Source: Proteromonas lacertae (taxonomy: Eukaryota). From it: a DNA stretch of 64,000 nucleotides. The notes beneath the pieces are model-generated. The model had not been told where the DNA came from. It did not search any database and saw only the letters and a list, made by a program, of their open reading frames with translations. Positions 1-64,000 of this stretch are shown here, in pieces; position 1 is the first letter of the stretch, and each line of letters begins with the position of its first letter. The position numbers and the translations under genes are program-made. The stretch lies in the NCBI GenBank assembly GCA_002245135.1, contig NGBS01000871.1, positions 186,001-250,000 on the forward strand. The letters run 5' to 3'.

Positions 1-621
1 TTTCCAGTACAGGAACCTAAGCATGACTATACGATATTAGGCCAACGTAACTATTTTGGAAAACAAAGTATTGATTAGTAATATTGAAGGGCCAGAGGTT
101 ACGTTTATGATATTAGAATTGAAAAAAGTCTTCTTAACGCTCAACGGCGCATTTAGCTCAACGGCGCACAACATATATATATATATATATTCATAATTAT
201 TTTACATAAATTATTTATAAACATTATGTTACATAAATTATTTTAAAAAAAGACTTAAAAGGCAGGCTTGAGTGATGCTTGAATCTTTTTTTTTCTTTTT
301 TTTTAATATTATAACATCAAAATCAGTTTATTCTATTTATATTAGATAATGTATTCTAGACTATAGTAGTAACTGAAACATAAACTTAGAAAATATTAAA
401 AATTTATCGCAGATGTTATGTTATAGGACAAACTCACTATATATATATTTGTAAATACCTCCTTATAACTAAGGAAAAATTATATTTTTAAATTCCTTTC
501 GTTTGAAATAAACATTTTCTATATTTTAAAAATAATAATTCGTTTCATATAATATGAAACGTATATATTTTAAACAGTTATTTTTTTCTTTTTTAATTTT
601 CTCATAATATAATCAATAATA

Positions 622-3600
622 ATGTCAGATAATGACGAATATGAAGATGGTAAAAGTACAAAAGATGATAGAAATGTAATATCAGTTCGTTCAGATGATG
701 TTAAGAAAAATAGAGAAATGGTAGGTATGTTGGAGTTATACCCTCCTGTTGCTAAAGCAATACCAGAACCAGAACCACCCAAACAAGTTTTCAGAGTATA
801 AATTGATTTTTTATGAAAATTAGCTGACAAGAAAGATAATAGATCCATGTGCAGAACCTGTCAAACCAATATGGCTTCCTAATTTAAATGATCGTAATTC
901 CAGCTCAAATATAATGGCAGGAAAGAGATTTCGTCATACACCTTATTGGTTTAGAATGCACAAGAAATATAAAATTCAAGACAGTTTAATCCCAGCATTA
1001 GAAGTAACTCCAGAAATTATAAGCCCCAGAGGTAAAACTCAAAAACCACATCAACCAGATTATAAATGGTTAAATGCAGATCAAAAAGAAAAAAGTATAT
1101 AAAAATGATGTAACATTATTATTTACAATAGAATATCGAAATTATTTATCAGCAAGAGAGAATCAAAAAAGAAAATATCCTCAATTGAAATGGTTGAATA
1201 TCTCACCAAGATATAAAGAGGATCTACTACCAAGAGAGTTAAGTAAAAGTCCAATATCACGTCATACATATTGTCCAGATGAAACAAATGTATATTTATA
1301 GAAATATATTTTTATTTTTTTCAATTAAATAGGTTTCTCCTCCAAAATATTGTCGATATGTTCCAACTGGAGATTTTTATTATGACACTGAGCAGAGAGT
1401 AAGAAAGTATTTATATTCATATACATTATGTTATTATTTAGATTACCATTTTTACTATCAGAAGATGAAAGAAATTCACCTATTCAACCACCTTCACCAT
1501 TAGGAGATGAAATAAATAATATAAAGAAAGAAGGAAGGCAATATTACCCAATAAATAGAAGATTTCAATTACAACAACAGCAGTTAAAACAACAGCAGTA
1601 CAATGATAATGCTGATGATGAATATAGTGGTTCAGACAATGATGAAAATAATGAATATAAAGAGAAAGGAAATCTACAAATGTCTCCTTCACAGATGATT
1701 AAATATTTGCCAAAATCAAAAGATTATTATCTCAAAGATTATGAAGCAGATTTAAGAAAACAAAAACTGAAAGAAAAAATTGAAAGAGAAAGAAAATTGA
1801 GAGAAGAGAAAGAACAAAGACATAAAAATAATTATGAAGATAAAAATCGAAATGAAAATGATAATGAAAATTATGATTCAACAAGTTCAAAGAGTTTAAT
1901 ATCTGAAAATGAGATAGAAGATAAAGAAAGTATAAATGAAACAGTAATCACAAATGAAGAACCAAATAGTAGAAAAGTTGCAAATAATCAATATAACAGT
2001 AATAAGAATCAGCAACAACATCAACCAGAACAGTATTATAATGAACCACATCCTCCATTAAATGATAATAACAACAAAGGAGAGGATTATCACCATCACC
2101 ATCATCATAAAAAGAGAAGAAATAGTAATAGAAAATCCATTACCAATAGAAGAGACTCAAAAACAGGATCAAGAACACCATCAAGAAATAGTCGAAGGAA
2201 TAGTCGAAGTGGTAGTTCAAATGGAAGAAGAAGGAGAAGTTCAATAATAAGTAATGGAAGTTCATCCAGAAGATCATCAATTAGAAAATCATCACCATTA
2301 AAGAATGAGATTAATAATAATAAGAATAATGATTTTAATGATAATATTTATATACCAGGTTCAATGACTCCTTCACCTGAGATGCTGGATAATGGTAATT
2401 CTGATTCATCTGATAATGAAATTGATAATGATGGAAGTGCTGTTATTAATAACGACAGCAGAACAATGACAATAACCGGTGGAGAAGATGAAGGAGAAGA
2501 ATATGTAGAAGAAGAAGAAGAAGAAGAAAGAGAAACAGGAGATGGTAAATCAAAAATGAAAGTTAAAGTTCATCATGCAAAAGTAAAGAAGATAAAAGAT
2601 GATGAAAAATCACCACGAGGAAGAAGATCAGTAGTTGGATCAAGAAGAAATAGTAAAATTGTAAATACACAATCATCATCCTCTCAATCACCAACTCTAT
2701 CATCCACAGCAATAAATAAATCAAAAAGAATGAAAAAGAAAAATAATGAAAAATTGGAGAAGAAATTGAGAATACTAACAGGTGAAGATGATGAAGTTAA
2801 TAATAATAATGAAGAAGAAGAAAATGATGAATTAAAAGATAAAATAAGAGATGAAAATACTCAATATTCATCCAATTTAAATACACCAATGACGGCTAAT
2901 ACAAATGAAATATTTTCATTTGATAATGTTAACACACCCAAAACTCCATTATCATCATCATCAAGGAGAAATTCTCTTTTTGGTGGTAGTAGTAGCAGAA
3001 GAACCAGTAGATTAATGACTCCAAGAAATAATAAGATTGAAGCAGAAAATGAATTTGAAAAGAAAAGAAAAGAACATAAAAGGATGGTTGAATTTAATAA
3101 AATAATATCTTTATATCAAAATAGAACAAAAGAATGTATAATTATATATTTATTTTATTTGCATTAATAGTGGAACAACAAATAAAAACCATTCAAACAA
3201 AGAGATTAAATACTTATCAATCAAAGAGTGAAGGAATAATAAAGAATGCAAGTGCTGTTATTCAAGAAAATGAATTTAATATAAAGAAGAAAAACGCTTT
3301 GATAGAACAAATTACAAAATATGAAAAAGAAATAGGAGATCAATATAGTAGTGAAGAGAAGATGAAAGAGAAAAAAGAAATACAATTGAAAGAAATAGAA
3401 AGTTTAAATGTAAAATTAAAGGGAATAAAGAATGAATTGAATGATGTAAAAGAGAAATTAAGTAAAGTGAATGAAAAAGTTTCATTTAGACAAGAAACAC
3501 GAGAAAGATTTCAGAGTATGATAGATGATATTGATGATAAGATCTTAAATATGAAATATGATGATTTAGATATAATAAAAGAAAGTAAATATTTATTGAA

Positions 3601-4030
3601 AATGATAAAATTCGTGTTTAATATGTATGATAATATGTCAATTCATATATTATGTTGTCATTGTTATGAGAATTTATATAATTGTCGATTTATATGGAGT
3701 TGTGGTCATATAATATGTCGAAAATGTATATTGGAATTAGTGAATGTAGAATATTGTAGTATTTGTAATCCTGAATTGGATGAAGAAGAAATGAAGAAGA
3801 AGAGAGAAGAAGACGATGATGATGATGATTATAAATTTCATTGTCCACAATGTAATTTCTGTGTTAAAGCAATTCATAGGCCAATGGTTGAATTGGAAGA
3901 AATTAGTTCAATATTTAGTAATAAAAAGAATGAATTGGGTGAGATTAAGAAGATGATGATAAATGAAAGCAGTAAGATGTTGAAACATTTGAAGACTGGT
4001 ATTAGAAATAGTTCTAAATTAAAGAAATAA
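622..4030 (+). CDS. Large low-complexity/coiled-coil protein with C-terminal C3HC4-type RING finger (5 introns)
   Basis: ATG at 622. Short GTAT..TAG introns join ORFs 914, 1074, 1428 and 3134 in frame. C-terminus CCHC..SCGHIICRKC..CPQC preceded by a coiled coil; middle is Ser/Arg/Asn/Glu-rich. Confidence 0.7.
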
Positions 4031-4145
4031 TTTGTTTGTAATGTTTTTTTGATGAAATACACAATAATACACAATTATTAGTCAATTTGACATTTAATTA
4101 CATTTTCATATTTTTGTTTGTTATTTCTTCGCTTGACTGTTTTCA

Positions 4146-5966
4146 ATGATTATTAAAAGTGAAATATGTAAAAATGAAGGGTATATATGCATTATCGGCT
4201 GTAATTATGTTTTTATTAGATTAATTCGAGAAGCTGTAAAATGCGGCTTTGGTGATTTGAGAGTGATAGTAGAAAATGAAGAAATTAAAACATTCAAATT
4301 TATTCTTTATGTATGTAATGAAACCTTCAGAAGATTATTGGATGATCCTCTCTTCGAAGAACCGTTAAAGTTGTGTGATGAATGTAGTAAAGAAAGTTTC
4401 TTGATGTTAGAAAAATATTATCAAGGTATAGAAATTAAGATAACTGAAAAGAATTGCGTAGAACTATTAGCTATCTGTGTATGTTATAATGAAAACAGAA
4501 TTATAAGTGCAGTAAGTGATTATATTATAAATCATTTAAATGAAAACATTGTTGTTGATTTATTAAGTAAAAAGGAGATATTAAGAAGTGAAAGTTTGAA
4601 GGATTTGAAAGAAGAATTTGAATATTTCTTAAAGAATGAGAATTACAAAATAGTGAAAAATGAGTTATTAAATTGCATATCCATTGACCATCTTGCACAG
4701 TTATTTTCATTAGGAGTAATGTTTAATGGAAGTGAAGTTTAATTATTGAAATTATTGATTGACTATTGTAACCACAATTTAAACAATTCAAAAGTAGTAG
4801 AAAAAATGAAGAGAATAATTGAAAGATGTAGTTTTGATTCAAAATTACAAAATGAGTTAAATGATGAAGAAAAGAAGGTATTAAACGATTTATACATCTC
4901 TCTTAATGTAAAAGCAAGTGAAAAATATTCTATTCGATATTATTCTCTTCCAGAAGTAAAGAATGTGTATTTTTATGATTTCTTAATACATTATTATCCT
5001 GAAGAAGATATTCAAGAAATAATATTTAATAGTATATAAAATTATAGTAATTTCTTATAGAATCTCACTTAGTTTCTTTAAAGAGTGAAGATATTTCATG
5101 TGATATTGATAAACTATTGAAAGAAGGTAATATTAGAATTATTATGTTAACTTTGCAATTATATGATGGCTTATATATGAAATTTGATGAAGATAAATAT
5201 TCTATGATTCTAGATGTTATTCTTAATACTTATACAAACATTTATAATGAAGATAAACGAATGTTGTTAATGATGCAAATAAAAAAATTCATTACTGATG
5301 ATGATGATGAAAAGAATGATGTAATATTTGAAAAACTGAAAGAAAAATGTGGAATAGAGTTGTTGTATAAGTTATTTAAAGATGAAAAGATCTTAGGTTA
5401 TAAAAGATATTCATCATTATTGAATTATATGCATAAATTTAGGTTAGATGATGCTGAGTGTAGATTATTAGATTCAACAGTAGAAGATGAAGAAACAAAG
5501 AAAAAGATAAAATGTATTGATATTCATTAACACCTTATTATATCATAGATCATAAATTAAAATCAATCTTTTATTCTGATGATCGAAACAATTATAATGG
5601 AGATTGTTGGTATTCTTCTTGTAGTCATGAATTACATTGTTAATTTATAATTGGAGATAAAATTGATTTAAAACCAATAATTGATAATATTATAGATGTT
5701 GAGAGTATAACAATTGAACCTAGTATAATAACTTATTACATATATATACATATATATATTTATTCTTCATTTTAGAACTTCCGTCTGGATTATCTTTTGA
5801 TCAAAACGCTGGAATTGTAAGTGGAAAAGCTAGTGTATGTATTAATCAGAAATACACAATAGCAATTAAGAATGTGCATGGTTCAAAAAAAGTAAAAATT
5901 GACCTTACTATCAAAAGAAAAAATGAAGATAATAACTCTACTGCAAATAGGTATAGATATTTTTAA
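4146..5966 (+). pseudogene. BTB/BACK-like protein with C-terminal putative Ig (He_PIG-like) domain; two in-frame TAA codons
   Basis: BTB-like (FLMLEKYYQGIEIKITEKNCVELLAICVCY). C-terminal LPSGLSFDQNAGIVSGKA..YTIAIKNVHGS. In-frame TAA at 4740-4742 and 5641-5643, with the frame continuing after each. 3' end uncertain. Confidence 0.6.
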
Positions 5967-6306
5967 ATAATACAGCAACTGCGCTATTAAAACTTGATTT
6001 TGACATAATTCTACTATTTATATGTTGTTTCAGCTTAAATAATTTCATAAATGTAATCTAAGCCAAGTGATAATGCAAATTATCATGTTTTTGTAACATA
6101 ACTAAGCTTCATTGGAGTAATAGGCAACTACAAAATTTTCCATGAAAATAAGCGAATAAATCAAGAGATAGTAGCTATTTGTATAAAAATACATCCTATC
6201 CCTTAAAAGATTTTCAACCAAATTAATTCTAAATTACTCAAACAATGAAAAAAGCTTGATAAAATTTTAGTTAACTTTTTACCCTTTTGTCATTTTTGAA
6301 CAGAAT

Positions 6307-7611
6307 ATGGAGATTATAATAGTTTTATTATTGGTTTCTATGATAATGTATATCATCTTATCAAAAATAAACAAGAGTAAGTCATACTTTTTTAATAGCC
6401 AGTTAGCAACTAGAAGTTTAAAAAGTGATAAAATAAACAGCTGGCTTATAGATGGGTTTAATGAGTTGAAAATCAGTCATTATTCAAAACTAAAGACAGC
6501 TATGTTGTTGATTTGTTATAACAGAGATAAGTATTTAGAAAGAACATTAAAATCTGTTTTGAAACTATACAATTTGCCAAATCCTCCATCAAAGCCAGAT
6601 TTAGTCATTAGTCAAGATGGAAATGATAAAGAAGTAAGTAAAGTAATAAAAGATTTTATAAAAGAAAATAAAGAGAAAATAAAAACAATTCATATAAATC
6701 ATGAAGTAGCAAAAGCCAGAGATGGATATAAAAGACTGGCAATTCATTATGGTTGGGCATTAAAACAGATATTTGATGAATTGAATTATAAACAAGTAAT
6801 AGTAATAGAAGATGATTTAGAATTTGCTGATGATTTTCTTGAATTCTTTTATGGTTTATCTGATATAATGAGTGAAGATAAATCGTATAATATAATTATG
6901 TAATATTTTTTTAATAGAATAATGTGTCTTAGTGCTTGGAATGATAATGGTTTTCCACAGAATGTAGAAAATCCAAGTATATAATATATATAATATATTA
7001 ATATAATAATAATAATAGAAGCATTATATAGAACTGATTTTTTCCCTGGTTTAGGATGGTTAATGAGAAAAGACTTTTGGGATGAAATAAGAAATAAATG
7101 GCCAAAAGCATATTGGGATGATTGTATTAGAGATAATAAAATTCGTAAGAATAGAGTATGTATATATCCTGAAGTTAGTAGAAGTTATACATTTGGTTCA
7201 AAAGGAACAAGCTTTGGAAGTAGAGCTAATTCACCAAATTCATTTTTTACAAAATATTTATTAAATATTAAATTGAATGATAAAAGTGTGAAATGGAGTG
7301 AGATTAATTATAAACCATTACTTAAGAATAATTATGATATGGTAATAAAAGAAGTTGTAAAAGAAAGTAAAGAAATAAATATTGAAGACTTATCCAGTAT
7401 ATTAGAAAAAAAGAGTGATAATGTTGAAGTTTATAAAATATATTATGAAGATATTAGAGATTACAAAAGGAAGTTAAGAAAAATGAAAATGTTTGACAGT
7501 TTGAATAATGGTGGTGGTATTGGAAGAGGAAGTTATCATAGTCTATCAATAAAGAGAAATAACAACAAATTAATACTATTAGTGCCAAAACACTCAACTT
7601 TTTATGTTTAG
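6307..7611 (+). CDS. MGAT1: Alpha-1,3-mannosyl-glycoprotein beta-1,2-N-acetylglucosaminyltransferase I (GnT-I, GT13), copy 1
   Basis: N-terminal TM anchor; motifs VISQDG, HYGWAL, IEDDLE, CLSAWNDNG, YRTDFFPGLGW, WDD, PEVSRSYTFG; two short introns. Confidence 0.92.
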
Positions 7612-7771
7612 GTAGATCTAGGTATTTTATAGTCAAATAGATGTATTGAGTATCATAATAATATTTTGATTTAATGATTTTTTTTTTTTAAGTTTCTTGG
7701 TCAAGCTAAGTTTGAATGTAATTGACACGTCATTTTTTAATATTTTTTGTTTTTCAATTTAATAGTAAGAA

Positions 7772-9591
7772 ATGGCTTTGTTTAATCCTGAAGTAATGTT
7801 TGTTTTGCTTTCTTCATTTATTATAATAAAATTAAGCAAAATATTTTCAATTCCTCACCTTGTATCACTTGATTTTTAATTATATTACAAATTAGATCTT
7901 AAAAGGAATAAAATTTTGGATAACTCCATCCAATGAAGCATTATCAATGTTAATACCACCAAAAGGCAAGAAAGAAAAAGTGAGTTTAGAAGAAAAGTTG
8001 AAACAAAAAGAGGAAGTATTGCCCGCTGTATAATTTGCATATTATAATTCCATTCTAGCAAGTTAGAAGATTAATGGACTTATCATCAGGAACAATCACT
8101 TCTGATTCTCTCTATAAGCATCTCTTCTTTAATGAGTTAAATACAGTGTCATTTTTAATGGTTATGTTAATGTCAACATTCCTATTTACCTCACTCATTA
8201 TGTATTTAGGAATTTGTCCTTCATCTATAACATTGTATATCTCAGTAATGACAGTATATTCATATATTTATTCACTGTAGTTTACTATTGCTGTATATGT
8301 ACTATCAATATGGGTAATTAAACAAAATTATAATTCCTTTGAAGTTAAATTAGTGATACTAGTTTCAATAATAGGTTTTATCATATGTTTATTAACAATA
8401 TCATTCAATCCTTCATTTATAGACAATACACTTGTAGAGGCCCTTGATGATATAACATACAACATGAAGAGATACTTTGTTGCTTTAAAAATAGAATCAT
8501 TTGATGGATTAAACACTTACACATTAGGAATCAGTTTTAGTATATTTGTAGGTGTTTTAACAGGGTTAATCTTAATGCCAACAATTCGATTTGTACAAAC
8601 ATATTTGAATTACATATCAAATCCTGATACTAATGTAATAATGAAGTTTGTATTTCATATTGCTTTTGCTTTACCTATAATCATATATTTATCATATTAT
8701 AAGCCATTATTGAGAGATTTTATTTTACCTGATGATCTAGTGAAATGCAATAATGAAAGTATATCTAAGGAGTGTAAAGTAGTAGAAACTGATGAATACT
8801 AGTATATATATATTCACTTTATATTTTCTTTCACTCATTGTTTTTATTTATTTATTGGTGTTTATATATATATATATAGTATGAATGAAGAAGATTGGAT
8901 TACACTTCGTGTTTATATAATAATAATATTCATATTATTAAAACTATTACTATTCCGATCAAATATTCAAGAATTCTTAAAATTAGCTCATTCTAAAGAT
9001 ATTGAAGAAGATATAACAAACAGTTTGGTTCATCCAAAGATTGTAAAAGATTTAACAGGTAAAAAAGACATTGTTACTGTTGATATAAAGAGTCATTATA
9101 CAAATGTTTATAGTTATTTATGTATAGCTTCTACACAGTATTTAGCACCATTAAGTTTGTTTCTATCACTTGTTGTTATTTTGATTAGATATGGAAATAT
9201 CAATTTACATATATTTGATGTATATATATATATTTAACATAAATATAAATAATAGTTGTTGAAGTATTTATCATTATCTCCAATTGTGAATTGTAAACCT
9301 TCAGAATCTATTACTGAGAAGAAATTACAGCATTTTGTTGATACTGTGTTTGTTAATAATGATGTAAGTCATATTAAACTATTCACACCTTTGGTATATC
9401 GTTCAATTACAAATTTTATGCTTTTTTGGTTGTTTGGATGTTTAGTAGTTGAATCTACCTTGTCTATTGTGTATTGGAGATCATATCAACCAGGTGGTTT
9501 GCTTTATAAACAACATGTATACATATTTAGATTATGTTTTCATTTTCAATAGAAACTTAATGAGTTAAACGAAAATAAAAAGAGTAAATAA
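7772..9591 (+). CDS. TMEM161: TMEM161-family multi-pass membrane protein (6 introns)
   Basis: Spliced N-terminus MALFNPEV..ILKGIKFWITPSNEAL; GLILMPTIRF; YLCIASTQYLAP; several hydrophobic helices; stop at 9589-9591. Confidence 0.7.
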
Positions 9592-9710
9592 TTAAATTTT
9601 AATTGTTTTTTTACTACTAATTATTGTTTTAGTGTGTTATTGAAGATTGTAATTTTTAATGTAAAAATGTCATTATTTGGTATTTTTGACGTTATATTTT
9701 ATTTTTAAAA

Positions 9711-10562
9711 ATGGGAGTATAATAAAGTGTATATTAGGTAATAGAAACTAAAAGTGGAAGAAACTGAAGTAAAGACACTTGATGGCAAACCAATATCTTT
9801 AAATTATTTGAATCTTACTAATCCTTAATTTTTTTCACACCAATACTCGAATTGTGAAATTGACTGTAGGACCATTACAAGCTAATTGTTATTTGGTATA
9901 TACAAATGATGTAAATAGAGGAGTTATTGTTGATCCAGGTTATGAGACAAAAAAGATACTTAAAATGGTTGAAGAAAGAAAAGTGGAGATATCTTTTTTC
10001 ATTTTTTGTTTATATATAATGATTATTGTTTCTTAATTGAAAATAAATTACTGGTGTTTATTTAACTCATGGTCATGCTGATCACATGGGTTCAGCACAG
10101 GAGATCCATGAACAATTGAATATTCCAATTTATGGACATCCAGCAGATGATATGTTTTATAAAGATCTTCTTGCATTAGGTGATTTTGATATGCCAGATG
10201 CTAAAGTGATGAAAGAATATGAGACAATAAAGGATGGAGATACTCTACGTTGGGGGACACAAAGTGTAACTGTAATACATACTCCAGGACATTCCAATGG
10301 ATCAGTTTGCTTTTATTTTAATGATTCATTGCTGAGTGGAGATACACTTTTTAGAGACTCTGTAGGAAGAACTGATTTTCCGCAAGGAGAGTATTGTTTC
10401 ATTTTTTAATAATATAGTCCAAAGCTGTTAATGAATAGTATAAAGAAGAAGCTATATGTACTAAATGACAATGTGATTGTTCACCCTGGACATATGGGAA
10501 CAACAACAATAAGTAGAGAAAAAAGAGGTAATCCTTTCACAAATGGTTTTAGTTTCAATTAA
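9711..10562 (+). CDS. Metallo-beta-lactamase-fold hydrolase (glyoxalase II/YcbL-like), 4 introns of which two are U12-type
   Basis: VGPLQANCY, IVDPG, LTHGHADH, HTPGHS, SGDTLF..SVGRTD, VHPGH, ERxxNPF motifs after splicing. Confidence 0.9.
9793..9838 (+). other. U12-type (minor spliceosome) AT-AC intron
   Basis: 5' ATATCTTT, branch-like TCCTTAAT at 9822-9829, 3' CAC. Removal joins ...GKP to TNTRIVKL in frame. Confidence 0.85.
9989..10046 (+). other. U12-type intron with AT-AA termini
   Basis: 5' ATATCTTT, branch-like TTTCTTAAT at 10029-10037, 3' ...AATAA. This acceptor restores KVE-ITGVYLTHGHADH; the nearby AC acceptor is out of frame. Confidence 0.75.
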
Positions 10563-10684
10563 AATAGTTAATATTTCATAAATAATTGACATTTTAAAAA
10601 TATTTTCAATTTTTGAATGAGATAGAGAATATTTCTTTTTAATGAAACGGATATATTTCGAATTTTATTTTAGTTTACATAGAG

Positions 10685-11480
10685 ATGTCAGACAAGGAAA
10701 CTGATCAGGAAAGCTGTCCTGTTTGTTATTCAAATAAACCAATAACTGGATTTGAAAAGTTGCGTTGCTCACATTCACTGTGGTATAGTTTTATGTTATA
10801 GAGTAATAAATATAGCAAAAGATGTCTTAGAAAGTGGAAAGATGAGGGCAAAAATACTTGCCCTTTATGCAGAGCACTAATTGACCCAAATTTACCACCA
10901 TCAAGTAGAAGTCATTATTATAGAATTGTTTCTCCATTTGCTGATTTTAGGTTAGAACCAGAATTCTTATCATATGAAATATATTCTCATCCATCAACTC
11001 CTAGACCTTCACCGCTAGAAGAAGAAGGAGGAGGAGGAGATTTTTATCCAGAAAATCGTGATCTTTCTATAAGATCTATGCATAATAATATTCATCGTTA
11101 TTCTGTTATACGTCAACGTCGTTTAATGAATTACATGGATAGCATTCCTTATGCAAGTAATTCATATAGATCTATGTCTAACGTTCCTTTATTTCCACTC
11201 AATCAATATCCTCCTCCACAAATTCATCGATATAGACGTATAGTAGATGTTCCTTCTCCTCCTCCTCCTCCACCTCCACCTCTACCTCTACCTCTACAAC
11301 AACCTCCACCACCTCTACAACGACAAAGGATAATACAACCACCACTTTATGGATTTACTGGTTATAATTCTACTCCTATTTATCCTCTTTCTACACCTCT
11401 ACAACAACATCAACAACCTCCACCACCACTACCACCTCAACAACTACAACGACAACAACCTCCACCACCACTACCACCTC

Positions 11481-11527
<47 letters not shown>

Positions 11528-11943
11528 CCACAACAAGAAGAAGAATTTCGACAAAATCTACAAATACTATCACGAGAAGAACAAGATCTACAACGATTTT
11601 ATGATCTTCATCGTCCTCTTCGTACTCCTTTTAGAGAAAATCCTGCTACTCATAATACTCCTTATATAGATAATAATCATTCACCACCTCGTTTTAGAGT
11701 TTCAGATTTATTTTATTCTCCACCTACTTCACCAATACATTCTACTCCTATTCCTCCTCGCTCACCACAATTGTCACCATCATATTTATTGACTCGTAGA
11801 AATCTTCCATTCAGAATTGATAGAAATAGAAGAAGAACAATGCCAATTCCAAGAAGAGATAACGATGATTATGTTTCAGTAAGTTTAGATAATTCAGATA
11901 ATGAAAGACGTAATTCGCATACAGAAGTAATTGATTTAACAAT

Positions 11944-12004
<61 letters not shown>

Positions 12005-12187
12005 ACTGAGAGTATTTTTGAATTTAGTGACTTTGAAGATAGTGGTGAAAATGATGATAATGATAGTGAAGATAGTGAAAGTGAATCAGAATATAGTGAA
12101 AATGAAAATAATAATGCAACAAAAAGAAAATGTGAAAGAAAATGTGAAGAATGTGATGAGAAGAAGAAGAAGAAACCAAAAAAATAG
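10685..12187 (+). CDS. N-terminal RING-HC protein with Pro/Gln-rich region, SIM-like motif and acidic tail
   Basis: CPVC..LRCSHSLC/KRC..WKDEGKNTCPLCR across a phase-2 intron; EVIDLTIDDDD motif; poly-Q and poly-D tracts. Confidence 0.8.
11945..12004 (+). repeat. (GAT)n microsatellite encoding poly-Asp
   Basis: Uninterrupted GAT run. Confidence 0.9.
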
Positions 12188-12321
12188 TTCTTGGTAGTAA
12201 AATTAATCATATATATTTTATTCTATGTATTATAATTACATAAATATATTTATGTGTAAAATGAAATTGAGTGTAAAAATAACGACTATATTTTTGTTTA
12301 TGTTATTTATTGAATTTCAAA

Positions 12322-14174
12322 ATGACTGACTCTGAAAATGATGAAATAGAGTGTCCAATTTGTTTTACGAAAGTAAAAAAATCCGAATTGCAAAAATTAC
12401 CTTGTAAGCACTTATTATGGTATAATTAATGCTATACTATTGAATTTAATATAGTCATTCATGTTATGATAATTGGGTGAATGAAGGGAAGAATACTTGT
12501 CCATTTTGTAGAACAAAAATAAAACCTAACAGTCATATACGAATAAGCCGATTGCTTAATGATGGCTTCAATCCATACAGCCGTAATAGATATATTGACA
12601 TTAGTGATTCTCTTTTTATAGATAATTTACAAGATGATTATGATAATATAAGTGATGATGCTCTTGAAATACACAATAATTATGATTATTATAATGCACA
12701 ACCTCCTATTCGTTCATATCAAAATTCTATCGAGAGTTGCATGAATTATAGAAGAGAAAGAGTAGAAAATGAAAGACGAAATAGAAGACAACCACATACA
12801 TTACCTCCAGATCTACAAATATATGCACAAACATTATCACAAGATATATTAGATTTACAATATGAAATGACACAACGACAATGGATACAATTCCTCAGAG
12901 ATAATAAATCTGATACAAGTAATTCAAACAGTAATAATTACTCCAATAATCGACACTTGCCTGAACCACATTCACCACCACATTCATCATTATCATCAAA
13001 TATGTTTGAGCCACCACCAGCACCTGCAAGACCAATATCTCGTTTTAGAAATGAACCATTTCAAATTCCAATACAAGAACCTCCACCACCGCCACCACTT
13101 CAACCTCAACAACAATGTAATTCTCTTCAATTTCCACCACCATTACCATTTGAATCACATCACAGAATAATTGTTGAAAAGAAAAAAACAAAAACTACTA
13201 GTAATAAGATATATTTAGAATCATCAGATAGTTCTGAAGTTTCATCTATATCTTTTTCTGACTCAGATTCAGAAGATGATTCAAAGAATAAAACTGGATA
13301 TAGATATGGAAGAAGAAGAAGAAATAGAAAGAACAAATTAAAAATAATTAAAAATAAACCTCTAAATATTAGCAACAATGATAAAAGAAAAGAACTTCCA
13401 CAATATTCTAAATATGAATTGCCATCACCATTTGCTCCACAACAATCATCATCTTCAGATCAAATTATCCAACCATTACCATTTGCTGCACAACAATCAT
13501 CATCATCAGATCAATTCAATATACCAGCACCATTTGCTGCACAACAATCATCATCATCAGATCAATTCAATATACCAGCACCATTTGCTGCACAACAATC
13601 ATCATCATCAGATCAATTCAATATACCAGCACCATTTGCTGCACAACAATCATCATCTTCAGATCAATTTATCCAACCACCACCATTTGCTCCACAACAA
13701 TCATTATCATCAAATCAATCTATTCAACCACCACCATTCACTCAATCATCATCATCAGATCAATTCAATATACCGCCATTTGCTTATCCACCTCCACAAC
13801 GATTTATTCAACCTCCACCATTTACCCAATCACAAACACAAGAGACACAATCAAATCAATTTATCCAACCACCACCACCTCAACAACAACAACAGAATCA
13901 TTCATTTACAGCTCCACAATTTCCTAAATTCCCTATTTATCAACCATATTTACCTTCTTTTCAATCATTTCAACAAATACCTCCTCCAGCAACATCACAC
14001 CATCAACAAATACAAATTCAACATCCTCAAAAATTGATTGAAATAAAAGAATCTAATCATACATATGCTGATGGTGAAGATCAACAAATATCTCAACCAT
14101 TTAAATCAATACTTCAACATTTGAATCAAAATGAAAAAGAGAATAGTTATTATTTTGATGAAAATAAGATTTAA
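12322..14174 (+). CDS. Tandem paralog: N-terminal RING-HC protein with Pro/Gln/Ser-rich repeats
   Basis: CPIC..LPCKHLLC/HSC..WVNEGKNTCPFCR, with an intron at the same position as in the upstream gene. Confidence 0.8.
13428..13790 (+). repeat. Coding minisatellite, ~51-bp unit (APFAAQQSSSSDQFNIP), about 6-7 copies
   Basis: Near-identical units visible at 13480-13660, degenerating outward. Confidence 0.85.
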
Positions 14175-14247
14175 TCTTATTATTATATTTTTATATTAAT
14201 GTTGTCTGTTTATGGGTTAAAATAATACAATAAAAAATAAACATATT

Positions 14248-15116
14248 CTATTCGTTTACAGTTAATTTTATAAATGGAACTTTCTTCAAATTATTATTAA
14301 TTATCTCTCTAGTTTTATTCAATTCTACTTTCACTGTTTTATTATTTGGATCTATTTCTAATGCCTTCTTTAAGTCTTTTACAGCGGATCTATGTTTACA
14401 CTCACCATTTTTAGCCATAGCTCTTCTATAATATGATTTAACAAAGCTACTATCTAATTTCAATGAATAATCACAATCTTCTTCAGCATTCTTATACTCT
14501 TTTAATTTCAGATAATGTCATTGCTCTGTTACTAAAACTAACAGCACATTCGCTATTCAATGCAATTGATTTAGTATAACACTTCAATGCTTCTTCAAAA
14601 TTACCTTCACTAAAATATTTATTACCTTTTTCTCTTTCAAGTACATCCAATGGTTTTGTATTTTCACTTTCTAATGAATGATTATTTACTGGTTTTTCAT
14701 CATCATCATTATTTATGATTATATCTCTTCCTATATCAGCTGGACTAATTATTAGAGGTTTTGCTTGTGATACAACTGTAGCATCAGTTGTATTGGTTGG
14801 AGAATTTGCATCTGATTCGTCGAGTTCTTTCAATGCTCCATCTACATCAAATTTTTCCCATTTCTTATACCCTTTATCATATGTATGTGCATCAGCTGGT
14901 TTGGGAGGTTTTGGTTCGATCTGGTTTTTCTTCTACTGTTTTTGGTATTTCTGGATTATTCTTTACCAATGTGTTTTTATACATTTTCTTTTTCTGTAGC
15001 TCTTTATCTCTCTTGGTAATATCTGATTCCCATTTATCTAAATCAGAATAAAAATCTTGCATTTCTAAAGCATTTTGTCTGATTCGCATTTGTAAATCCA
15101 TTGTTGATTTGCTCAT
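14248..15116 (-). CDS. RPAP3: RPAP3-like TPR co-chaperone (short form), broken by two +1 frameshifts
   Basis: N-terminal LQMRIRQNALEMQDFYSDLDKWE; YKKWEKFDVD; TPR EREKGNKYF..SNRAMT-YLKLKEYKNAEEDC..KSYYRRA. Extra bases near 14918 and 14514. Confidence 0.8.
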
Positions 15117-15332
15117 TTTTGTTATTTTGGTAATTATAAGTTAATTCTAAAAGTAGATGAAAAGAAATTATAATTTAGAAACAGAAATTATCAAATCGAC
15201 ATTCAAGCTTACATAAAATAATTCACCAATTAAACTATTTAACATATCAATTCATAAAGTATAATACACAATAATATCAATTCAAACAAAATATAGAAAA
15301 TAAAGATATAATAATTAGTACTTTATACATAT

Positions 15333-15785
15333 CTAATATTCCTCTGTTCCTGGTAAAGGTATTGTTCCATTCTCATATCCATGCATCAAACTATATTTAT
15401 AGATAATATTTAATAAATATAATACTCTGGACGGAGATGAGTTTGAATATTTCTTTCAACTATTGCCACATCATTTGCTTGTAAAGGTAATTTCGCACTA
15501 CTTAAAAATTTATTAACTTCATAATTTATTATTTTTTTCATAATGATATTTTTTGTATATTTAGGTGTGATTTGTGTAATTAAATATGATTTTGCTTTTT
15601 TAACTTTTTCTTCTTTTTCCCTTTGCCTTCTTAATTCTTTACTATGTTTGATTTGTTCTCTCATGTCTAATGTAAACTGTGAAGGAGCAACTCCAATGGT
15701 TGCGTGACTCAACTTTAAATCATTCATTAAGTCAGTAGTACTATACACTAAACAATAAACAATACTCTAAATGTTTAGTTGACAT
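15333..15785 (-). CDS. Short hypothetical protein, duplicate of the N-terminal domain of the neighbouring coiled-coil gene
   Basis: ATIGVAPSQFTLDMRE..KVKKAK..PKY..IINYEVNKF..NIQTHLRPE aligns with 17400-17680 and shares the intron after RPE. Confidence 0.65.
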
Positions 15786-15953
15786 GTATATCACACAAAA
15801 TAAATAAATAACGATTTTATAAGTCAAACTAGATATCAAGCCTATTTACTATTTTTGTCATTTTCTCTTTATTCATTCACCTAAATATAAAAAAAAGAAC
15901 AGTTAAAATTATAATAATAGATAATTAATATATTCATTTATTATTTATATATT

Positions 15954-17749
15954 TTAAAATAATTTAGTAGTTTGTTTTTGATGTCGAACTGGTGATGCTT
16001 CAGGTGCATACATTCCCATTCTAGCTTCTAATGTATTTCTCAATCCATCATTAGTTTTAATTTCATTTAATATCTTTTTATTCATTTCTCTTTCACGATC
16101 AGATAATTTATATTCACTTCGCAATCTATTCTCTTCCATTTGACGGAATTGAATATCTCTCACCTTCTCAGCTTCCATTCTACGTCTTCGAGTCTCGGCT
16201 TGTTCTCTTTCCAAAGCTTTTTTATTTTCAATAATCATTTGTCTTCTATATTCTTTATCTCTAGCATCTTCTTCTTCACTATATCATAAAATATAATAAA
16301 AAATATATATACTGCTCATGTTTCTTTACTTCCATTTGATTCAATAATGCTCTAGTTTGTTCCTCATTATTTCTTCTTATTTCTTCTTGTTTCTCTCTTT
16401 CAATTCTGTCTAATTCAGCTTCTCTTTCTCTAAAGTGTTGATCAATACGTGCATTCAATGCTTCTTCACTCATAAACTCTTCTTTCCTATTCATTTTATT
16501 CATTTCTGCTAATTTTTGTTGTCTATCATAAGTTTTTCTTAACCATAATTCTCTTTCTAATTCTTGTTGATCTAATCTTTCCTTTTCTTCTTTCATTAAT
16601 CTCATATCATTCATACGCTCTATTTCTGCTTCTTTAGCTAATCTTGCTTTATTCTTGATATTATCAGCTTGGATTTGATCTAATTCTTGTTTACGTCTAA
16701 GCTTTTCCTCTCTAGCTTGTTGTTCTTCATATTCCATTAATTTCTGAATTCTACGGACTTCTTTTCTTTCTTGTTTTCGTGTATGCTCAGCTTCTTGCTC
16801 TTTAGCTTCAGCTCTTTCTCTTAATTGAGTTAATTGAATTTGTCTAATTCTTTCAGATTGTTTCTGTTTCTCTATCATTTTCTGTCTTTCTTCTTCTTTG
16901 AATTTTTCATAATCTTTCTTTATTTCATTTCTTGTTTGCTCTATTTTATGTTCTTCTTCTTGTCTATATTGTTGATGCTCTTGTAATTGTAACGTTCTTA
17001 CTCTATTTGTTTCATTGATTCTTTCTTGTTCTTCACGTCTTCTTCTTTCATCATCTTCTTCTTCCTTTAAATTATAATATGTTTGTAATAAAGTCCAGTC
17101 CATTTCTCCTTGACCCACTCTTTGAGTTGTTTTCTTTGCATCTTCTGCATAATCTCTTAATGTATCATCATCTAATGCTTCTTCTTCTTCTTCTGGATAT
17201 TTCTTACTTCTATAGTTATTGATACTTCCTGTTGTGCTTGGACGACTACCAGTTCCTCCTGCTGGTGCAGTTGGAAGGTTTGTCTCCCATTTGCCTGTTA
17301 AACGCATTAATCTTGGGGATTTGAATGTCAATCTACCTGTTTTGAATGCAAATAATGTACTATATGGATTATTAGATTATTTATTAAATATTTATACTCT
17401 GGACGCATTTGTGCTTGAATATTTACTTCTAATTGTGAGAGATCATTTTGTTGGATTGGAAAACGGACATGCTTCATAAATTCATTTACTTCAGTATTGA
17501 TTATTTTACGAATTAATGGATCCTTAGCATATTTGGGGTATAATTGGTTTAAGATCAAACCTTTAGCTTTTTTAACTTTCTCATCTCTTTCTCTTTGTCT
17601 TTTGATCATTCTACTGTGTTGAACACTTTCTCTCATATTCATTGTGAATTCTGAAGGAGCAATTCCAATTGTAGCTGGTTTTGGTATTACGGTAAGTGAT
17701 GGTAGTCTATCAGACGATATTATTTCAATAAATACGTAGTCTTATGCAT
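15954..17749 (-). CDS. Glu/Arg/Gln-rich long helical protein resembling trichohyalin-plectin-homology (TPH) coiled-coil proteins
   Basis: Three short introns join ORFs 17328, 16279 and 15954. Continuous charged helix of ~350 aa after a MDWTLL motif. Confidence 0.55.
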
Positions 17750-17900
17750 TCCTATCAATAAAATGGCGTTATTAAAAAGAAAAAACCGTTATTAAAACAG
17801 CTAGATTTGATGGCTTGACAAAACCACTATATATTTATAATTGATTTACCAAAAGCAACAAAAAAATAACCCCAAAATAACAAGATTCACATTTTTAGGA

Positions 17901-20727
17901 ATGAGTGGAACTCCAAATAACGAAGGTTCTCCACCATCATTTTCTAATAGTATGCATAGTCATCATTCAAATGGTTATAATAGTATTTCTTTTACATCTT
18001 ACTCATTTGCAGATAATTACAGTGGGAATGAAAATGAAATTAACCAAGATGATTTTGGATCTATTGCAGCCCCACCTAACATACAAATATCGCAGGAGTC
18101 ACAAGTGAATAACGAAATGCGTAATACAGGTGAAATAGAAATATCTGGATTTCAATTATCACCTACTGCTTCATTTTTCCCTACAGATCAAGTGTATGAT
18201 TTTATGGAAACTGAAAATGGACCACTTCCTGGTGCAACGAACTGTATATTATATTGTAATTGTTATTATTATAGTCTCTCAACAACCAATTGCAGATGAA
18301 CGAGTAGACTCAGCAAATATACTGAATGATTTTCAAATAGAAAGTGAGGAGAATGATGATGGTATAAAATCATATTATTTTCTAATTTCTAAAGATTTTT
18401 TCCTCACACAACAGGAAATAGATCCAAACCCTCAATCATCACCATCAAAACTTCAAAATCAAAACGCTTCACCTCCATCCTATCTTAATTTTATGGATGC
18501 TGAGCCAATATCACAAGATATACAATCTTCACCTCCATTGATATCATCTTCAAGAAAAATCTTCTCATCACTTGAATATCGTATATTTATATATTATAAT
18601 TAATTAGAGTCAAGGATATATGATGATAGAACAATCAAAAACCTAACATCAGAATCCAATGAATTATTAAAGGATGTGGATATATTAGAACCAAATCAAT
18701 TAAATATGAATTACTTTAGAAAGACAGGATTTCGAAATGTAGTGTTGGTTAATTCAATCACTAAAATGACTGATTTTCATTGCCCTGATATTACAAGAGA
18801 TAATTTGATTATTACATTGACAGGATTAGATTTAAAAGCATATAATGTATATATATTATTATTATTATTATTAATTATTATATGTAAATAGATAGAAACA
18901 CGTAAATATGAATCATTCAACCAAAATCAATGGCTGGAAATATACAATCATGCATCTGTTACACATAGAACTATTCAATCACAACGTATAATATAATATA
19001 TAATATAATATAATATAGCTTGTCGTTTCATCAGTACAGATGTATCCAATACAATATTAAACTCATTTCGTTTACCTAAGATCATTCATGATTTAGACTT
19101 CAAATCATTAGTTCCAAAATATAAAGATATTCGTTCAGGTTTATATTTGTTGATGTCAGTGAGTGGTTTTTATTTAGATTTTCATATTGAACAAAGTGGA
19201 ACAGCTACTTGGTATTACTGCTGTGATGGAGATTTATATTTCTACTTAATTTGTCCAAATGAAGAGAATTTAGAGTTATTTAAAGAATGGTATGAAAGTA
19301 ATTCAATAGACAGTAATATACTATACACTGATATGAATGATAATGATGGAAATCCATTGAAAGAAAAGATGATTACAATAACATTAAAAGTGGGCGATTT
19401 TATGATAATACCATCAGGATGGATATATAGCTTTTATTGTAGTTCAAATGCAATATTATTTTCTGGAAATTTCTTACATGGTTTTGATTTATTAGTTGAA
19501 TTATATGTAAGAGATTTAGAAGAAACGTTGAAATATCCTGATACAATATTATATGAGAATTTTCAAGAGGAATTATGGCATGGTTGTCAGAAATACTTGG
19601 GATTATTGAGATTAATGAGTTTCAATAATAATAATAATAATATGATAAGTAATTATGAATTAAATGGTTTACCTTCATTGATCTGTTCATTATCCAATTG
19701 GTTTCAATGTTTAAGTGATGAATCTGATAATGATACTTATGACAATAGTATAAGAGAAGCAGCAAATAATGCATCAATAGCAACACACTGTAATGGTCCA
19801 TTAGATATGTTGAGTGAATTAATCACAAGATTAAGAAAAGAACAATGGAAAGAACGTAAAAGTAGTGTTCCTAAGATATCATATTCTATTGAAAGTGAAA
19901 CAACAATGCAACAAGTATTAGGTGATAACAATAGTGATGATAATGATAATGATAATGAAAGTGATAGTGAAAGTGAAAGTAATGATAGTAGAAATAATAA
20001 TAACAATAATATTCATACAATAGGTAAAGTTCCACCAGTTGGTTTAGTTGGTGGAGGTAAATATATACCAATTAATAATAATAATAATAATAATTTATCA
20101 TCATATTCTGAAAGTGATAATGATTCTGATGATTTTAATTATAACAACAACAATCAATAATAAAATACCATCATCATCATCATTATCTTTACCACCAACT
20201 TATTTTGTAGATTGTATATGTGGATTGAGAGGAATGAATTTAAAAGATAATTTACCGTTAGTTCAGTGTTGTATTTGCCAAGTTTATTTTCATAAAGAAC
20301 ATGTTTTACAATCAAATAATAGTTATTATTATTGTCATAAATGTAAAGAAAAACAATCATCACCACAACCACCTGATTTACCTCCAAAACCTCCTGCATT
20401 ACCTCCCAAACCAATAATATTGAGTAATAATAATAATAAAACTAAAAAAGTAGTAAAAATAAATGAAAATGATATTTTACCAACTAAAAAGAGGAGGAGA
20501 AGATCAATTCAGAAAGATTATGAAATAGATGATGATTATATAGAAAAAGAAGAAGAATATATTTATAATAAAGATGATGGAGGATATGATGATGATGGAG
20601 ATGGAGATTATGGAAGTGAAGATGATGGTGAAATGATGAAAAAGAAGAAAAATACAAAGAAACGAAAAAGAACCAATTATTATGTAAATCAAATAAATTC
20701 TGATAGGAAAGCTCAACATTTGTTGTT

Positions 20728-20759
<32 letters not shown>

Positions 20760-20869
20760 CTGGAGTAATTCCTCCACCTGTTTCAGCACCACCACCTAAA
20801 AAGAAAGAAAATAAAAAACAATCATCATTTAAAAACATTATGAAGAATTTGAAAAAGAAAAGAGATTAA
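17901..20869 (+). CDS. JmjC (KDM2/KDM7-like) plus C-terminal PHD finger protein, probably catalytically impaired; one frameshift
   Basis: LMSVSGFYLDFHIEQSGTATWY..IPSGWIYS..FSGNFLH; PHD CICG..LVQCCICQVYFHKEHV..YYCHKC; extra C at about 20155. Confidence 0.8.
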
Positions 20870-21964
20870 GTGTTTATTTTTTTGTATTTAATTTTATGTT
20901 TTATAAGTGTTGTATTTTGTTTTTTGTTGTTATTTATTATTTATAAAGTAAAGAAAACAATTACATGTAATTATGTCATTTTGACCCAAAAATTTTATTT
21001 TATTTATTTATTTATTTATTTATTTACTTTAGAAAGTATTAAGTGATAGAGAAAGATATAGCTTCATTTCATTGTTTTTGAGGTGATTTTCGCTAATTAG
21101 ACTTTAAAAGCAGTATAGATTGAAAAACACCATTGAGTGTAATATAAAAGTATACTATTCGAATTTATATATCATCACGTATAAAGAATATAAACACATA
21201 CTAATGCAAATTAGCTATGATGGAGTTGAATTCACAGTAAATCAAATTATTCAAAGAATGATTTGAAGATATGAATTATATAAAAAATAGTCGCTTTTAT
21301 GAATGACTTGTGTAAATATAAAAAGAACTATAAGAATAGAGTTTTCTGATATATATTAATTAATAAAGAAGAAAACATATATCAAATTCTTAATTACTTG
21401 AATTTTAACACTTTTTATCTATTTTCCTATAAAATAGTGTAGTATTGTAAAAAATTCTCGGCTTTATATTTGATTTTCTTAGAAGATTGACTAGGAAATA
21501 CAATTCTTTTGGTATAGTCGAAGTTGTTGTATATAGGGTTCTTGCGCAATTTTGGCGGTATGATAAAACCTCGATGAAATAAGCTTGTTAATTATTTTCT
21601 CTAAATTTATGGATTATAGATGGTATGGTATGGTATAGAGACATTAAAAAAGTATGATTATGCGCATAAACTGCAAAATGCTGTCCCAATTCCTATCTCA
21701 GATTTCAATATATGTTTTGCTATGAGTAAAGAATACTAAATCCATCTGATAACAACCAGGTTTTCTTAATTGAAGCAAATGGTAGATCATTCTAATAATT
21801 TTTGAATGAAGATTTCCACTATTGATATGCTTTGTGTTGTTGCGGATATAAAATGATTAAACATACAATTTTTAACTGTATTAAGTCAGTATAACCATTT
21901 TATAAAAAGAACAAATTTTTATTTATTTGGCTTGATGTAAAGTTTGAATATATTACACAAGAAA

Positions 21965-24523
21965 ATGAGAGTATTTAAAGAGAGTATTGGGGATGGGTAT
22001 ATGTTAAACTTTGCTATTGTTATAGATTCTATTCAGCAATGGTGAATAGAAAGTTCAAAGAAGTTGAATTGATTATTGAAAATGAAGAAACTCCTTGTGT
22101 TTCTTCTATTTTGTGTGTATCAAATGAAAGGATGAATGATATAATAAATGACGATATAATTGAAGATAAAGTTACACTTCCTGACCAAATTACCAAGAAA
22201 GCGTTTTCACTATTATGTAGCTATTATGGATATGGAATGATAGATATTAATAAAGATAATGTGGTTGAATTATTGATATGTTGTCTTTGTTTGAATGAAG
22301 TAAATCTACTATGTATATGTAGAAAATACATACTAACTCATCTGAACAACAGATTTGTAGTTGATATAATTAAATTAATTGAAGAAGTACCAAGTAATTA
22401 TTTGGATGATGAAGAAGCATTAGTGAGTGATTATATTAGGTTAAGATGTATATCAATATTGGATGATAATAAAATATTTCGCATGTTAAATCTAAACAAT
22501 CTAAAATTCATAATTACACTTGAGAATCTATTAATTCCAAATGAAAAATATATATTAAATAAGATCTTGAAACACTACCATGAAAATATCGAAAGAATAG
22601 AAAGTATAAAACATAAAAATGCAAAATACAATGAAATTATGAAATATATAAATTGGAAAGATATCAAAATTCATGAGATTGATGAAAGTGATTTAGAAAT
22701 TATAGATATGAATATAATGAAAAAAAGTCCAAAATCAAAAATTAATAAAAAGAAAAAATGGAAGAATTCCTCATACGAGAAATGAAGTATTAAATGAGAT
22801 GATATTAAAGGGTATAAAGGATATTGATTCAATAGAAAAAATATATTGTATATTATTATTATAATTATATTTCAAATAGATGAAGATTGTAAATATATAT
22901 TATCATTTGATAATTTATTTGTTGAAATTAGTAAATATTTGAAAGAAAGTGAATATTTAATAGAAATAGTAACCATATTGAGGATAATAAAAGAACTGAA
23001 AATAGACAAGAACAAATTGGATATGAAAAATAGTGACAAAAGAAGTGTAATTAGATTATTAGTTAAGGAATATGAATCAAATGAAGAAGACAAATCACTG
23101 ATTGTGGAATGTTTATTATTTTTCTTAGATAATAGTATATATACTGTAATATATTATCATAAATATAGAAGAAATAATGCAATCTGTCTTTAATTTTTAT
23201 GGTAATTCTATATTTGCAGACTTATTAAATTGTGAAAGAATTGATGATAAATCAAAAATAATTGAATATGTTAGAGATTGTATGAATGAAAGTGATAGAA
23301 AACAAATAATATTGGCTATAAATGATGATGAAATAAAAGGTGAATTATTTCCACCATCCTTATATCACTTTTATGATTCTAGTATAGAATATAAACTTAC
23401 ATCATCAAATGATATAAAAGTGGGAATAGAACTAAATTATTTCACATCATCATGTTCAATACTAAAAGGTAATGAAATAACAGAATTAAGATCAGATGGT
23501 TATTCATGTTGCGTTCCTAATTATGTATATTATCATTCCTCTAAGAATGAAGTAAATGTTGGTGAACTTGCAGAAGTCAATGGTAAACAGAATCAAATAA
23601 TAAAATATCCAATGAATATAATTGGGCTAAGATATACTAATTCAGTTGTTCAAAATGCAGTTCGTAATTCTCCAGTAGCAATAGTAAACGATAATGGAAT
23701 TCCTAAATATGAATTACAATTCAATAACAATATTGTTCATTTGTCTGCTAAAGATGTTTTACTAGAAATTTTGAAATATATAAAAAGAAGAATTAACAAC
23801 AGTCTTAATCTAAACAATGGCCAAAAAATAATAGCGAAAATGTCAATTCCTATTGATTTAAATGATAAACAGAAAAAAGAGATTATAGAATGTGCAAAAG
23901 AAGCTGATATACTAGTAGAAATATTAATTCCTACTCCAATAGCAATATGCTCATCTTATTATCGTAATATTAATATGGATAATTATAAAATAGAGAAAAT
24001 ATTAGTATGTGATTTAAATTTGGAAAGTTTTGAATGTTCTATTGTAGAAATGAATAATAGAAGAAAAGCCATGAAAATTATATCATCTATACAAATTGAT
24101 ACTGGAAGTAATATGTTTATAGAAAAACTTGTTAATTATTATAGAAATGAATGCGAAGTACAAGCAGGATTAAAGATATCAAATCAAAAAATGCTGTGCA
24201 AACTTAGAAAAGAATGCCGAAATGTAGGAGAATATCTGTATGACGATAGTTATATTTACAACATTGATTGTGATTTTTTAGAAGATTGTGATGTTGATAC
24301 AGAAGTTACTCCAGCCACATTTCAACATATATGTAGAGATTTGTTTGATAGAGTATATAATAGAGTTTATTCCCTTATAAATGAAAGTATATTGTCAAAG
24401 AATGATATTAGAAGAATAGTTATAAAATGTAGTGATGTGAAAATAATGAAAAAGTATTTAAAATCTAGATTATCGATTGAAACAGAAGATGTGAAAAGTA
24501 TTAGTTCAATTAACATTGAGTAA
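21965..24523 (+). CDS. BTB/BACK-like protein fused to a degenerate Hsp70-type nucleotide-binding domain; one homopolymer frameshift
   Basis: BTB (AFSLLCSYYGYGMIDINKDNVVELLICCLCL); Hsp70-NBD-like VGIELNYF, VPNYVYY, MSIPIDLNDKQKKEIIECA, LIPTPIA, ILVCDL, TFQHICRDLF. Extra A in the run at 22720-22726. Confidence 0.7.
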
Positions 24524-24622
24524 TAATGCTTTTATTTTAAAATTATTTGTTGTTATTATTAAATATTTTAAAATCAAAAAAAAGAAGAGTAATTTTACAA
24601 ATTTGTACAATAATTAGTCATT

Positions 24623-26002
24623 TTAACTGTCATTAAGAGCTGCAACACCTGGTAATAATTTACCTTCCATAACTTCTAAGCTAGCACCTCCTCCAGTTGA
24701 AACATGGCTGATCTTTCCAGATAATCCAGTCTTTTTCAAAGCAGATACTGAATCACCTCCTCCAACGATTGAAATAGCACCATTTTCAGTACATTTAGCT
24801 ACAGTTTGTGCAATTGATAATGTACCTTTAGCGAATGGAGCATATTCAAATACACCCATTGGTCCATTCCATACAATAGTTTTAGCTTCACCTAATTTCT
24901 TAGCGAATAATTCTTCAGTCTTTGGACCTATATCTAAACCTAATTTACCAGCTGGCATATGATCCCAAGCACATACTTCATGAGCTGATTTAGCACTCAT
25001 TTCATCTGCACATACTACATCTACTGGTAATACTAATTCTACACCTTTAGCTTTAGCATCCTTTACTAATTGTTGTGTGAATTCCATTTGTGCTGGTTCT
25101 ACTAAACTCTTACCTACTTCTTTACCCATTGCTTTGTAGAAGGTGAACATCATAGCACCACCGATCAATAATTTATTAGCTTTTTGAATCAATGATTTCA
25201 TTACTGGAATCTTTGTTGATACTTTTGCACCACCAACTACTACAACTAATGGACGTTTTGGATCATCAATAGCACCATATAAGAAGGCTAATTCTTTTTC
25301 CATTAACATACCAGCAGCAGCTCTCTTGCATAACTTAGCAACACCAGCTGTTGATGCATGAGCTCTATGAGCTGTACCAAAGGCATCATTGACGTAGTAT
25401 GTTGCTCCTGTTGATTCTACTAATGCTTTAGCGAAATCTGGCTTGTTCTTTGTCTCACCTGGGTTGAATCTTACATTTTCTAATAACATTAAATCTCCGT
25501 CTTTTAATTGATCAGCTTGTTTCTTTACAACTGGGCCTGTGACTTCGGGTACATAGTAGACTTTTTTACCGAATAATTCTGATAATCTGTTAGCTACTGG
25601 GTCTAATCTTAATTTATCATCAACCTTCTTTGGTTTGCCTAAATGAGTGCAGACTACTACACGAGCTCCAGCTTCTGATAATAATTTAAGAGTTGGAATG
25701 GCAGCTCTGATTCTTGTATCATCGGTAATCTTTCTTGATCCATCCTTTGCAAGTGGTACATTCAAATCACATCTTACAAATACAGTTTGTCCCTAATTTA
25801 TTGATAATAAACAATGTATAATATACTTTTAAGTTTTCTGATGCAATGAGTTTTTTTACTGTTAATTTATTAGCTGGATGATTAGCTGGTAATGCAGAGA
25901 ATGATCTCAAGGTCATTTTTGCATATAAACCACTTTTTAATACAGAAGATGATGTCTTAAATACGGCCTATAGTATAAATGCAATTAAATCCATACTTGC
26001 AT
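24623..26002 (-). CDS. PGK: Phosphoglycerate kinase with N-terminal mitochondrial/MRO-type presequence
   Basis: VFVRCDLNVP, DDTRIRAA, THLGKP, LLENVRF, NDAFGTAHRAH, WNGPMGVFE, GGGDS, HVSTGGGASLE. Two 5' introns; leader MQAVFKTSSSVLKSGLYAKMTLRSFS. Confidence 0.97.
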
Positions 26003-27208
<1,206 letters not shown>

Positions 27209-27342
27209 ATTAATTTATTTTTCTAAATTGAGCAACTGATAGATTTCAGTTTTGATCATACTAATATTTTGTGTTATTTATTTGGGTGATTATTAGTAAT
27301 TAAAAAAGATAATAATGAAAATGAAAGGCTCAAGAAAGCTAA

Positions 27343-29374
27343 TTAAGCTGACCATAATTCAGTGATATATCTCTTTTCTTCTTTCAATTTCAATATATAT
27401 CTTTCAGCTTCATCATGGTTCATATTTCCACAGGTTTCAACACAGTTGACCAAAGATTGATAAATTGCATTACCCATATCAACAGAACCAGCAGATAGCA
27501 ATTCTACATTTACTATTACCATTCAATACTTTCCATATCATTTCGCAATCTTCATCTACTTTATTCTGAACATACACTTTCTTATCAGTTTCTCTAGAAA
27601 AGGCACAATTCAAATGAGTAATAATCTTTTGTTTTTCATATTCCATTAATTCATCTCTATAAATAAAATCTTCATCACTTCTTCTACAACCATAATAGAA
27701 TAAACATTCACCTATTTCTTTATTCATATTCTTTTTAAAATAACTTCTTTCTTGTAAAATACATCTCATTAATGATATTCCAGTTCCAACACTGATCATT
27801 ATGATTGGATTGTTTATACTTTTATATAATTCATAGTTATTATGATGAATATAACCTTTAATAATTGTACCAGGAACACTGTGAAGAATATAACCTGAAC
27901 AAAATCCAACGTATTCTTTGTCTTTTGTCAATTGTTCTTTATATAATCCAATTGTTAAATTGATACAGCTTGGATTAGATAAATTGTGGTTTGAAATAGT
28001 GTAAGCTCGAGGTGTAATAAATGGAAATATCTCTAAGAAATCGTGAAGAGGGATTTTAAATGATGGATATAGTTGGATAAAATCTAATAATTTCAATTTC
28101 TTTAAACCAAATAACTTCTTATGCAATTCCTTATCATTACATACATTTTGTATCTCACTCTTTTCTTCTGAATCTGTTATATAGGGTATTAAAATACGTA
28201 AAAATGATTGTTTTATTGGACTTGAAAGATCATAATAATATTGTAATAATTCCTTTAATGTTGTAGAAGGAGGAAAGAGTAATGGAAGTGTTGATATCTT
28301 TGGCAATAAAGTAACTACAAAATGTAAATCAAAATCTAATTTTCTATTTTTAATAAATTAATATATATATATATATATATATATAATATACTCAGCAATT
28401 TCTCTAACAGTTTCTTCATCATTCTTTGCATATAAATACAGTGTATCTCCAGTTTGATAATCTAAACCAGTCTTTGAAGTAAACTCTAAATGATGAATTG
28501 ATTTTTGACATTTTCCTTCACATAATTCAATATTTCTAATTAACTGAAAATCAGCAGAATGAATATAATTCTTGACTCTGTTATCATATCCTGAATTTGG
28601 CACTTGGCTGTTAAATGGACCAGTAATTAATTCAAATTTATATTCAAATTGAGAAGCAGTAGAGGTGTTGTTATTATTAATACCATTATCTTTACACTCA
28701 TCTGGATTTATTAACTATTTTAAACAAATATATAGTAATATATACTCCTTTTAATACTTCAATTAAACCATCACACCAACTGTGGAAATCTAATTCAATA
28801 TCACCTCCAGCATCTCCTTCACAAAATTTATATATTCTTTTACCTCCTTTTCTTTCAAGTAATTTATCTGTTTGTTTACCTGTTTCACAGAATTTACGGT
28901 AAGCTCTGTCTCCTAAGCCAAAAACACTATAATTAAGTGAGGATAAAGCTCCCGGTGCTAAATCATCGTCTTTTAACCAATTACAGAATCTTATTGCATT
29001 ATCTGTTGGTTCTCCGTCTCCATAGGTTGACATTAAGAATAATCCTAATTTACAGTTCATTATTATATCCTCACTAAAATCTTCTAAATCATGTATTTCT
29101 GAACTGATTTTTACCTTTTTCAACTTATCACATAGCTGAGAAGCAAAATCTTCAGATGTACCAGACTGAGTACCATAAAAAATATCTACACATAACAAAG
29201 GCTCATCATTATCTTGATCTTTATACTCTTCATAAGGATCTTGTCTAAATCAAAAATAGAGTTTAATAAAATATACCTTGGATTTGTTGGATCATTTGCA
29301 TTGCTCAAGCAACTTGTAACCATTGATAAAGATTGAACAGCATAGCTGACAATGCTTTGTATTGAGCTAATCAT
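27343..29374 (-). CDS. NADPH-dependent diflavin oxidoreductase (CPR/NDOR1 family); one +1 frameshift near the C-terminus
   Basis: FMN domain YGTQSGTS, STYGDGEPTDNA, FGLGDRAY; FAD/NADP motifs PRAYTIS, GFCSGY, VGTGI, YYGCR, AFSRE, KVYVQ; IC[+1]GSVDMG..ELWSA*. Confidence 0.88.
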
Positions 29375-29571
29375 TTTTTCAAACTTAATTCAAGCTTCAT
29401 TCAAGCCTTTGAATTGTTTTTTCATTTTTTGAAGTTGTTTTAGATTAAAATTGAACTTATATTACTCCTTTGGATATTAAATTCTTGATAAAATTAGAAT
29501 TTAATGTGGTTATATTAAAGACAATAATCAAATATTGTTTTAAATTATCTGTATAATATTCATTTATTAAA

Positions 29572-30663
29572 TTATAGATAATAATCAATTTTTTCTGGTG
29601 ATACTTTAATTGCGCCATAGCATATACATAAACAAGCTGGCTTTACCTTTGTTTCTTTACATAATACACAGCTGAAGCACAATAAAGATGTAGATATTAA
29701 CATCTGAATAACAGCCACTACAAAATAAGTAAACATGAAATAGGATATAGGTATTGAAAGTGTTGATAGAAATATCATATATATTATTAAAAGTCTTACA
29801 TAAATAATCCATTTCTCATAACAGCTTGAAATACAAACTAAAATAATACAAACAGTTGAAATTACTGTATTAATAATTGATACAATAAAACCAGCTAAAT
29901 GAATCCATTTAAGCCATGGCATATCAACATAATACTTTGTATCTGAATGTAAATATAGTATTAGGAGTGTTAATGCGTGAATAAAATATAATACTAATAT
30001 AAATTTGACTAATTTTTCATGCTGTGAATCATCTCTCTTTGTTATTAAACAACAATTACTTCTTTTTTGATTTACTATTTCTTCATTATGTATTGTTCTT
30101 CTTTCTGTTTCTTCTGCTTCTCTTTTTTCTCTTTTATGTCTATTAATCATTCCACTTAGTTCATTTAGTGGATTATAGTAATTTTGATTGATCCAACTTT
30201 TTCTATACATCATAACTTTTATTTTTATTTCTCTTTTACCTCCTATTAGTCGATTTGCTGCATAGATCGAATCTTCAGATAAATGAACATGAACTTGGTT
30301 AAGTATTACCTCATTTCTGTCAGTTACATCAAAGAATTTGTTTTCTGATTTAATTAAATAATCAGGAACTTCGATAAACCCAACTTCTTGAGCTGTAGGC
30401 ACTGTAATTACATAATTACAAATATGGTATAATTCTTCTTCCTCTTCTATTGCCCAAGCTTTATTTTTATAATAGTTTGTATATTTTCGCCATTGTGAAT
30501 GCACTTCAAGGAATTTAGATATACAACTAAAACAATGTAAATAATACATCAGTTTAACTCTGCAATCATCTTCTACTTTTGTTGTATGTCCTGTTTCTTT
30601 TATATCTAATTCATGCCTTATTCCTACCTGAGTTCTTGTTGCTTCAACTCCTACTAAAGCCAT
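29572..30663 (-). CDS. Intronless hypothetical protein: globular N-terminal domain, short coiled coil, four C-terminal TM helices
   Basis: Probable start MALVG at 30663 (RGCTTGA motifs just upstream); four hydrophobic segments in the last ~150 aa. Confidence 0.65.
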   Translation of the reverse strand: MALVGVEATRTQVGIRHELDIKETGHTTKVEDDCRVKLMYYLHCFSCISKFLEVHSQWRKYTNYYKNKAWAIEEEEELYHICNYVITVPTAQEVGFIEVPDYLIKSENKFFDVTDRNEVILNQVHVHLSEDSIYAANRLIGGKREIKIKVMMYRKSWINQNYYNPLNELSGMINRHKREKREAEETERRTIHNEEIVNQKRSNCCLITKRDDSQHEKLVKFILVLYFIHALTLLILYLHSDTKYYVDMPWLKWIHLAGFIVSIINTVISTVCIILVCISSCYEKWIIYVRLLIIYMIFLSTLSIPISYFMFTYFVVAVIQMLISTSLLCFSCVLCKETKVKPACLCICYGAIKVSPEKIDYYL

Positions 30664-30795
30664 TTTTCGGTTTAATATTTTCAAGCTTTCAAGCTTGTTT
30701 TTGTTGTAAGAAAAAAAAACAAGCAAACATCATTAAATCAAAATATTATTATGATACTCAATACATCTATTTGACTATAAAATACCTAGATCTAC

Positions 30796-32089
30796 CTAAA
30801 CATAAAAAGTTGAGTGTTTTGGCACTAATAGTATTAATTTGTTGTTATTTCTCTTTATTGATAGACTATGATAACTTCCTCTTCCAATACCACCACCATT
30901 ATTCAAACTGTCAAACATTTTCATTTTCCTTAACTTCCTTTTGTAATCTCTAATATCTTCATAATATATTTTATAAACTTCAACATTATCACTCTTTTTT
31001 TCTAATATACTGGATAAGTCTTCAATATTTATTTCTTTACTTTCTTTTACAACTTCTTTTATTACCATATCATAATTATTCTTAAGTAATGGTTTATAAT
31101 TAATCTCACTCCATTTTCACACTTTTATCATTCAATTTAATATTTAATAAATATTTAGTATAAAATGAATTTGGTGAATTAGCTCTACTTCCAAAGCTTG
31201 TTCCTTTTGAACCAAATGTATAACTTCTACTAACTTCAGGATATATACATACTCTATTCTTACGAATTTTATTATCTCTTAATACCAATCATCCCAATGA
31301 TGCTTTTGGCCATTTATTTCTTATTTCATCCCAAAAGTCTTTTCTCATTAACCATCCTAAACCAGGGAAAAAATCAGTTCTATATAATGCTTCTATTATT
31401 ATTATTATATTAATATATTATATATATTATATACTTGGATTTTCTACATTCTGTGGAAAACCATTATCATTCCAAGCACTAAGACACATTATTCTATTAA
31501 AAAAATATTACATAATTATATTATACGATTTATCTTCACTCATTATATCAGATAAACCATAAAAGAATTCAAGAAAATCATCAGCAAATTCTAAATCATC
31601 TTCTATTACTATTACTTGTTTATAATTCAATTCATCAAATATCTGTTTTAATGCCCAACCATAATGAATTGCTAGTCTTTTATATCCATCTCTGGCTTTT
31701 GCTACTTCATGATTTATATGAATTGTTTTTATTTTCTCTTTATTTTCTTTTATAAAATCTTTTATTACTTTACTTACTTCTTTATCATTTCCATCTTGAC
31801 TAATGACTAAATCTGGCTTTGATGGAGGATTTGGCAAATTGCATAGTTTCAAAACAGATTTTAATGTTCTTTCTAAATACTTATCTCTGTTATAACAAAT
31901 CAACAACATAGCTGTCTTTAGTTTTGAATAATGACTGATTTTCAACTCATTAAACCCATCTATAAGCCAGCTGTTTACATTATTGCCTTTGTATTTTGAC
32001 ATTTTTATTAAATGTGATTTATTTTTACAGAATTTCGATAATGCAATATACACTACACAAAAAGTTAATAAAAGCAAAGTAAACAACAT
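30796..32089 (-). pseudogene. MGAT1: GnT-I (GT13) copy 2, inverted duplicate with four single-base insertions
   Basis: Near-identical to 6435-7680, including introns and 3' flank. Extra bases near 31115, 31280, 31286 and 31299 break the frame. N-terminal TM/stem has diverged. Confidence 0.75.
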
Positions 32090-32652
32090 CTCATTATAAA
32101 TTATAAAAAAAAGAGTAAAAATTGAACTTGACTTTTATCAAGCTCTTTTCATTTTTATTTTGATATTATGTGTTTATTGGCTTATATCCTGTATGAATGG
32201 AAGTAGTGTGATATCAGATTAAATATACGCAACACTGTTGTATATAATAACTCAGTTGCTATAAGTTTTTTTAACTACAAACGTCTAATTCCGGTTTATT
32301 ATTATTCCGCATTGAAACCATCCACATGCCTTAGTCATTTTATATACACTTCATATTGTTATTATAATAACAGTACAAATACTGTACATTTCGATAATGC
32401 AATTATACTTACTATAAAAAAGTGATAAGAATGAAATTAAAATAATGAATGTTTTAATTCTTTTAAATCACCTTCATCATATTTATATATAAGACTGGAC
32501 GTTATTTAATCTGATATAAAGAGTATTAATGGAAAATAAGAAATTGAATAGAGTTAATAGCTTATGTGAATTTAAGAAATTAATTAACAATAATCCCAAC
32601 CTTATCATGTCACAATAAATAATTAACTAAAAAAAAACACATATATAATTTA

Positions 32653-35245
32653 TTAAATTAATAGAGATGCTAATTGATTATTCACACTCTCAGGCAAGAC
32701 AGGTTCTGGTGTTTTAGCACTATTGATCAAATACCCAAATGTCACATTTGCTTCTAATATTGGACTATATAAATTAAAATCTTCTTTATAACATCTTATA
32801 TCTAACCAACTCGATAGTTCTGATAATATTCCATATTTCTTAAACAATTTGAATAATTTTCGAGTATAAAAACCTTTCCACATTTTCTGTATATAAATTG
32901 AACATTTTGTCATATACCATTCTGGTAATCCTTTGATTCCTTCTATACAACTTCCTAATATTGAGATATTATATCCTAAATTAGACATCTTATATTCATT
33001 AGATAATAAATCCCACAATAAATGAAAGATTAATGAAGTGTGCTTCAAGTTTGACAAACACATTACGTATATGAAAATTGGTAATATAGTATCAATCGTT
33101 AAAGATTCGGATGAGATTTTGTGTATTTTCATTTTGTTTATTATATTATCAACTACTTTATTCAGAGTTAATATATAATAATCTAACGAACTTAAATCAT
33201 TCATTATATTTATTAAATCGATTTCACAATTCCAATTCACTTTGGATGGATGAATTTTTCTATTAATATTTAAGATTTTGGCTAATAACAGTGGTTTGTA
33301 TTGTAATATAAATGATTTTACACTTAATATCATTGAATCTTCATCTCTGTATTGCTTATTAGCTATTAAATGAATTTTCTATTTAATTATGAATATTAAT
33401 GAATATATATATATACTTGTAATAGTGGAACAGTTGTAAATTTCATACAGAATAAATAAATACAAGTCCAATCTAATACATTCTTACTTTTACCATATTT
33501 AGATCTTATTAATTCATATAATTTTGTAATAGTTTGATTGATGGCTTGAGTTATTTGAATATAATCATTTTGAGGGTTACTAGTGTTATTATTACTTACA
33601 TTTCCTTTGTTGTTATTAAACCAAATAATATAATCAGATATATGTTGATATTGTGATAATACTATCGAATATTCTCTCATTCTATATTCAATGTTATAAT
33701 CAATTGATTTCTCTATATCTGGTAAAGAAGGGTTGATTAATTCATCACCATTAAAATTGATTTGATTTTCATCATTTTTATTATCTATTATACTAGAATC
33801 TGATAGTTTTTGAATTGGTAATGTGGTTAGCGAAACTATAAAAAATAAAAATGAAATAATAATATATACTTTTTTCTGTTCCTAGTTTTGATATTATATT
33901 TCTCTGTTGATAACAACTTGTACAGACTCTTCTACATTTATCTTTATAAAAAAGTGGTATTCTATATTTAGAACAATCATTACACAGTATCTTTTTACAT
34001 ATTGAACATCGATGTTTCGTTGTAATAAAACTAAATGACATTCCACATCTTTGACAAGCATATATTGAATCTTTTAACGATATATTTTGATTATTATCTG
34101 GAAAATGGCTATAAAAAATTAAATAATATTATATATTTATTTATATACGGTTGTTGTATAGGTTGTTCTAATGATTTATTAAACATTTGAAATACAGAAT
34201 CTATTGCAACTGCAGCTATATAACCAGAATCACATAGATTAGGAATATTATTATTATTATTATTATTATTTTTCAAATTGTTTGTTATATTGGTGATATA
34301 TACATACAATGTAGAATCTATTGGAATTGATGAGAATTTTCCAACTATTCTTTCCCTTTGTTTTTGTAAGAATGTATTTGATAACCAATGGTGTGATCTA
34401 CCTGATAGTAATTCTAACGTTCCAATTCGTTCTTCACCTGTTGTTAAATGAGATGAATTACAGAAGCCAATGAAGGAAATGCGTGGAATTAAATCGAATT
34501 CTATATCATCATCGATTATATCTTTTACTATTGAACCACCTAAATAAATATATAAGAATATAAGAATATACATTCACCACATGCTAGTATGAGTAATGAT
34601 TGACACTTTGTTTTTTTCAATATAAATCGAAATACTGATTTTATATGTTCAAATGGTAAAACTGATTCTGGTGTTGCATTTGGATTGATTATTACTGTTC
34701 CATAACCTTTCTTTTGAGCTCGTTCAAAATAGGGATACATTGAACCAAATCTAAGGCCAGTTTTGATGGAGAGAATGTAACTCCATATACCTATTGATGA
34801 ATCAGGGGAAAGATCTGGAACAATTACCATTAACACTGGAGCTGCATAGTAGTTCCTATTTTATAAAAGTTATATGCAAAGATACTGTGTAAAATAATGA
34901 CTAGAACTGAATGAATAATCCTTTAAGGGAATGGAAATTGGTATAAAGTTGTATCTATAAATTAAATATATTTATCATAATAAAAATATATTGATACTCG
35001 GTGTACATTTGCCTTGTAATGTATTTGGTAAGAGAATTCTGAAAACCTGGCGAAAATAGGAAAGGATCAACACAGGAACTTAGTTGTCTATAATCTGATT
35101 TTTCAGTGTATTTGATATAAAGATGGCCTGATGCATCTGAATAAATAGAGTACTTTTCGTGTTTATCATCTTTATCTATGTGATATTCTATAATCTTTTT
35201 GTATTCAATGACTGGTTTTCCTGCCACTGATATTGCTGAAAACAT
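32653..35245 (-). CDS. Arb2/FAM172A-like + FYVE-like zinc finger + VPS9 + IQ multidomain protein (6 introns)
   Basis: LMVIVP..GIWS..GSMYPYFERAQKKGYGTVIINPN; CQRC..KHRCSICKKILCNDC..RVCTSC; LTIDTILPIFIYVM..LGYNISIL; IQKMWKGFYTRK. All exons splice in frame. Confidence 0.75.
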
Positions 35246-35337
35246 GATATGTTGATTGAATTGAAGAGAGGAAGAAAAAGAAATTGACTTTTGAGCCAAA
35301 GCTTGGCAATAGGTTCGGATCAAATTTCAAATTTAAA

Positions 35338-36724
35338 ATGGATTCTCAAATTTCAGCTCTGCTAGCTGAGGTATTACAAAAAGAAGAAGCAAAACCGAAT
35401 GAATGGAATGCGCTTCATACTATCATATCATTTATAAAAATCCAAGTATAGTTTTAAGATTCTATTTCTAGGCTGAGGATATTTCATTTTTAAAATCACA
35501 ATGTAACTTATTTGTACAATCTCAGAAAGCTTTTGGTGAGTTTATGGAAAGGGTACAAAGTGAATTAGAGATAATAGATACTACTCTAGTTAAAATTGAG
35601 AATCAAATAGAATTACCAGTAGATATAGTTCCAGGGTATAAAAATATCTATTGATTGTTTTAGATATCCAGAGAATAAATCATTAGCAGAAATAGTAATA
35701 GATAATTATGAGACAATTCAGCAGCATTGCAAATTATTAGATACTAAAGTGAATACAGAAGCTTGGCAAAAAGAAAACATAGAAATCGAGAAACAACTAA
35801 ACAATTTAACAGATAGAATTAGTAACACATTATCACCGATGACATTAACAAAAAAGTATTTATCCATATACTTTATTCCTTCAAATCATTAGATTACTAG
35901 AGCAAATAAACGGAATTCAAAAGAAAACTGAAGCATTAGAGTCAATTCTACATCAAAAGACAGATCGATCAGAATTAAACAAATATGAAATACTATATGA
36001 ATCACTAGAAATGAAAGAAAACACATTTAATGATATAAACGACAATATTAATCAATTATCACAACAGATTAATGAAATGTCAGAGTATAATAGTTGTATA
36101 TATAATATAAATAGTGATTATACATCACATAAAGAAGAATATAGTGAAAATATGCAAGTGTTATCATCCATTAACAATATCATTGAGACTTCATCCCTTA
36201 CAAAAGAAATAAATGAAAAAATCAAAGCAAATGAAGAGTTAAACAATAAGCAAATTAGTGAACTATATAATCAACTCAATAATCTCCAATCGTTGTTGGA
36301 AGAATACTCATCATCCAATGAAAATATGGAAAATAAGGTAAATGACAATTACAATACATTAACTGCACAATTAAATGTATTACAATCAGAAATAGTTAAA
36401 AAAGCAGATAAAACATTATTAGAGTTGAAAATCAATAAAGATATTTATGAAAATGAAATTAATAGATTAAAATTATGTTATAATACAACAGCTAGAAAGA
36501 CAGATTGTGAGAAAATTACTCAAACAATCAAAGAAATTATTCAATCAATTCAAACTCTATCAAAAAAGACAGAATATTCAATACGATTTATAGAATGGTT
36601 TTCTGAAAGAGGTGAAGCTTATGAACACAATATTTCCACTATTGAGAGGAATATTAATAATTTGGTACAAACATCTGATCCTAGAATAAGAGAACCTTAT
36701 GATGGGAGAGTTAGATTTACATAA
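35338..36724 (+). CDS. Coiled-coil hypothetical protein (3 introns)
   Basis: ATG at 35338, heptad-rich, with a conserved-looking C-terminal RFIEWFSERGEAYEHN. Confidence 0.65.
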
Positions 36725-36793
36725 TGACATTGACAATAAAATAAAATAATAATTTATTAAATTAATTACTTATTTTTAAGTATTTTTTATTTG

Positions 36794-37165
36794 TTATTTA
36801 TCACACACTATTGAATGAGTCTTTACATCGTAACGTTTCCAACCTGGAGGTTTTGTATTTTCAGTTTCACTATCTTTAGACGGTTTAGAATCGTTGTGAT
36901 AGATGTTTGGCCTGTTATAACCATTCTTATACGCTAATTTGTCATCAAACAGCAATTTTGGTACTTTTCCTATTTCTTCAGCTTCTTCATCTTTTAAATA
37001 TGTTATAAACTTCATAAAATAATAAAAAAGAAGGAAGAAAAACGAAATTAAACAAGAATTCTTACTGGTATTGTAGGATAAGAATTGTATTGAATGACCA
37101 ATCCAAATTAACGCTATTGACACTAAAAACACAATTACTGGGACGTAACCAAACCGAAATTCCAT
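36794..37165 (-). CDS. Small two-TM hypothetical protein
   Basis: 123-aa ORF with two hydrophobic segments; TCAAGCT motif 30 bp upstream. Confidence 0.5.
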   Translation of the reverse strand: MEFRFGYVPVIVFLVSIALIWIGHSIQFLSYNTSKNSCLISFFFLLFYYFMKFITYLKDEEAEEIGKVPKLLFDDKLAYKNGYNRPNIYHNDSKPSKDSETENTKPPGWKRYDVKTHSIVCDK

Positions 37166-37414
37166 TATTCTATAAAAACAAATTCAAATTATTCTCAAGC
37201 TTTTTGTTTTTGTTTTTTTGCTTTTTTACAAGATTTAGTAAAATGTAGAGATATAAAAATCTCCATATCATATATAAAGCATTCATTTTTACAATTTGAT
37301 ATATTTGCAGTTTATTCAATTACAATATAAATCGATGGGTAATGAAAAAGCGAAATGGGTTATTCAAAACATTCAAAATTCAAAATTTCACAGTTTATTT
37401 TTTCAAATTGAAAG

Positions 37415-39235
37415 ATGTATAGAAGAGCTACATTATCAGTTGTTCCAGGTAATGCATGCAGAGAATCTATGGATTATTCTTCAGGGAAGAGTCTAGGAAG
37501 AAAGTCAATGGCTGCTCCATCTAGACCTAGTTCTGGGTATTTTGTATTTTATTATTACTTAGGAGAACTAGTTGTTCTACAACATCAAGAAAATTACAAT
37601 CAAATATAAAATTATACGAATCTAAGAAATATCAAGATGCTGCAGTTGCTAAAGTACTTCAATTTCTAACTGATCGTGCATATGATCAACAAATATCATC
37701 ATCGATATTATCAAGACCGACTGGTGCTCAATACATAAATATACTTCGATTTGTATTAAAGCAACACGATCCCAATTTAATAATAACAGAAAAGAGTAAT
37801 AAAGATATTATTGGTATTCTTAAAAGTTTAAAGTATTTTTCAATATTGTATAATATAATTTAGTTGTCCATGTGCTGTATCACAAACCACATTAAGTTCA
37901 ATTGGTAGTCCTCATACATGGCCAACATTATTGTACATATTAAAATGGTTGGTAGAATTAATTGAATATATACAAAGCACAGAAGGGAATAAATCAAATG
38001 AATGGGATTACCAGTATTATGAATTTTCAGGTGAATCATATAACTACTTTTTAATGGCAAATGACGATAAAGTATTAGAATTAGAAGATGAAATGAAAAA
38101 GAAGTTAGATGAAATAATAAATCAAGCAAATAGTGAATTAGAAGCAGCAATTATTGAAAAACAAGAGTTACAAGATAGATTAAACACATTATCTCGATCA
38201 GGTATGAAGATTCAAGAATTAAAGAAGAGAAATCATGAATTATATGAAGACAAAGCAAAAATGGAAGAATATATTGAACAATATTACAAAAAAATAGATG
38301 AGAAACAAAAAGATTTGAATTTATTAGAAAATGAGGAAAAACAGTTAAATGATAAAAAAGAGGAATTACTTAAAGAAAAAAAGAAATTGGAAGAGCAAAT
38401 AAAATCACAAAAATTCTCACCTCAAGATATACTAAATATGAGAAAAGAAAAGACAATGTTAACTGAAAGTTATAACCAAGCAATAAATGATCAAAATACA
38501 CTAAAAGCTACAAGATTTGAACATAAATCAAAAATGAATGAATATATAAACAAAACGAAAACATTAATTAGAGAATATAATGATTTATGTGCTGAATTGC
38601 TGTTAATACCCACAACTGCTGCTAATGCTAATGGAAATGATTTAAGTGTAGAATTTAGAGATGATTTGTTTGAATCTGGTATTCTTTTTACAAATGACAC
38701 AAAAATGATAAAAACATACTTAAAGCAGTTTAAACAGTATCTTGTAAATGAGACTGAAGAATGTAACAATGAAGTAATGAAAAAAGATGATATTCTAGAT
38801 AAAATAAAGAAGAATCAAAAAACATTGAAAGTCTGTGTTGAACAAATAGAGCAGCAATATCAAAAACTATTAGAAAATAGCGAAAAAGAAGAATCTATGT
38901 TGAAATCAATCTTAGATGGATTGGAACATCAAATAAAAGAAACATTGGACGAAATAGAAGAGTATGAGAATAAAGCAGCAAATTTTGATCAAGAAGTAGC
39001 TAATGATTATGAAACTGTGAGTAAGTTGAGAGAGACTATTGAAATACAGAAAGTACAGAACGAGAATGAGTTGAGAGAATTTTCTAATATAGTTCTACAG
39101 AATTTAGAGATATTATCTAGCCATAAAGAACATATACAAGTATATTATACCTGTTTCACTTTAATTTCTCAATAGGATCAATTAAAATTAGTCGAGACTA
39201 CTTTAGATGAAAAATTGGGAGGCATCAGTCCTTAA
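37415..39235 (+). CDS. NDC80: Kinetochore protein NDC80/HEC1
   Basis: Basic Ser/Arg tail, CH domain (KVLQFLTD..PTG..FVLKQHDPN..SIGSPHTWPTLLYILKWLVEL), long coiled coil with loop; 3 introns. Confidence 0.9.
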
Positions 39236-39496
39236 TAATGTTATATATAATAATACTTATTTTTAATAATTGAATGTTGCTTTTGTTCAAAACAACAAAA
39301 AATTTGAAATATTCATCAAGCCAAACTTATAATTATTGACGTTTTAAAATTTAAGTTGTTAGTGTTTTGTACTTTAGAAAAATTGAATAATCATTTATAT
39401 TTAATTCTTTTAATATAATACAATTATTTATAAATCTTTGTAAAGTAATTGGATAATACAAATAAAATTACAGTTCGTCCTTCAAGTACAATAATA

Positions 39497-42400
39497 ATGG
39501 TATATTTATACATTGTTAATTTTAAATGTATTAGCAAGGGACAGCTAATGATGAGACTAACAGAGATTCTTTAAATAAGAAAGCAGGATCTGGAACAAAT
39601 ACTCATAATAGTGTAAATCCTGTTATAATTCCTCAATCTCGTCCATTGACTGCTAATGCGAATGATCCTAAACGAAAAAGAGAGTCGAGAAGAATGACTA
39701 ATGTATTGGATAAAGTATGCATAGACTAATATATCTAATTCATCTAGCTTGGCTCAGGATGTCTAATAGCAGAAAGATTTAAAATTGTTGAAAAAATAGG
39801 AAATGGTTCATTTGGAGAGAGTATATTTATTTTCTAATTATCTATTAAATAGTCGTAAAAGCAATAGATACAACAAACAATAACGAAGTAGCAATCAAAT
39901 TTGAAAATGCAGCAAATAACCATCCACAATTACATATGGAGATGAAAATATATGATGAATTAAAAGGTAATGTCGGTGTACCAGTAGTATATTACACTGG
40001 AGTACAATACAATTACAATATATTAGTAATGGAATTATTAGGAAAAAATTTAGATTCAATATTTGAAGAACGTAAGAAAAAATTTAACTTAAAAACAGTT
40101 TTACTATTATTCGATCAAATGTTAGATAGAATAGAACTGCTACATGAGCATGGTTTCGTCTACAGAGATATCAAACCAGAGAACTTTATGTTTGGAAATA
40201 ATGATAAAAAGGACATACTATACTTAATAGATTTTGGATTATCCAAGCGATATAGAAGCCAATTAACTAGACAACATATCCCATTCAGAGAAGAATCAAC
40301 ATTAACAGGAACAGCAAGATATTGTAGTATAAATGCACATTCAGGTGAACAATCAAGAAGAGATGATTTAGAAGCAATTGGTTATTTATTAGTATATTTT
40401 ATGAAGGGATGTTTACCATGGCAAGGTTTACCAAGAAACCATCAAATACCACAAATGAAATTAATAGAACAAAAGAAAAGATCAATTCAATTAGAAGATT
40501 TGTGTAGAGATTTACCTGATCCATTTAGACAGTATATTGAATATTGTAGAAACTTGGACTTTAAGAGTAAACCTGATTATAGATATTTGAAGAAATTATT
40601 CCACAAATTGGCTGATTCTCAGAATATTGTATATGATAATATATATGATTGGACACCTACTGCTGAAGTTCAAACTAAGACTCAAGTTTATAAATCAAAA
40701 GCAACTACTAAAGATAATAAACCAAAAACAGCTACAGATACTTGTATATATATATTTTTTAATATTTATTTATGAATAGTGTTGGAAGAAATAGATGAAT
40801 ATCGTGATAAATGTCCTTTGTGCTTATGGAGAACATCAGAAGATGGTGAAAGTAATAATGAACATTATTTTGCATTTCAGGAAGGTATTATTGGTAGTGA
40901 TATTATTCATTGTGAAATATATATTGATAATATTGACACACATCATGCAAGATTGTCATGGGATCAAGCTTGTGGTGGTTATTGTATATGTGATTGTAGT
41001 AAACCTGAATATGGAACTTACTTATTATTATCTGCAGAAAGAAGATGTAGAAAGTATATATATTATTATAATATTTCACTTTTTTTTCTTGTTATTATCA
41101 TTACTTTTCCTCCTTTTCATTATTCTTTTTTATTTTATTCTTATCATAGAACTTTTGAATTAAGAAGAGGTGATAAATTCTACATCAGTGAAGCCAGGAT
41201 TGAAGTAGAAATATTACACATTGAATACCATGCAATCTGTGGAGATGAGAATAATAGAAATACATACAAACCATCCAATCCATCACTCAATAAAGTAGAT
41301 TCAGAGAAATCGGAATTTAGATATAACAGTCTCAATAACAACACAACCAATGATAGTCCCAATAATAATAATAACAATAATAACAATAATAACAATAATA
41401 ATAACAATTTTGATTTACCTAAGCCAAAGAAGAAAAAAGGCCATATTCAATTCAATACAATTACTTATAATGATAATGGAGAAACAGAGAAACTATGTGA
41501 TTCATTTGAAGGTGATGATGCTATTAAATATCAAATAAAGGCAAGTATTTCTGTGAAAATACCTATATATAATGATGATGAAGAAAATGAAGAGATTATT
41601 CAATCATCATCTATGTATTTGAACCAAGCTACACAATTTGAAACAAAGTATATTTTATTTTTTATATTATTTTTATTATTAGAAATTATGAATTAACACA
41701 TGACACTACATTTGGCAGTCTAAAATCAAACGATGTAATTCTTCCAGAAATATGCAGTGGAGTTCATTGCAAAGTTTCAATACAAAATGACAAAATCATA
41801 TTAGAAGATTTAAGTGTAGGAGATCCAACAGGAACAAGGATATTAGTATCAAGACCAGTGGAATTATTTGAAAGAGATATTATAATATTAGGAGACTTAG
41901 AATTAGGTGTAATGCCAATTTCAGATTGTCCAATTTATAGTGCACAATGGATTTCTTGTGCTGTAAGAATTATTCCACTGAGAAAGTCAAAGAGAACTCC
42001 ATTATTGAGTAAAGAAGAAGCAATGTCACAGACTAAAGTATTTCCTATACCAATGGAAGGAGAGATTTTGATTGGAAGAGGAACAGATTGTCAGATTATA
42101 TGTGATGATGTATATATATAATAATTATTATTATTATTATCTATATTTACTATAGTATAAAGTAGCAGAGAAACATGCTTGCATGTATTATGAACCAATA
42201 GAACAGAAATATTATATTGAAAGTTTGGTTATGAGTAGAGCTCAAATTACACAGTTATTATTAGGAAGATCTTCCTCAGCATCTAAAGCGCCTTATAAAT
42301 TGAAAGAATGTATATAAATATATTTTTATATATTTATATTATTATATAGCTGATATATTTTGTGTCGGTTCATCACAAATCCAAATAATCGAAATGAAAG

Positions 42401-43874
42401 TAGAATCAATAGAAGAAATAGAAGAAAGAGAAAGAATAGCTTTTGAAAGAGTTCAATCTTTATGGAAAGATGTTTCATTACTTTCACTATTACCAAAAGA
42501 AGTATTTACAAAAGTAGCTGATGCATTTAAACCAATCAGATTCACCAAAGGTTCAACTATTATACAACAAGGTGAAGAATCAGATACATTTTATATCATC
42601 AAGCAAGGAAATGCTGATGTGTTTTTCTACAGAAGAGGCAATAAAATCAGGTTAAAGACATGTGGTCCTAATAGTTACATTGGAGAATTAGATTTGATTA
42701 ATAATTGCAATTATACTGCCACAGTTATTGCTACTTCTGATGTGGTTGATTGTTTGTCATTAGATCAAGCCACTTTTGTCAATTTTGTTGGTCCTTATAT
42801 TGGTGCAATAGGTGAAGAAGCTAGGAAAAGAGATGTTCAAACAATAATCAATGTCTTGGAGAAATTTCCATTTTTTAATTTATTACCAACAGATGTTCAT
42901 GTTGCACTATCCAATCATTTGAAGAATAAATCATTCCATGATGGAGAAGTGATAATAAAAGAAGGAGATACTGAAAATATTGTATTTTATATCATTCTAA
43001 ATGGAGAAGTGACAATCACAAAAAATGAAGATCTATCCTCTGTTATTACAATATTGAAAAATGGAGATTATTTTGGCGAGCTTGCTTGTCTATCCAAAGG
43101 TCCAAGATCTGCTAATGTAATCGCACATGGTTTAGTAGAAACTTTATATTTAGATTTACCTCATTTTGAAGAAATATTATCCAGTTATTTCATTAAATCA
43201 ACCAGTGCTAGAAGTATTAGTGAAGCTTCATCTGGATTAGGAATTCCAAAGACTGATAGGTTTAAATCAAGACATTTGAACGAAAGCAAACCTTTAGCAC
43301 CTGTATCACCACAAAGTGCACCAAGGACTAGAAAACCAGGTGCTTCTAATAGAGCATTACAGTTGTATATTATTATATTATTATTATTTAATTAATTAGA
43401 ATTGGTGATCCTGAATTGAATAGTTTAACTGAAGAAGAATTAGATTTAGGTGAAGATGATGATACAATATTATATGATAGAACAACAGCAGCTCAAAAAC
43501 CACATTATATTGTATTAAAAGTACTGTCTGGACCATTGAGAAGGGAGTTATATATAATAGAAAGTGAATTAATTACAATTGGAAGAGGTGTTTGTACTTT
43601 GTCAATTAATGATTTAAGTTTAAGCCCAATTCATTGTACAATTGAATATAGAGAAGGAGGTTATTGGTTGTCTGATGCTAATAGTGAATCTGGTACATAT
43701 TTACAGTTGGAAGTTGGATTAGCATTTCCTGTTCAAGTGGGTGATGTTTTTAGGATTGGTAATACTGAGATTAATATATTAGGTAAGACAAAGACTCAGT
43801 CTACACCTACGGATAAGCCTGGAGTGACTACACAAACAGCTGATGAGAATGAACATTGTTGTGTAATATCTTAA
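39497..43874 (+). CDS. Casein kinase 1 fused to three FHA, two cyclic-nucleotide-binding and a fourth FHA domain, ending in CCVIS (CaaX)
   Basis: IGNGSFGE, VAIKFE, LVMELLG, RDIKPENF, IDFGLSK, LTGTARYCSINAH, EQSRRDDLE, LPWQGL. In-frame splice 40744-40779 into the FHA region. cNMP motifs GELDL and GELACL..PRSANV. Confidence 0.85.
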
Positions 43875-44032
43875 TAGTAATTTTCTATATAAGTTATTAA
43901 AATACAAGTTGTTTGTTTTGTTATAAATAGCATATAATCAAGTAGATAGTGAGATAATTACCTTTTTTCAATTTAGAATATCAAGCTTTTACAAACAAAA
44001 TTTCAAGTCAAGCTTTTTTCATTGAAATTTTA

Positions 44033-44563
44033 ATGAGTGAAAACCAGCCTAGATTGGATGAGATTGGAAATTCTGTTAATCCTGATGCTAAAACAGCTAA
44101 GTGGATGTTAGAAAAAGTATTTTAAAATGTGATTCTAACCTTTAGCTTGATGAAGAAGTGAATAGACTGAAGAATTTAGGTACTAAATGCATTAAAATAC
44201 CGATTCGTAATGTATTCTGAAAATATGTAATTCAAAATAGACTGCATTGGTTGTTGAAGGAACAAAGAAGTGTATTAATAGAATAGAATTAAACACATCA
44301 TTTAATTTTAACCAAGTAAAACAAATTTTACTAAGTGATCCCATTAAAAATCCATATAAAGAGAATTATTTATATGTATAAGTTTCATTTGATATTTCTG
44401 TTAGATTAACGTTGTACTATTTACAGACAAACCAATGCCAATAATAATTCCATACACATATGATTCTACATATAAAATGAATGATTTGAAGCATTGGATG
44501 TTTATTAATGATAAAAATGAAAGATCTGAGCATGTAGTTTCTAATTATCAAGATATTGTATAA
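44033..44563 (+). CDS. Small hypothetical protein (3 introns, ~147 aa)
   Basis: Clean in-frame splicing of four exons, followed by a TGTTTGTT-type GU-rich element. No recognised domain. Confidence 0.65.
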
Positions 44564-44813
44564 AATGTGTTATTAATTCTGTTTGTTTGGAGTTGTTTAT
44601 TCTTTTTTTTAAATATAACTATATTTTATTTCCAAAACAAATAATACACTTCCTAATGAACAAATTTAATTTAATTGATTATAATACAACCGCATTTAGG
44701 TATTTAGCGAAGAGCAAATGTATCTGATAGTATATATGTTGCAAACTATCTTAGTATCTTTAATAAATAGATTTAATGTATATTGTTATATATAATTATA
44801 TATTTGTTGTGAT

Positions 44814-45760
44814 AATGAGAATAATAATAAAAGGCTTGAATTTCGATTTGATATATTTTCACAAATAAACTTAAAATATGGAATCTAGTGAAATAGAATT
44901 TGAAATCCGAGAAATAGGAAAAGGTAGGCATAGTGTTGTAATGTTAGTTGAAAGGGGTGGTGTTAAAATGGCAAGAAAAGAAATAGATGTGTCAAAACTT
45001 CCTCCTGATGAAGTTAAATCGATAGATGAGGAAATAAAATTATTAAGTGTATTGAGAGATAGAAGTGTGCTAATCTACAAAGAATATAGACATGATAATA
45101 TGAACAACAAATATTACATATACACCGAATATCTTGAAAATGGAGATCTATTTCATTTGATCCAAAAGCAAGTAGCTAAAAGAGAATATTTTGATGAAAA
45201 GGTATAATTATTGTATTATTTGATAATAATAGACTATAAGAGTATATGTTGAAGATATAGCAAATGCATTAAAGTATATTCATAGTAAAGGAATAATTCA
45301 CAGAGATTTAAAACCTGCAAACATCTTTATAGGAAATCATAACAAATTAATAATTGGAGATTTTGGAATAGCAGTAAAAAGTGGTGATAAAGAAGTAAAA
45401 TTAATCGGAACAGCAGGATATATTGCTCCAGAGTTGTGGATTAGTAATCCTCCTAGCTATACAGCATCAACTGATATATTTTCCTTTGGTTGTATTTTAT
45501 ATGAGATATATACATTTCAAATGGCTTATAATGGTGAATCAAATACAAAAATTAGAGATTTAATATTAAATCCAAATTATCAAATACAATTTAATAGAAA
45601 TCCACAAATCTTTAATGTAGAATATCTAATAACAAGAATGTTAGAAAGAAATCCAATGAATCGTATAAGTTTAGATGAAATATTTACTACAATTGAACGA
45701 TGGAAAAATGGAATAAAAATATCAATGAATAGTTCATTTGATAATATAGAAAGTTTAGGT
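44814..45760. repeat. Inverted-repeat arm K1 (kinase + promoter), pairs with 53243-54184
   Basis: Near-identity by eye including the intron and the upstream AATGAGAATAATAATAAAAGGCTTGAATTTCGATTTGA; first ~25 codons diverged. Confidence 0.9.
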
Positions 45761-46201
45761 GAAAGAATAGTTAATTCACCTATAAAACATCAACCTATAC
45801 AACAACAAAAACTTCCACAGCAACCTCCTTTACCAGTATTTCCAGTTCTACCAATTCAACAACCAGTTCAGTCCAATAAATTCATTAATATAAGTAAGAA
45901 TCAACCAAATCAGTTAAATCAAGTAATGATGACTATTTATCCACCTCCACAATCACATTCTCCACCTCTTCCACCACCATCACAACAACAACAACCATTA
46001 TCACCTTCAATTTCACCTTCAATTTCACCAACATCACTCTCAGCTCAATTATCTCCTACACAACAAAAACCAATCAAAGTAAATAAATATATAAATATAA
46101 GCAATAATTTGAATAATAAACAAATGCAATATCCTTTATCTCAACCACCAATATCACAACTAAATTTCATTCAATTAAATAATGTTTATCCATTATCTTA
46201 A
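44878..46201 (+). CDS. NEK-like Ser/Thr kinase with short Pro/Gln-rich tail (kinase-only paralog)
   Basis: IGKGRHS, MARKEI, EEIKLL, EYLENGDL, HRDLKPANI, GDFG, GTAGYIAPE, TDIFSFGCILYE; one intron. Confidence 0.85.
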
Positions 46202-46287
46202 AACTTAATTATTTATAATTTTTGTGTTGTTGGGATTGAAATTTCTCATAATAACAATATTTAGGTTTGATTATGATTTGATCAAAT

Positions 46288-47417
46288 ATGAATAAAAATT
46301 CTTTTTATCTCCCTGTTGAAGGATTTTTTTCTTCTCATTCACTTGATAATATCAAAAAATCACCAGTGTCTTTAATATTTGATAGTAATTCCATCTATAA
46401 AATAGAAAATGACAGTAAAAGTTGTAGTTACAAGCAAATATGTATAAAAGTAGACACATATACTTATTAGACAAATGTGAGTCGAAAATGATGTATGTAA
46501 TAGATTTTATAAATGATTCTGATTGTGAAATATTAGTACAATCGATTAATAACAAGAATAACATGGAATTATCTTTGTTTAAATATAAAGAGGAAGGGGA
46601 AGAATTACAGTTATTATCTTCCATTGTTATTGATTTTGAACCAACAGAAACTATACTTGATTCTTACCTATTCCATGATATTTCAAGTCCAATATTGGTA
46701 ATAACATCAATAGATTGTAGATGTCACTATTATACTTTCAAAAATCATAAAATAGAAAAATACACACCAAAACATTCATTTTATAATATAATGAATTTAA
46801 CATCTTCATACATAGTAAAAATGCAAATATATAAAGAGAATAGCAACAATAAAATATGGTTAATGCTTGGATATGAAGATGGATCTTTTATTGTTATTGA
46901 TACAGATGAGTATTATTGAGTTTTATATTGTATAATAGAAATATTCAATATAATTGCATTTTTCCTGGTACAGTTTCTTCAATATTAACATTTCCTAATA
47001 CATTAACCTGTAATTATAATGATCATTCTTTTATATTGATTATTGGTACAATATATGGTGAAATATATGAATGTAAATTGAATAATGAATTGGTATATGA
47101 TTTTGTAATTTTATGTGATAGAAAATAATAGAATATGATTGTTTATACAGTAAGAAGAGTTGTATTCTTTCATTATGCTATTACAAGGTATATAATGCAT
47201 ATGTATATTTTAATAGAATAGAATATATATTGGAACTTTTTCAGAAAAACTGATCATTTTGGATTATAACAATGAAGAAAGTGATAATGAAAAGAAAGTG
47301 AAGAAAATTGATTCATTTGTGTATTCATATCCAATTATGAGTTTAAAAACAGTAGAGAATGAAATGTGTATTTATATTGCTACATTAAGAGAATTGTACA
47401 TCTTAAAACTAAAATAA
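46288..47417 (+). CDS. Beta-propeller protein, possibly kaptin (KPTN)-like
   Basis: Beta-strand-rich spliced ORF: DFEP..ILVITSIDCRCHYY, LMLGYEDG, GTVSSI, YIGTFSEKLII, YPIMSL..IATLRELYIL. Family call is from pattern only. Confidence 0.4.
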
Positions 47418-47431
47418 ATAATGAATTTTAT

Positions 47432-47896
47432 TTAATCTGTTTTTATTTTTGGATAGCATACATATCCTTCATAATACTGAGAGTTAATTTCTATACTTTT
47501 CTTTGTATTTGTATTATCTGATGTTTTATCATCATATAACTCGCACTCTGAATGATTAATCACTTTATAATCATTATGGTTAGGTTTATACGACTAAATA
47601 ATGTAAAATTAATAATATACTTCAATTATTTTGCAATAACTAATAAACTTGTTTAATTTCTTTTCTAATTCATTATTTGAAGATTTTCTAATATGAGATA
47701 ATTCATACAAGTGGTTTATCTAGAAAATGATAATTTCTACATATATTTACTTCTAATTTAGTTACTGCATTTTTATTCGTTTCAATAGATTTTCCTTGGA
47801 TATCATTAATAGATAAAACAGGCTTCTTAACAATCTAATCGATAATATTGCATATTATACTTGTTTTAATTCAAAATGCGAAATATACCGTCTCAT
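47432..47896 (-). CDS. Glu-tRNA(Gln) amidotransferase subunit C (GatC)-like, 3 introns
   Basis: Spliced: VTKLEINHLYELSHI..LEKKLNKFISYCKIIE..LYDD..GYVCYPK, a GatC-like pattern. Confidence 0.5.
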
Positions 47897-48019
47897 TATT
47901 GATTTTAATGATATATTTAAGGTAATTAGCTTGATTGTTTTTTCAAAAAACATTAAAATAAAAATGAAGCTTGAATAAAAGCTTGTAAATCTATTTTGAT
48001 TTCTTTTAAAAAACAAAAA

Positions 48020-51000
48020 GAAATACAAATAATTAAATGGTTTTAAAGATTGGATTTAACTTTTCCAGAAATGTTTTTAAATCTGGTTTTATAACAATCT
48101 TTGATGTATTTTTCATTAATTCTTCAATTTTTCTTTTTAAATCTCCAGTAAATTCTTTCATTTTTGGAATTGTATAAAAATCTTTAATACAATCACATAC
48201 TTTCTCTAAAATTATCCAATAATTTTCATTTTCAATGAAATTGATTTTACTATTACATAATATAATTATCAAAATATACAATTCTTTTGTATTTATATTA
48301 TCAACACTAAACCCCTTAATTTCTATTCCAATTGCCTTTAATGATTTTTGAATTGTTTCATTTACTCTTCCTAAACATTCTTTATTATTCTTTATTTCAT
48401 TGATTTCTGAATCTGTGAAGAATGGTTTTGTTGGAATAATATTCTATTCATTATAAAAACTAAATTACATACAATATTCTTAACAATTGAAGAACAAGAA
48501 GAATTAATTCTCAATTTCTTAAATTCAACTCTACCAAAGTAATAATCTTTTATTTGTTGTTTAAAGTAATCTTCTCCTGATAAAGATTTCTTAGCTGGTT
48601 GAAAACTATTAATTAGATTATTCTTCAGTTTTTTCAATTGATTCTTTATTTCATTTTCTGGAAATATACAACATTCTGTTATTAATTCCAATATATGCAG
48701 TGATTGTCCATCTCTAATAATATATTAAATTACAATATTTATATATACAAATCATCTATATTTGGATGATGTAAACCACTAATATCAAAACGAATATTAT
48801 ATTCAGATAAGAACTTGTTTGATAAATCTAAAATTTTGTTAACTTTTTCTTTATCCAGTTTAAATACTATATATTAATAGAAATTAAATCATATATACAT
48901 TCACTATCATCTTTTGTGAATTTTGGACTTTTTTGATCAATTTTGGGAAATATAATATTATAATGTTCTTCTTTAAAATCAATTGTGTGTAAAACTACAT
49001 TTTTCATCTCTATTAAATCACTTATTTTATAATAATTTCTATCTATTTTCAAAGGAGTTATATCATCATAAAACTGAAAAACTATCTAAACGTCAAATAT
49101 TATATTAATTAATACATTAATTTCATTTTTTTCCTTACTAATTGGTGATAATGGAGGTTTTTTCTTATAATTCTTTTGAAATTCTAATACAGAATTTGGA
49201 ATATCTAAAATGTCATCTAACTTTATTAATTGAGAAAAATCTTTTGCTTTAGTCATTATTTCTTTAATTCTTTCTTCATTTCCTTTGTATTTTGATTCAT
49301 CTAATAATTCTATTTTTTTGTTTAAATCATCATATATTAATCCATATTTCTGTACAAATTTATAAAGAAAATTATTGTATCTTTCGATTGTTCTTGATTT
49401 ATTCTTTTTCATTTCTTTAATATCATCTTCTGTTAGTTTTGGATTATTCTGTTTCTTTGTTGGAAATATCCACTAATGTATTATATAATTAGGAAATATA
49501 CTGGAATATATTTTTCTATATTCAATTTGTTAAAATCATATTCACTCATTTTACATATATCTTCAAAATTATATCCATTTACTCTTTTATACCATAAAAT
49601 AAATTCTTTCTATTTCAATAATACTATTGATTATATACAATTTTAACATTAGGTATAACTGGAGAAACACTTCTATTCAGTGGTGGGGGATTATCAGTTG
49701 ATTCACCATTTATAAAACTGATAATTAAATCTGGAATATCAATCAATGAATAAAATTCTACAATTTCAAAATAACTCTTCATTCTTTTCATTATTCCTTC
49801 TATCTCATTTTTATATACTTCTATTTTACTTCTATCTGTTGATATAACTCTTCTGTTTATCTCATCATATTTCAATCCATATTTGGATAAGAATTTGTTT
49901 ATTATAATTTTGTATTTCTTTTCTAATTCACTCTTTTTTCCTTTTATTTGATATACATCTACTACAGTAATTTTACTTTCTTCAGGAAATAAATACTATA
50001 AAATATAAGTGGTAATAAACTTATACAGGAATAAATTTATCTATTGAAAAACTGTTGAAGTTTGATTGAGTCATATTCACTATCTCATCAAATGTTTTTC
50101 CACAAACAGGTGAAGAAAGTAATAAGAATGATTTCTATTAATAAATAAATTGAAAAATACAATAGGATTTGAAGATGGAGGTGGTGGAGGATATATTTCT
50201 CCTTCCTTTTCATTTATAAAACGTAGAACAGCTGTAGGTATTTTCAATAATTCAATCTGATCTATATCATTTAAAGATATTTTTATTCTTCCCATTAATT
50301 GTTTTATTTTTTCTTCATTTCCTTTGTATTTTGATTCAACTATTATTTTAATTATTTTACTCTTTTCATCATATTTCAATCCATATTTGGATATTAATTT
50401 CTTAAGAAAATTGCCGTATGATTTTTCTACTCTTTTAGTAAATTCTTTCATTTTTCTAATATCATCTTCTGTTAGTTTTGGATTATTCTGTTGCTTTGTT
50501 GGAAATATCCACTAATATATTATATAATTAGGAAATATACTGGAATATATTCATCCATATAGAATTCATTAAATTCATATTGATTCATATTATATATATT
50601 TTCAAAACTGTATTGATTTACTTTTCTGTCAAATAGAATGAAATCTTTCTATTTGATTATTAATATTTTAAAAAATACAATTGCTGTAATGTTTAAATTT
50701 CTGTGATTAATTATCTTTTCTATTAAAGAATAGTATAAATCATCTATTCCACATATTACCATTAAACTATTCTTTATTCTATTTAATACTTTCAATGATT
50801 CATCTCTAACTCTCCAATAACTATTTTAATCATATTAATAGAAATATACTCATAATTATCATTAATTCTAAAATCATTTCCATTTTCAACAACATCATAA
50901 CCATATTTTTCTAATATTAAATGAATTATTTCTTTATTGTTATATTTAAATAAATCATCATTTTGAAAGATCTTTCTATCATTCTCTGTAAATGAAGGAT

Positions 51001-52282
51001 TATCTTGATCAACTATTGGTAATAACCACTAAAATATAATAATAATTATTATTTATACATTCAATTCATTCAATGGATACCATTTTCGAAGGTCTTCATG
51101 TTTCATATTGACATAATCTTTAAACCAATAGCCAGTTTCAGATCTAATCTCTCCTCTATAAAATTTTATTACCTATTTCAATAAATTATAATATATAATA
51201 CATCTGATTCTACATGCATTGTTCCTTTAATTCGATCTTGAATTATTTTATTGATCAAATTGATTTTATCATTTTCTTTGAATGTATCTTTTATGCTTTG
51301 TCTTAAATGCTCTAATACTCTCTTTGTTTCTTCTTTTCCTTTCCATATACTATAATTATTTGGATGTTGCTGAAATGAATTATCTTCAAATTCAACTACA
51401 TATCCATTCTTGATTAATACAACTCTCATTAAGTCATAATAGTATATTTTTATCATTTCATTTTCTACAAATTCTTTTCTTTCTTCTTCTGTAAATTTGG
51501 GTGGATGGATTTGATTTAAGTGAGGAAAGAAAAACTATAATCATTATCAATATAAAATATACATATAAATCATCATGATTAAAATAATTTTGAGATGTTT
51601 TTCCATCTAAATTCATATAATAATCCAATTTGTGTTTATTATATTCTAATTCTACACAATAGAACTTTATTATCTATTCATTATTATATAGAATGAAATA
51701 CGTTTGATTTAATTGCTTTATTCTCTTCTTCTTTATGTTGCTTTGATTCTATTCTTCCATTCTTTACTTTTTCTTTATTCTTGTCTTTTGATTTGTTGTT
51801 TTTATCTTGATTATTTCTTTCTTCAATTATTTGACAATCTATTATTAGTATATCAATATTTTTATTATTACTTTCTAGTAATTCGTTCAATCTATCTAAT
51901 AACTTTGAATCATTAAATGTATCTTTCATACTCTTTATCACTATCTTTAATAAATCAATACATTTTGATTTTGACATATTCTCACTCTTTCTATTATTAC
52001 AATATTACAAATATATATATACAAACATATATTTATTAAAGAATCTATCAACAAATTGTAGTTTTCTTCTATTATATCATTTTCTACAAATTCTTTTTTG
52101 ATTTCTTCATTGAATAATGGTGATAATTGGTTTAAATGAGGAAATAAATACTATTTACATTTAAATATATCATTATATACACTACTATATTTCATATATT
52201 CTTCAATACTTAGATTTTGTTGATAATCATAAACATTTTTTCCATTTATATCTTCTTCAAATATATAGAATTGAATTATCTA
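48020..52282. repeat. Inverted-repeat arm R1 (OGFr-like array), pairs with 56352-59490
   Basis: Long stretches identical in reverse complement, including introns (e.g. ORFs 51178/57150, 48033/59232). Confidence 0.9.
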
Positions 52283-54124
52283 TAAACAATTAATGAATAA
52301 ATAACAAATACTTTTGATTTTTCACATTCTACAGTCTTTTCTACATTATTTTCTCTATTATCAACTTCTTTCATTATGTCTTTTTCATTTTTTTCTTTAG
52401 GTTTTACCTTTTCTTCTTTTTTTACTTTCTTTCTTTCATCATCATTCTTCTTTTTTTTATCTACTTCTTCATCTGAAGAAGAAGATGATGATGATAATTT
52501 TCTTTTCTTTTTATGATGATGTTTTCTCTTCTTCTTTTCTTCTTCATCACTACTTTCATCATCATTTTCATCATTATTACATTGAGGAGGTGGTGGAGGT
52601 GGAGGTGGTGGATATTGTTGTGGTGGTTGCAGTGGTAGTGGTGGTTGTAATGCCATTAATGGTTGATTACGATTGTTATTAATCTGCTGAGGAGGAGGTG
52701 GAGGTGGAACAAATTGTATTTGGTTATTATTCATATAAAAAGGATAATTATTTGAATATGGTGGTGGAGGTGGAGGTGGAATATTTGGATTATAATAAGC
52801 AGTTTGCATTATTTGATTTGGTGGTGGAGGTGTTGATAAATTTCCACTAAGATATTGATGATTATTCAGATTGTTTAGAATATTCATAAATTTATTTGTT
52901 TGATTTTGATTAGGTAAACTTGACTTTCTATTACTAATTATACTACTAGGTAATGATCTTCCCAATGGGTTATCTTCTACTACTTGAGGAGGGTTAATAG
53001 CAGGTGAAGGAGTAATGGATCTTTGATGAGCTTGTGAATTTGGTCTAACTGGCTGTTGAAACTGTTGTTGTGGTGGTGGTGGTTGTATTTGTGGAAATGG
53101 TTGTTGTGGTAGAAGTGGTTGTGGTTGTAGTGGTTGTTGTTGCATTTGTAGATAAGGTTGTGGTTGTTGTAGGTTTTGTTGTAATGGTTGTTGTTGCATT
53201 TGTAGATAAGGTTGTGGTTGAGGTCTATTTACAACTGTTACACCTAAATTTTCTATATTATCAAATGAACTATTCATTGATATTTTTATTCCATTTTTCC
53301 ATCGTTCAATTGTAGTAAATATTTCATCTAAACTTATGCGATTCATTGGATTTCTTTCTAACATTCTTGTTATTAGATATTCTACATTAAAGATTTGTGG
53401 ATTTCTATTAAATTGTATTTGATAATTTGGATTTAATATTAAATCTCTAATTTTTGTATTTGATTCACCATTATAAGCCATTTGAAATGTATATATTTCA
53501 TATAAAATACAACCAAAGGAAAATATATCAGTTGATGCTGTATAGCTAGGAGGATTACTAATCCACAACTCTGGAGCAATATATCCTGCTGTTCCGATTA
53601 ATTTTACTTCTTTATCACCACTTTTTACTGCTATTCCAAAATCTCCAATTATTAATTCGTTATGATTTCCTATAAAGATGTTTGCAGGTTTTAAATCTCT
53701 GTGAATTATTCCTTTACTATGAATATACTTTAATGCATTTGCTATATCTTCAACATATACTCTTATAGTCTATTATTATCAAATAATACAATAATTATAC
53801 CTTTTCATCAAAATATTCTTTTGTAGCTGCTCGATTTTGGATTTTATGAAATAGATCTCCATTTTCAAGATATTCGGTGTATATGTAATATTTGTTGTTC
53901 ATATTATCATGTCTATTTTCTTTGTATATCAAAACACTTCTATCTCTCAATACACTTAATAATTTTATTTCTTCATCTATCGATTTAACTTCATCAGGAG
54001 GAAGTTTTGACACATCTATTTCTTTTCTTGCCATTTTAACACCACCCCTATCAATTAATTTCACTACACTATATCCACCTTTTCCAATTGTTTTCATCTC
54101 TATTTCATTAGTGTTATTATTCAT
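48033..54124 (-). CDS. NEK-like kinase + Pro/Gln linker + eight tandem degenerate OGFr_N-like domains (~20 introns, ~1800 aa)
   Basis: Kinase exon 2 splices in phase 0 (intron 52280-52311) into repeated units with pattern [IV]xxFY..G../W[LI]FP..P.[LF]TE.D..F..L.KYG..RI..SL. No stop found along the spliced path. Confidence 0.75.
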
Positions 54125-54190
54125 TATGTAATTTTATGTGCAAAGTTCAAATCGAAATTCAAGCCTTTTATTATTATTCTCATTCTTTCA

Positions 54191-55005
54191 ATGAGTACTT
54201 CTGTGCAAACAACTAAAGTAGATTTTATAAACTTACTACAAAAAATGGAATCCTTTTCAACAGAAGAATTATCGAATATATGTGTCTCTCTGTATATATC
54301 TAAATTGAGGTATATTTTATTGAATTATATTGAATTAGTGAATTGTGGAAATTATTGAATGAAAATAACCAATATTTGAGCAAGCCACTCTCTTTTGAAA
54401 CATTAAGATCTTACGAAAAGAGATATTCAATCTTAATAAGGAATTTACATAACCCAAAATCATCAAAGAATCCAATTATAAATTCAAAATCCAAATCTTC
54501 AGATGTTCCCAACACAAAATCAAAAGAATTAGACTTAAAGAAACAGTTATTTGGTGTATGAATATATATAATTCAATACTATAAGTATTATTCATAGAAT
54601 AAGTATAAAAAAGAACTCCTAATTGATGAAGAGTATTAATAATCACATTATTCTCTATTAGGTTAGAAAATGATATAAATAAGCATGTATCATTTCAAAA
54701 TGACATAAAAAATGAAATATTATCAATGAGTGAACAGTTACAAATCCAAGGAAATGATGTAAATAGTATAATTAAATCAGATATGTCAATTTTAAAGCCT
54801 TCTCAACAATTAATGGAAGAAAGTATAAATATTTATGGAATTATTATATCATATAGATTCATATAATTTATCAAAAACTCAATTAAAGTTGGAAGAAGTG
54901 ACTCATAAAGGAAGATGTATGTGTTGCAATTATGTCTCCACTACTGTGATGATTATGATGATTTTTATGTTTATGGTGATGTTAATGAAAACATTACCAA
55001 AATAA
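54191..55005 (+). CDS. USE1: USE1-like ER Qc-SNARE (4 introns)
   Basis: QNDIKNEILSMSEQLQ..IIKSDMSIL..NLSKTQLKLEE SNARE helix, then Cys-rich CMCC and C-terminal TM ending MKTLPK. Confidence 0.65.
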
Positions 55006-55159
55006 TTAGTTTATTTATTGTTTTCTGTTGTTATGTAAATACTTTAATTAGTTCTAACCATTTTTTGTTATTCTTATTTGTCTAGCCGTTTAAATTATAT
55101 GAATATTTATAATAGGCTCGAATTGCTGTTTGAATTTTACATAGAAATTATTTAATATT

Positions 55160-58100
55160 ATGTTTAATAGCAATAATAATAATCAAGTATATACATCTTA
55201 TGGAACACTACAACAAAATGGTCCTAATACTTCTCCATATCAACCTCGTCAAGTTAATAGATATATTTACAGTGCAAATAGAGTAACACAAAATCAAATT
55301 CCATCTTTGATACCTCATTCATATCCGTATCAGCAATCTCAAACTCAACAGAAACAACAAATTAACATTCAACAACAACAACCACCTATTCAACAACAAC
55401 CACCTATTCAACAACATTCAACAACAACAACTTATTCAACAACAACATCCTATTCAACAACAACAACATCCTATTCAACAACAACAACATCCTATTCAAC
55501 AACAACAACTTATTCAACAACAACAACTTATTCAACAACAACAACATCCTATTCAACAACAACAACATCCTATTCAACAACAACAACTTATTCAACAACA
55601 ACCACCTATTCAACAACATCATTCTATTCAACAACAACAACTTATTCAACAACAACAACATCCTATTCAACAACAACAACATCCTATTCAACAACAACAA
55701 CATCCTATTCAACAACAACAACTTATTCAACAACAACAACTTATTCAACAACAACAACATCCTATTCAACAACAACAACATCCTATTCAACAACAACAAC
55801 ATCCTATTCAACAACAACAACAACTTATTCAACAACAACAACTTATTCAACAACAACAACTTATTCAACAACAACAACATCCTATTCAACAACAACAACA
55901 TCCTATTCAACAACAACAACATCCTATTCAACAACAACTTATTCAACAACAACATCCTATTCAATTACTACCTACAATTGAAGAAGAAGAATCATTACCA
56001 GCAATAGAAGATCAGTCTATTTTGGAAGATAGAGATCATATTCAAGAACAAATAATGCAGATTATAAAAGAACTACCAATACACCAGTTACATGATATAT
56101 TTCAACTTTTAGAAATTGTACAGAATCAAAAACAACAAATACTTCCTCTTCTTCATCACCTCACGATGATGCTAATGAAAGTGATGATGAAATTAGTAAT
56201 AAAGAAAAAGAAGACAAAATAGAAGAAAATTCAGATATGGAAAGGAAAGTCGATGAAATAGATGATGATGAAAAGAAAAAAAGGAAAAAAGAAGATGAGA
56301 TGAATAAAGTAGAAGAATCTATTGTATTTGCTTTTTTTGTCATTATTGTTTTATAGATAATTCAATTCTATATATTTGAAGAAGATATAAATGGAAAGAA
56401 TGTTTATGATTATCAACAAAATCTAAGTATTGAAGAATATATGAAATATAGTAGTGTATATAATGATATATTTAAATATAAATAGTATTTATTTCCTCAT
56501 TTAAACCAATTATCACCATTATTCAATGAAGAAATCAAAAAAGAATTTGTAGAAAATGATATAATAGAAGAAAACTACAATTTGTTGATAGATTCTTTAA
56601 TAAATATATGTTTGTATATATATATATATATAATTATAATAGAAAGAGTGAGAATATGTCAAAATCAAAATGTATTGATTTATTAAAGATAGTGATAAAG
56701 AGTATGAAAGATACATTTAATGATTCAAAGTTATTAGATAGATTGAACGAATTACTAGAAAGTAAAATTATTGATATAATAATAATAGATTGCCATCAAG
56801 ATAAAAACAACAAATCAAAAGAAATAAATAAATAAAAAGTAAAGAATGGAAGAATAGAATCAAAGCAACATAAAGAAGAAGAGAATAAAGCAATTAAATC
56901 AAACGTATTTCATTCTATATAATAATGAATAGATAATAAAGTTCTATTGTGTAGAATTAGAATATAATAAACACAAATTGGATTATTATATGAATTTAGA
57001 TGGAAAAACATCTCAAAATTATTTTAATCATGATGATTTATATGTATATTTTATATTGATAATGATTCTAGTTTTTCTTTCCTCACTTAAATCAAATCCA
57101 TCCACCCAAATTTACAGAAGATGAAAGAAAAGAATTTGTAGAAAATGAAATGATAAAAATATACTATTATGACTTAATGAGAGTTGTATTAATCAAGAAT
57201 GGATATGTAGTTGAATTTGAAGATAATACGTTTCAGCAACATCCTAATAATTATAGTAAATGGAAAGGAAAAGAAGAAACAAAGAGAGTATTACAGCATT
57301 TAAGACAAAGCATAAAAGATACATTCAAAGAAAATGATAAAATCAATTTGATAAATAAAATAATTCAAGATCGAATTAAAGGAACAATGCATGTAGAATC
57401 AGATGTATTATATATTATAATTTATAGAAATAGGTAATAAAATTCTACAGAGGAGAAATAAAATGTAAATACATTGAATATAATATAAATTCTTATGTCA
57501 ATATGAAACATGTAGAACTTAGAGGATGGCATCCATTGAATGAAATTAATGTATAAAGAATTATTATTATTACATTTTAGTGGTTATTACCAATAGTTGA
57601 TCAAGATAATCCTTCATTTACAGAAGATGATAGAATGATCTTTCAAAATGATGATTTATTTAAATATAACAATAAAGATATAATTTATTTAATATTAGAA
57701 AAATATGGTTATGATGTTGTTGAAAATGGAAATAATTTTAGAATTAATGATAATTATGAGTATATTTCTATTAATATGATTAAAATAGTTATTGGAGAAG
57801 TAGAGATGAATCATTGACAGTATTTGAAAGAATAAAGAATAGTTTAATGGTAATATGTGGAATAGATGATTTATACTATTCTTTAATAGAAAAGATAATT
57901 AATCACAGAAATTTAAACATTACAGCAATTGTATTTTTTAAAATATTAATAATCAAATAGAAAGATTTCATTCTATTTGACAGAAAAGTAAATCAATACA
58001 GTTTTGAAAATATATATAATATGAATCAATATGAATTTAATGAATTCTATATGGATGAATATATTCCAGTATATTTCCTAATTATATAATATATTAGTGG

Positions 58101-59477
58101 ATATTTCCAACAAAGCAACAGAATAATCCAAAACTAACAGAAGATGATATTAGAAAAATGAAAGAATTTACTAAAAGAGTAGAAAAATCATACGGCAATT
58201 TTCTTAAGAAATTAATATCCAAATATGGATTGAAATATGATGAAAAGAGTAAAATAATTAAAATAATAGTTGAATCAAAATACAAAGGAAATGATTAAAT
58301 GAAATATTTGAAATACCATTTTCTGTATTAGAATTTCAAAAGAATTATAAGAAAAAACCTCCATCATCACCAATTAGTAAGGAAAAAAATGAAATTAATG
58401 TATTAATTAATATAATATTTGATGTTTAGATAGTTTTTCAGTTTTACGATAATGTAACTCCTTTGAAAATAGATAGAAATTATTATAAAATAAGTGATTT
58501 AATAGAGATGAAAAATGAAGTTTTTTACAAACTCAATTTTAAAGTAGAACATTATAATATCATATTTCCCAAAATTGATCAAAAAAGTCCAAAATTTACC
58601 AAAGATGATAGTGAATGTATATATGATTTAATTTCTATTAAAATATAGTATTTAAACTGGATAAAGAAAAAGTTAACAGGGTGTTAGATTTATCAAACAA
58701 GTTCTTATCTGAATATGATATTCATTTTGATGCTTGTGGAAATTTAAATTATCCAGAGTTATATAAGATGTATATCAATTTTAGTTTATTATGTATTTAG
58801 AGATAATCATGCTTTACCATTAATAGCAATGATTACAGAATGTTGTACATTTCCACAAAATGAAATGAAAGAAGAATTGAGAGAAATGAAAGATAATCTT
58901 GATGATGAATTTAAATCAGTTAAACATACAATACAAGATGAATATTACTTTAAACAGCAAATAAAGGATTATTACTTTGGTAGAATAGAATTTAAGAAAT
59001 TGAGAATTAGTTTTTCATGCGATTCAATTATTGAGAATATTGTATGTAATTTTCTTGTATAATGAATAGAATATTATTCCAACAAAACCATTCTTCACAG
59101 ATTCAGAAATCAATGAAATAAAGAATAATAAAGAATGTTTAGGAAGAGTAAATGAAACAATTCAAAAATCATTAAAAGCTATTGGAATAGAAATTAAGGG
59201 GTTTAGTGTTGATAATATAAATACAAAAGAATTGTATATTTTGATAATTATATTATGTAATAGTAAAATCAATTTCATTGAAAAACAACAAAATTGGATA
59301 ATTTTAGAGAAAGTATGTGATTGCATTAAAGATTTTTATACAATTCCAAAAATGAAAGAATTTACTGGAAGTTTAAAAAGAAAAATTGAAGAATTAAAAA
59401 GTAAAAATGAAATTGTTATAAAACCAGATTTAAAAACATTTCTGGAAAAGTTAAATCCAATCTTTAAAACCATTTAA
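55160..59477 (+). pseudogene. Kinase-less paralog: poly-Gln repeat N-terminus + OGFr-like array, disrupted
   Basis: Frameshifts near 55415 and 56130. In-frame TAA at 56833 where the paralog has GAA. Out-of-frame ~1.1-kb deletion at ~58295 fusing repeat 4 to repeat 6. Confidence 0.7.
55370..55962 (+). repeat. Coding minisatellite (CAA)3-5 + CATCCTATT/CTTATT, encoding [13 protein letters not shown] units
   Basis: About 30 units of 15-21 bp visible directly. Confidence 0.9.
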
Positions 59478-59553
59478 TTATTTGTATTTTCATTTTTAAT
59501 AAACAATAACTCAGATACAAACATAAAACAAAAACAAATTAAAATAAATCATC

Positions 59554-62500
59554 TCAAATTTCATCATTTTCAACTTTGCCCCATTCACCTCTCTTATATA
59601 AATTTTCATATCTTTTATCTTCTCTCAATCTCTTCTTCATTATTTCACTCTTATTCTAATTATATTATATAATATATATGTATATATACATAATTTCTCA
59701 ACGATTTTAAACAGTGAATATAACTTGCTTGACAAGTTTTATCTCCACAAGCAATTGGATAAGAAGGATCTTTACAAGGACCTTTAAATTCAGATTTTAT
59801 ACAACTTCCGATATGAGGGAAATTATATGGTTTATTATCACCATCTTCACCACATTTATTAAAATCAGATATCGTTCTTTTATAATTTGCTAACACTAAT
59901 AATACATAATATGCTTTTTCTACATAAATATCAAAAGTTTTATCTCGAGAATCATAGTCAATATAATCTAATTTTGAACCTAAAAATACTATATTCCAAG
60001 GAGCCATATCTTCATAAAGAGGTAATTTTAAAAAATTATCCCAAGCTTTCTCTCTTTGACATTCGATTATATTCATTCGCAATATCGCTATTAATGTTAT
60101 TCCATAGATTGTTGTATATGGAATTGTAGCATTATCTTGACGAATTAATTTTACACTCTATTTCAATTATAATATATATATATATACTATTATATCATCT
60201 TTATTATAATGATTTCCTAAATATAAACTAAGGATTCCTTCATTATTTTCTTTACTCTTTTTCATTAATTCCATTGCTGTTTTGTTCTGTTCTATATATA
60301 ATGTGTAAGTTCGCTCATGACCATCTAATTGATACATGAAATGATGATGAACTTCTCTCTTCACTTTTAATATATCTATTCTTACTATATCACTTGAAAG
60401 TGAAGTAGCTCTCTATAATATAAATGTTTATAATATATATATATACATACATATGAATTATCTCTATCAAGCTTTGCTGAATTTATTATCATATTCAATT
60501 GACTGTATTTATAATATTGTCTTGGATGTAATGAGATTTTATATCTATTCACTACTCTTTGAACATTATAATATGATGGATATTTATTCCAAAATATATC
60601 AGTAGAAGGATCATCAAAAAATGTCATAAACAATAATGAGATTATTTGCGAAGATGGAATTCGAATAAATGAAGACAGAGAAAGAGTGAAAAACTTCTGA
60701 TAAAAATCATATACATTAGACAGTGTATTTATATTCATAAAATCAACCAATGACATTTCATTATACTGAAAACGAACAAATTCTGGTGAATTATAAAGAT
60801 CATTAATCAACGAAATGTCACTGTTTCTTACACATATTTGAATATTTGTTATATTTTTCTTATTTATTTCATTTTCTGCTATTTTACTATCTTCGGAAGT
60901 ATCAGTTAAACTGATTATAGTTGCTTCTGGATACTTTTGTGATAATAACCTTGAAAAATCACCTGTTTTTGAATTATAATTGATAAATGAGAATTTTCCA
61001 CTGTTTGTATCTTTCATTGTCATTTCTTTGATGATTGTATTGAAATATTTCTCAACATCTTCAACTTCATTTGATTGGAAATACAGATCTTGTTTATTAT
61101 CCTCAGAATTTGTATCTGAATATACTAAATAAGAATGAGTTACATTGTGAGAATAATATATATTCCAAGGTGGAAAATATTCTACACTGGAAAGAATTGA
61201 GTCAAAATCAAAGTGTAAATACATACTGATTAGATTCTTTTTCATTTCTTTGATTACTCCCATTTTTAATAACAAATAGAGTGAAATATCGGATGTTATA
61301 CTTGATATTGGTTTGTATGTAAATTCTTGGACTTCTATTCTATATACTGATCCAGATGGAACTAATTAATGATAAATAAATGAAATATATATCTATACAT
61401 TTAGATGGTAATATATCAACTATGACTTTATTCAATCCAACTGATGATAATGCATATCTTAATATATCTTCAATTGGATTATTAGAGCTATATCTTTCTC
61501 TTAATATTTTCATCGTTTCATTCATTTCATATTGAGGAAAATTGAATATTGAAATACTTTGGAATAGTACTTCAATAGAGGGGAAATAAATGAATGTTAT
61601 ATAACCACAGTTAAGTATTGAACCTAATAATAATTCAAATGATCTATTTCAAAAAATAATAATAAAACAATTGTATATATATATATATATATATATACTC
61701 CAAATTTCTACTACTTTCCATCATAGCGTTAATTATATCCATTGATATTATTTGATAATAAAACGGCTCTTTATTTAATGAAATTGTTTCAAACAAGTGA
61801 GAATTAATATCACTTTGACATAATAAATTGTTATTTATATCCATTATATTCACTAATTGATAGTGTGATTCAATATTCTCATAATTCAGTTTTAATGATA
61901 TGATATTTGATAGTTTGTATTTCTTTGATATTTTTATTGATAATAAACTTAAATCACTTCCAATACACAGTAAATTCCATCTTTTATTTAAATCTAATTG
62001 TGAAGGTAATATTGACCACCAATAGTTGTAGATTTGTTCTTCATTATTGATCATTATTCTTTGTAATGAATCTAATTACAGTAAAAATGATATGTTTTAT
62101 ATTATATACGAATATAACTGTTATACTGAACAACATTTCGTTTTGGTGGATAATGTAATCTTATATGATTTTCAATTATGTTTAACTTTATTGAGTTTAT
62201 CCAGTTGTTGTATGATTTGTCATTATTATCATATAATAATCTTCTATTCTCCATTTCAGGCTATTTAATATAATAATATATATATATATATATTATACTT
62301 TATCTGCTTTATTATCATTTTTATCATTTTCATTTACACCTAAATCAAATTTCTTTAAGAAATTGGCAAAGTCTTTAATCTCGTCATTATTCTTGTCTTT
62401 ATCTTTTTCTTCATTTATATTTTGCAGATTATCTTTGTTTAATTGTTCTTTTTTATCATCTCTATCACCAATATCTTTATCTTTCTTCTTTTCATCGCCT

Positions 62501-64000
62501 TTTTCATCCTTTTTATTCTCATCTTTAATATTATCATTTCTATTATCTTCTTTCTTTTCTTTATTGTTATTGTCATCATTCTCCTTTTTGCCATTCTTTA
62601 CATTATCCTGTTTTACTTCACATTTATCTTTATCATCACAATCAATATCTTTATTTTCCTGTTTATTATTGTCTTTCTTATTATTCTCAACATTTTCATT
62701 ATCTCTTTCATTCTTTTCATCTTTCTTTTCATTATCATTAAACCACTTATTATCATCATTTCCATTTTCTTTCTTTTCTTCATCTTTATTCTCCTTTTTT
62801 ACTTCACATTTATCTTTATCATCACAATCATTATCTTTCTTATTAACATTCTTATCTTCTTCTTCTCTCTTTTCAACTTCATTCTTTTCATTTCCTTTAT
62901 TCTCCTTATCATTTTCATTATTAAATTTCCATTTATTATCAAAATTGTTGTTATGTTTCCACTTATTATCATCATTTTCATTATCCTTTTTCTCATTCAC
63001 ATCTTTCTTTTCATTTTCATTATTGTCATTATTCTTCCACTTATTATTATAATTATAATTATATTTCCACTTATAATCATCCATATCATCTTTCTTTTCA
63101 TTCTCATTCTCTTTACCATCTTTTTTCTCATTTTCATTATTGTCTTTATTCTTCCATTTATTATCATTATTATTGTCTTCATCATTTTCTTCTTTCTTTT
63201 TCTTCTTATATTCCTCTATTAATGATGTATTATTGTTAATATTATTTAATTGACATGATGTTATATTGCCATTAATTGTAGTGTTTGTACAATTGGCTGT
63301 TGTATTAATAAGAAGAATTGGATCAATTATATAATCATATTCATCTATATAATAATAGAGAGATAATAATAATAATATATATATACTCTTTCTTAATATT
63401 AGATTATCCATCAAAACATCAATTGTTAAATTCTGTGTAATATTAGGTAATAATATGAATTTATTAAATAACAGATTCTTTTCATATTTTGATATATTAC
63501 AATATAATAATGACTGTAATTTTATTGGATTATATGATATCTCTTCTTCTTCTTCTTCTTCTATTTCTATTTCTTCTTTATTTTCTTTATTTTTATCATT
63601 TTCTTCTTCAAGTTGTCTATTATAATAGCTATACCAACTCTTTTCCTTCTTTTCTTCTTCTTTCTTTTCATTTTCATTATCCTTCTTCTTTTCATTATTA
63701 TTATCATCATCTTTCTTATTTTCTTTGTCTTTATTCATCTTAGTTGGTTTAATTACATGTTTTTTAATTGATAGAAAATACTCTGAAGTTACAGTTCTAG
63801 AATAATAACTATCACTATTCTCTTTATATTCCACTGATATTGTATCAACTTTATATTCTATACCTTTCTTCTTATTATTACCTCTTTTAGCGATAGATTT
63901 AGCGAATTCTATTTCATTTTCCCAATATTTATAATAATTATTGTGTGATGGAAATTTAACTGGAATGTATAGATGATTTACTAATTTTAATAAACTATAT
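59554..64000 (-). CDS. Partial large multi-exon protein with repeated methyltransferase-like + atypical kinase-like modules and a Cys-rich tail (5' end outside window)
   Basis: Motif-I-like LLCIGSDLSLLSIKISKKY and FINYNSKTGDFSRLLSQKYP; kinase-like YEDMAPWNI..DYIDYD and degenerate YFPPWNIYY; D/K/N/E-rich insert at 62293-63230. 3' end uncertain. Confidence 0.55.

Follow-up and report, generated by a model that had tools for sequence, protein, structure and literature searches.

The window analysed in our study, a stretch of 64,000 nucleotides from Proteromonas lacertae, was found to contain a ten-exon gene (39497..43874, + strand, as for all features below) whose predicted product of 1329 aa joins a casein kinase 1 (CK1) to FHA and cyclic-nucleotide-binding (CNB) domains in the order CK1-FHA1-FHA2-FHA3-CNB-A-CNB-B-FHA4-CCaaX. 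Tentatively, at close to an even chance, we read the product as a lipid-anchored CK1 whose substrate access would be tuned by a non-selective cAMP/cGMP site on the FHA-CNB scaffold. No description of a CK1-FHA-CNB architecture was found in the literature searched, in keeping with the preliminary description of this locus, which had not recognised the signalling design and had taken it as new.

After the removal of nine GT-AG introns, a single open frame was present from the ATG at 39497 to the TAA at 43872-43874, and the in-frame order CK1-FHA-FHA-FHA-CNB-CNB-FHA-CCVIS of the preliminary description was recovered. Introns 1-3 were found at 39500-39534, 39715-39747, and 39821-39852, introns 5-7 at 41054-41149, 41648-41682, and 42110-42155, and introns 8-9 at 42310-42349 and 43365-43399. 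The match to the homolog P0242 crosses introns 5, 6, and 7, the match to P0241 stops at intron 7, and that to P0247 begins at intron 5. Intron 4 (40744..40779), the kinase/scaffold junction, is the sole intron outside the homology check. It is 36 nt long, contains 8% GC versus 29% and 33% in its flanks, and splits a Thr-rich linker (40656..40811) with 9 Thr in aa 353-392. Its score in a leave-one-out splice-site model was 12.5, exceeded by 1 of the 293 exonic decoys. Exon 5 contained no in-frame ATG, which leaves the scaffold without a start of its own, and all upstream ATGs able to splice into exon 5 were in the kinase frame. The gaps between neighbouring genes were ~160-260 nt, whereas no spacer was present between the kinase and scaffold parts. 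The fusion is read as a single gene, as proposed earlier, because the junction intron is typical of the introns of this gene; on the predicted gene model, kinase and scaffold are very probably transcribed as a single mRNA. The fusion itself comes from a single genome. No homolog spanning the kinase/FHA junction was found: among 2175 long CK1 matches, the top 120 listed neither FHA nor CNB, and among 163 long CNB matches, the top 120 listed no FHA.

A 3'-end motif, TGTTTGTT, was tried as a test of the transcript end. Within the gene the coding strand had no copy, and one copy was present 33 nt past the stop. The motif was dropped as transcript-end evidence because its 10 copies in the window (6.2 +/- 2.4 expected; 10 reached in 10 of 100 shuffles) are near the shuffle expectation. 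The host is an AT-rich single-celled eukaryote. Among 96 ORF pieces, no ciliary Pfam family was found above the cutoff, and one BBS2_Mid match was found below it.

The CK1 kinase domain (aa 72-353; 39778..40655), assigned from sequence matches and a motif check, was 49-53% identical to CK1s over the whole domain, with an E value of 2e-89 to CK1 delta. The Gly loop, VAIK Lys, catalytic Asp, DFG, and the CK1 SIN motif at the APE position were all intact. The domain departs from the family at 46 of 152 conserved columns, the alphaG region (aa 280-287) among these, and one residue is deleted just past the SIN motif. CK1s are normally insensitive to second messengers and were originally defined as cyclic-nucleotide-independent kinases. 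The ~50% identical kinase, with its catalytic residues and SIN motif, is common to CK1 delta/epsilon, Hrr25, and Yck/Cki/CK1 gamma, whereas the protein here, unlike known CK1s, adds ~950 aa of folded accessory domains. In the passages cited, the CK1s of Phytophthora infestans, like other CK1s, are without additional domains (PMC3019232), and CK1 is known to write FHA docking sites (PMC6080649).

The four FHA domains scored 32.5, 44.4, 51.0, and 71.2 bits with an HMM built without window sequences, and the best score of the same HMM on 200 shuffles was 3.2 bits. Pfam on single exons recovered FHA2 and FHA4 only; for the FHA1 exon, FHA took the top rank in the Atlas (0.94). The motifs of phospho-Thr-binding FHA domains include GR and SxxH, according to the cited part of PMC3162421. 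FHA1 (40812..41219), split by intron 5, was degenerate, with both the Arg and the Ser missing. FHA2 (41610..41923), split by intron 6, retained SxxH and had lost the Arg and the Asn, and FHA3 (42029..42399), split by introns 7 and 8, retained GR; all 4 of the family members aligned kept this GR and had Ala for the Ser. The GR and SxxH pair was present in FHA4 (43506..43784) alone, as the preliminary description had stated, but without the Asn of the NG motif, the position being Ser-Gly. This Asn was missing from the FHA4 of Cantina too, and the Cantina FHA4s contained GN where GR stands here. The FHA2-FHA3 interval contained a basic R[RK]S[KS]R motif (41978..41998), found in every family row covering that interval.

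A helix (42400..42468) links FHA3 straight to CNB-A, and its length was near-identical in both Cantina proteins. The CNB pair was matched by Pfam at E 8e-38; its predicted model had a pLDDT of 92 with a PKG-rich alignment, and single-sequence fold prediction gave a pLDDT of only 35. In CNB-B (42832..43188), the 13-residue cassette (43075-43113) was canonical by alignment, with Gly-Glu, the small residue Ala1079 at position 4, and Arg1086 at position 11 followed by Ser1087, so that the GE..PRSANV noted earlier was retained; the beta5 residue was Thr1067. Selection on CNB-B binding is suggested, because the canonical cassette was kept despite heavy divergence elsewhere, and from its residues CNB-B likely binds cAMP or cGMP, with probable low selectivity. 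CNB-A (42469..42804; cassette 42682-42720) departs from the canonical site: Tyr955 replaces the phosphate-binding Arg at position 11, as noted earlier, and Asp948 replaces the conserved Ala at position 4, with Lys936 at beta5. The tandem CNB fold is common to PKG and PKA regulatory subunits, and PKG also carries kinase and CNBs in one chain. However, PKG has an AGC kinase C-terminal to the CNBs, whereas here a CK1 is N-terminal, three FHA domains stand between kinase and CNBs, and the intact CNB-B is without a beta5 Arg.

CCaaX is a signal for prenylation plus palmitoylation of the adjacent Cys. The chain ended in CCVIS (43857..43871), as claimed previously, and Cys1326 and Cys1325 are the predicted sites of prenylation and palmitoylation, respectively. 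A CC-aaX C-terminus was found in 3 of 3 full-length sequences, 2 of 2 Cantina relatives among them, which supports the membrane anchor predicted earlier. Judging from the motif, the product is likely lipid-anchored to the membrane through farnesylation and palmitoylation. The palmitoylated CK1s (Yck/Cki/CK1 gamma) are also membrane-anchored, whereas the anchor here is a CaaX on the scaffold; palmitoyl anchoring through a C-terminal Cys is documented for some CK1s in the cited part of PMC6080649.

In Cantina marsupialis (Opalozoa), two transcript-derived proteins, P0245 (EP01029_P019487) and P0261/P0251 (EP01029_P025694/5; EukProt, unannotated), were found to have the FHAx3-CNBx2-FHA order and the CC-aaX end without a kinase. 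P0245 and P0261, both labelled complete ORFs, align collinearly from FHA1 to the final residues (E 6e-40 and 2e-56, respectively), and the non-kinase part is 26% identical to P0261. The basic FHA2-FHA3 motif and the helix into CNB-A are common to the Cantina proteins and the protein here, whereas the Cantina proteins have a longer CNB-B-FHA4 linker and the GN of FHA4. Both CNB cassettes of P0261 are canonical, and the family can therefore plausibly bind cyclic nucleotide; both cassettes of the second paralog, P0245, are degenerate, and ligand binding would therefore be dispensable in part of the family. In a tree of 100 of 357 CNB domains, too weakly resolved to be relied on, CNB-B paired with the CNB-B of P0261 (0.77), and CNB-A was not placed with the family. 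From these comparisons, FHAx3-CNBx2-FHA-CCaaX is a conserved opalozoan scaffold family, defined here. The CK1 seems to have been joined to this older scaffold, because the free-living Cantina has the kinase-less scaffold with the same order and anchor; the kinase may have been gained here or lost in Cantina, and the fusion could have run in either direction. The preliminary description gave the domain order correctly but missed the existence of the scaffold without a kinase in Cantina. An FHA2-3 profile search gave 2 of 7994 scored candidates, both of them the known Cantina proteins. Family members numbered 0 of 190 candidates in a first metagenome scan; in a second, 19 of 225 candidates were FHA-like, single, in loci of 51-71% GC without linked CK1 or CNB, and none belonged to the family. 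No NCBI Blastocystis protein was found among 13 representative matches (11 of 13 named), which fits loss or divergence.

Parts of this design are present in other known systems. The oomycete cNMP-kinase(-PP2C) fusions join cNMP domains to kinases in stramenopiles, as here, and none listed contains CK1; the 8 cNMP-kinases of P. infestans belong to the AGC and CAMK groups, with no FHA in the list as cited (PMC3019232). The bacterial cNMP-FHA proteins contain CNB and FHA in one chain (Atlas clusters 0.87-0.90), but are 245-300 aa long.

In the reading that we favour, the product would be anchored to the membrane through CCaaX, and cAMP or cGMP would bind CNB-B with little selectivity and rearrange the scaffold. 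The change would be transmitted from CNB-B via CNB-A and the helix into FHA3, and the rearrangement would alter the set of substrates within reach of the tethered kinase. FHA4 may hold a phospho-Thr in the Thr-rich linker of the kinase itself, or one in a substrate, and the fusion may have locked two former partners, kinase and scaffold, into a single chain. The missing NG Asn of FHA4 and the GN of the Cantina FHA4s stand against this reading. In the portion of PMC12129017 cited, Blastocystis, a possible relative, has no reported cyclase, PDE, or PKG; if the host is alike, the endogenous ligand would be missing.

A constitutive membrane-tethered CK1, in which the fusion supplies a lipid anchor and docking surfaces and the CNBs are ligand-free structural spacers, is unlikely. 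It draws on the lost Arg of CNB-A, the two degenerate sites of P0245, the three of four FHA domains without the phospho-Thr pair, and the Blastocystis genomes, in which, by the same cited portion, 2-7 CNB genes are retained and cyclases number zero (PMC12129017), but the fully canonical cassette of CNB-B at 26% identity to P0261 argues against it. Two genes, a dominant short isoform ending in intron 4, or an assembly chimera would account for the kinase being missing from all named relatives of the scaffold. Retention of intron 4, the one intron lacking homology support, brings an in-frame stop and a complete CK1 of 392 aa; the retained tail, however, is AT-rich read-through resembling other ORF ends, and with a scaffold that has neither start nor spacer we regard these explanations as very improbable.

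A PKG-like, cGMP-selective switch on CK1, the model of the preliminary description, is improbable as well. Ser1087 agrees with the Thr/Ser that follows the cassette Arg in cGMP-selective CNBs of the PKG type, and in the passages of PMC3080414 cited, Ser can contact guanine N2, a Thr to Ser change in PKG costing only 4-fold. The best sequence matches of the CNB pair were PKGs, and modelled CNB-B aligned to PKG I CNB-B with Z 19.0-20.4 (rmsd 1.2-2.1, 117-124 aligned) and to PKA-R with Z 18.0-18.8; these rankings are biased, however, because the search was limited to proteins >590 aa, which leaves out PKA-R, and the model alignment is PKG-rich. The claim of cGMP regulation is not supported as stated, as Ser contacts guanine less strongly than Thr does and even PKG I CNB-A, with Thr, prefers cGMP only two-fold (PMC3080414, same passages), and as Thr1067 replaces the beta5 Arg (R473 of PfPKG) that cGMP-selective sites employ (PMC4412288). 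Intact Cantina sites contain Gly/Ala at beta5. Among background domains, Arg/Lys at beta5 was found in 55 of 80 with Thr after the cassette Arg, 23 of 50 with Ser, and 6 of 118 with Ala. Similarly improbable is a two-input purine sensor, in which CNB-A would bind a nucleoside (inosine, guanosine, adenosine) and CNB-B a cyclic nucleotide, jointly gating CK1. In trypanosome PKA regulatory subunits (PKAR; PDB 6flo, 6hyi), an acid for Ala202 together with loss of Arg209 makes a ribose-binding cassette, the Glu at the Ala202 position being responsible for nucleoside binding, and nucleoside-binding CNBs beyond trypanosomatids have been raised as a possibility (PMC10959531, in the part cited). CNB-A contains both changes, keeps the cassette length and Gly-Glu, and has Lys936 at the beta5 guanine-contact position; site A of P0261 is canonical, so the change in CNB-A is derived. 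Counted by alignment column, an acidic residue at the Asp948 position occurred in 0 of 296 background cassettes (365 domains minus 69 with gaps or a non-GE start), but PKG domains, which are under selection, make up most of this background, and only 8 Arg-less cassettes occur in it, some misaligned, so the rarity is not one among degenerate sites. Asp948 stands in place of the Glu of TbPKAR, Tyr955 is bulkier than Thr318/Asn442, and Thr956 replaces Val (V319/V443); because of Thr956, CNB-A at most works like the trypanosomatid cassette and is not a member. Unlike in trypanosomatid PKAR, only one of the two CNB sites is changed, the pattern was seen in one sequence only, and 6flo ranked just 27 among structures. 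The likeness would be convergent, because the host proteins are unrelated. CNB-A resembles a nucleoside-binding cassette rather than a plain dead site, a point missed earlier. It is a long shot that in a gut opalinate unable to make cyclic nucleotides the old cAMP/cGMP scaffold became a membrane-anchored purine sensor on CK1, with CNB-A reading nucleoside and CNB-B host or bacterial cyclic nucleotides; if true, CK1 would here have its first ligand-gated form, and nucleoside-binding CNBs their first example beyond trypanosomatids.

A natural CK1 in a CNB scaffold, as the favoured reading has it, would be a new route to second-messenger control of CK1. The protein also points to an undescribed family of FHA-CNB membrane adaptors in opalozoan stramenopiles. 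It may provide a handle on whether nucleoside-binding CNBs exist outside trypanosomatids, and on the ligand of the CNB proteins retained by the cyclase-less Blastocystis.

The window had a GC content of 26.3%, and the casein kinase 1 (CK1) fusion gene was found to be AT-rich and eukaryotic with short introns. After nine GT-AG introns were spliced out, a single frame of 1329 amino acids (39497–43874) was obtained, in agreement with the in-frame splicing stated in the preliminary description. The introns were 32–46 nt long, except for one of 96 nt. The positions of introns 2 (39715–39747) and 3 were set by the CK1 alignment. The homology of P0242, a GC-rich-looking relative, was continuous over introns 5, 6, and 7; of two exon-like fragments, the match of P0241 ended at intron 7 and that of P0247 began at intron 5. 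The proteins of Cantina marsupialis spanned intron 8, and FHA4 and the CC end were also found in them past intron 9. The 96-nt intron 5 (41054–41149) contained no in-frame stop, and its retention would add 32 hydrophobic residues within FHA1 with the frame unbroken; its splicing was backed by homologs. An Ndc80 kinetochore gene (37500–39237) was present on the same strand, ending 260 nt 5' of the fusion.

Intron 4, at the kinase/FHA1 boundary, was the sole intron without a spanning homolog. Its score in a leave-one-out splice model was 12.5, similar to most other introns (4.3–15.4); only 1 of 293 exonic decoys scored higher, and its GC content was 8% whereas the flanks had 29% and 33%. Two separate genes for the kinase and the non-kinase part (the scaffold) are very improbable, as no ATG lay in frame within exon 5 and, further upstream, an ATG able to splice into it occurred only in the kinase frame. 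From the sequence, kinase and scaffold very probably form one fused gene.

The N-terminal domain was a CK1, with 49–53% identity to CK1s and every catalytic motif and the SIN motif present. Its alphaG region deviated at residues near-invariant in other CK1s. In PKA, the alphaG helix touches CNB-A of the regulatory subunit, and by this analogy the deviation may only hint at a kinase-CNB link. The post-kinase linker contained 9 Thr within 40 residues. Pfam detected two FHA domains, each within single exons, and an HMM built from relatives, without the window sequence, found four (32.5–71.2 bits against a maximum of 3.2 in 200 shuffles). The FHA motifs are GR, SxxH, and NG (PMC3162421). FHA4 contained GR and SxxH without NG, FHA3 only GR, FHA2 only SxxH, and FHA1 neither of these. 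The FHA1 of P0242 retained GR and SxxH, unlike that of the window protein and Cantina. In FHA3 the Arg was retained and the Ser substituted by Ala in all four aligned family members. The Cantina FHA4s contained GN, so phospho-Thr binding by FHA4 is not a family-wide trait; the phospho-Thr-competent FHA appears to vary among family members.

The FHA2-FHA3 exon, searched against 1.84 billion representatives, gave 13 matches (8 apparent family members and 5 generic FHA proteins). Two of them came from the transcriptome of Cantina, an opalozoan stramenopile, and the closest named relatives were opalozoan. P0245 (1567 aa) and P0261 (1169 aa, a longer isoform of P0251) contained three FHA domains, two CNB domains, a linker, an FHA domain and a C-terminal CC-aaX, and aligned to the window protein from FHA1 through the C-terminus. 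The kinase was absent from both. P0245 and P0251 carried complete-ORF labels, which are suggestive, not proof, of a true start. Because these kinase-less proteins share the domain order and CC-aaX, the non-kinase part appears to be an older scaffold, and CK1 an attachment to it in the window protein. The CC-aaX was common to all three full-length sequences, which upheld the CCaaX motif noted earlier; in the window protein it is presumably a farnesylation and palmitoylation signal by general rules. Neither FHA nor CNB was found in the best 120 of 2175 long CK1 matches, nor FHA in the best 120 of 163 long CNB matches. An FHA2-3 profile search returned the two Cantina proteins and nothing else, and two metagenome scans no family member. 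As the fusion searches were word-seeded and length-limited, the absence of a second fusion is weak.

Both CNB domains were detected by Pfam and folded confidently with an alignment (pLDDT 92). The residues described earlier (the CNB-B cassette, the CNB-A Tyr, and GR and SxxH in FHA4) were all right on re-examination. The cassette of CNB-B was canonical, with Ser1087 after the cassette Arg able to contact guanine; P0261 had two canonical cassettes and P0245 none. The preliminary description proposed a cGMP-regulated kinase, and PKG domains ranked slightly above PKA-R in sequence and structure comparisons, but the structural model came from a PKG-rich alignment. The position of the beta5 Arg also used by cGMP-selective sites (PMC4412288) was occupied by Thr1067 in CNB-B, and both intact sites of Cantina had Gly or Ala there; among 292 background domains, beta5 Arg/Lys occurred in 55/80 with Thr, 23/50 with Ser, and 6/118 with Ala after the cassette Arg. 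Ser is also a weaker guanine contact than Thr: the Thr to Ser exchange costs PKG 4-fold, and PKG I CNB-A, even with Thr, prefers cGMP only two-fold (PMC3080414). The cGMP claim was thus not borne out as worded, and a cGMP-selective, PKG-like switch on CK1 is improbable. An equally doubtful alternative is a two-input sensor, with nucleoside and cNMP inputs on CK1. CNB-A contained Tyr955 in place of Arg and, seven positions before, Asp948 in place of Ala; changes at the same two positions turn trypanosome PKAR sites to nucleoside binding, chiefly through a Glu in place of the Ala (PMC10959531). An acidic residue there was found in none of 296 background cassettes (69 of 365 domains were dropped, and only 8 cassettes lacked the Arg). 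However, CNB-A has Asp, Tyr, and Thr where PKAR has Glu, Thr/Asn, and Val, and with this imperfect match in a single sequence the nucleoside reading is a lead. A ligand-free tether is unlikely, somewhat less so than these two.

The most likely reading, at close to even chances, is a membrane-held CK1 whose reach is altered through the scaffold by cAMP or cGMP at CNB-B. The CCaaX end would be farnesylated and palmitoylated, keeping CK1 at the membrane; the bound nucleotide would move the CNB pair, and this movement, through the helix into FHA3, would displace the FHA cluster and bring different targets within reach of the kinase. FHA4 may grip a phospho-Thr of the Thr-rich linker or of a substrate. 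FHA docking sites made by CK1 are reported for Hhp1/2-Sid4-Dma1, and palmitoyl anchoring for some CK1s (PMC6080649). We infer the regulation of CK1 by the scaffold, and the fusion comes from one genome.

The GC content and intron sizes of the window were close to tortoise Blastocystis (21–23% GC) and Proteromonas (27%), unlike human Blastocystis subtypes (39–55% GC, 30-nt introns) (PMC12129017). All eight Blastocystis genomes tabulated there contain no cyclase, PDE, or PKG genes (section 8, Table S5) and retain 2–7 CNB and 5–8 FHA genes (Table S5); Proteromonas, unlike Blastocystis, retains cyclases (PMC12129017).

Elsewhere in the window, PGK (minus) and GAPDH (plus) were found head to head (24623–27208), both with presequence-like N-terminal extensions, as reported for enzymes of stramenopile mitochondrial glycolysis (PMC7729029); the two genes probably form a co-regulated pair, with products that act in the payoff phase of mitochondrial glycolysis. 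Nested inverted duplications were present at 44814–59497: 44814–45764/53238–54184 (protein kinase, 94%), 48015–49220/58295–59497 (89%), and 50315–52323/56312–58294 (95%). A GNT-I glycosyltransferase gene had inverted copies (6434–7689/30714–31977, 99%) with differing N-termini. A long charged coiled-coil protein (15957–17741, minus) had no match in Pfam or PDB; our impression is of a ciliary trichoplein-like protein, which would be relevant to a flagellate nature of the organism.

Neither the CK1-scaffold architecture nor the Cantina scaffold was described in the full-text literature searched, mostly without subscription papers, and the architecture was not found there as already known in stramenopiles. 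In the P. infestans kinome account, the kinases with cNMP domains all belong to the AGC and CAMK groups, CK1s are described, as elsewhere, without additional domains, and FHA is left unmentioned in the accessible text (PMC3019232). The main text of the Blastocystis ST1 paper mentions neither CK1 nor cyclic nucleotides (PMC5608401), and the content available from PMC5968562 and 10.1101/716472 was unrelated to this architecture. Every module of the protein is already known, and cNMP-kinase fusions are common among stramenopiles; the CK1-scaffold fusion is apparently undescribed, and its reading is open to direct experimental testing.

What the first reader, a model, noticed from the sequence alone, without database searches (positions are those of the whole stretch)
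44814..59490. Interlocking inverted repeats give kinase-only, kinase+array and array-only genes, with in-frame module swapping possible by inversion
Seen: order is K(+) 44.8-45.8 kb, R(-) 48.0-52.3, K(-) 53.2-54.2, USE1, R(+) 56.35-59.5. The three genes are K-short tail, K-linker-R and polyQ-R. Inference: a crossover between the K arms would invert ~45.8-53.2 kb and exchange tails between the two kinase starts. A crossover between the R arms would invert ~52.3-56.35 kb and move the kinase onto the other array. Both products stay in frame because the breakpoints lie in homologous coding sequence. The geometry resembles a shufflon or a silent-donor/expressed-copy system. No recombinase is visible.
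Basis: partly seen in the sequence, partly recalled or inferred. Interest (0 to 1): 0.78.

Follow-up and report, generated by a model that had tools for sequence, protein, structure and literature searches.

The report
Inverted half-copies of a kinase-array gene
In an AT-rich microbial eukaryote, a kinase gene carrying about eight repeats of a predicted OGFr-like domain is flanked by two inverted partial copies of itself, one with stop codons, which likely exchange sequence with it by ordinary recombination rather than forming a programmed switch.

Summary
The geometry is real: K1(+), R1(-), K2(-), USE1, R2(+); the arms are about 89-96% identical. The three genes are not equivalent. K2-linker-R1 models as an intact 1,840-aa, 19-intron gene; K1 is a 430-aa kinase; polyQ-R2 has a frameshift, an in-frame TAA (56833) and a 1,094-bp out-of-register deletion ending in a stop. 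About 63% of the R arm would give a truncated kinase on crossover. A K-arm crossover stays in frame but swaps little beyond promoter and N-lobe. Identity is patchy (identical tracts up to 466 bp beside 74-81% patches), as expected from ectopic gene conversion. No shared crossover site and no recombinase were found. Unnamed relatives have kinase+linker+R, so the fusion is likely ancestral. The R unit is probably a divergent OGFr_N-like fold. Best reading: paralogs split and shuffled by inversion and homogenised by homologous recombination, like the yeast flip/flop region, not a shufflon. No reads were examined. The scan's index held nothing on this DNA.

The parts
44878..46201 (+). K1: kinase-only gene, 430 aa, one 31-nt intron (45202-45232), P/Q/S-rich tail resembling the first part of the K2 linker; catalytic motifs (HRD, DFG, APE) intact
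44814..45781 (+). K arm 1 (64 bp upstream plus kinase domain); 45183-45752 has only 3 differences from K2, shared intron identical
46440..46919 (+). exon of an unrelated gene (X) inside the K-arm invertible segment; only weak BBS2_Mid/BBS1 scores (E 0.0085, 0.045), not assigned
48033..54124 (-). K2-linker-R1: intact model, 1,840 aa, 19 introns; kinase aa ~10-270, low-complexity linker ~283-594, about eight ~150-aa OGFr_N-like units from aa 595
48021..52323 (-). R arm 1 (array exons and introns)
53221..54184 (-). K arm 2
54245..55005 (+). USE1-like SNARE gene, divergent from K2 across ~120 bp; lies inside the R-arm invertible segment (ends approximate)
55160..59477 (+). polyQ-linker-R2: kinase-less copy with a QQQQ(H/P/L)-PI array (55367-55954), frame change near 55415, in-frame TAA 56833-56835, out-of-register deletion at 58294/58295 with TAA 58296-58298
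56312..59489 (+). R arm 2; all 14 introns shared with R1 keep GT..AG
57829..58294 (+). longest identical tract (466 bp, two identical introns) with R1 50780-50315; ends exactly at the deletion junction

Best explanation
The locus holds one intact-looking kinase-linker-array gene and two inverted partial paralogs, one of them broken, which likely arose by duplication and inversion and are likely homogenised in patches by ordinary ectopic gene conversion, with inversion as a rare unprogrammed by-product. Shown: the arms, the mosaic identity, the lesions in R2, and kinase+linker+R in relatives. Inferred history: two head-to-tail kinase-linker-R genes; one non-homologous inversion breaking in a linker gives a kinase-only and an array-only half at once; one crossover in the K or R arms then gives today's order. 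Inferred function: the protein is probably a cytosolic Ser/Thr kinase whose OGFr_N-like repeats act as a binding or targeting array. The repeats lack the H..IQW and HN..R motifs seen in the OGFr_N protein P0149, so catalysis is less likely.
For: Differences are clustered beyond a uniform null in all three arm blocks: longest identical run 161 bp (p 0.003), 466 bp (p 0.0002) and 119 bp (p 0.0002); the GnT-I inverted pair in the same window is not clustered (p 0.24). Of 15 shared introns, 5 are identical, 5 differ by one base and 5 by 3-12. 3 of the 4 closest kinase hits (50-54% identity) continue into a linker and an R unit (pairwise E 1e-19 and 2e-8 for the two tested); P0151 does too. K1's tail matches K2 linker aa 302-423 (p 0.012; aa 398-423 p 0.005) and the polyQ gene's acidic part matches aa 503-569 (p 0.04), so the halves are complementary. 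No shared site, no recombinase. Precedent: gene conversion between inverted paralogs with occasional crossover drives the yeast flip/flop inversion (PMC9731477, abstract and Discussion read).
Against: No reads, second haplotype or syntenic relative were seen, so neither conversion nor inversion is directly shown. Uneven selection or read-polishing of duplicates could also make identical tracts. The linker matches are low-complexity and marginal; two of the three polyQ-gene segments tested did not match (p 0.12, 0.80). R2's lesions could be partly assembly error: the GnT-I duplicate shows four 1-bp indels against seven substitutions, and R2 has only 1 point stop where 6-12 are expected had it diverged while dead, so R2 was coding until recently or still is. 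Diverged patches have pN/pS near 1.0, which relaxed or diversifying selection could explain.
Confidence: 0.62

Rival explanations
1. Static partial duplicates: two independent duplications copied the kinase and the array, and the arms no longer exchange sequence; patchy identity reflects selection, multi-step copying or polishing.
For: Another inverted single-gene duplicate (GnT-I, 6241-7682 / 30725-32156, 99% in its core) lies in the same window, so inverted duplicates are not special here. Signs of consensus error in duplicated DNA.
Against: Identical introns sit next to introns with 7-12 differences, which protein-level selection does not explain; the two partial genes are roughly complementary halves.
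Confidence: 0.22
2. Silent-donor or recombinational diversification system: R2 is a reservoir whose diverged patches are copied into, or flipped onto, the expressed kinase-array gene, and selection keeps the arrangement because it varies the array's binding surface.
For: Mosaic arms. Diverged patches have pN/pS 1.02-1.06 with no stops and only frame-keeping indels. R2 keeps all 14 shared splice sites. Broken donors are usual in antigenic-variation systems (recalled).
Against: Only one donor copy is visible; no direction of transfer is shown; the protein starts with the kinase domain and has no evident secretion or membrane segment (by eye); the best recombination tract leads into the frameshift.
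Confidence: 0.08
3. True shufflon: a site-specific recombinase inverts the segments at defined sites at high frequency.
For: Overlapping invertible segments inside coding sequence resemble the layout.
Against: 0 shared words of 12 bp or more across all four arms, and 10- and 11-mers below control means; no recombinase, integrase or transposase family in 212 of 212 ORFs of 62 aa or more; the repeats are 1-4 kb homology arms, not short sites.
Confidence: 0.02
4. Assembly artefact: the duplication or the R2 junction was made by misassembly.
For: A 466-bp perfect tract ends exactly at the R2 deletion junction; indel errors are likely elsewhere in the window.
Against: The arms carry 168 coding substitutions over 908 codons with frame-keeping indels and distinct flanks; a repeat collapse would join in register, whereas this junction is 55 bp off register. 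This argues against the duplication being false; the junction alone could still be.
Confidence: 0.06

Closest known systems
Saccharomyces chromosome XIV flip/flop (FF) region (PMC9731477; abstract and Discussion read)
   Same: [quoted passage not shown]
   Different: FF has one pair of near-identical 4-kb repeats with whole genes and shown polymorphism. Here two arm pairs overlap, each is half of one modular gene, identity is only 89-96% and patchy, one copy is broken, and no inversion has been observed.
Giardia Nek kinases with TALM-ankyrin arrays and the kinase-less Protein 21.1 family (PMC3218828; passages read)
   Same: N-terminal kinase plus a variable C-terminal repeat array, with kinase-only, kinase+array and array-only relatives and gain or loss of repeats.
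   Different: The repeat here is a ~150-aa OGFr_N-like unit, not ankyrin; family size in this genome is unknown; Nek membership of the kinase was not tested by phylogeny.
OGFr_N domain proteins (Pfam PF04664; P0149, Marseillevirus A0A481YX38)
   Same: FY...W/F-x-F-P...LT...K..Y..ML..YG pattern and predicted helical fold.
   Different: Below Pfam detection, shorter, lacks the H..IQW and HN..R motifs of P0149, occurs as a tandem array of about eight behind a kinase.
Bacterial shufflon (IncI pilV/Rci type; recalled, not read)
   Same: Overlapping invertible segments that could exchange C-terminal modules on a constant N-terminus.
   Different: No short repeated crossover sites, no recombinase, eukaryotic intron-rich gene, most products truncated or nearly unchanged.

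Membership tests
Shufflon / site-specific DNA inversion system | Short conserved crossover sites shared by all invertible segments | tested here: not met
   0 shared 12-, 13-, 14- or 16-mers across K1, K2, R1, R2 with 100-bp flanks
Shufflon / site-specific DNA inversion system | Adjacent site-specific recombinase | tested here: inconclusive
   None among 212 of 212 ORFs of 62 aa or more at E 1e-4; small exons or a gene outside the window would be missed
Shufflon / site-specific DNA inversion system | Each orientation gives an intact alternative protein | tested here: not met
   1,980 of 3,163 bp of R arm lie upstream of a stop in R2; holds only if the stops are not assembly errors
Shufflon / site-specific DNA inversion system | Alternative orientations coexist in a clone | not tested
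   No reads examined
NAHR flip/flop region (yeast FF type) | Inverted paralogous repeats of 1 kb or more flanking unrelated genes | tested here: met
NAHR flip/flop region (yeast FF type) | Homogenisation of the arms by gene conversion | tested here: inconclusive
   Clustered differences and identical introns, but no outgroup or isolates, and polishing is not excluded
NAHR flip/flop region (yeast FF type) | Both orientations found among strains | not tested
   No second genome or related locus obtained
OGFr_N (PF04664) | Pfam gathering score | tested here: not met
   No OGFr_N hit at E 1 for 6 array exons or 13 relatives carrying the unit
OGFr_N (PF04664) | Remote sequence and fold homology | tested here: met
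   Profile of 6 exons hits OGFr_N protein P0149 at E 1.6e-4 in 1.84 billion; hhalign prob 67.7%, E 4.9e-5; Foldseek rank 1 is a viral OGFr for both models: E 0.0034, prob 1.00, TMq 0.50 for a relative's unit; E 0.41, prob 0.96, TMq 0.69, rmsd 3.0 for the window's exon. Each line is weak alone.
Protein kinase (PF00069) | Kinase domain with catalytic motifs | tested here: met
   Pkinase E 2e-32 and 6e-33 for the C-lobe exons; Lys, HRD, DFG and APE present in both models
Nek family | Phylogenetic placement with NIMA-related kinases | not tested
   Two weaker hits (37% and 45%) are labelled NIMA-related, others polo-like; no tree built

The most novel reading that the evidence does not exclude
A eukaryotic recombinational module switch: overlapping inverted half-genes flip or convert often enough to change which promoter and N-lobe drives the kinase and which OGFr-like array it carries, with R2 as a donor of fast-evolving patches. 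It would be a recombinase-free, shufflon-like diversifier of an intracellular kinase-sensor in a protist.
Probability: 0.08. Interest if true: 0.75.

Novelty: new variant of a known kind. Interest (0 to 1): 0.38.

Why it matters
As a rearrangement it is a known process in an unusual layout: one split of a modular gene yields kinase-only and array-only genes, a concrete route to the three architectures seen in families such as Giardia Nek/21.1. The less ordinary result is the protein: a kinase carrying a tandem array of probable OGFr_N-like domains, found only in unnamed sequence records and in none of four paper searches. It offers a test case for what this poorly understood fold binds. If reads showed frequent flipping, the locus would be a rare eukaryotic coding-module switch.

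Tried and rejected
No whole genome is held for the window, so family size and other donors are unknown. No reads were examined, which leaves orientation, splicing, expression and the reality of the R2 lesions open. Word-index protein search with exon 49116-49472, longer proteins: 0 of 713 candidates; with alignment A2: 2 of 7,996, both already known. Related loci in metagenome contigs: 0 of 150 stretches confirmed. PDB by sequence: best E 0.09. PDB by Foldseek: none at E 0.001. VIA-align wide: best Z 6.9, 0 at Z 8 or more, uninformative for a helical domain. The ESM Atlas gave no answer. Of the 14 profile hits, I set aside P0144 (Hydra repeat protein) and P0150 as probably spurious, by eye. 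Introns that would remove the R2 stops: none; one 25-nt candidate (55327-55351) could bypass the polyQ frameshift and a 26-nt GTT-starting candidate (56087-56112) is needed to join polyQ to the acidic linker, both unverified. One search printed a deletion of 1,093 bp from a right edge one base off; its own alignment puts the edge at 49220, giving 1,094 bp and a 55-bp excess. Organism not determined: 21-34% GC and ~30-nt introns suggest a Blastocystis-like protist (recalled), but the TGTTTGTT motif occurs 10 times in 64 kb against about 1 per 2.8-3.1 kb in three subtypes (PMC5608401, passages), without a shuffle control. PMC12129017 (term search of the main text only) has no mention of OGFr, inversion, kinase or gene conversion; its supplements were not read. 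Paper searches were seen as listings only.
Full report
Observation. Self-comparison of the window shows the two arm pairs at the stated places: K1(+) 44814-45781 against K2(-) 54184-53221 at 93.6%, and R2(+) 56312-59489 against R1(-) 52323-48021 in two blocks (alignments). The DNA is eukaryotic, 21-34% GC, with short GTA..AG introns. A splice-aware model of my own gives K2-linker-R1 as an unbroken 1,840-aa frame with 19 introns of 26-35 nt, and K1 as 430 aa with the same first intron. Both kinases pass Pfam Pkinase and keep their catalytic motifs. USE1 lies between K2 and the polyQ gene. No RNA supports these models.

R2 is not an equal partner. It has a frame change in the polyQ stretch near 55415, an in-frame TAA at 56833-56835 opposite E743 of R1, and lacks 1,094 bp of R1, 55 bp out of repeat register, which puts a stop at 58296-58298. 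No short GT..AG intron removes either stop. The damage is recent or partly artefactual: 908 aligned codons carry 168 substitutions but one point stop, against 6.3 or 12.3 expected if half or all had fallen on a dead copy, and all 14 shared array introns keep GT..AG. The window's other inverted duplicate, a GnT-I gene, has four 1-bp indels against seven substitutions, which suggests consensus errors in duplicated DNA. The polyQ frameshift could be such an error; the 55-bp offset is less easily so.

What inversion would do. A K-arm crossover stays in frame because intron and frame are shared. But the kinases differ at 18 of 277 aligned codons from the glycine-rich loop on, only one of them between aa 103 and 281, so the main effect would be to swap promoter and N-lobe between tails. 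For the R arms, 521 bp lie before the first stop, 1,459 bp between the stops and 1,177 bp after, out of 3,163. Only the last 37% would leave the kinase on a full-length hybrid array. The longest identical tract, 466 bp, ends at the frameshift junction.

Evidence on mechanism. Differences are clustered in all three arm blocks (longest identical runs p 0.003, 0.0002, 0.0002 against shuffles) but not in the GnT-I pair (p 0.24). Of 15 shared introns, 5 are identical, 5 differ by one base and 5 by 3-12. This is the pattern expected of patchy ectopic gene conversion, though uneven selection and polishing are not excluded. pN/pS is 0.42 in the kinase, 0.72 and 0.76 in the array blocks, and 1.02-1.06 in the two diverged patches. 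No word of 12 bp or more is shared by all four arms. None of 212 of 212 ORFs of 62 aa or more matches a recombinase, integrase or transposase family; small exons could hide one.

History (inferred). Of the four closest kinase hits (50-54% identity), three continue into a linker and an R unit; the fourth ends soon after the kinase. P0151 has the same build. These look like gene calls cut at introns, so their unit number is unknown, and all looked up are unnamed records. Kinase-linker-R is therefore likely ancestral. K1's tail resembles linker aa 302-423 and the polyQ gene's acidic part resembles aa 503-569, with marginal p values, while two other polyQ-gene segments did not match. The simplest path is two head-to-tail genes, one inversion breaking in a linker, then one homologous crossover in the K or R arms. 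Two independent partial duplications need as many steps and cannot be excluded without synteny.

The array. A profile finds about eight units between aa 595 and 1803 (the profile contains window exons from five of them, so those scores are circular). No unit passes Pfam. Three weak lines point to OGFr_N: the exon profile hits a two-domain OGFr_N protein at E 1.6e-4 among 1.84 billion; hhalign gives 67.7% and E 4.9e-5; and confident models of a relative's unit (pLDDT 90.8) and of a window exon (86.1) both rank a viral OGFr protein first. No solved structure matched. The H..IQW and HN..R motifs of P0149 are absent, so a binding role is more likely than catalysis (inference).

Comparison and verdict. 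It works most like the Saccharomyces flip/flop region, where gene conversion between inverted paralogs occasionally crosses over and inverts the middle (PMC9731477, abstract and Discussion). The three architectures parallel Giardia Nek/Protein 21.1 (PMC3218828, passages), a lead taken from scan note e1-7272945. It fails two defining shufflon features and is not filed as one. Four searches did not turn up a kinase with an OGFr array in print (listings only). The scan's index had nothing for this genome or for P0004. Verdict: real arrangement, ordinary recombination the likeliest mechanism (0.62), an apparently undescribed domain architecture, interest 0.38; an active module switch remains possible at about 0.08 and is directly testable with long reads.

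Noticed in passing
window 6241-7682 (+) and 30725-32156 (-): Second inverted duplicate: a GnT-I (N-acetylglucosaminyltransferase I) gene, 99% identical over its core; the minus copy has four extra single bases, three within about 20 bp, probably consensus errors or a young pseudogene.
   Followed up: partly
window 24626-27205: Phosphoglycerate kinase (-) and GAPDH (+) genes lie head to head about 330 bp apart, consecutive glycolytic enzymes on a likely shared promoter.
   Followed up: no
window 41642-43871 (+): FHA, two cNMP-binding domains and a second FHA in adjacent ORFs, possibly one intron-split gene with an unusual FHA-cNMP-cNMP-FHA build, just downstream of a casein-kinase-1-like gene (label recalled).
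   Followed up: no
window 15390-15703 and 17359-17675: Direct repeat of about 320 bp at 71% identity on the minus-strand gene(s) next to TPR exons.
   Followed up: no
window 13422-13924 (+): 51-bp tandem array, about 7-10 copies at 87% identity, within a 574-codon ORF with no Pfam match.
   Followed up: no
window 59660-63999 (-): Large gene with no Pfam match and a long Asn/Asp/Lys/Glu-rich repeat region (117- and 186-bp periods).
   Followed up: no
P0140, P0145, P0147 (unnamed records): Relatives with R units and no kinase in the called frame, P0140 with two units separated by a Q/P-rich spacer, so array-only forms may exist beyond this locus.
   Followed up: no

Follow-up and report, generated by a model that had tools for sequence, protein, structure and literature searches.

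What do a run of fragmented open reading frames and an adjoining intact protein kinase encode, one protein or several, and what are the repeats that make up most of its length? The question concerns positions 48033..54124 on the minus strand of the window (the whole 64,000-nucleotide stretch of Proteromonas lacertae DNA that was analyzed), here referred to as gene B. From an ATG at 54124 to a TAA at 48033, a 5460-nt frame (1819 aa) stays open over 22 exons and across 21 introns of 26-35 nt, all of the form GTA...TAG (GT-AG), and its 1819 codons contain neither a stop nor a frameshift. The predicted product is a kinase followed by eight OGFr-like units, in line with the original prediction that introns of about 30 nt bring the fragmented frames into phase with the kinase. 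Within the array, an open frame requires the removal of 17 of the 19 introns; the other two (51871-51839 and 48279-48250) are in-frame and were inferred from their conservation in the array of a neighboring copy, paralogue C. When only GTA..TAG introns of 25-36 nt were allowed, the 4244 nt of the array could be read through, compared with none of 300 shuffled sequences (the farthest reached 222 nt), and the opposite strand gave no read-through under the same rule.

The kinase exon is linked to unit 1 by a 32-nt, phase-0 junction intron (52280..52311, minus strand), also present in paralogue C, and the kinase-to-array splice is predicted from these features. Kinase and array could instead be separate products, with the kinase message ending near 52276 through intron retention or early polyadenylation. 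If the junction intron is kept, an in-frame TAA at 52278-52276 stops the frame at 52276; a variant of TGTTTGTT with one mismatch is found at 52310, and a kinase-only paralogue (A) and an array-only paralogue (C) adjoin gene B. However, one-mismatch motifs number 207 in the window, and the published motif spacing of 4 nt (PMC4159000) would yield no stop codon. The junction intron also resembles the introns at unit starts, its position matching that of the phase-0 intron found at the equivalent spot ahead of each of units 1-7, and paralogue C retains it. Exon 3 lacks a Met ahead of position 26 of unit 1, and kinases in relatives are fused to a unit without any junction intron. We consider separate products improbable and treat gene B as a single kinase-array gene below.

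The Ser/Thr kinase domain (53296..54124, minus strand; aa ~8-266), interrupted by one intron at 53800-53770, was proposed to be intact and NEK-like. The first part holds, as both kinase exons match Pfam Pkinase and the full active set is present: Gly loop (GKGGYS, 14), beta3 Lys (K34), alphaC Glu (DEE, 50-52), HRDLKPAN (131), DFG (151) and APE (173). The second part holds for the nearest solved structures, which are NEK1 for the related kinase P0157 (133 bits vs 107 for the next) and NEK2 for exon 1 of gene B, a resemblance that does not establish orthology. The C-lobe alone scored PLK2, RSK2 and NEK1 within 5 bits of each other, and the kinase tree gave no supported tie between the window kinase clade and NIMA-named sequences; the clade is lineage-specific, and the tree is poorly resolved at depth. 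The kinase is followed by a linker that is Pro/Gln-rich and of low complexity by composition (52579..53283, minus strand; aa 271-505; 25% P, 19% Q) and then by an acidic, Ser-rich and basic stretch (52312..52578, minus strand; aa 506-594). The latter contains a basic cluster (aa 520-532) that is likely a nuclear localization signal and would direct the protein to the nucleus.

The C-terminal 1225 aa (595-1819) consist of eight units of 145-161 aa each, the number originally proposed. All lie on the minus strand: unit 1 (51702..52279; aa 595-755), unit 2 (51202..51673; aa 756-903), unit 3 (50679..51172; aa 904-1048), unit 4 (50161..50648; aa 1049-1201), unit 5 (49639..50134; aa 1202-1356), unit 6 (49116..49609; aa 1357-1511; 51% identical to unit 4), unit 7 (48557..49085; aa 1512-1665; divergent) and unit 8 (48033..48556; aa 1666-1819; the most divergent, with a start boundary placed by eye). 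In a leave-one-out HMM the units scored 12-115 bits, a level reached by none of 500 shuffles per unit, and a profile built independently from 19 units of relatives recovered all eight (9.7-99.5 bits); units 7 and 8 were the weakest of the array. Unit 2 groups with a close relative, P0123. Unit 3, the best-preserved unit singled out in the original prediction, has the best colinearity to the OGFr_N domain (19.0 bits).

Descent of the units from OGFr_N is supported by profile comparisons in both directions. With an HMM of 146 OGFr family domains, five of the eight units outscored all 500 shuffles (unit 5 with 10.6 bits); units 1, 2 and 7 were not detected singly and are tied to the family only through the repeat profile. 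Alignment of the units with OGFr_N by hhalign gave a probability of 96.7% (E 3.2e-10, 154 columns), rising to 97.2% (E 5e-11) when units of relatives were added, with reversed controls below 0.5%. In the reverse test, a unit profile made without any OGFr input gave more than 10 bits to 108 of the 146 family domains (best score 52.3), compared with 8.7 bits for the top unrelated ORF among 1277 background ORFs. The fold comparison agrees through a homologue used as proxy. The predicted structure of P0121, modeled from an alignment that excluded OGFr members and with a unit pLDDT mostly of 70-96, had a Marseillevirus OGFr (A0A481YX38) as its top Foldseek match (probability 1.00, TM 0.61), at a modest E-value of 2.4e-3 vs 0.58 for the runner-up. 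The OGFr-like identity originally proposed is thus upheld by both profile and fold. In a tree, all 23 units examined sit behind a single long branch (2.19, 99/98).

Pfam PF04664 matched none of 11 single-exon array ORFs, 18 profile hits or four kinase-fused relatives at its cut-off of 22 bits; that scan covered exon ORFs, and units 4 and 6, once spliced, reach 24.6 and 26.6 bits on our own family HMM. P0126, P0131 and P0136 were removed from the 18 profile hits as unrelated repeat proteins. The unit-2 exon had no match in a word-based search among longer proteins or by tblastn in phages. Searches of the PDB with OGFr_N gave no relative at E <0.04 by sequence and no match by Foldseek, and the VIA structural search returned only generic helical matches (best Z 7.5 and 6.9). 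No macrodomain was found in the Pfam scan of the exons or among the 50 structural matches listed, and the predicted fold is mainly helical. DUF1810 (Rv1873, PDB 2JEK) aligned to an intact OGFr model over 116 residues with rmsd 3.7 and a Z of 6.1, which is within the generic helical range; its HWxWFxFP aligns to the HxYIQWLFP of OGFr_N, but with an hhalign probability of 2%.

Both hallmark motifs of the family are missing from the units, as the proposed decay of conserved His, Gln and Arg residues implies: HxYIQ occurs in 131 of 146 family domains and HNxxRxxR in 135, vs none of 27 units for either. The His column of HxYIQ is occupied by Y, D, D and E in units 3-6, and only the last Arg of HNxxRxxR survives, in units 3-5 by alignment. 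Since the units lack the family motifs and are missed by Pfam in exons and homologues, they represent a derived subfamily rather than members of PF04664. The scaffold is kept, with Pro conserved in 26/26 and Gly in 25/26 units. The lost His/Gln/His/Asn/Arg set likely formed the OGFr_N active site, which would make the units pseudo-enzymes. Another possibility is that the active site was rebuilt, giving an enzyme with new chemistry at a conserved Gln, which is new in the loop after FP and present in 23/23 units where aligned, together with a frequent Ser (20/25). Units 5 and 8 have no such Gln, however, the remaining conserved columns are mostly hydrophobic, Pro or Gly, and no His, acid or Arg cluster is conserved, so that we regard a rebuilt enzyme as very improbable. 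We consider it probable that the locus encodes one 1819-aa protein, in which a motif-intact kinase and a linker are joined to eight OGFr_N-derived units serving as non-catalytic binding modules. The low-complexity linker would tether the kinase to these modules, and the modules would either gate the kinase or bring binding partners within its reach, the array forming a platform for multivalent recognition with proteins as its most likely targets.

A more specific form of this explanation is that the units read ADP-ribose, free or bound to protein or nucleic acid, and couple that mark to phosphorylation. Among 120 long OGFr_N proteins listed, 25 carry a second Pfam family, and in 17 of these it is ARH, Macro or PARG, although 12 of the 17 are of one type and may reflect a single event. 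Viral contigs add a fusion of NADAR to OGFr and, within an alpha-like replicase, an OGFr domain flanked by the methyltransferase and the helicase (2/13 longer ORFs), and NADAR and Sir2 are present among 76 neighbors. Macro and NADAR domains occupy replicase sites of this kind (PMC9503650); the main text of that paper does not contain opioid, OGF or DUF1810. None of 52 ORFs beside bacterial OGFr genes had an ADP-ribose domain above the Pfam cut-off, with one weak ADP-ribosyltransferase match, and no report of ADP-ribose activity of OGFr_N was found in the mainly open-access literature searched; its function has been described as poorly understood (PMC11062026). Because domains that process ADP-ribose are frequent fusion partners of intact OGFr_N (17/120) and one OGFr domain sits in an RNA-virus replicase, intact OGFr_N is likely an ADP-ribose-processing enzyme itself. 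The new Gln in the post-FP loop would also suit a reader. Against this, every conserved polar residue is gone and not just one catalytic residue, the post-FP loop is shorter by five residues, unit net charge spans -5 to +7, and ADP-ribose activity of intact OGFr_N is itself only putative. By analogy with the macrodomains of PARP14, readers of ADP-ribose are a possible but doubtful form of the binding modules. Slightly more speculative is the wider proposal that OGFr_N domains, including human OGFR and OGFRL1, are ADP-ribose-removing enzymes, from which a protist lineage made dead reader arrays wired to kinases, turning ADP-ribosylation (its own, bacterial or viral) into phosphorylation.

The joining of kinase and unit extends beyond this locus. 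Among the closest kinases found, three of four (P0157, P0158 and P0160) bear a full OGFr-like unit in the same unspliced ORF (unit scores 89, 53 and 68 bits; the next best among 120 kinases scored 3.2), and these three group with P0165 and the window kinases in one clade (99/91); the P0165 ORF stops before any unit. The kinase-OGFr-like fusion is a family trait of related organisms and not a one-off. A scan of JGI metagenomes with the kinase alignment found 78 loci with only distant kinases (28-41% identity), so that no relative's complete array could be read. No report of a kinase-OGFr fusion was found in the mainly open-access literature searched, consistent with the earlier statement that no such architecture is known to have been described.

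Two partial inverted copies, 83-95% identical to gene B, flank it on the plus strand. Paralogue A (44878..46201; 430 aa) is a kinase copy with 92% amino acid identity, a dN/dS of 0.42, its own P/Q tail and no array; the copied segment starts within a shared promoter region (44814 = 54184). Paralogue C (55160..59477) is an array copy without kinase behind a Gln-repeat N-terminus, and is likely a pseudogene, given a stop codon in unit 1 (56833-56835), a frame change near 55417 and a frameshifting deletion near 58295 that fused unit 4 to unit 6. These copies, and the broken state of C, could point to a recent local chimera with a decaying array. That reading is largely refuted by the fusions in other samples, at 45-54% kinase identity; in addition, unit 1 of gene B clusters with the first unit of P0158 and P0160 (98/86, with a long-branch caveat), and gene B is intact over 1819 codons. 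We consider a recent chimera extremely improbable, and an established kinase-array gene remains our preferred reading. Arrays B and C differ with a dN/dS of 0.60 (p 0.008), and gene conversion between arrays is clearly indicated by identical tracts of up to 464 and 119 nt (0/2000 permutations as long); for the kinase it was only marginal (83/2000). Among units 4, 5 and 6, dN/dS was 0.75-0.80, near saturation and not significantly under neutral, so that some units may be spacers. The array may have grown by duplication of a two-exon cassette flanked by phase-0 introns, and may still be reshuffled through duplication, deletion and gene conversion.

The locus thus adds a new repeat subfamily and kinase architecture that Pfam missed in all exons and homologues scanned. 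Its units provide a natural loss-of-function series (27 units vs 146 intact domains) that indicates which OGFr_N residues to mutate, in a family that includes a human disease gene, OGFRL1, linked to recessive cherubism (PMC11062026). If the units read ADP-ribose, they would connect ADP-ribosylation directly with a kinase in a gut protist; as mere scaffolds, should that be their role, they would still be a clear example of an enzyme-like fold reused as a fast-evolving repeat array.

Compared with known systems, the units are colinear over ~140-150 columns with OGFr_N of PF04664 (human OGFR and OGFRL1 as well as single-domain proteins of bacteria, fungi and viruses), sharing the FY..G, [WY]xFP, P.[FL]T and YG scaffold and, by prediction, an identical order of helices and hairpin. 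Unlike OGFr_N, they have a five-residue deletion after FP and the new Gln, and nothing in them matches the family's last helix. Gene B has eight copies vs at most two stretches in the 120 long OGFr_N proteins listed, all of them kinase-free. Tandem OGFr domains are also found in two-domain proteins of molluscs, frogs and fish, and one copy is without a motif in 10/16 two-domain proteins, a count that truncation at domain edges may inflate; in contrast to gene B, one domain is intact in most of these proteins, a kinase is absent and the copy number stops at two. Similar to gene B, the NIMA-related kinases NEK1 and NEK2 have an N-terminal kinase and a long non-catalytic C-terminal region, but the activation loop of gene B has no phosphoacceptor directly before GT. 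In PARP14, macrodomains 2 and 3 read the mark that macrodomain 1 erases. The macro-PARPs PARP9, PARP14 and PARP15 combine a catalytic domain with tandem macrodomains, some of them readers and one an eraser (PMC10470015), and may serve as a model of how gene B could work, with a tandem, ADP-ribose-linked and partly non-catalytic fold wired to a writer enzyme. Gene B differs from them in its fold, in having a kinase in place of a transferase, in the degeneration of all eight copies and in a binding function that is only putative.

The original prediction, that fragmented ORFs splice through introns of ~30 nt into one kinase-array frame, was borne out by a minimum-intron search, which recovered an open frame on the minus strand (gene B) from ATG 54124 to TAA 48033. 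After refinement (one intron shifted to 50160-50135 and two in-frame introns inserted, both also found in paralogue C), the model encodes 1819 aa with 21 introns of 26-35 nt each, all GTA...TAG. When introns are held to GTA..TAG alone, the real array region can be read from end to end with 17 introns, against 0/300 shuffles. The kinase occupies aa 8-266, with every catalytic motif present; after it come a Pro/Gln linker and an acidic/basic stretch in which basic residues cluster at 520-532. The C-terminal part comprises the eight repeats proposed (units 1-8), each recovered above 500/500 shuffles by a leave-one-out profile and also detected by a profile made solely from 19 units of relatives. 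A phase-0 intron marks the start of each of units 1-7 and a second lies directly ahead of the xFP motif in 7/8 units; the repeat is therefore a two-exon cassette, and the 32-nt junction intron between the kinase exon and unit 1 (52311-52280) is one of its regular introns. That the kinase message instead ends by polyadenylation within this intron, apart from the array, has no support: the polyadenylation motif variant inside it is one of 207 across the window, and polyadenylation at the spacing stated in PMC4159000 gives no stop codon.

Base composition across the window is AT-rich, with GC of 21-36% per kb, and introns measure ~30 nt. Human Blastocystis subtypes are described with 30-nt introns and GC of 39-55%, and tortoise isolates with GC of 21-23%, canonical stops and introns that vary more (PMC12129017). 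Long uninterrupted ORFs for PGK (24623-25792, -) and GAPDH (26123-27208, +) stand head to head, the latter with a presequence-like N-terminus; mitochondrial-type leaders on glycolytic genes, taken with the AT-richness and the short introns, would point to a Blastocystis-like stramenopile. The window also holds two GNT-I family glycosyltransferase genes (6241-7682, + and 30725-32156, -; 94% identical) that form a second inverted duplicate pair, a local paralogue pair in direct repeat (15390-15703 and 17359-17675; 71%), another such pair of two adjacent RING-like, Pro/Gln-rich ORFs (10802-12187 and 12450-14174), and a BTB-like domain ahead of a divergent ATPase region of Hsp70 type (21979-24523, +; Pfam HSP70 E 4e-28), possibly a single gene.

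Relatives also carry the predicted kinase-OGFr fusion. In 3 of the 4 closest longer relatives found for the kinase (P0157, P0165, P0158 and P0160), a single uninterrupted ORF spans the kinase, a Ser/Pro linker and one entire unit, and since these ORFs stop roughly where a unit-boundary intron would begin, their arrays could possibly extend beyond that unit. The relatives' kinases form one clade with those of the window (99/91; tree of the best 59 of 118 rows), and unit 1 clusters, on long branches, with the units that come first in P0158/P0160 (98/86). Together with the fused ORFs, these groupings overturned a recent chimera as the origin of the fusion.

Pfam searches of single exons of the array gave no OGFr match. 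A family HMM of 146 intact OGFr_N domains, namely bacterial ones (above cut-off in 17/201 and 7/301 genomes) and those of 120 listed longer proteins, detected units 6, 4, 3, 5 and 8 (26.6, 24.6, 19.0, 10.6 and 8.9 bits, each exceeding 500 shuffles) and left units 1, 2 and 7 undetected. Profile-profile comparison of the units with OGFr_N upheld the proposed resemblance (96.7%, E 3.2e-10, 154 columns; reversed controls <0.5%). A profile from window exons only, run against 1.84 billion proteins, gave 18 matches, of which 15 are true relatives; all ten looked up were Logan-only. In the reverse direction, the profile of units and relatives scored intact OGFr domains to 52.3 bits, vs 8.7 for the top unrelated ORF. 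No solved structure for the family was found in sequence and structure searches. The predicted model of one homologue, P0121, folded from an alignment without any OGFr member, has the same helix and hairpin order as an intact OGFr model, and its best structural match, as anticipated, was an OGFr protein, that of Marseillevirus (probability 1.00, TM 0.61, E 2.4e-3).

The polar set conserved in the family (E36, H39, Q43, H123, N124, R127, T129, R130; 86-100%) has decayed in the units, as had been suggested for its His/Gln/Arg residues: HxYIQ occurs in 131/146 intact domains vs 0/27 units and HNxxRxxR in 135/146 vs 0/27. FY, FP, P-F-T and L-K-Y-G are retained, and a Gln five residues past FP is new. 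A single long branch (99/98) separates 23 units, four short ones being omitted, from 35 intact domains. Judged by sequence, the units are a derived subfamily of OGFr_N, not family members. In two-domain animal-type OGFr proteins (P0011, P0015, P0017, P0024, P0026, P0096, P0097) an intact and a degenerate domain are often paired, so that this decay is also met separately from the units. Kinase and OGFr_N are each already known; the kinase predicted to be spliced to eight degenerate OGFr-like units is a real observation, and no eightfold array, no degenerate subfamily and, in agreement with the original prediction, no kinase-OGFr architecture was found in the literature searched.

Gene B is flanked by two partial inverted copies and stands head to head with a likely USE1 SNARE gene (54191-55005, +; Pfam E 8e-7, below cut-off), the start codons 66 bp apart. 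Paralogue A (44878..46201, +) is kinase only (430 aa, dN/dS 0.42) and is separated from gene B by an intron-split gene (46282-47593, +) in which Pfam hints weakly at a beta-propeller-like domain (BBS2_Mid, E 0.009). Paralogue C (55160..59477, +) is an array without kinase, interrupted by a stop codon and with a frameshifting deletion that joins unit 4 to unit 6; its N-terminus (55380-55960, +) has a long Gln-rich tandem repeat (QQQQHPI / QQQQLI) and then a helical segment, without Pfam match, which we take to resemble an ET domain. Long identical tracts between B and C are mixed with patches of dense divergence, located in units 3 and 7, a mosaic that would fit gene conversion. As the most likely mechanism we favor a predicted kinase whose array serves multivalent, non-catalytic recognition and would bring partners to the kinase or gate it; a role in recognition is compatible with how fast the units diverge and with their duplication and conversion. 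A bolder form, in which the units read ADP-ribose by analogy with PARP14 macrodomains (PMC10470015), seems unlikely; that the entire polar set is gone speaks against a retained pocket.

The function of intact OGFr_N is described as poorly understood (PMC11062026). A second Pfam family was present in 25 of the 120 long OGFr_N proteins listed, 17 of these being ARH (12), Macro (2), microbial PARG (2) or PARG (1), and none of the 120 had a kinase partner. These fusions may link intact OGFr_N with ADP-ribose enzymes; against this count the ORFs adjoining bacterial OGFr genes (n=52), which showed no consistent partner, and the ARH fusions, which may represent a single event. Among 33 viral loci, 13 longer OGFr ORFs were scanned for domains, yielding fusions to NADAR (L199:2329-3480), ubiquitin hydrolase (UCH) twice (L215:2995-4653; L220:2929-4572) and UBA (L230:1-4023), and one alpha-like RNA-virus replicase on an IMG/VR contig (L221:166-5325, +); viral neighbors (n=76) included NADAR once and Sir2 once. 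OGFr_N of the replicase (aa 582-701) sits between the viral methyltransferase and SF1 helicase, the kind of position at which Macro and NADAR domains are known, both being described as embedded in RNA-virus polyproteins of such type (PMC9503650).
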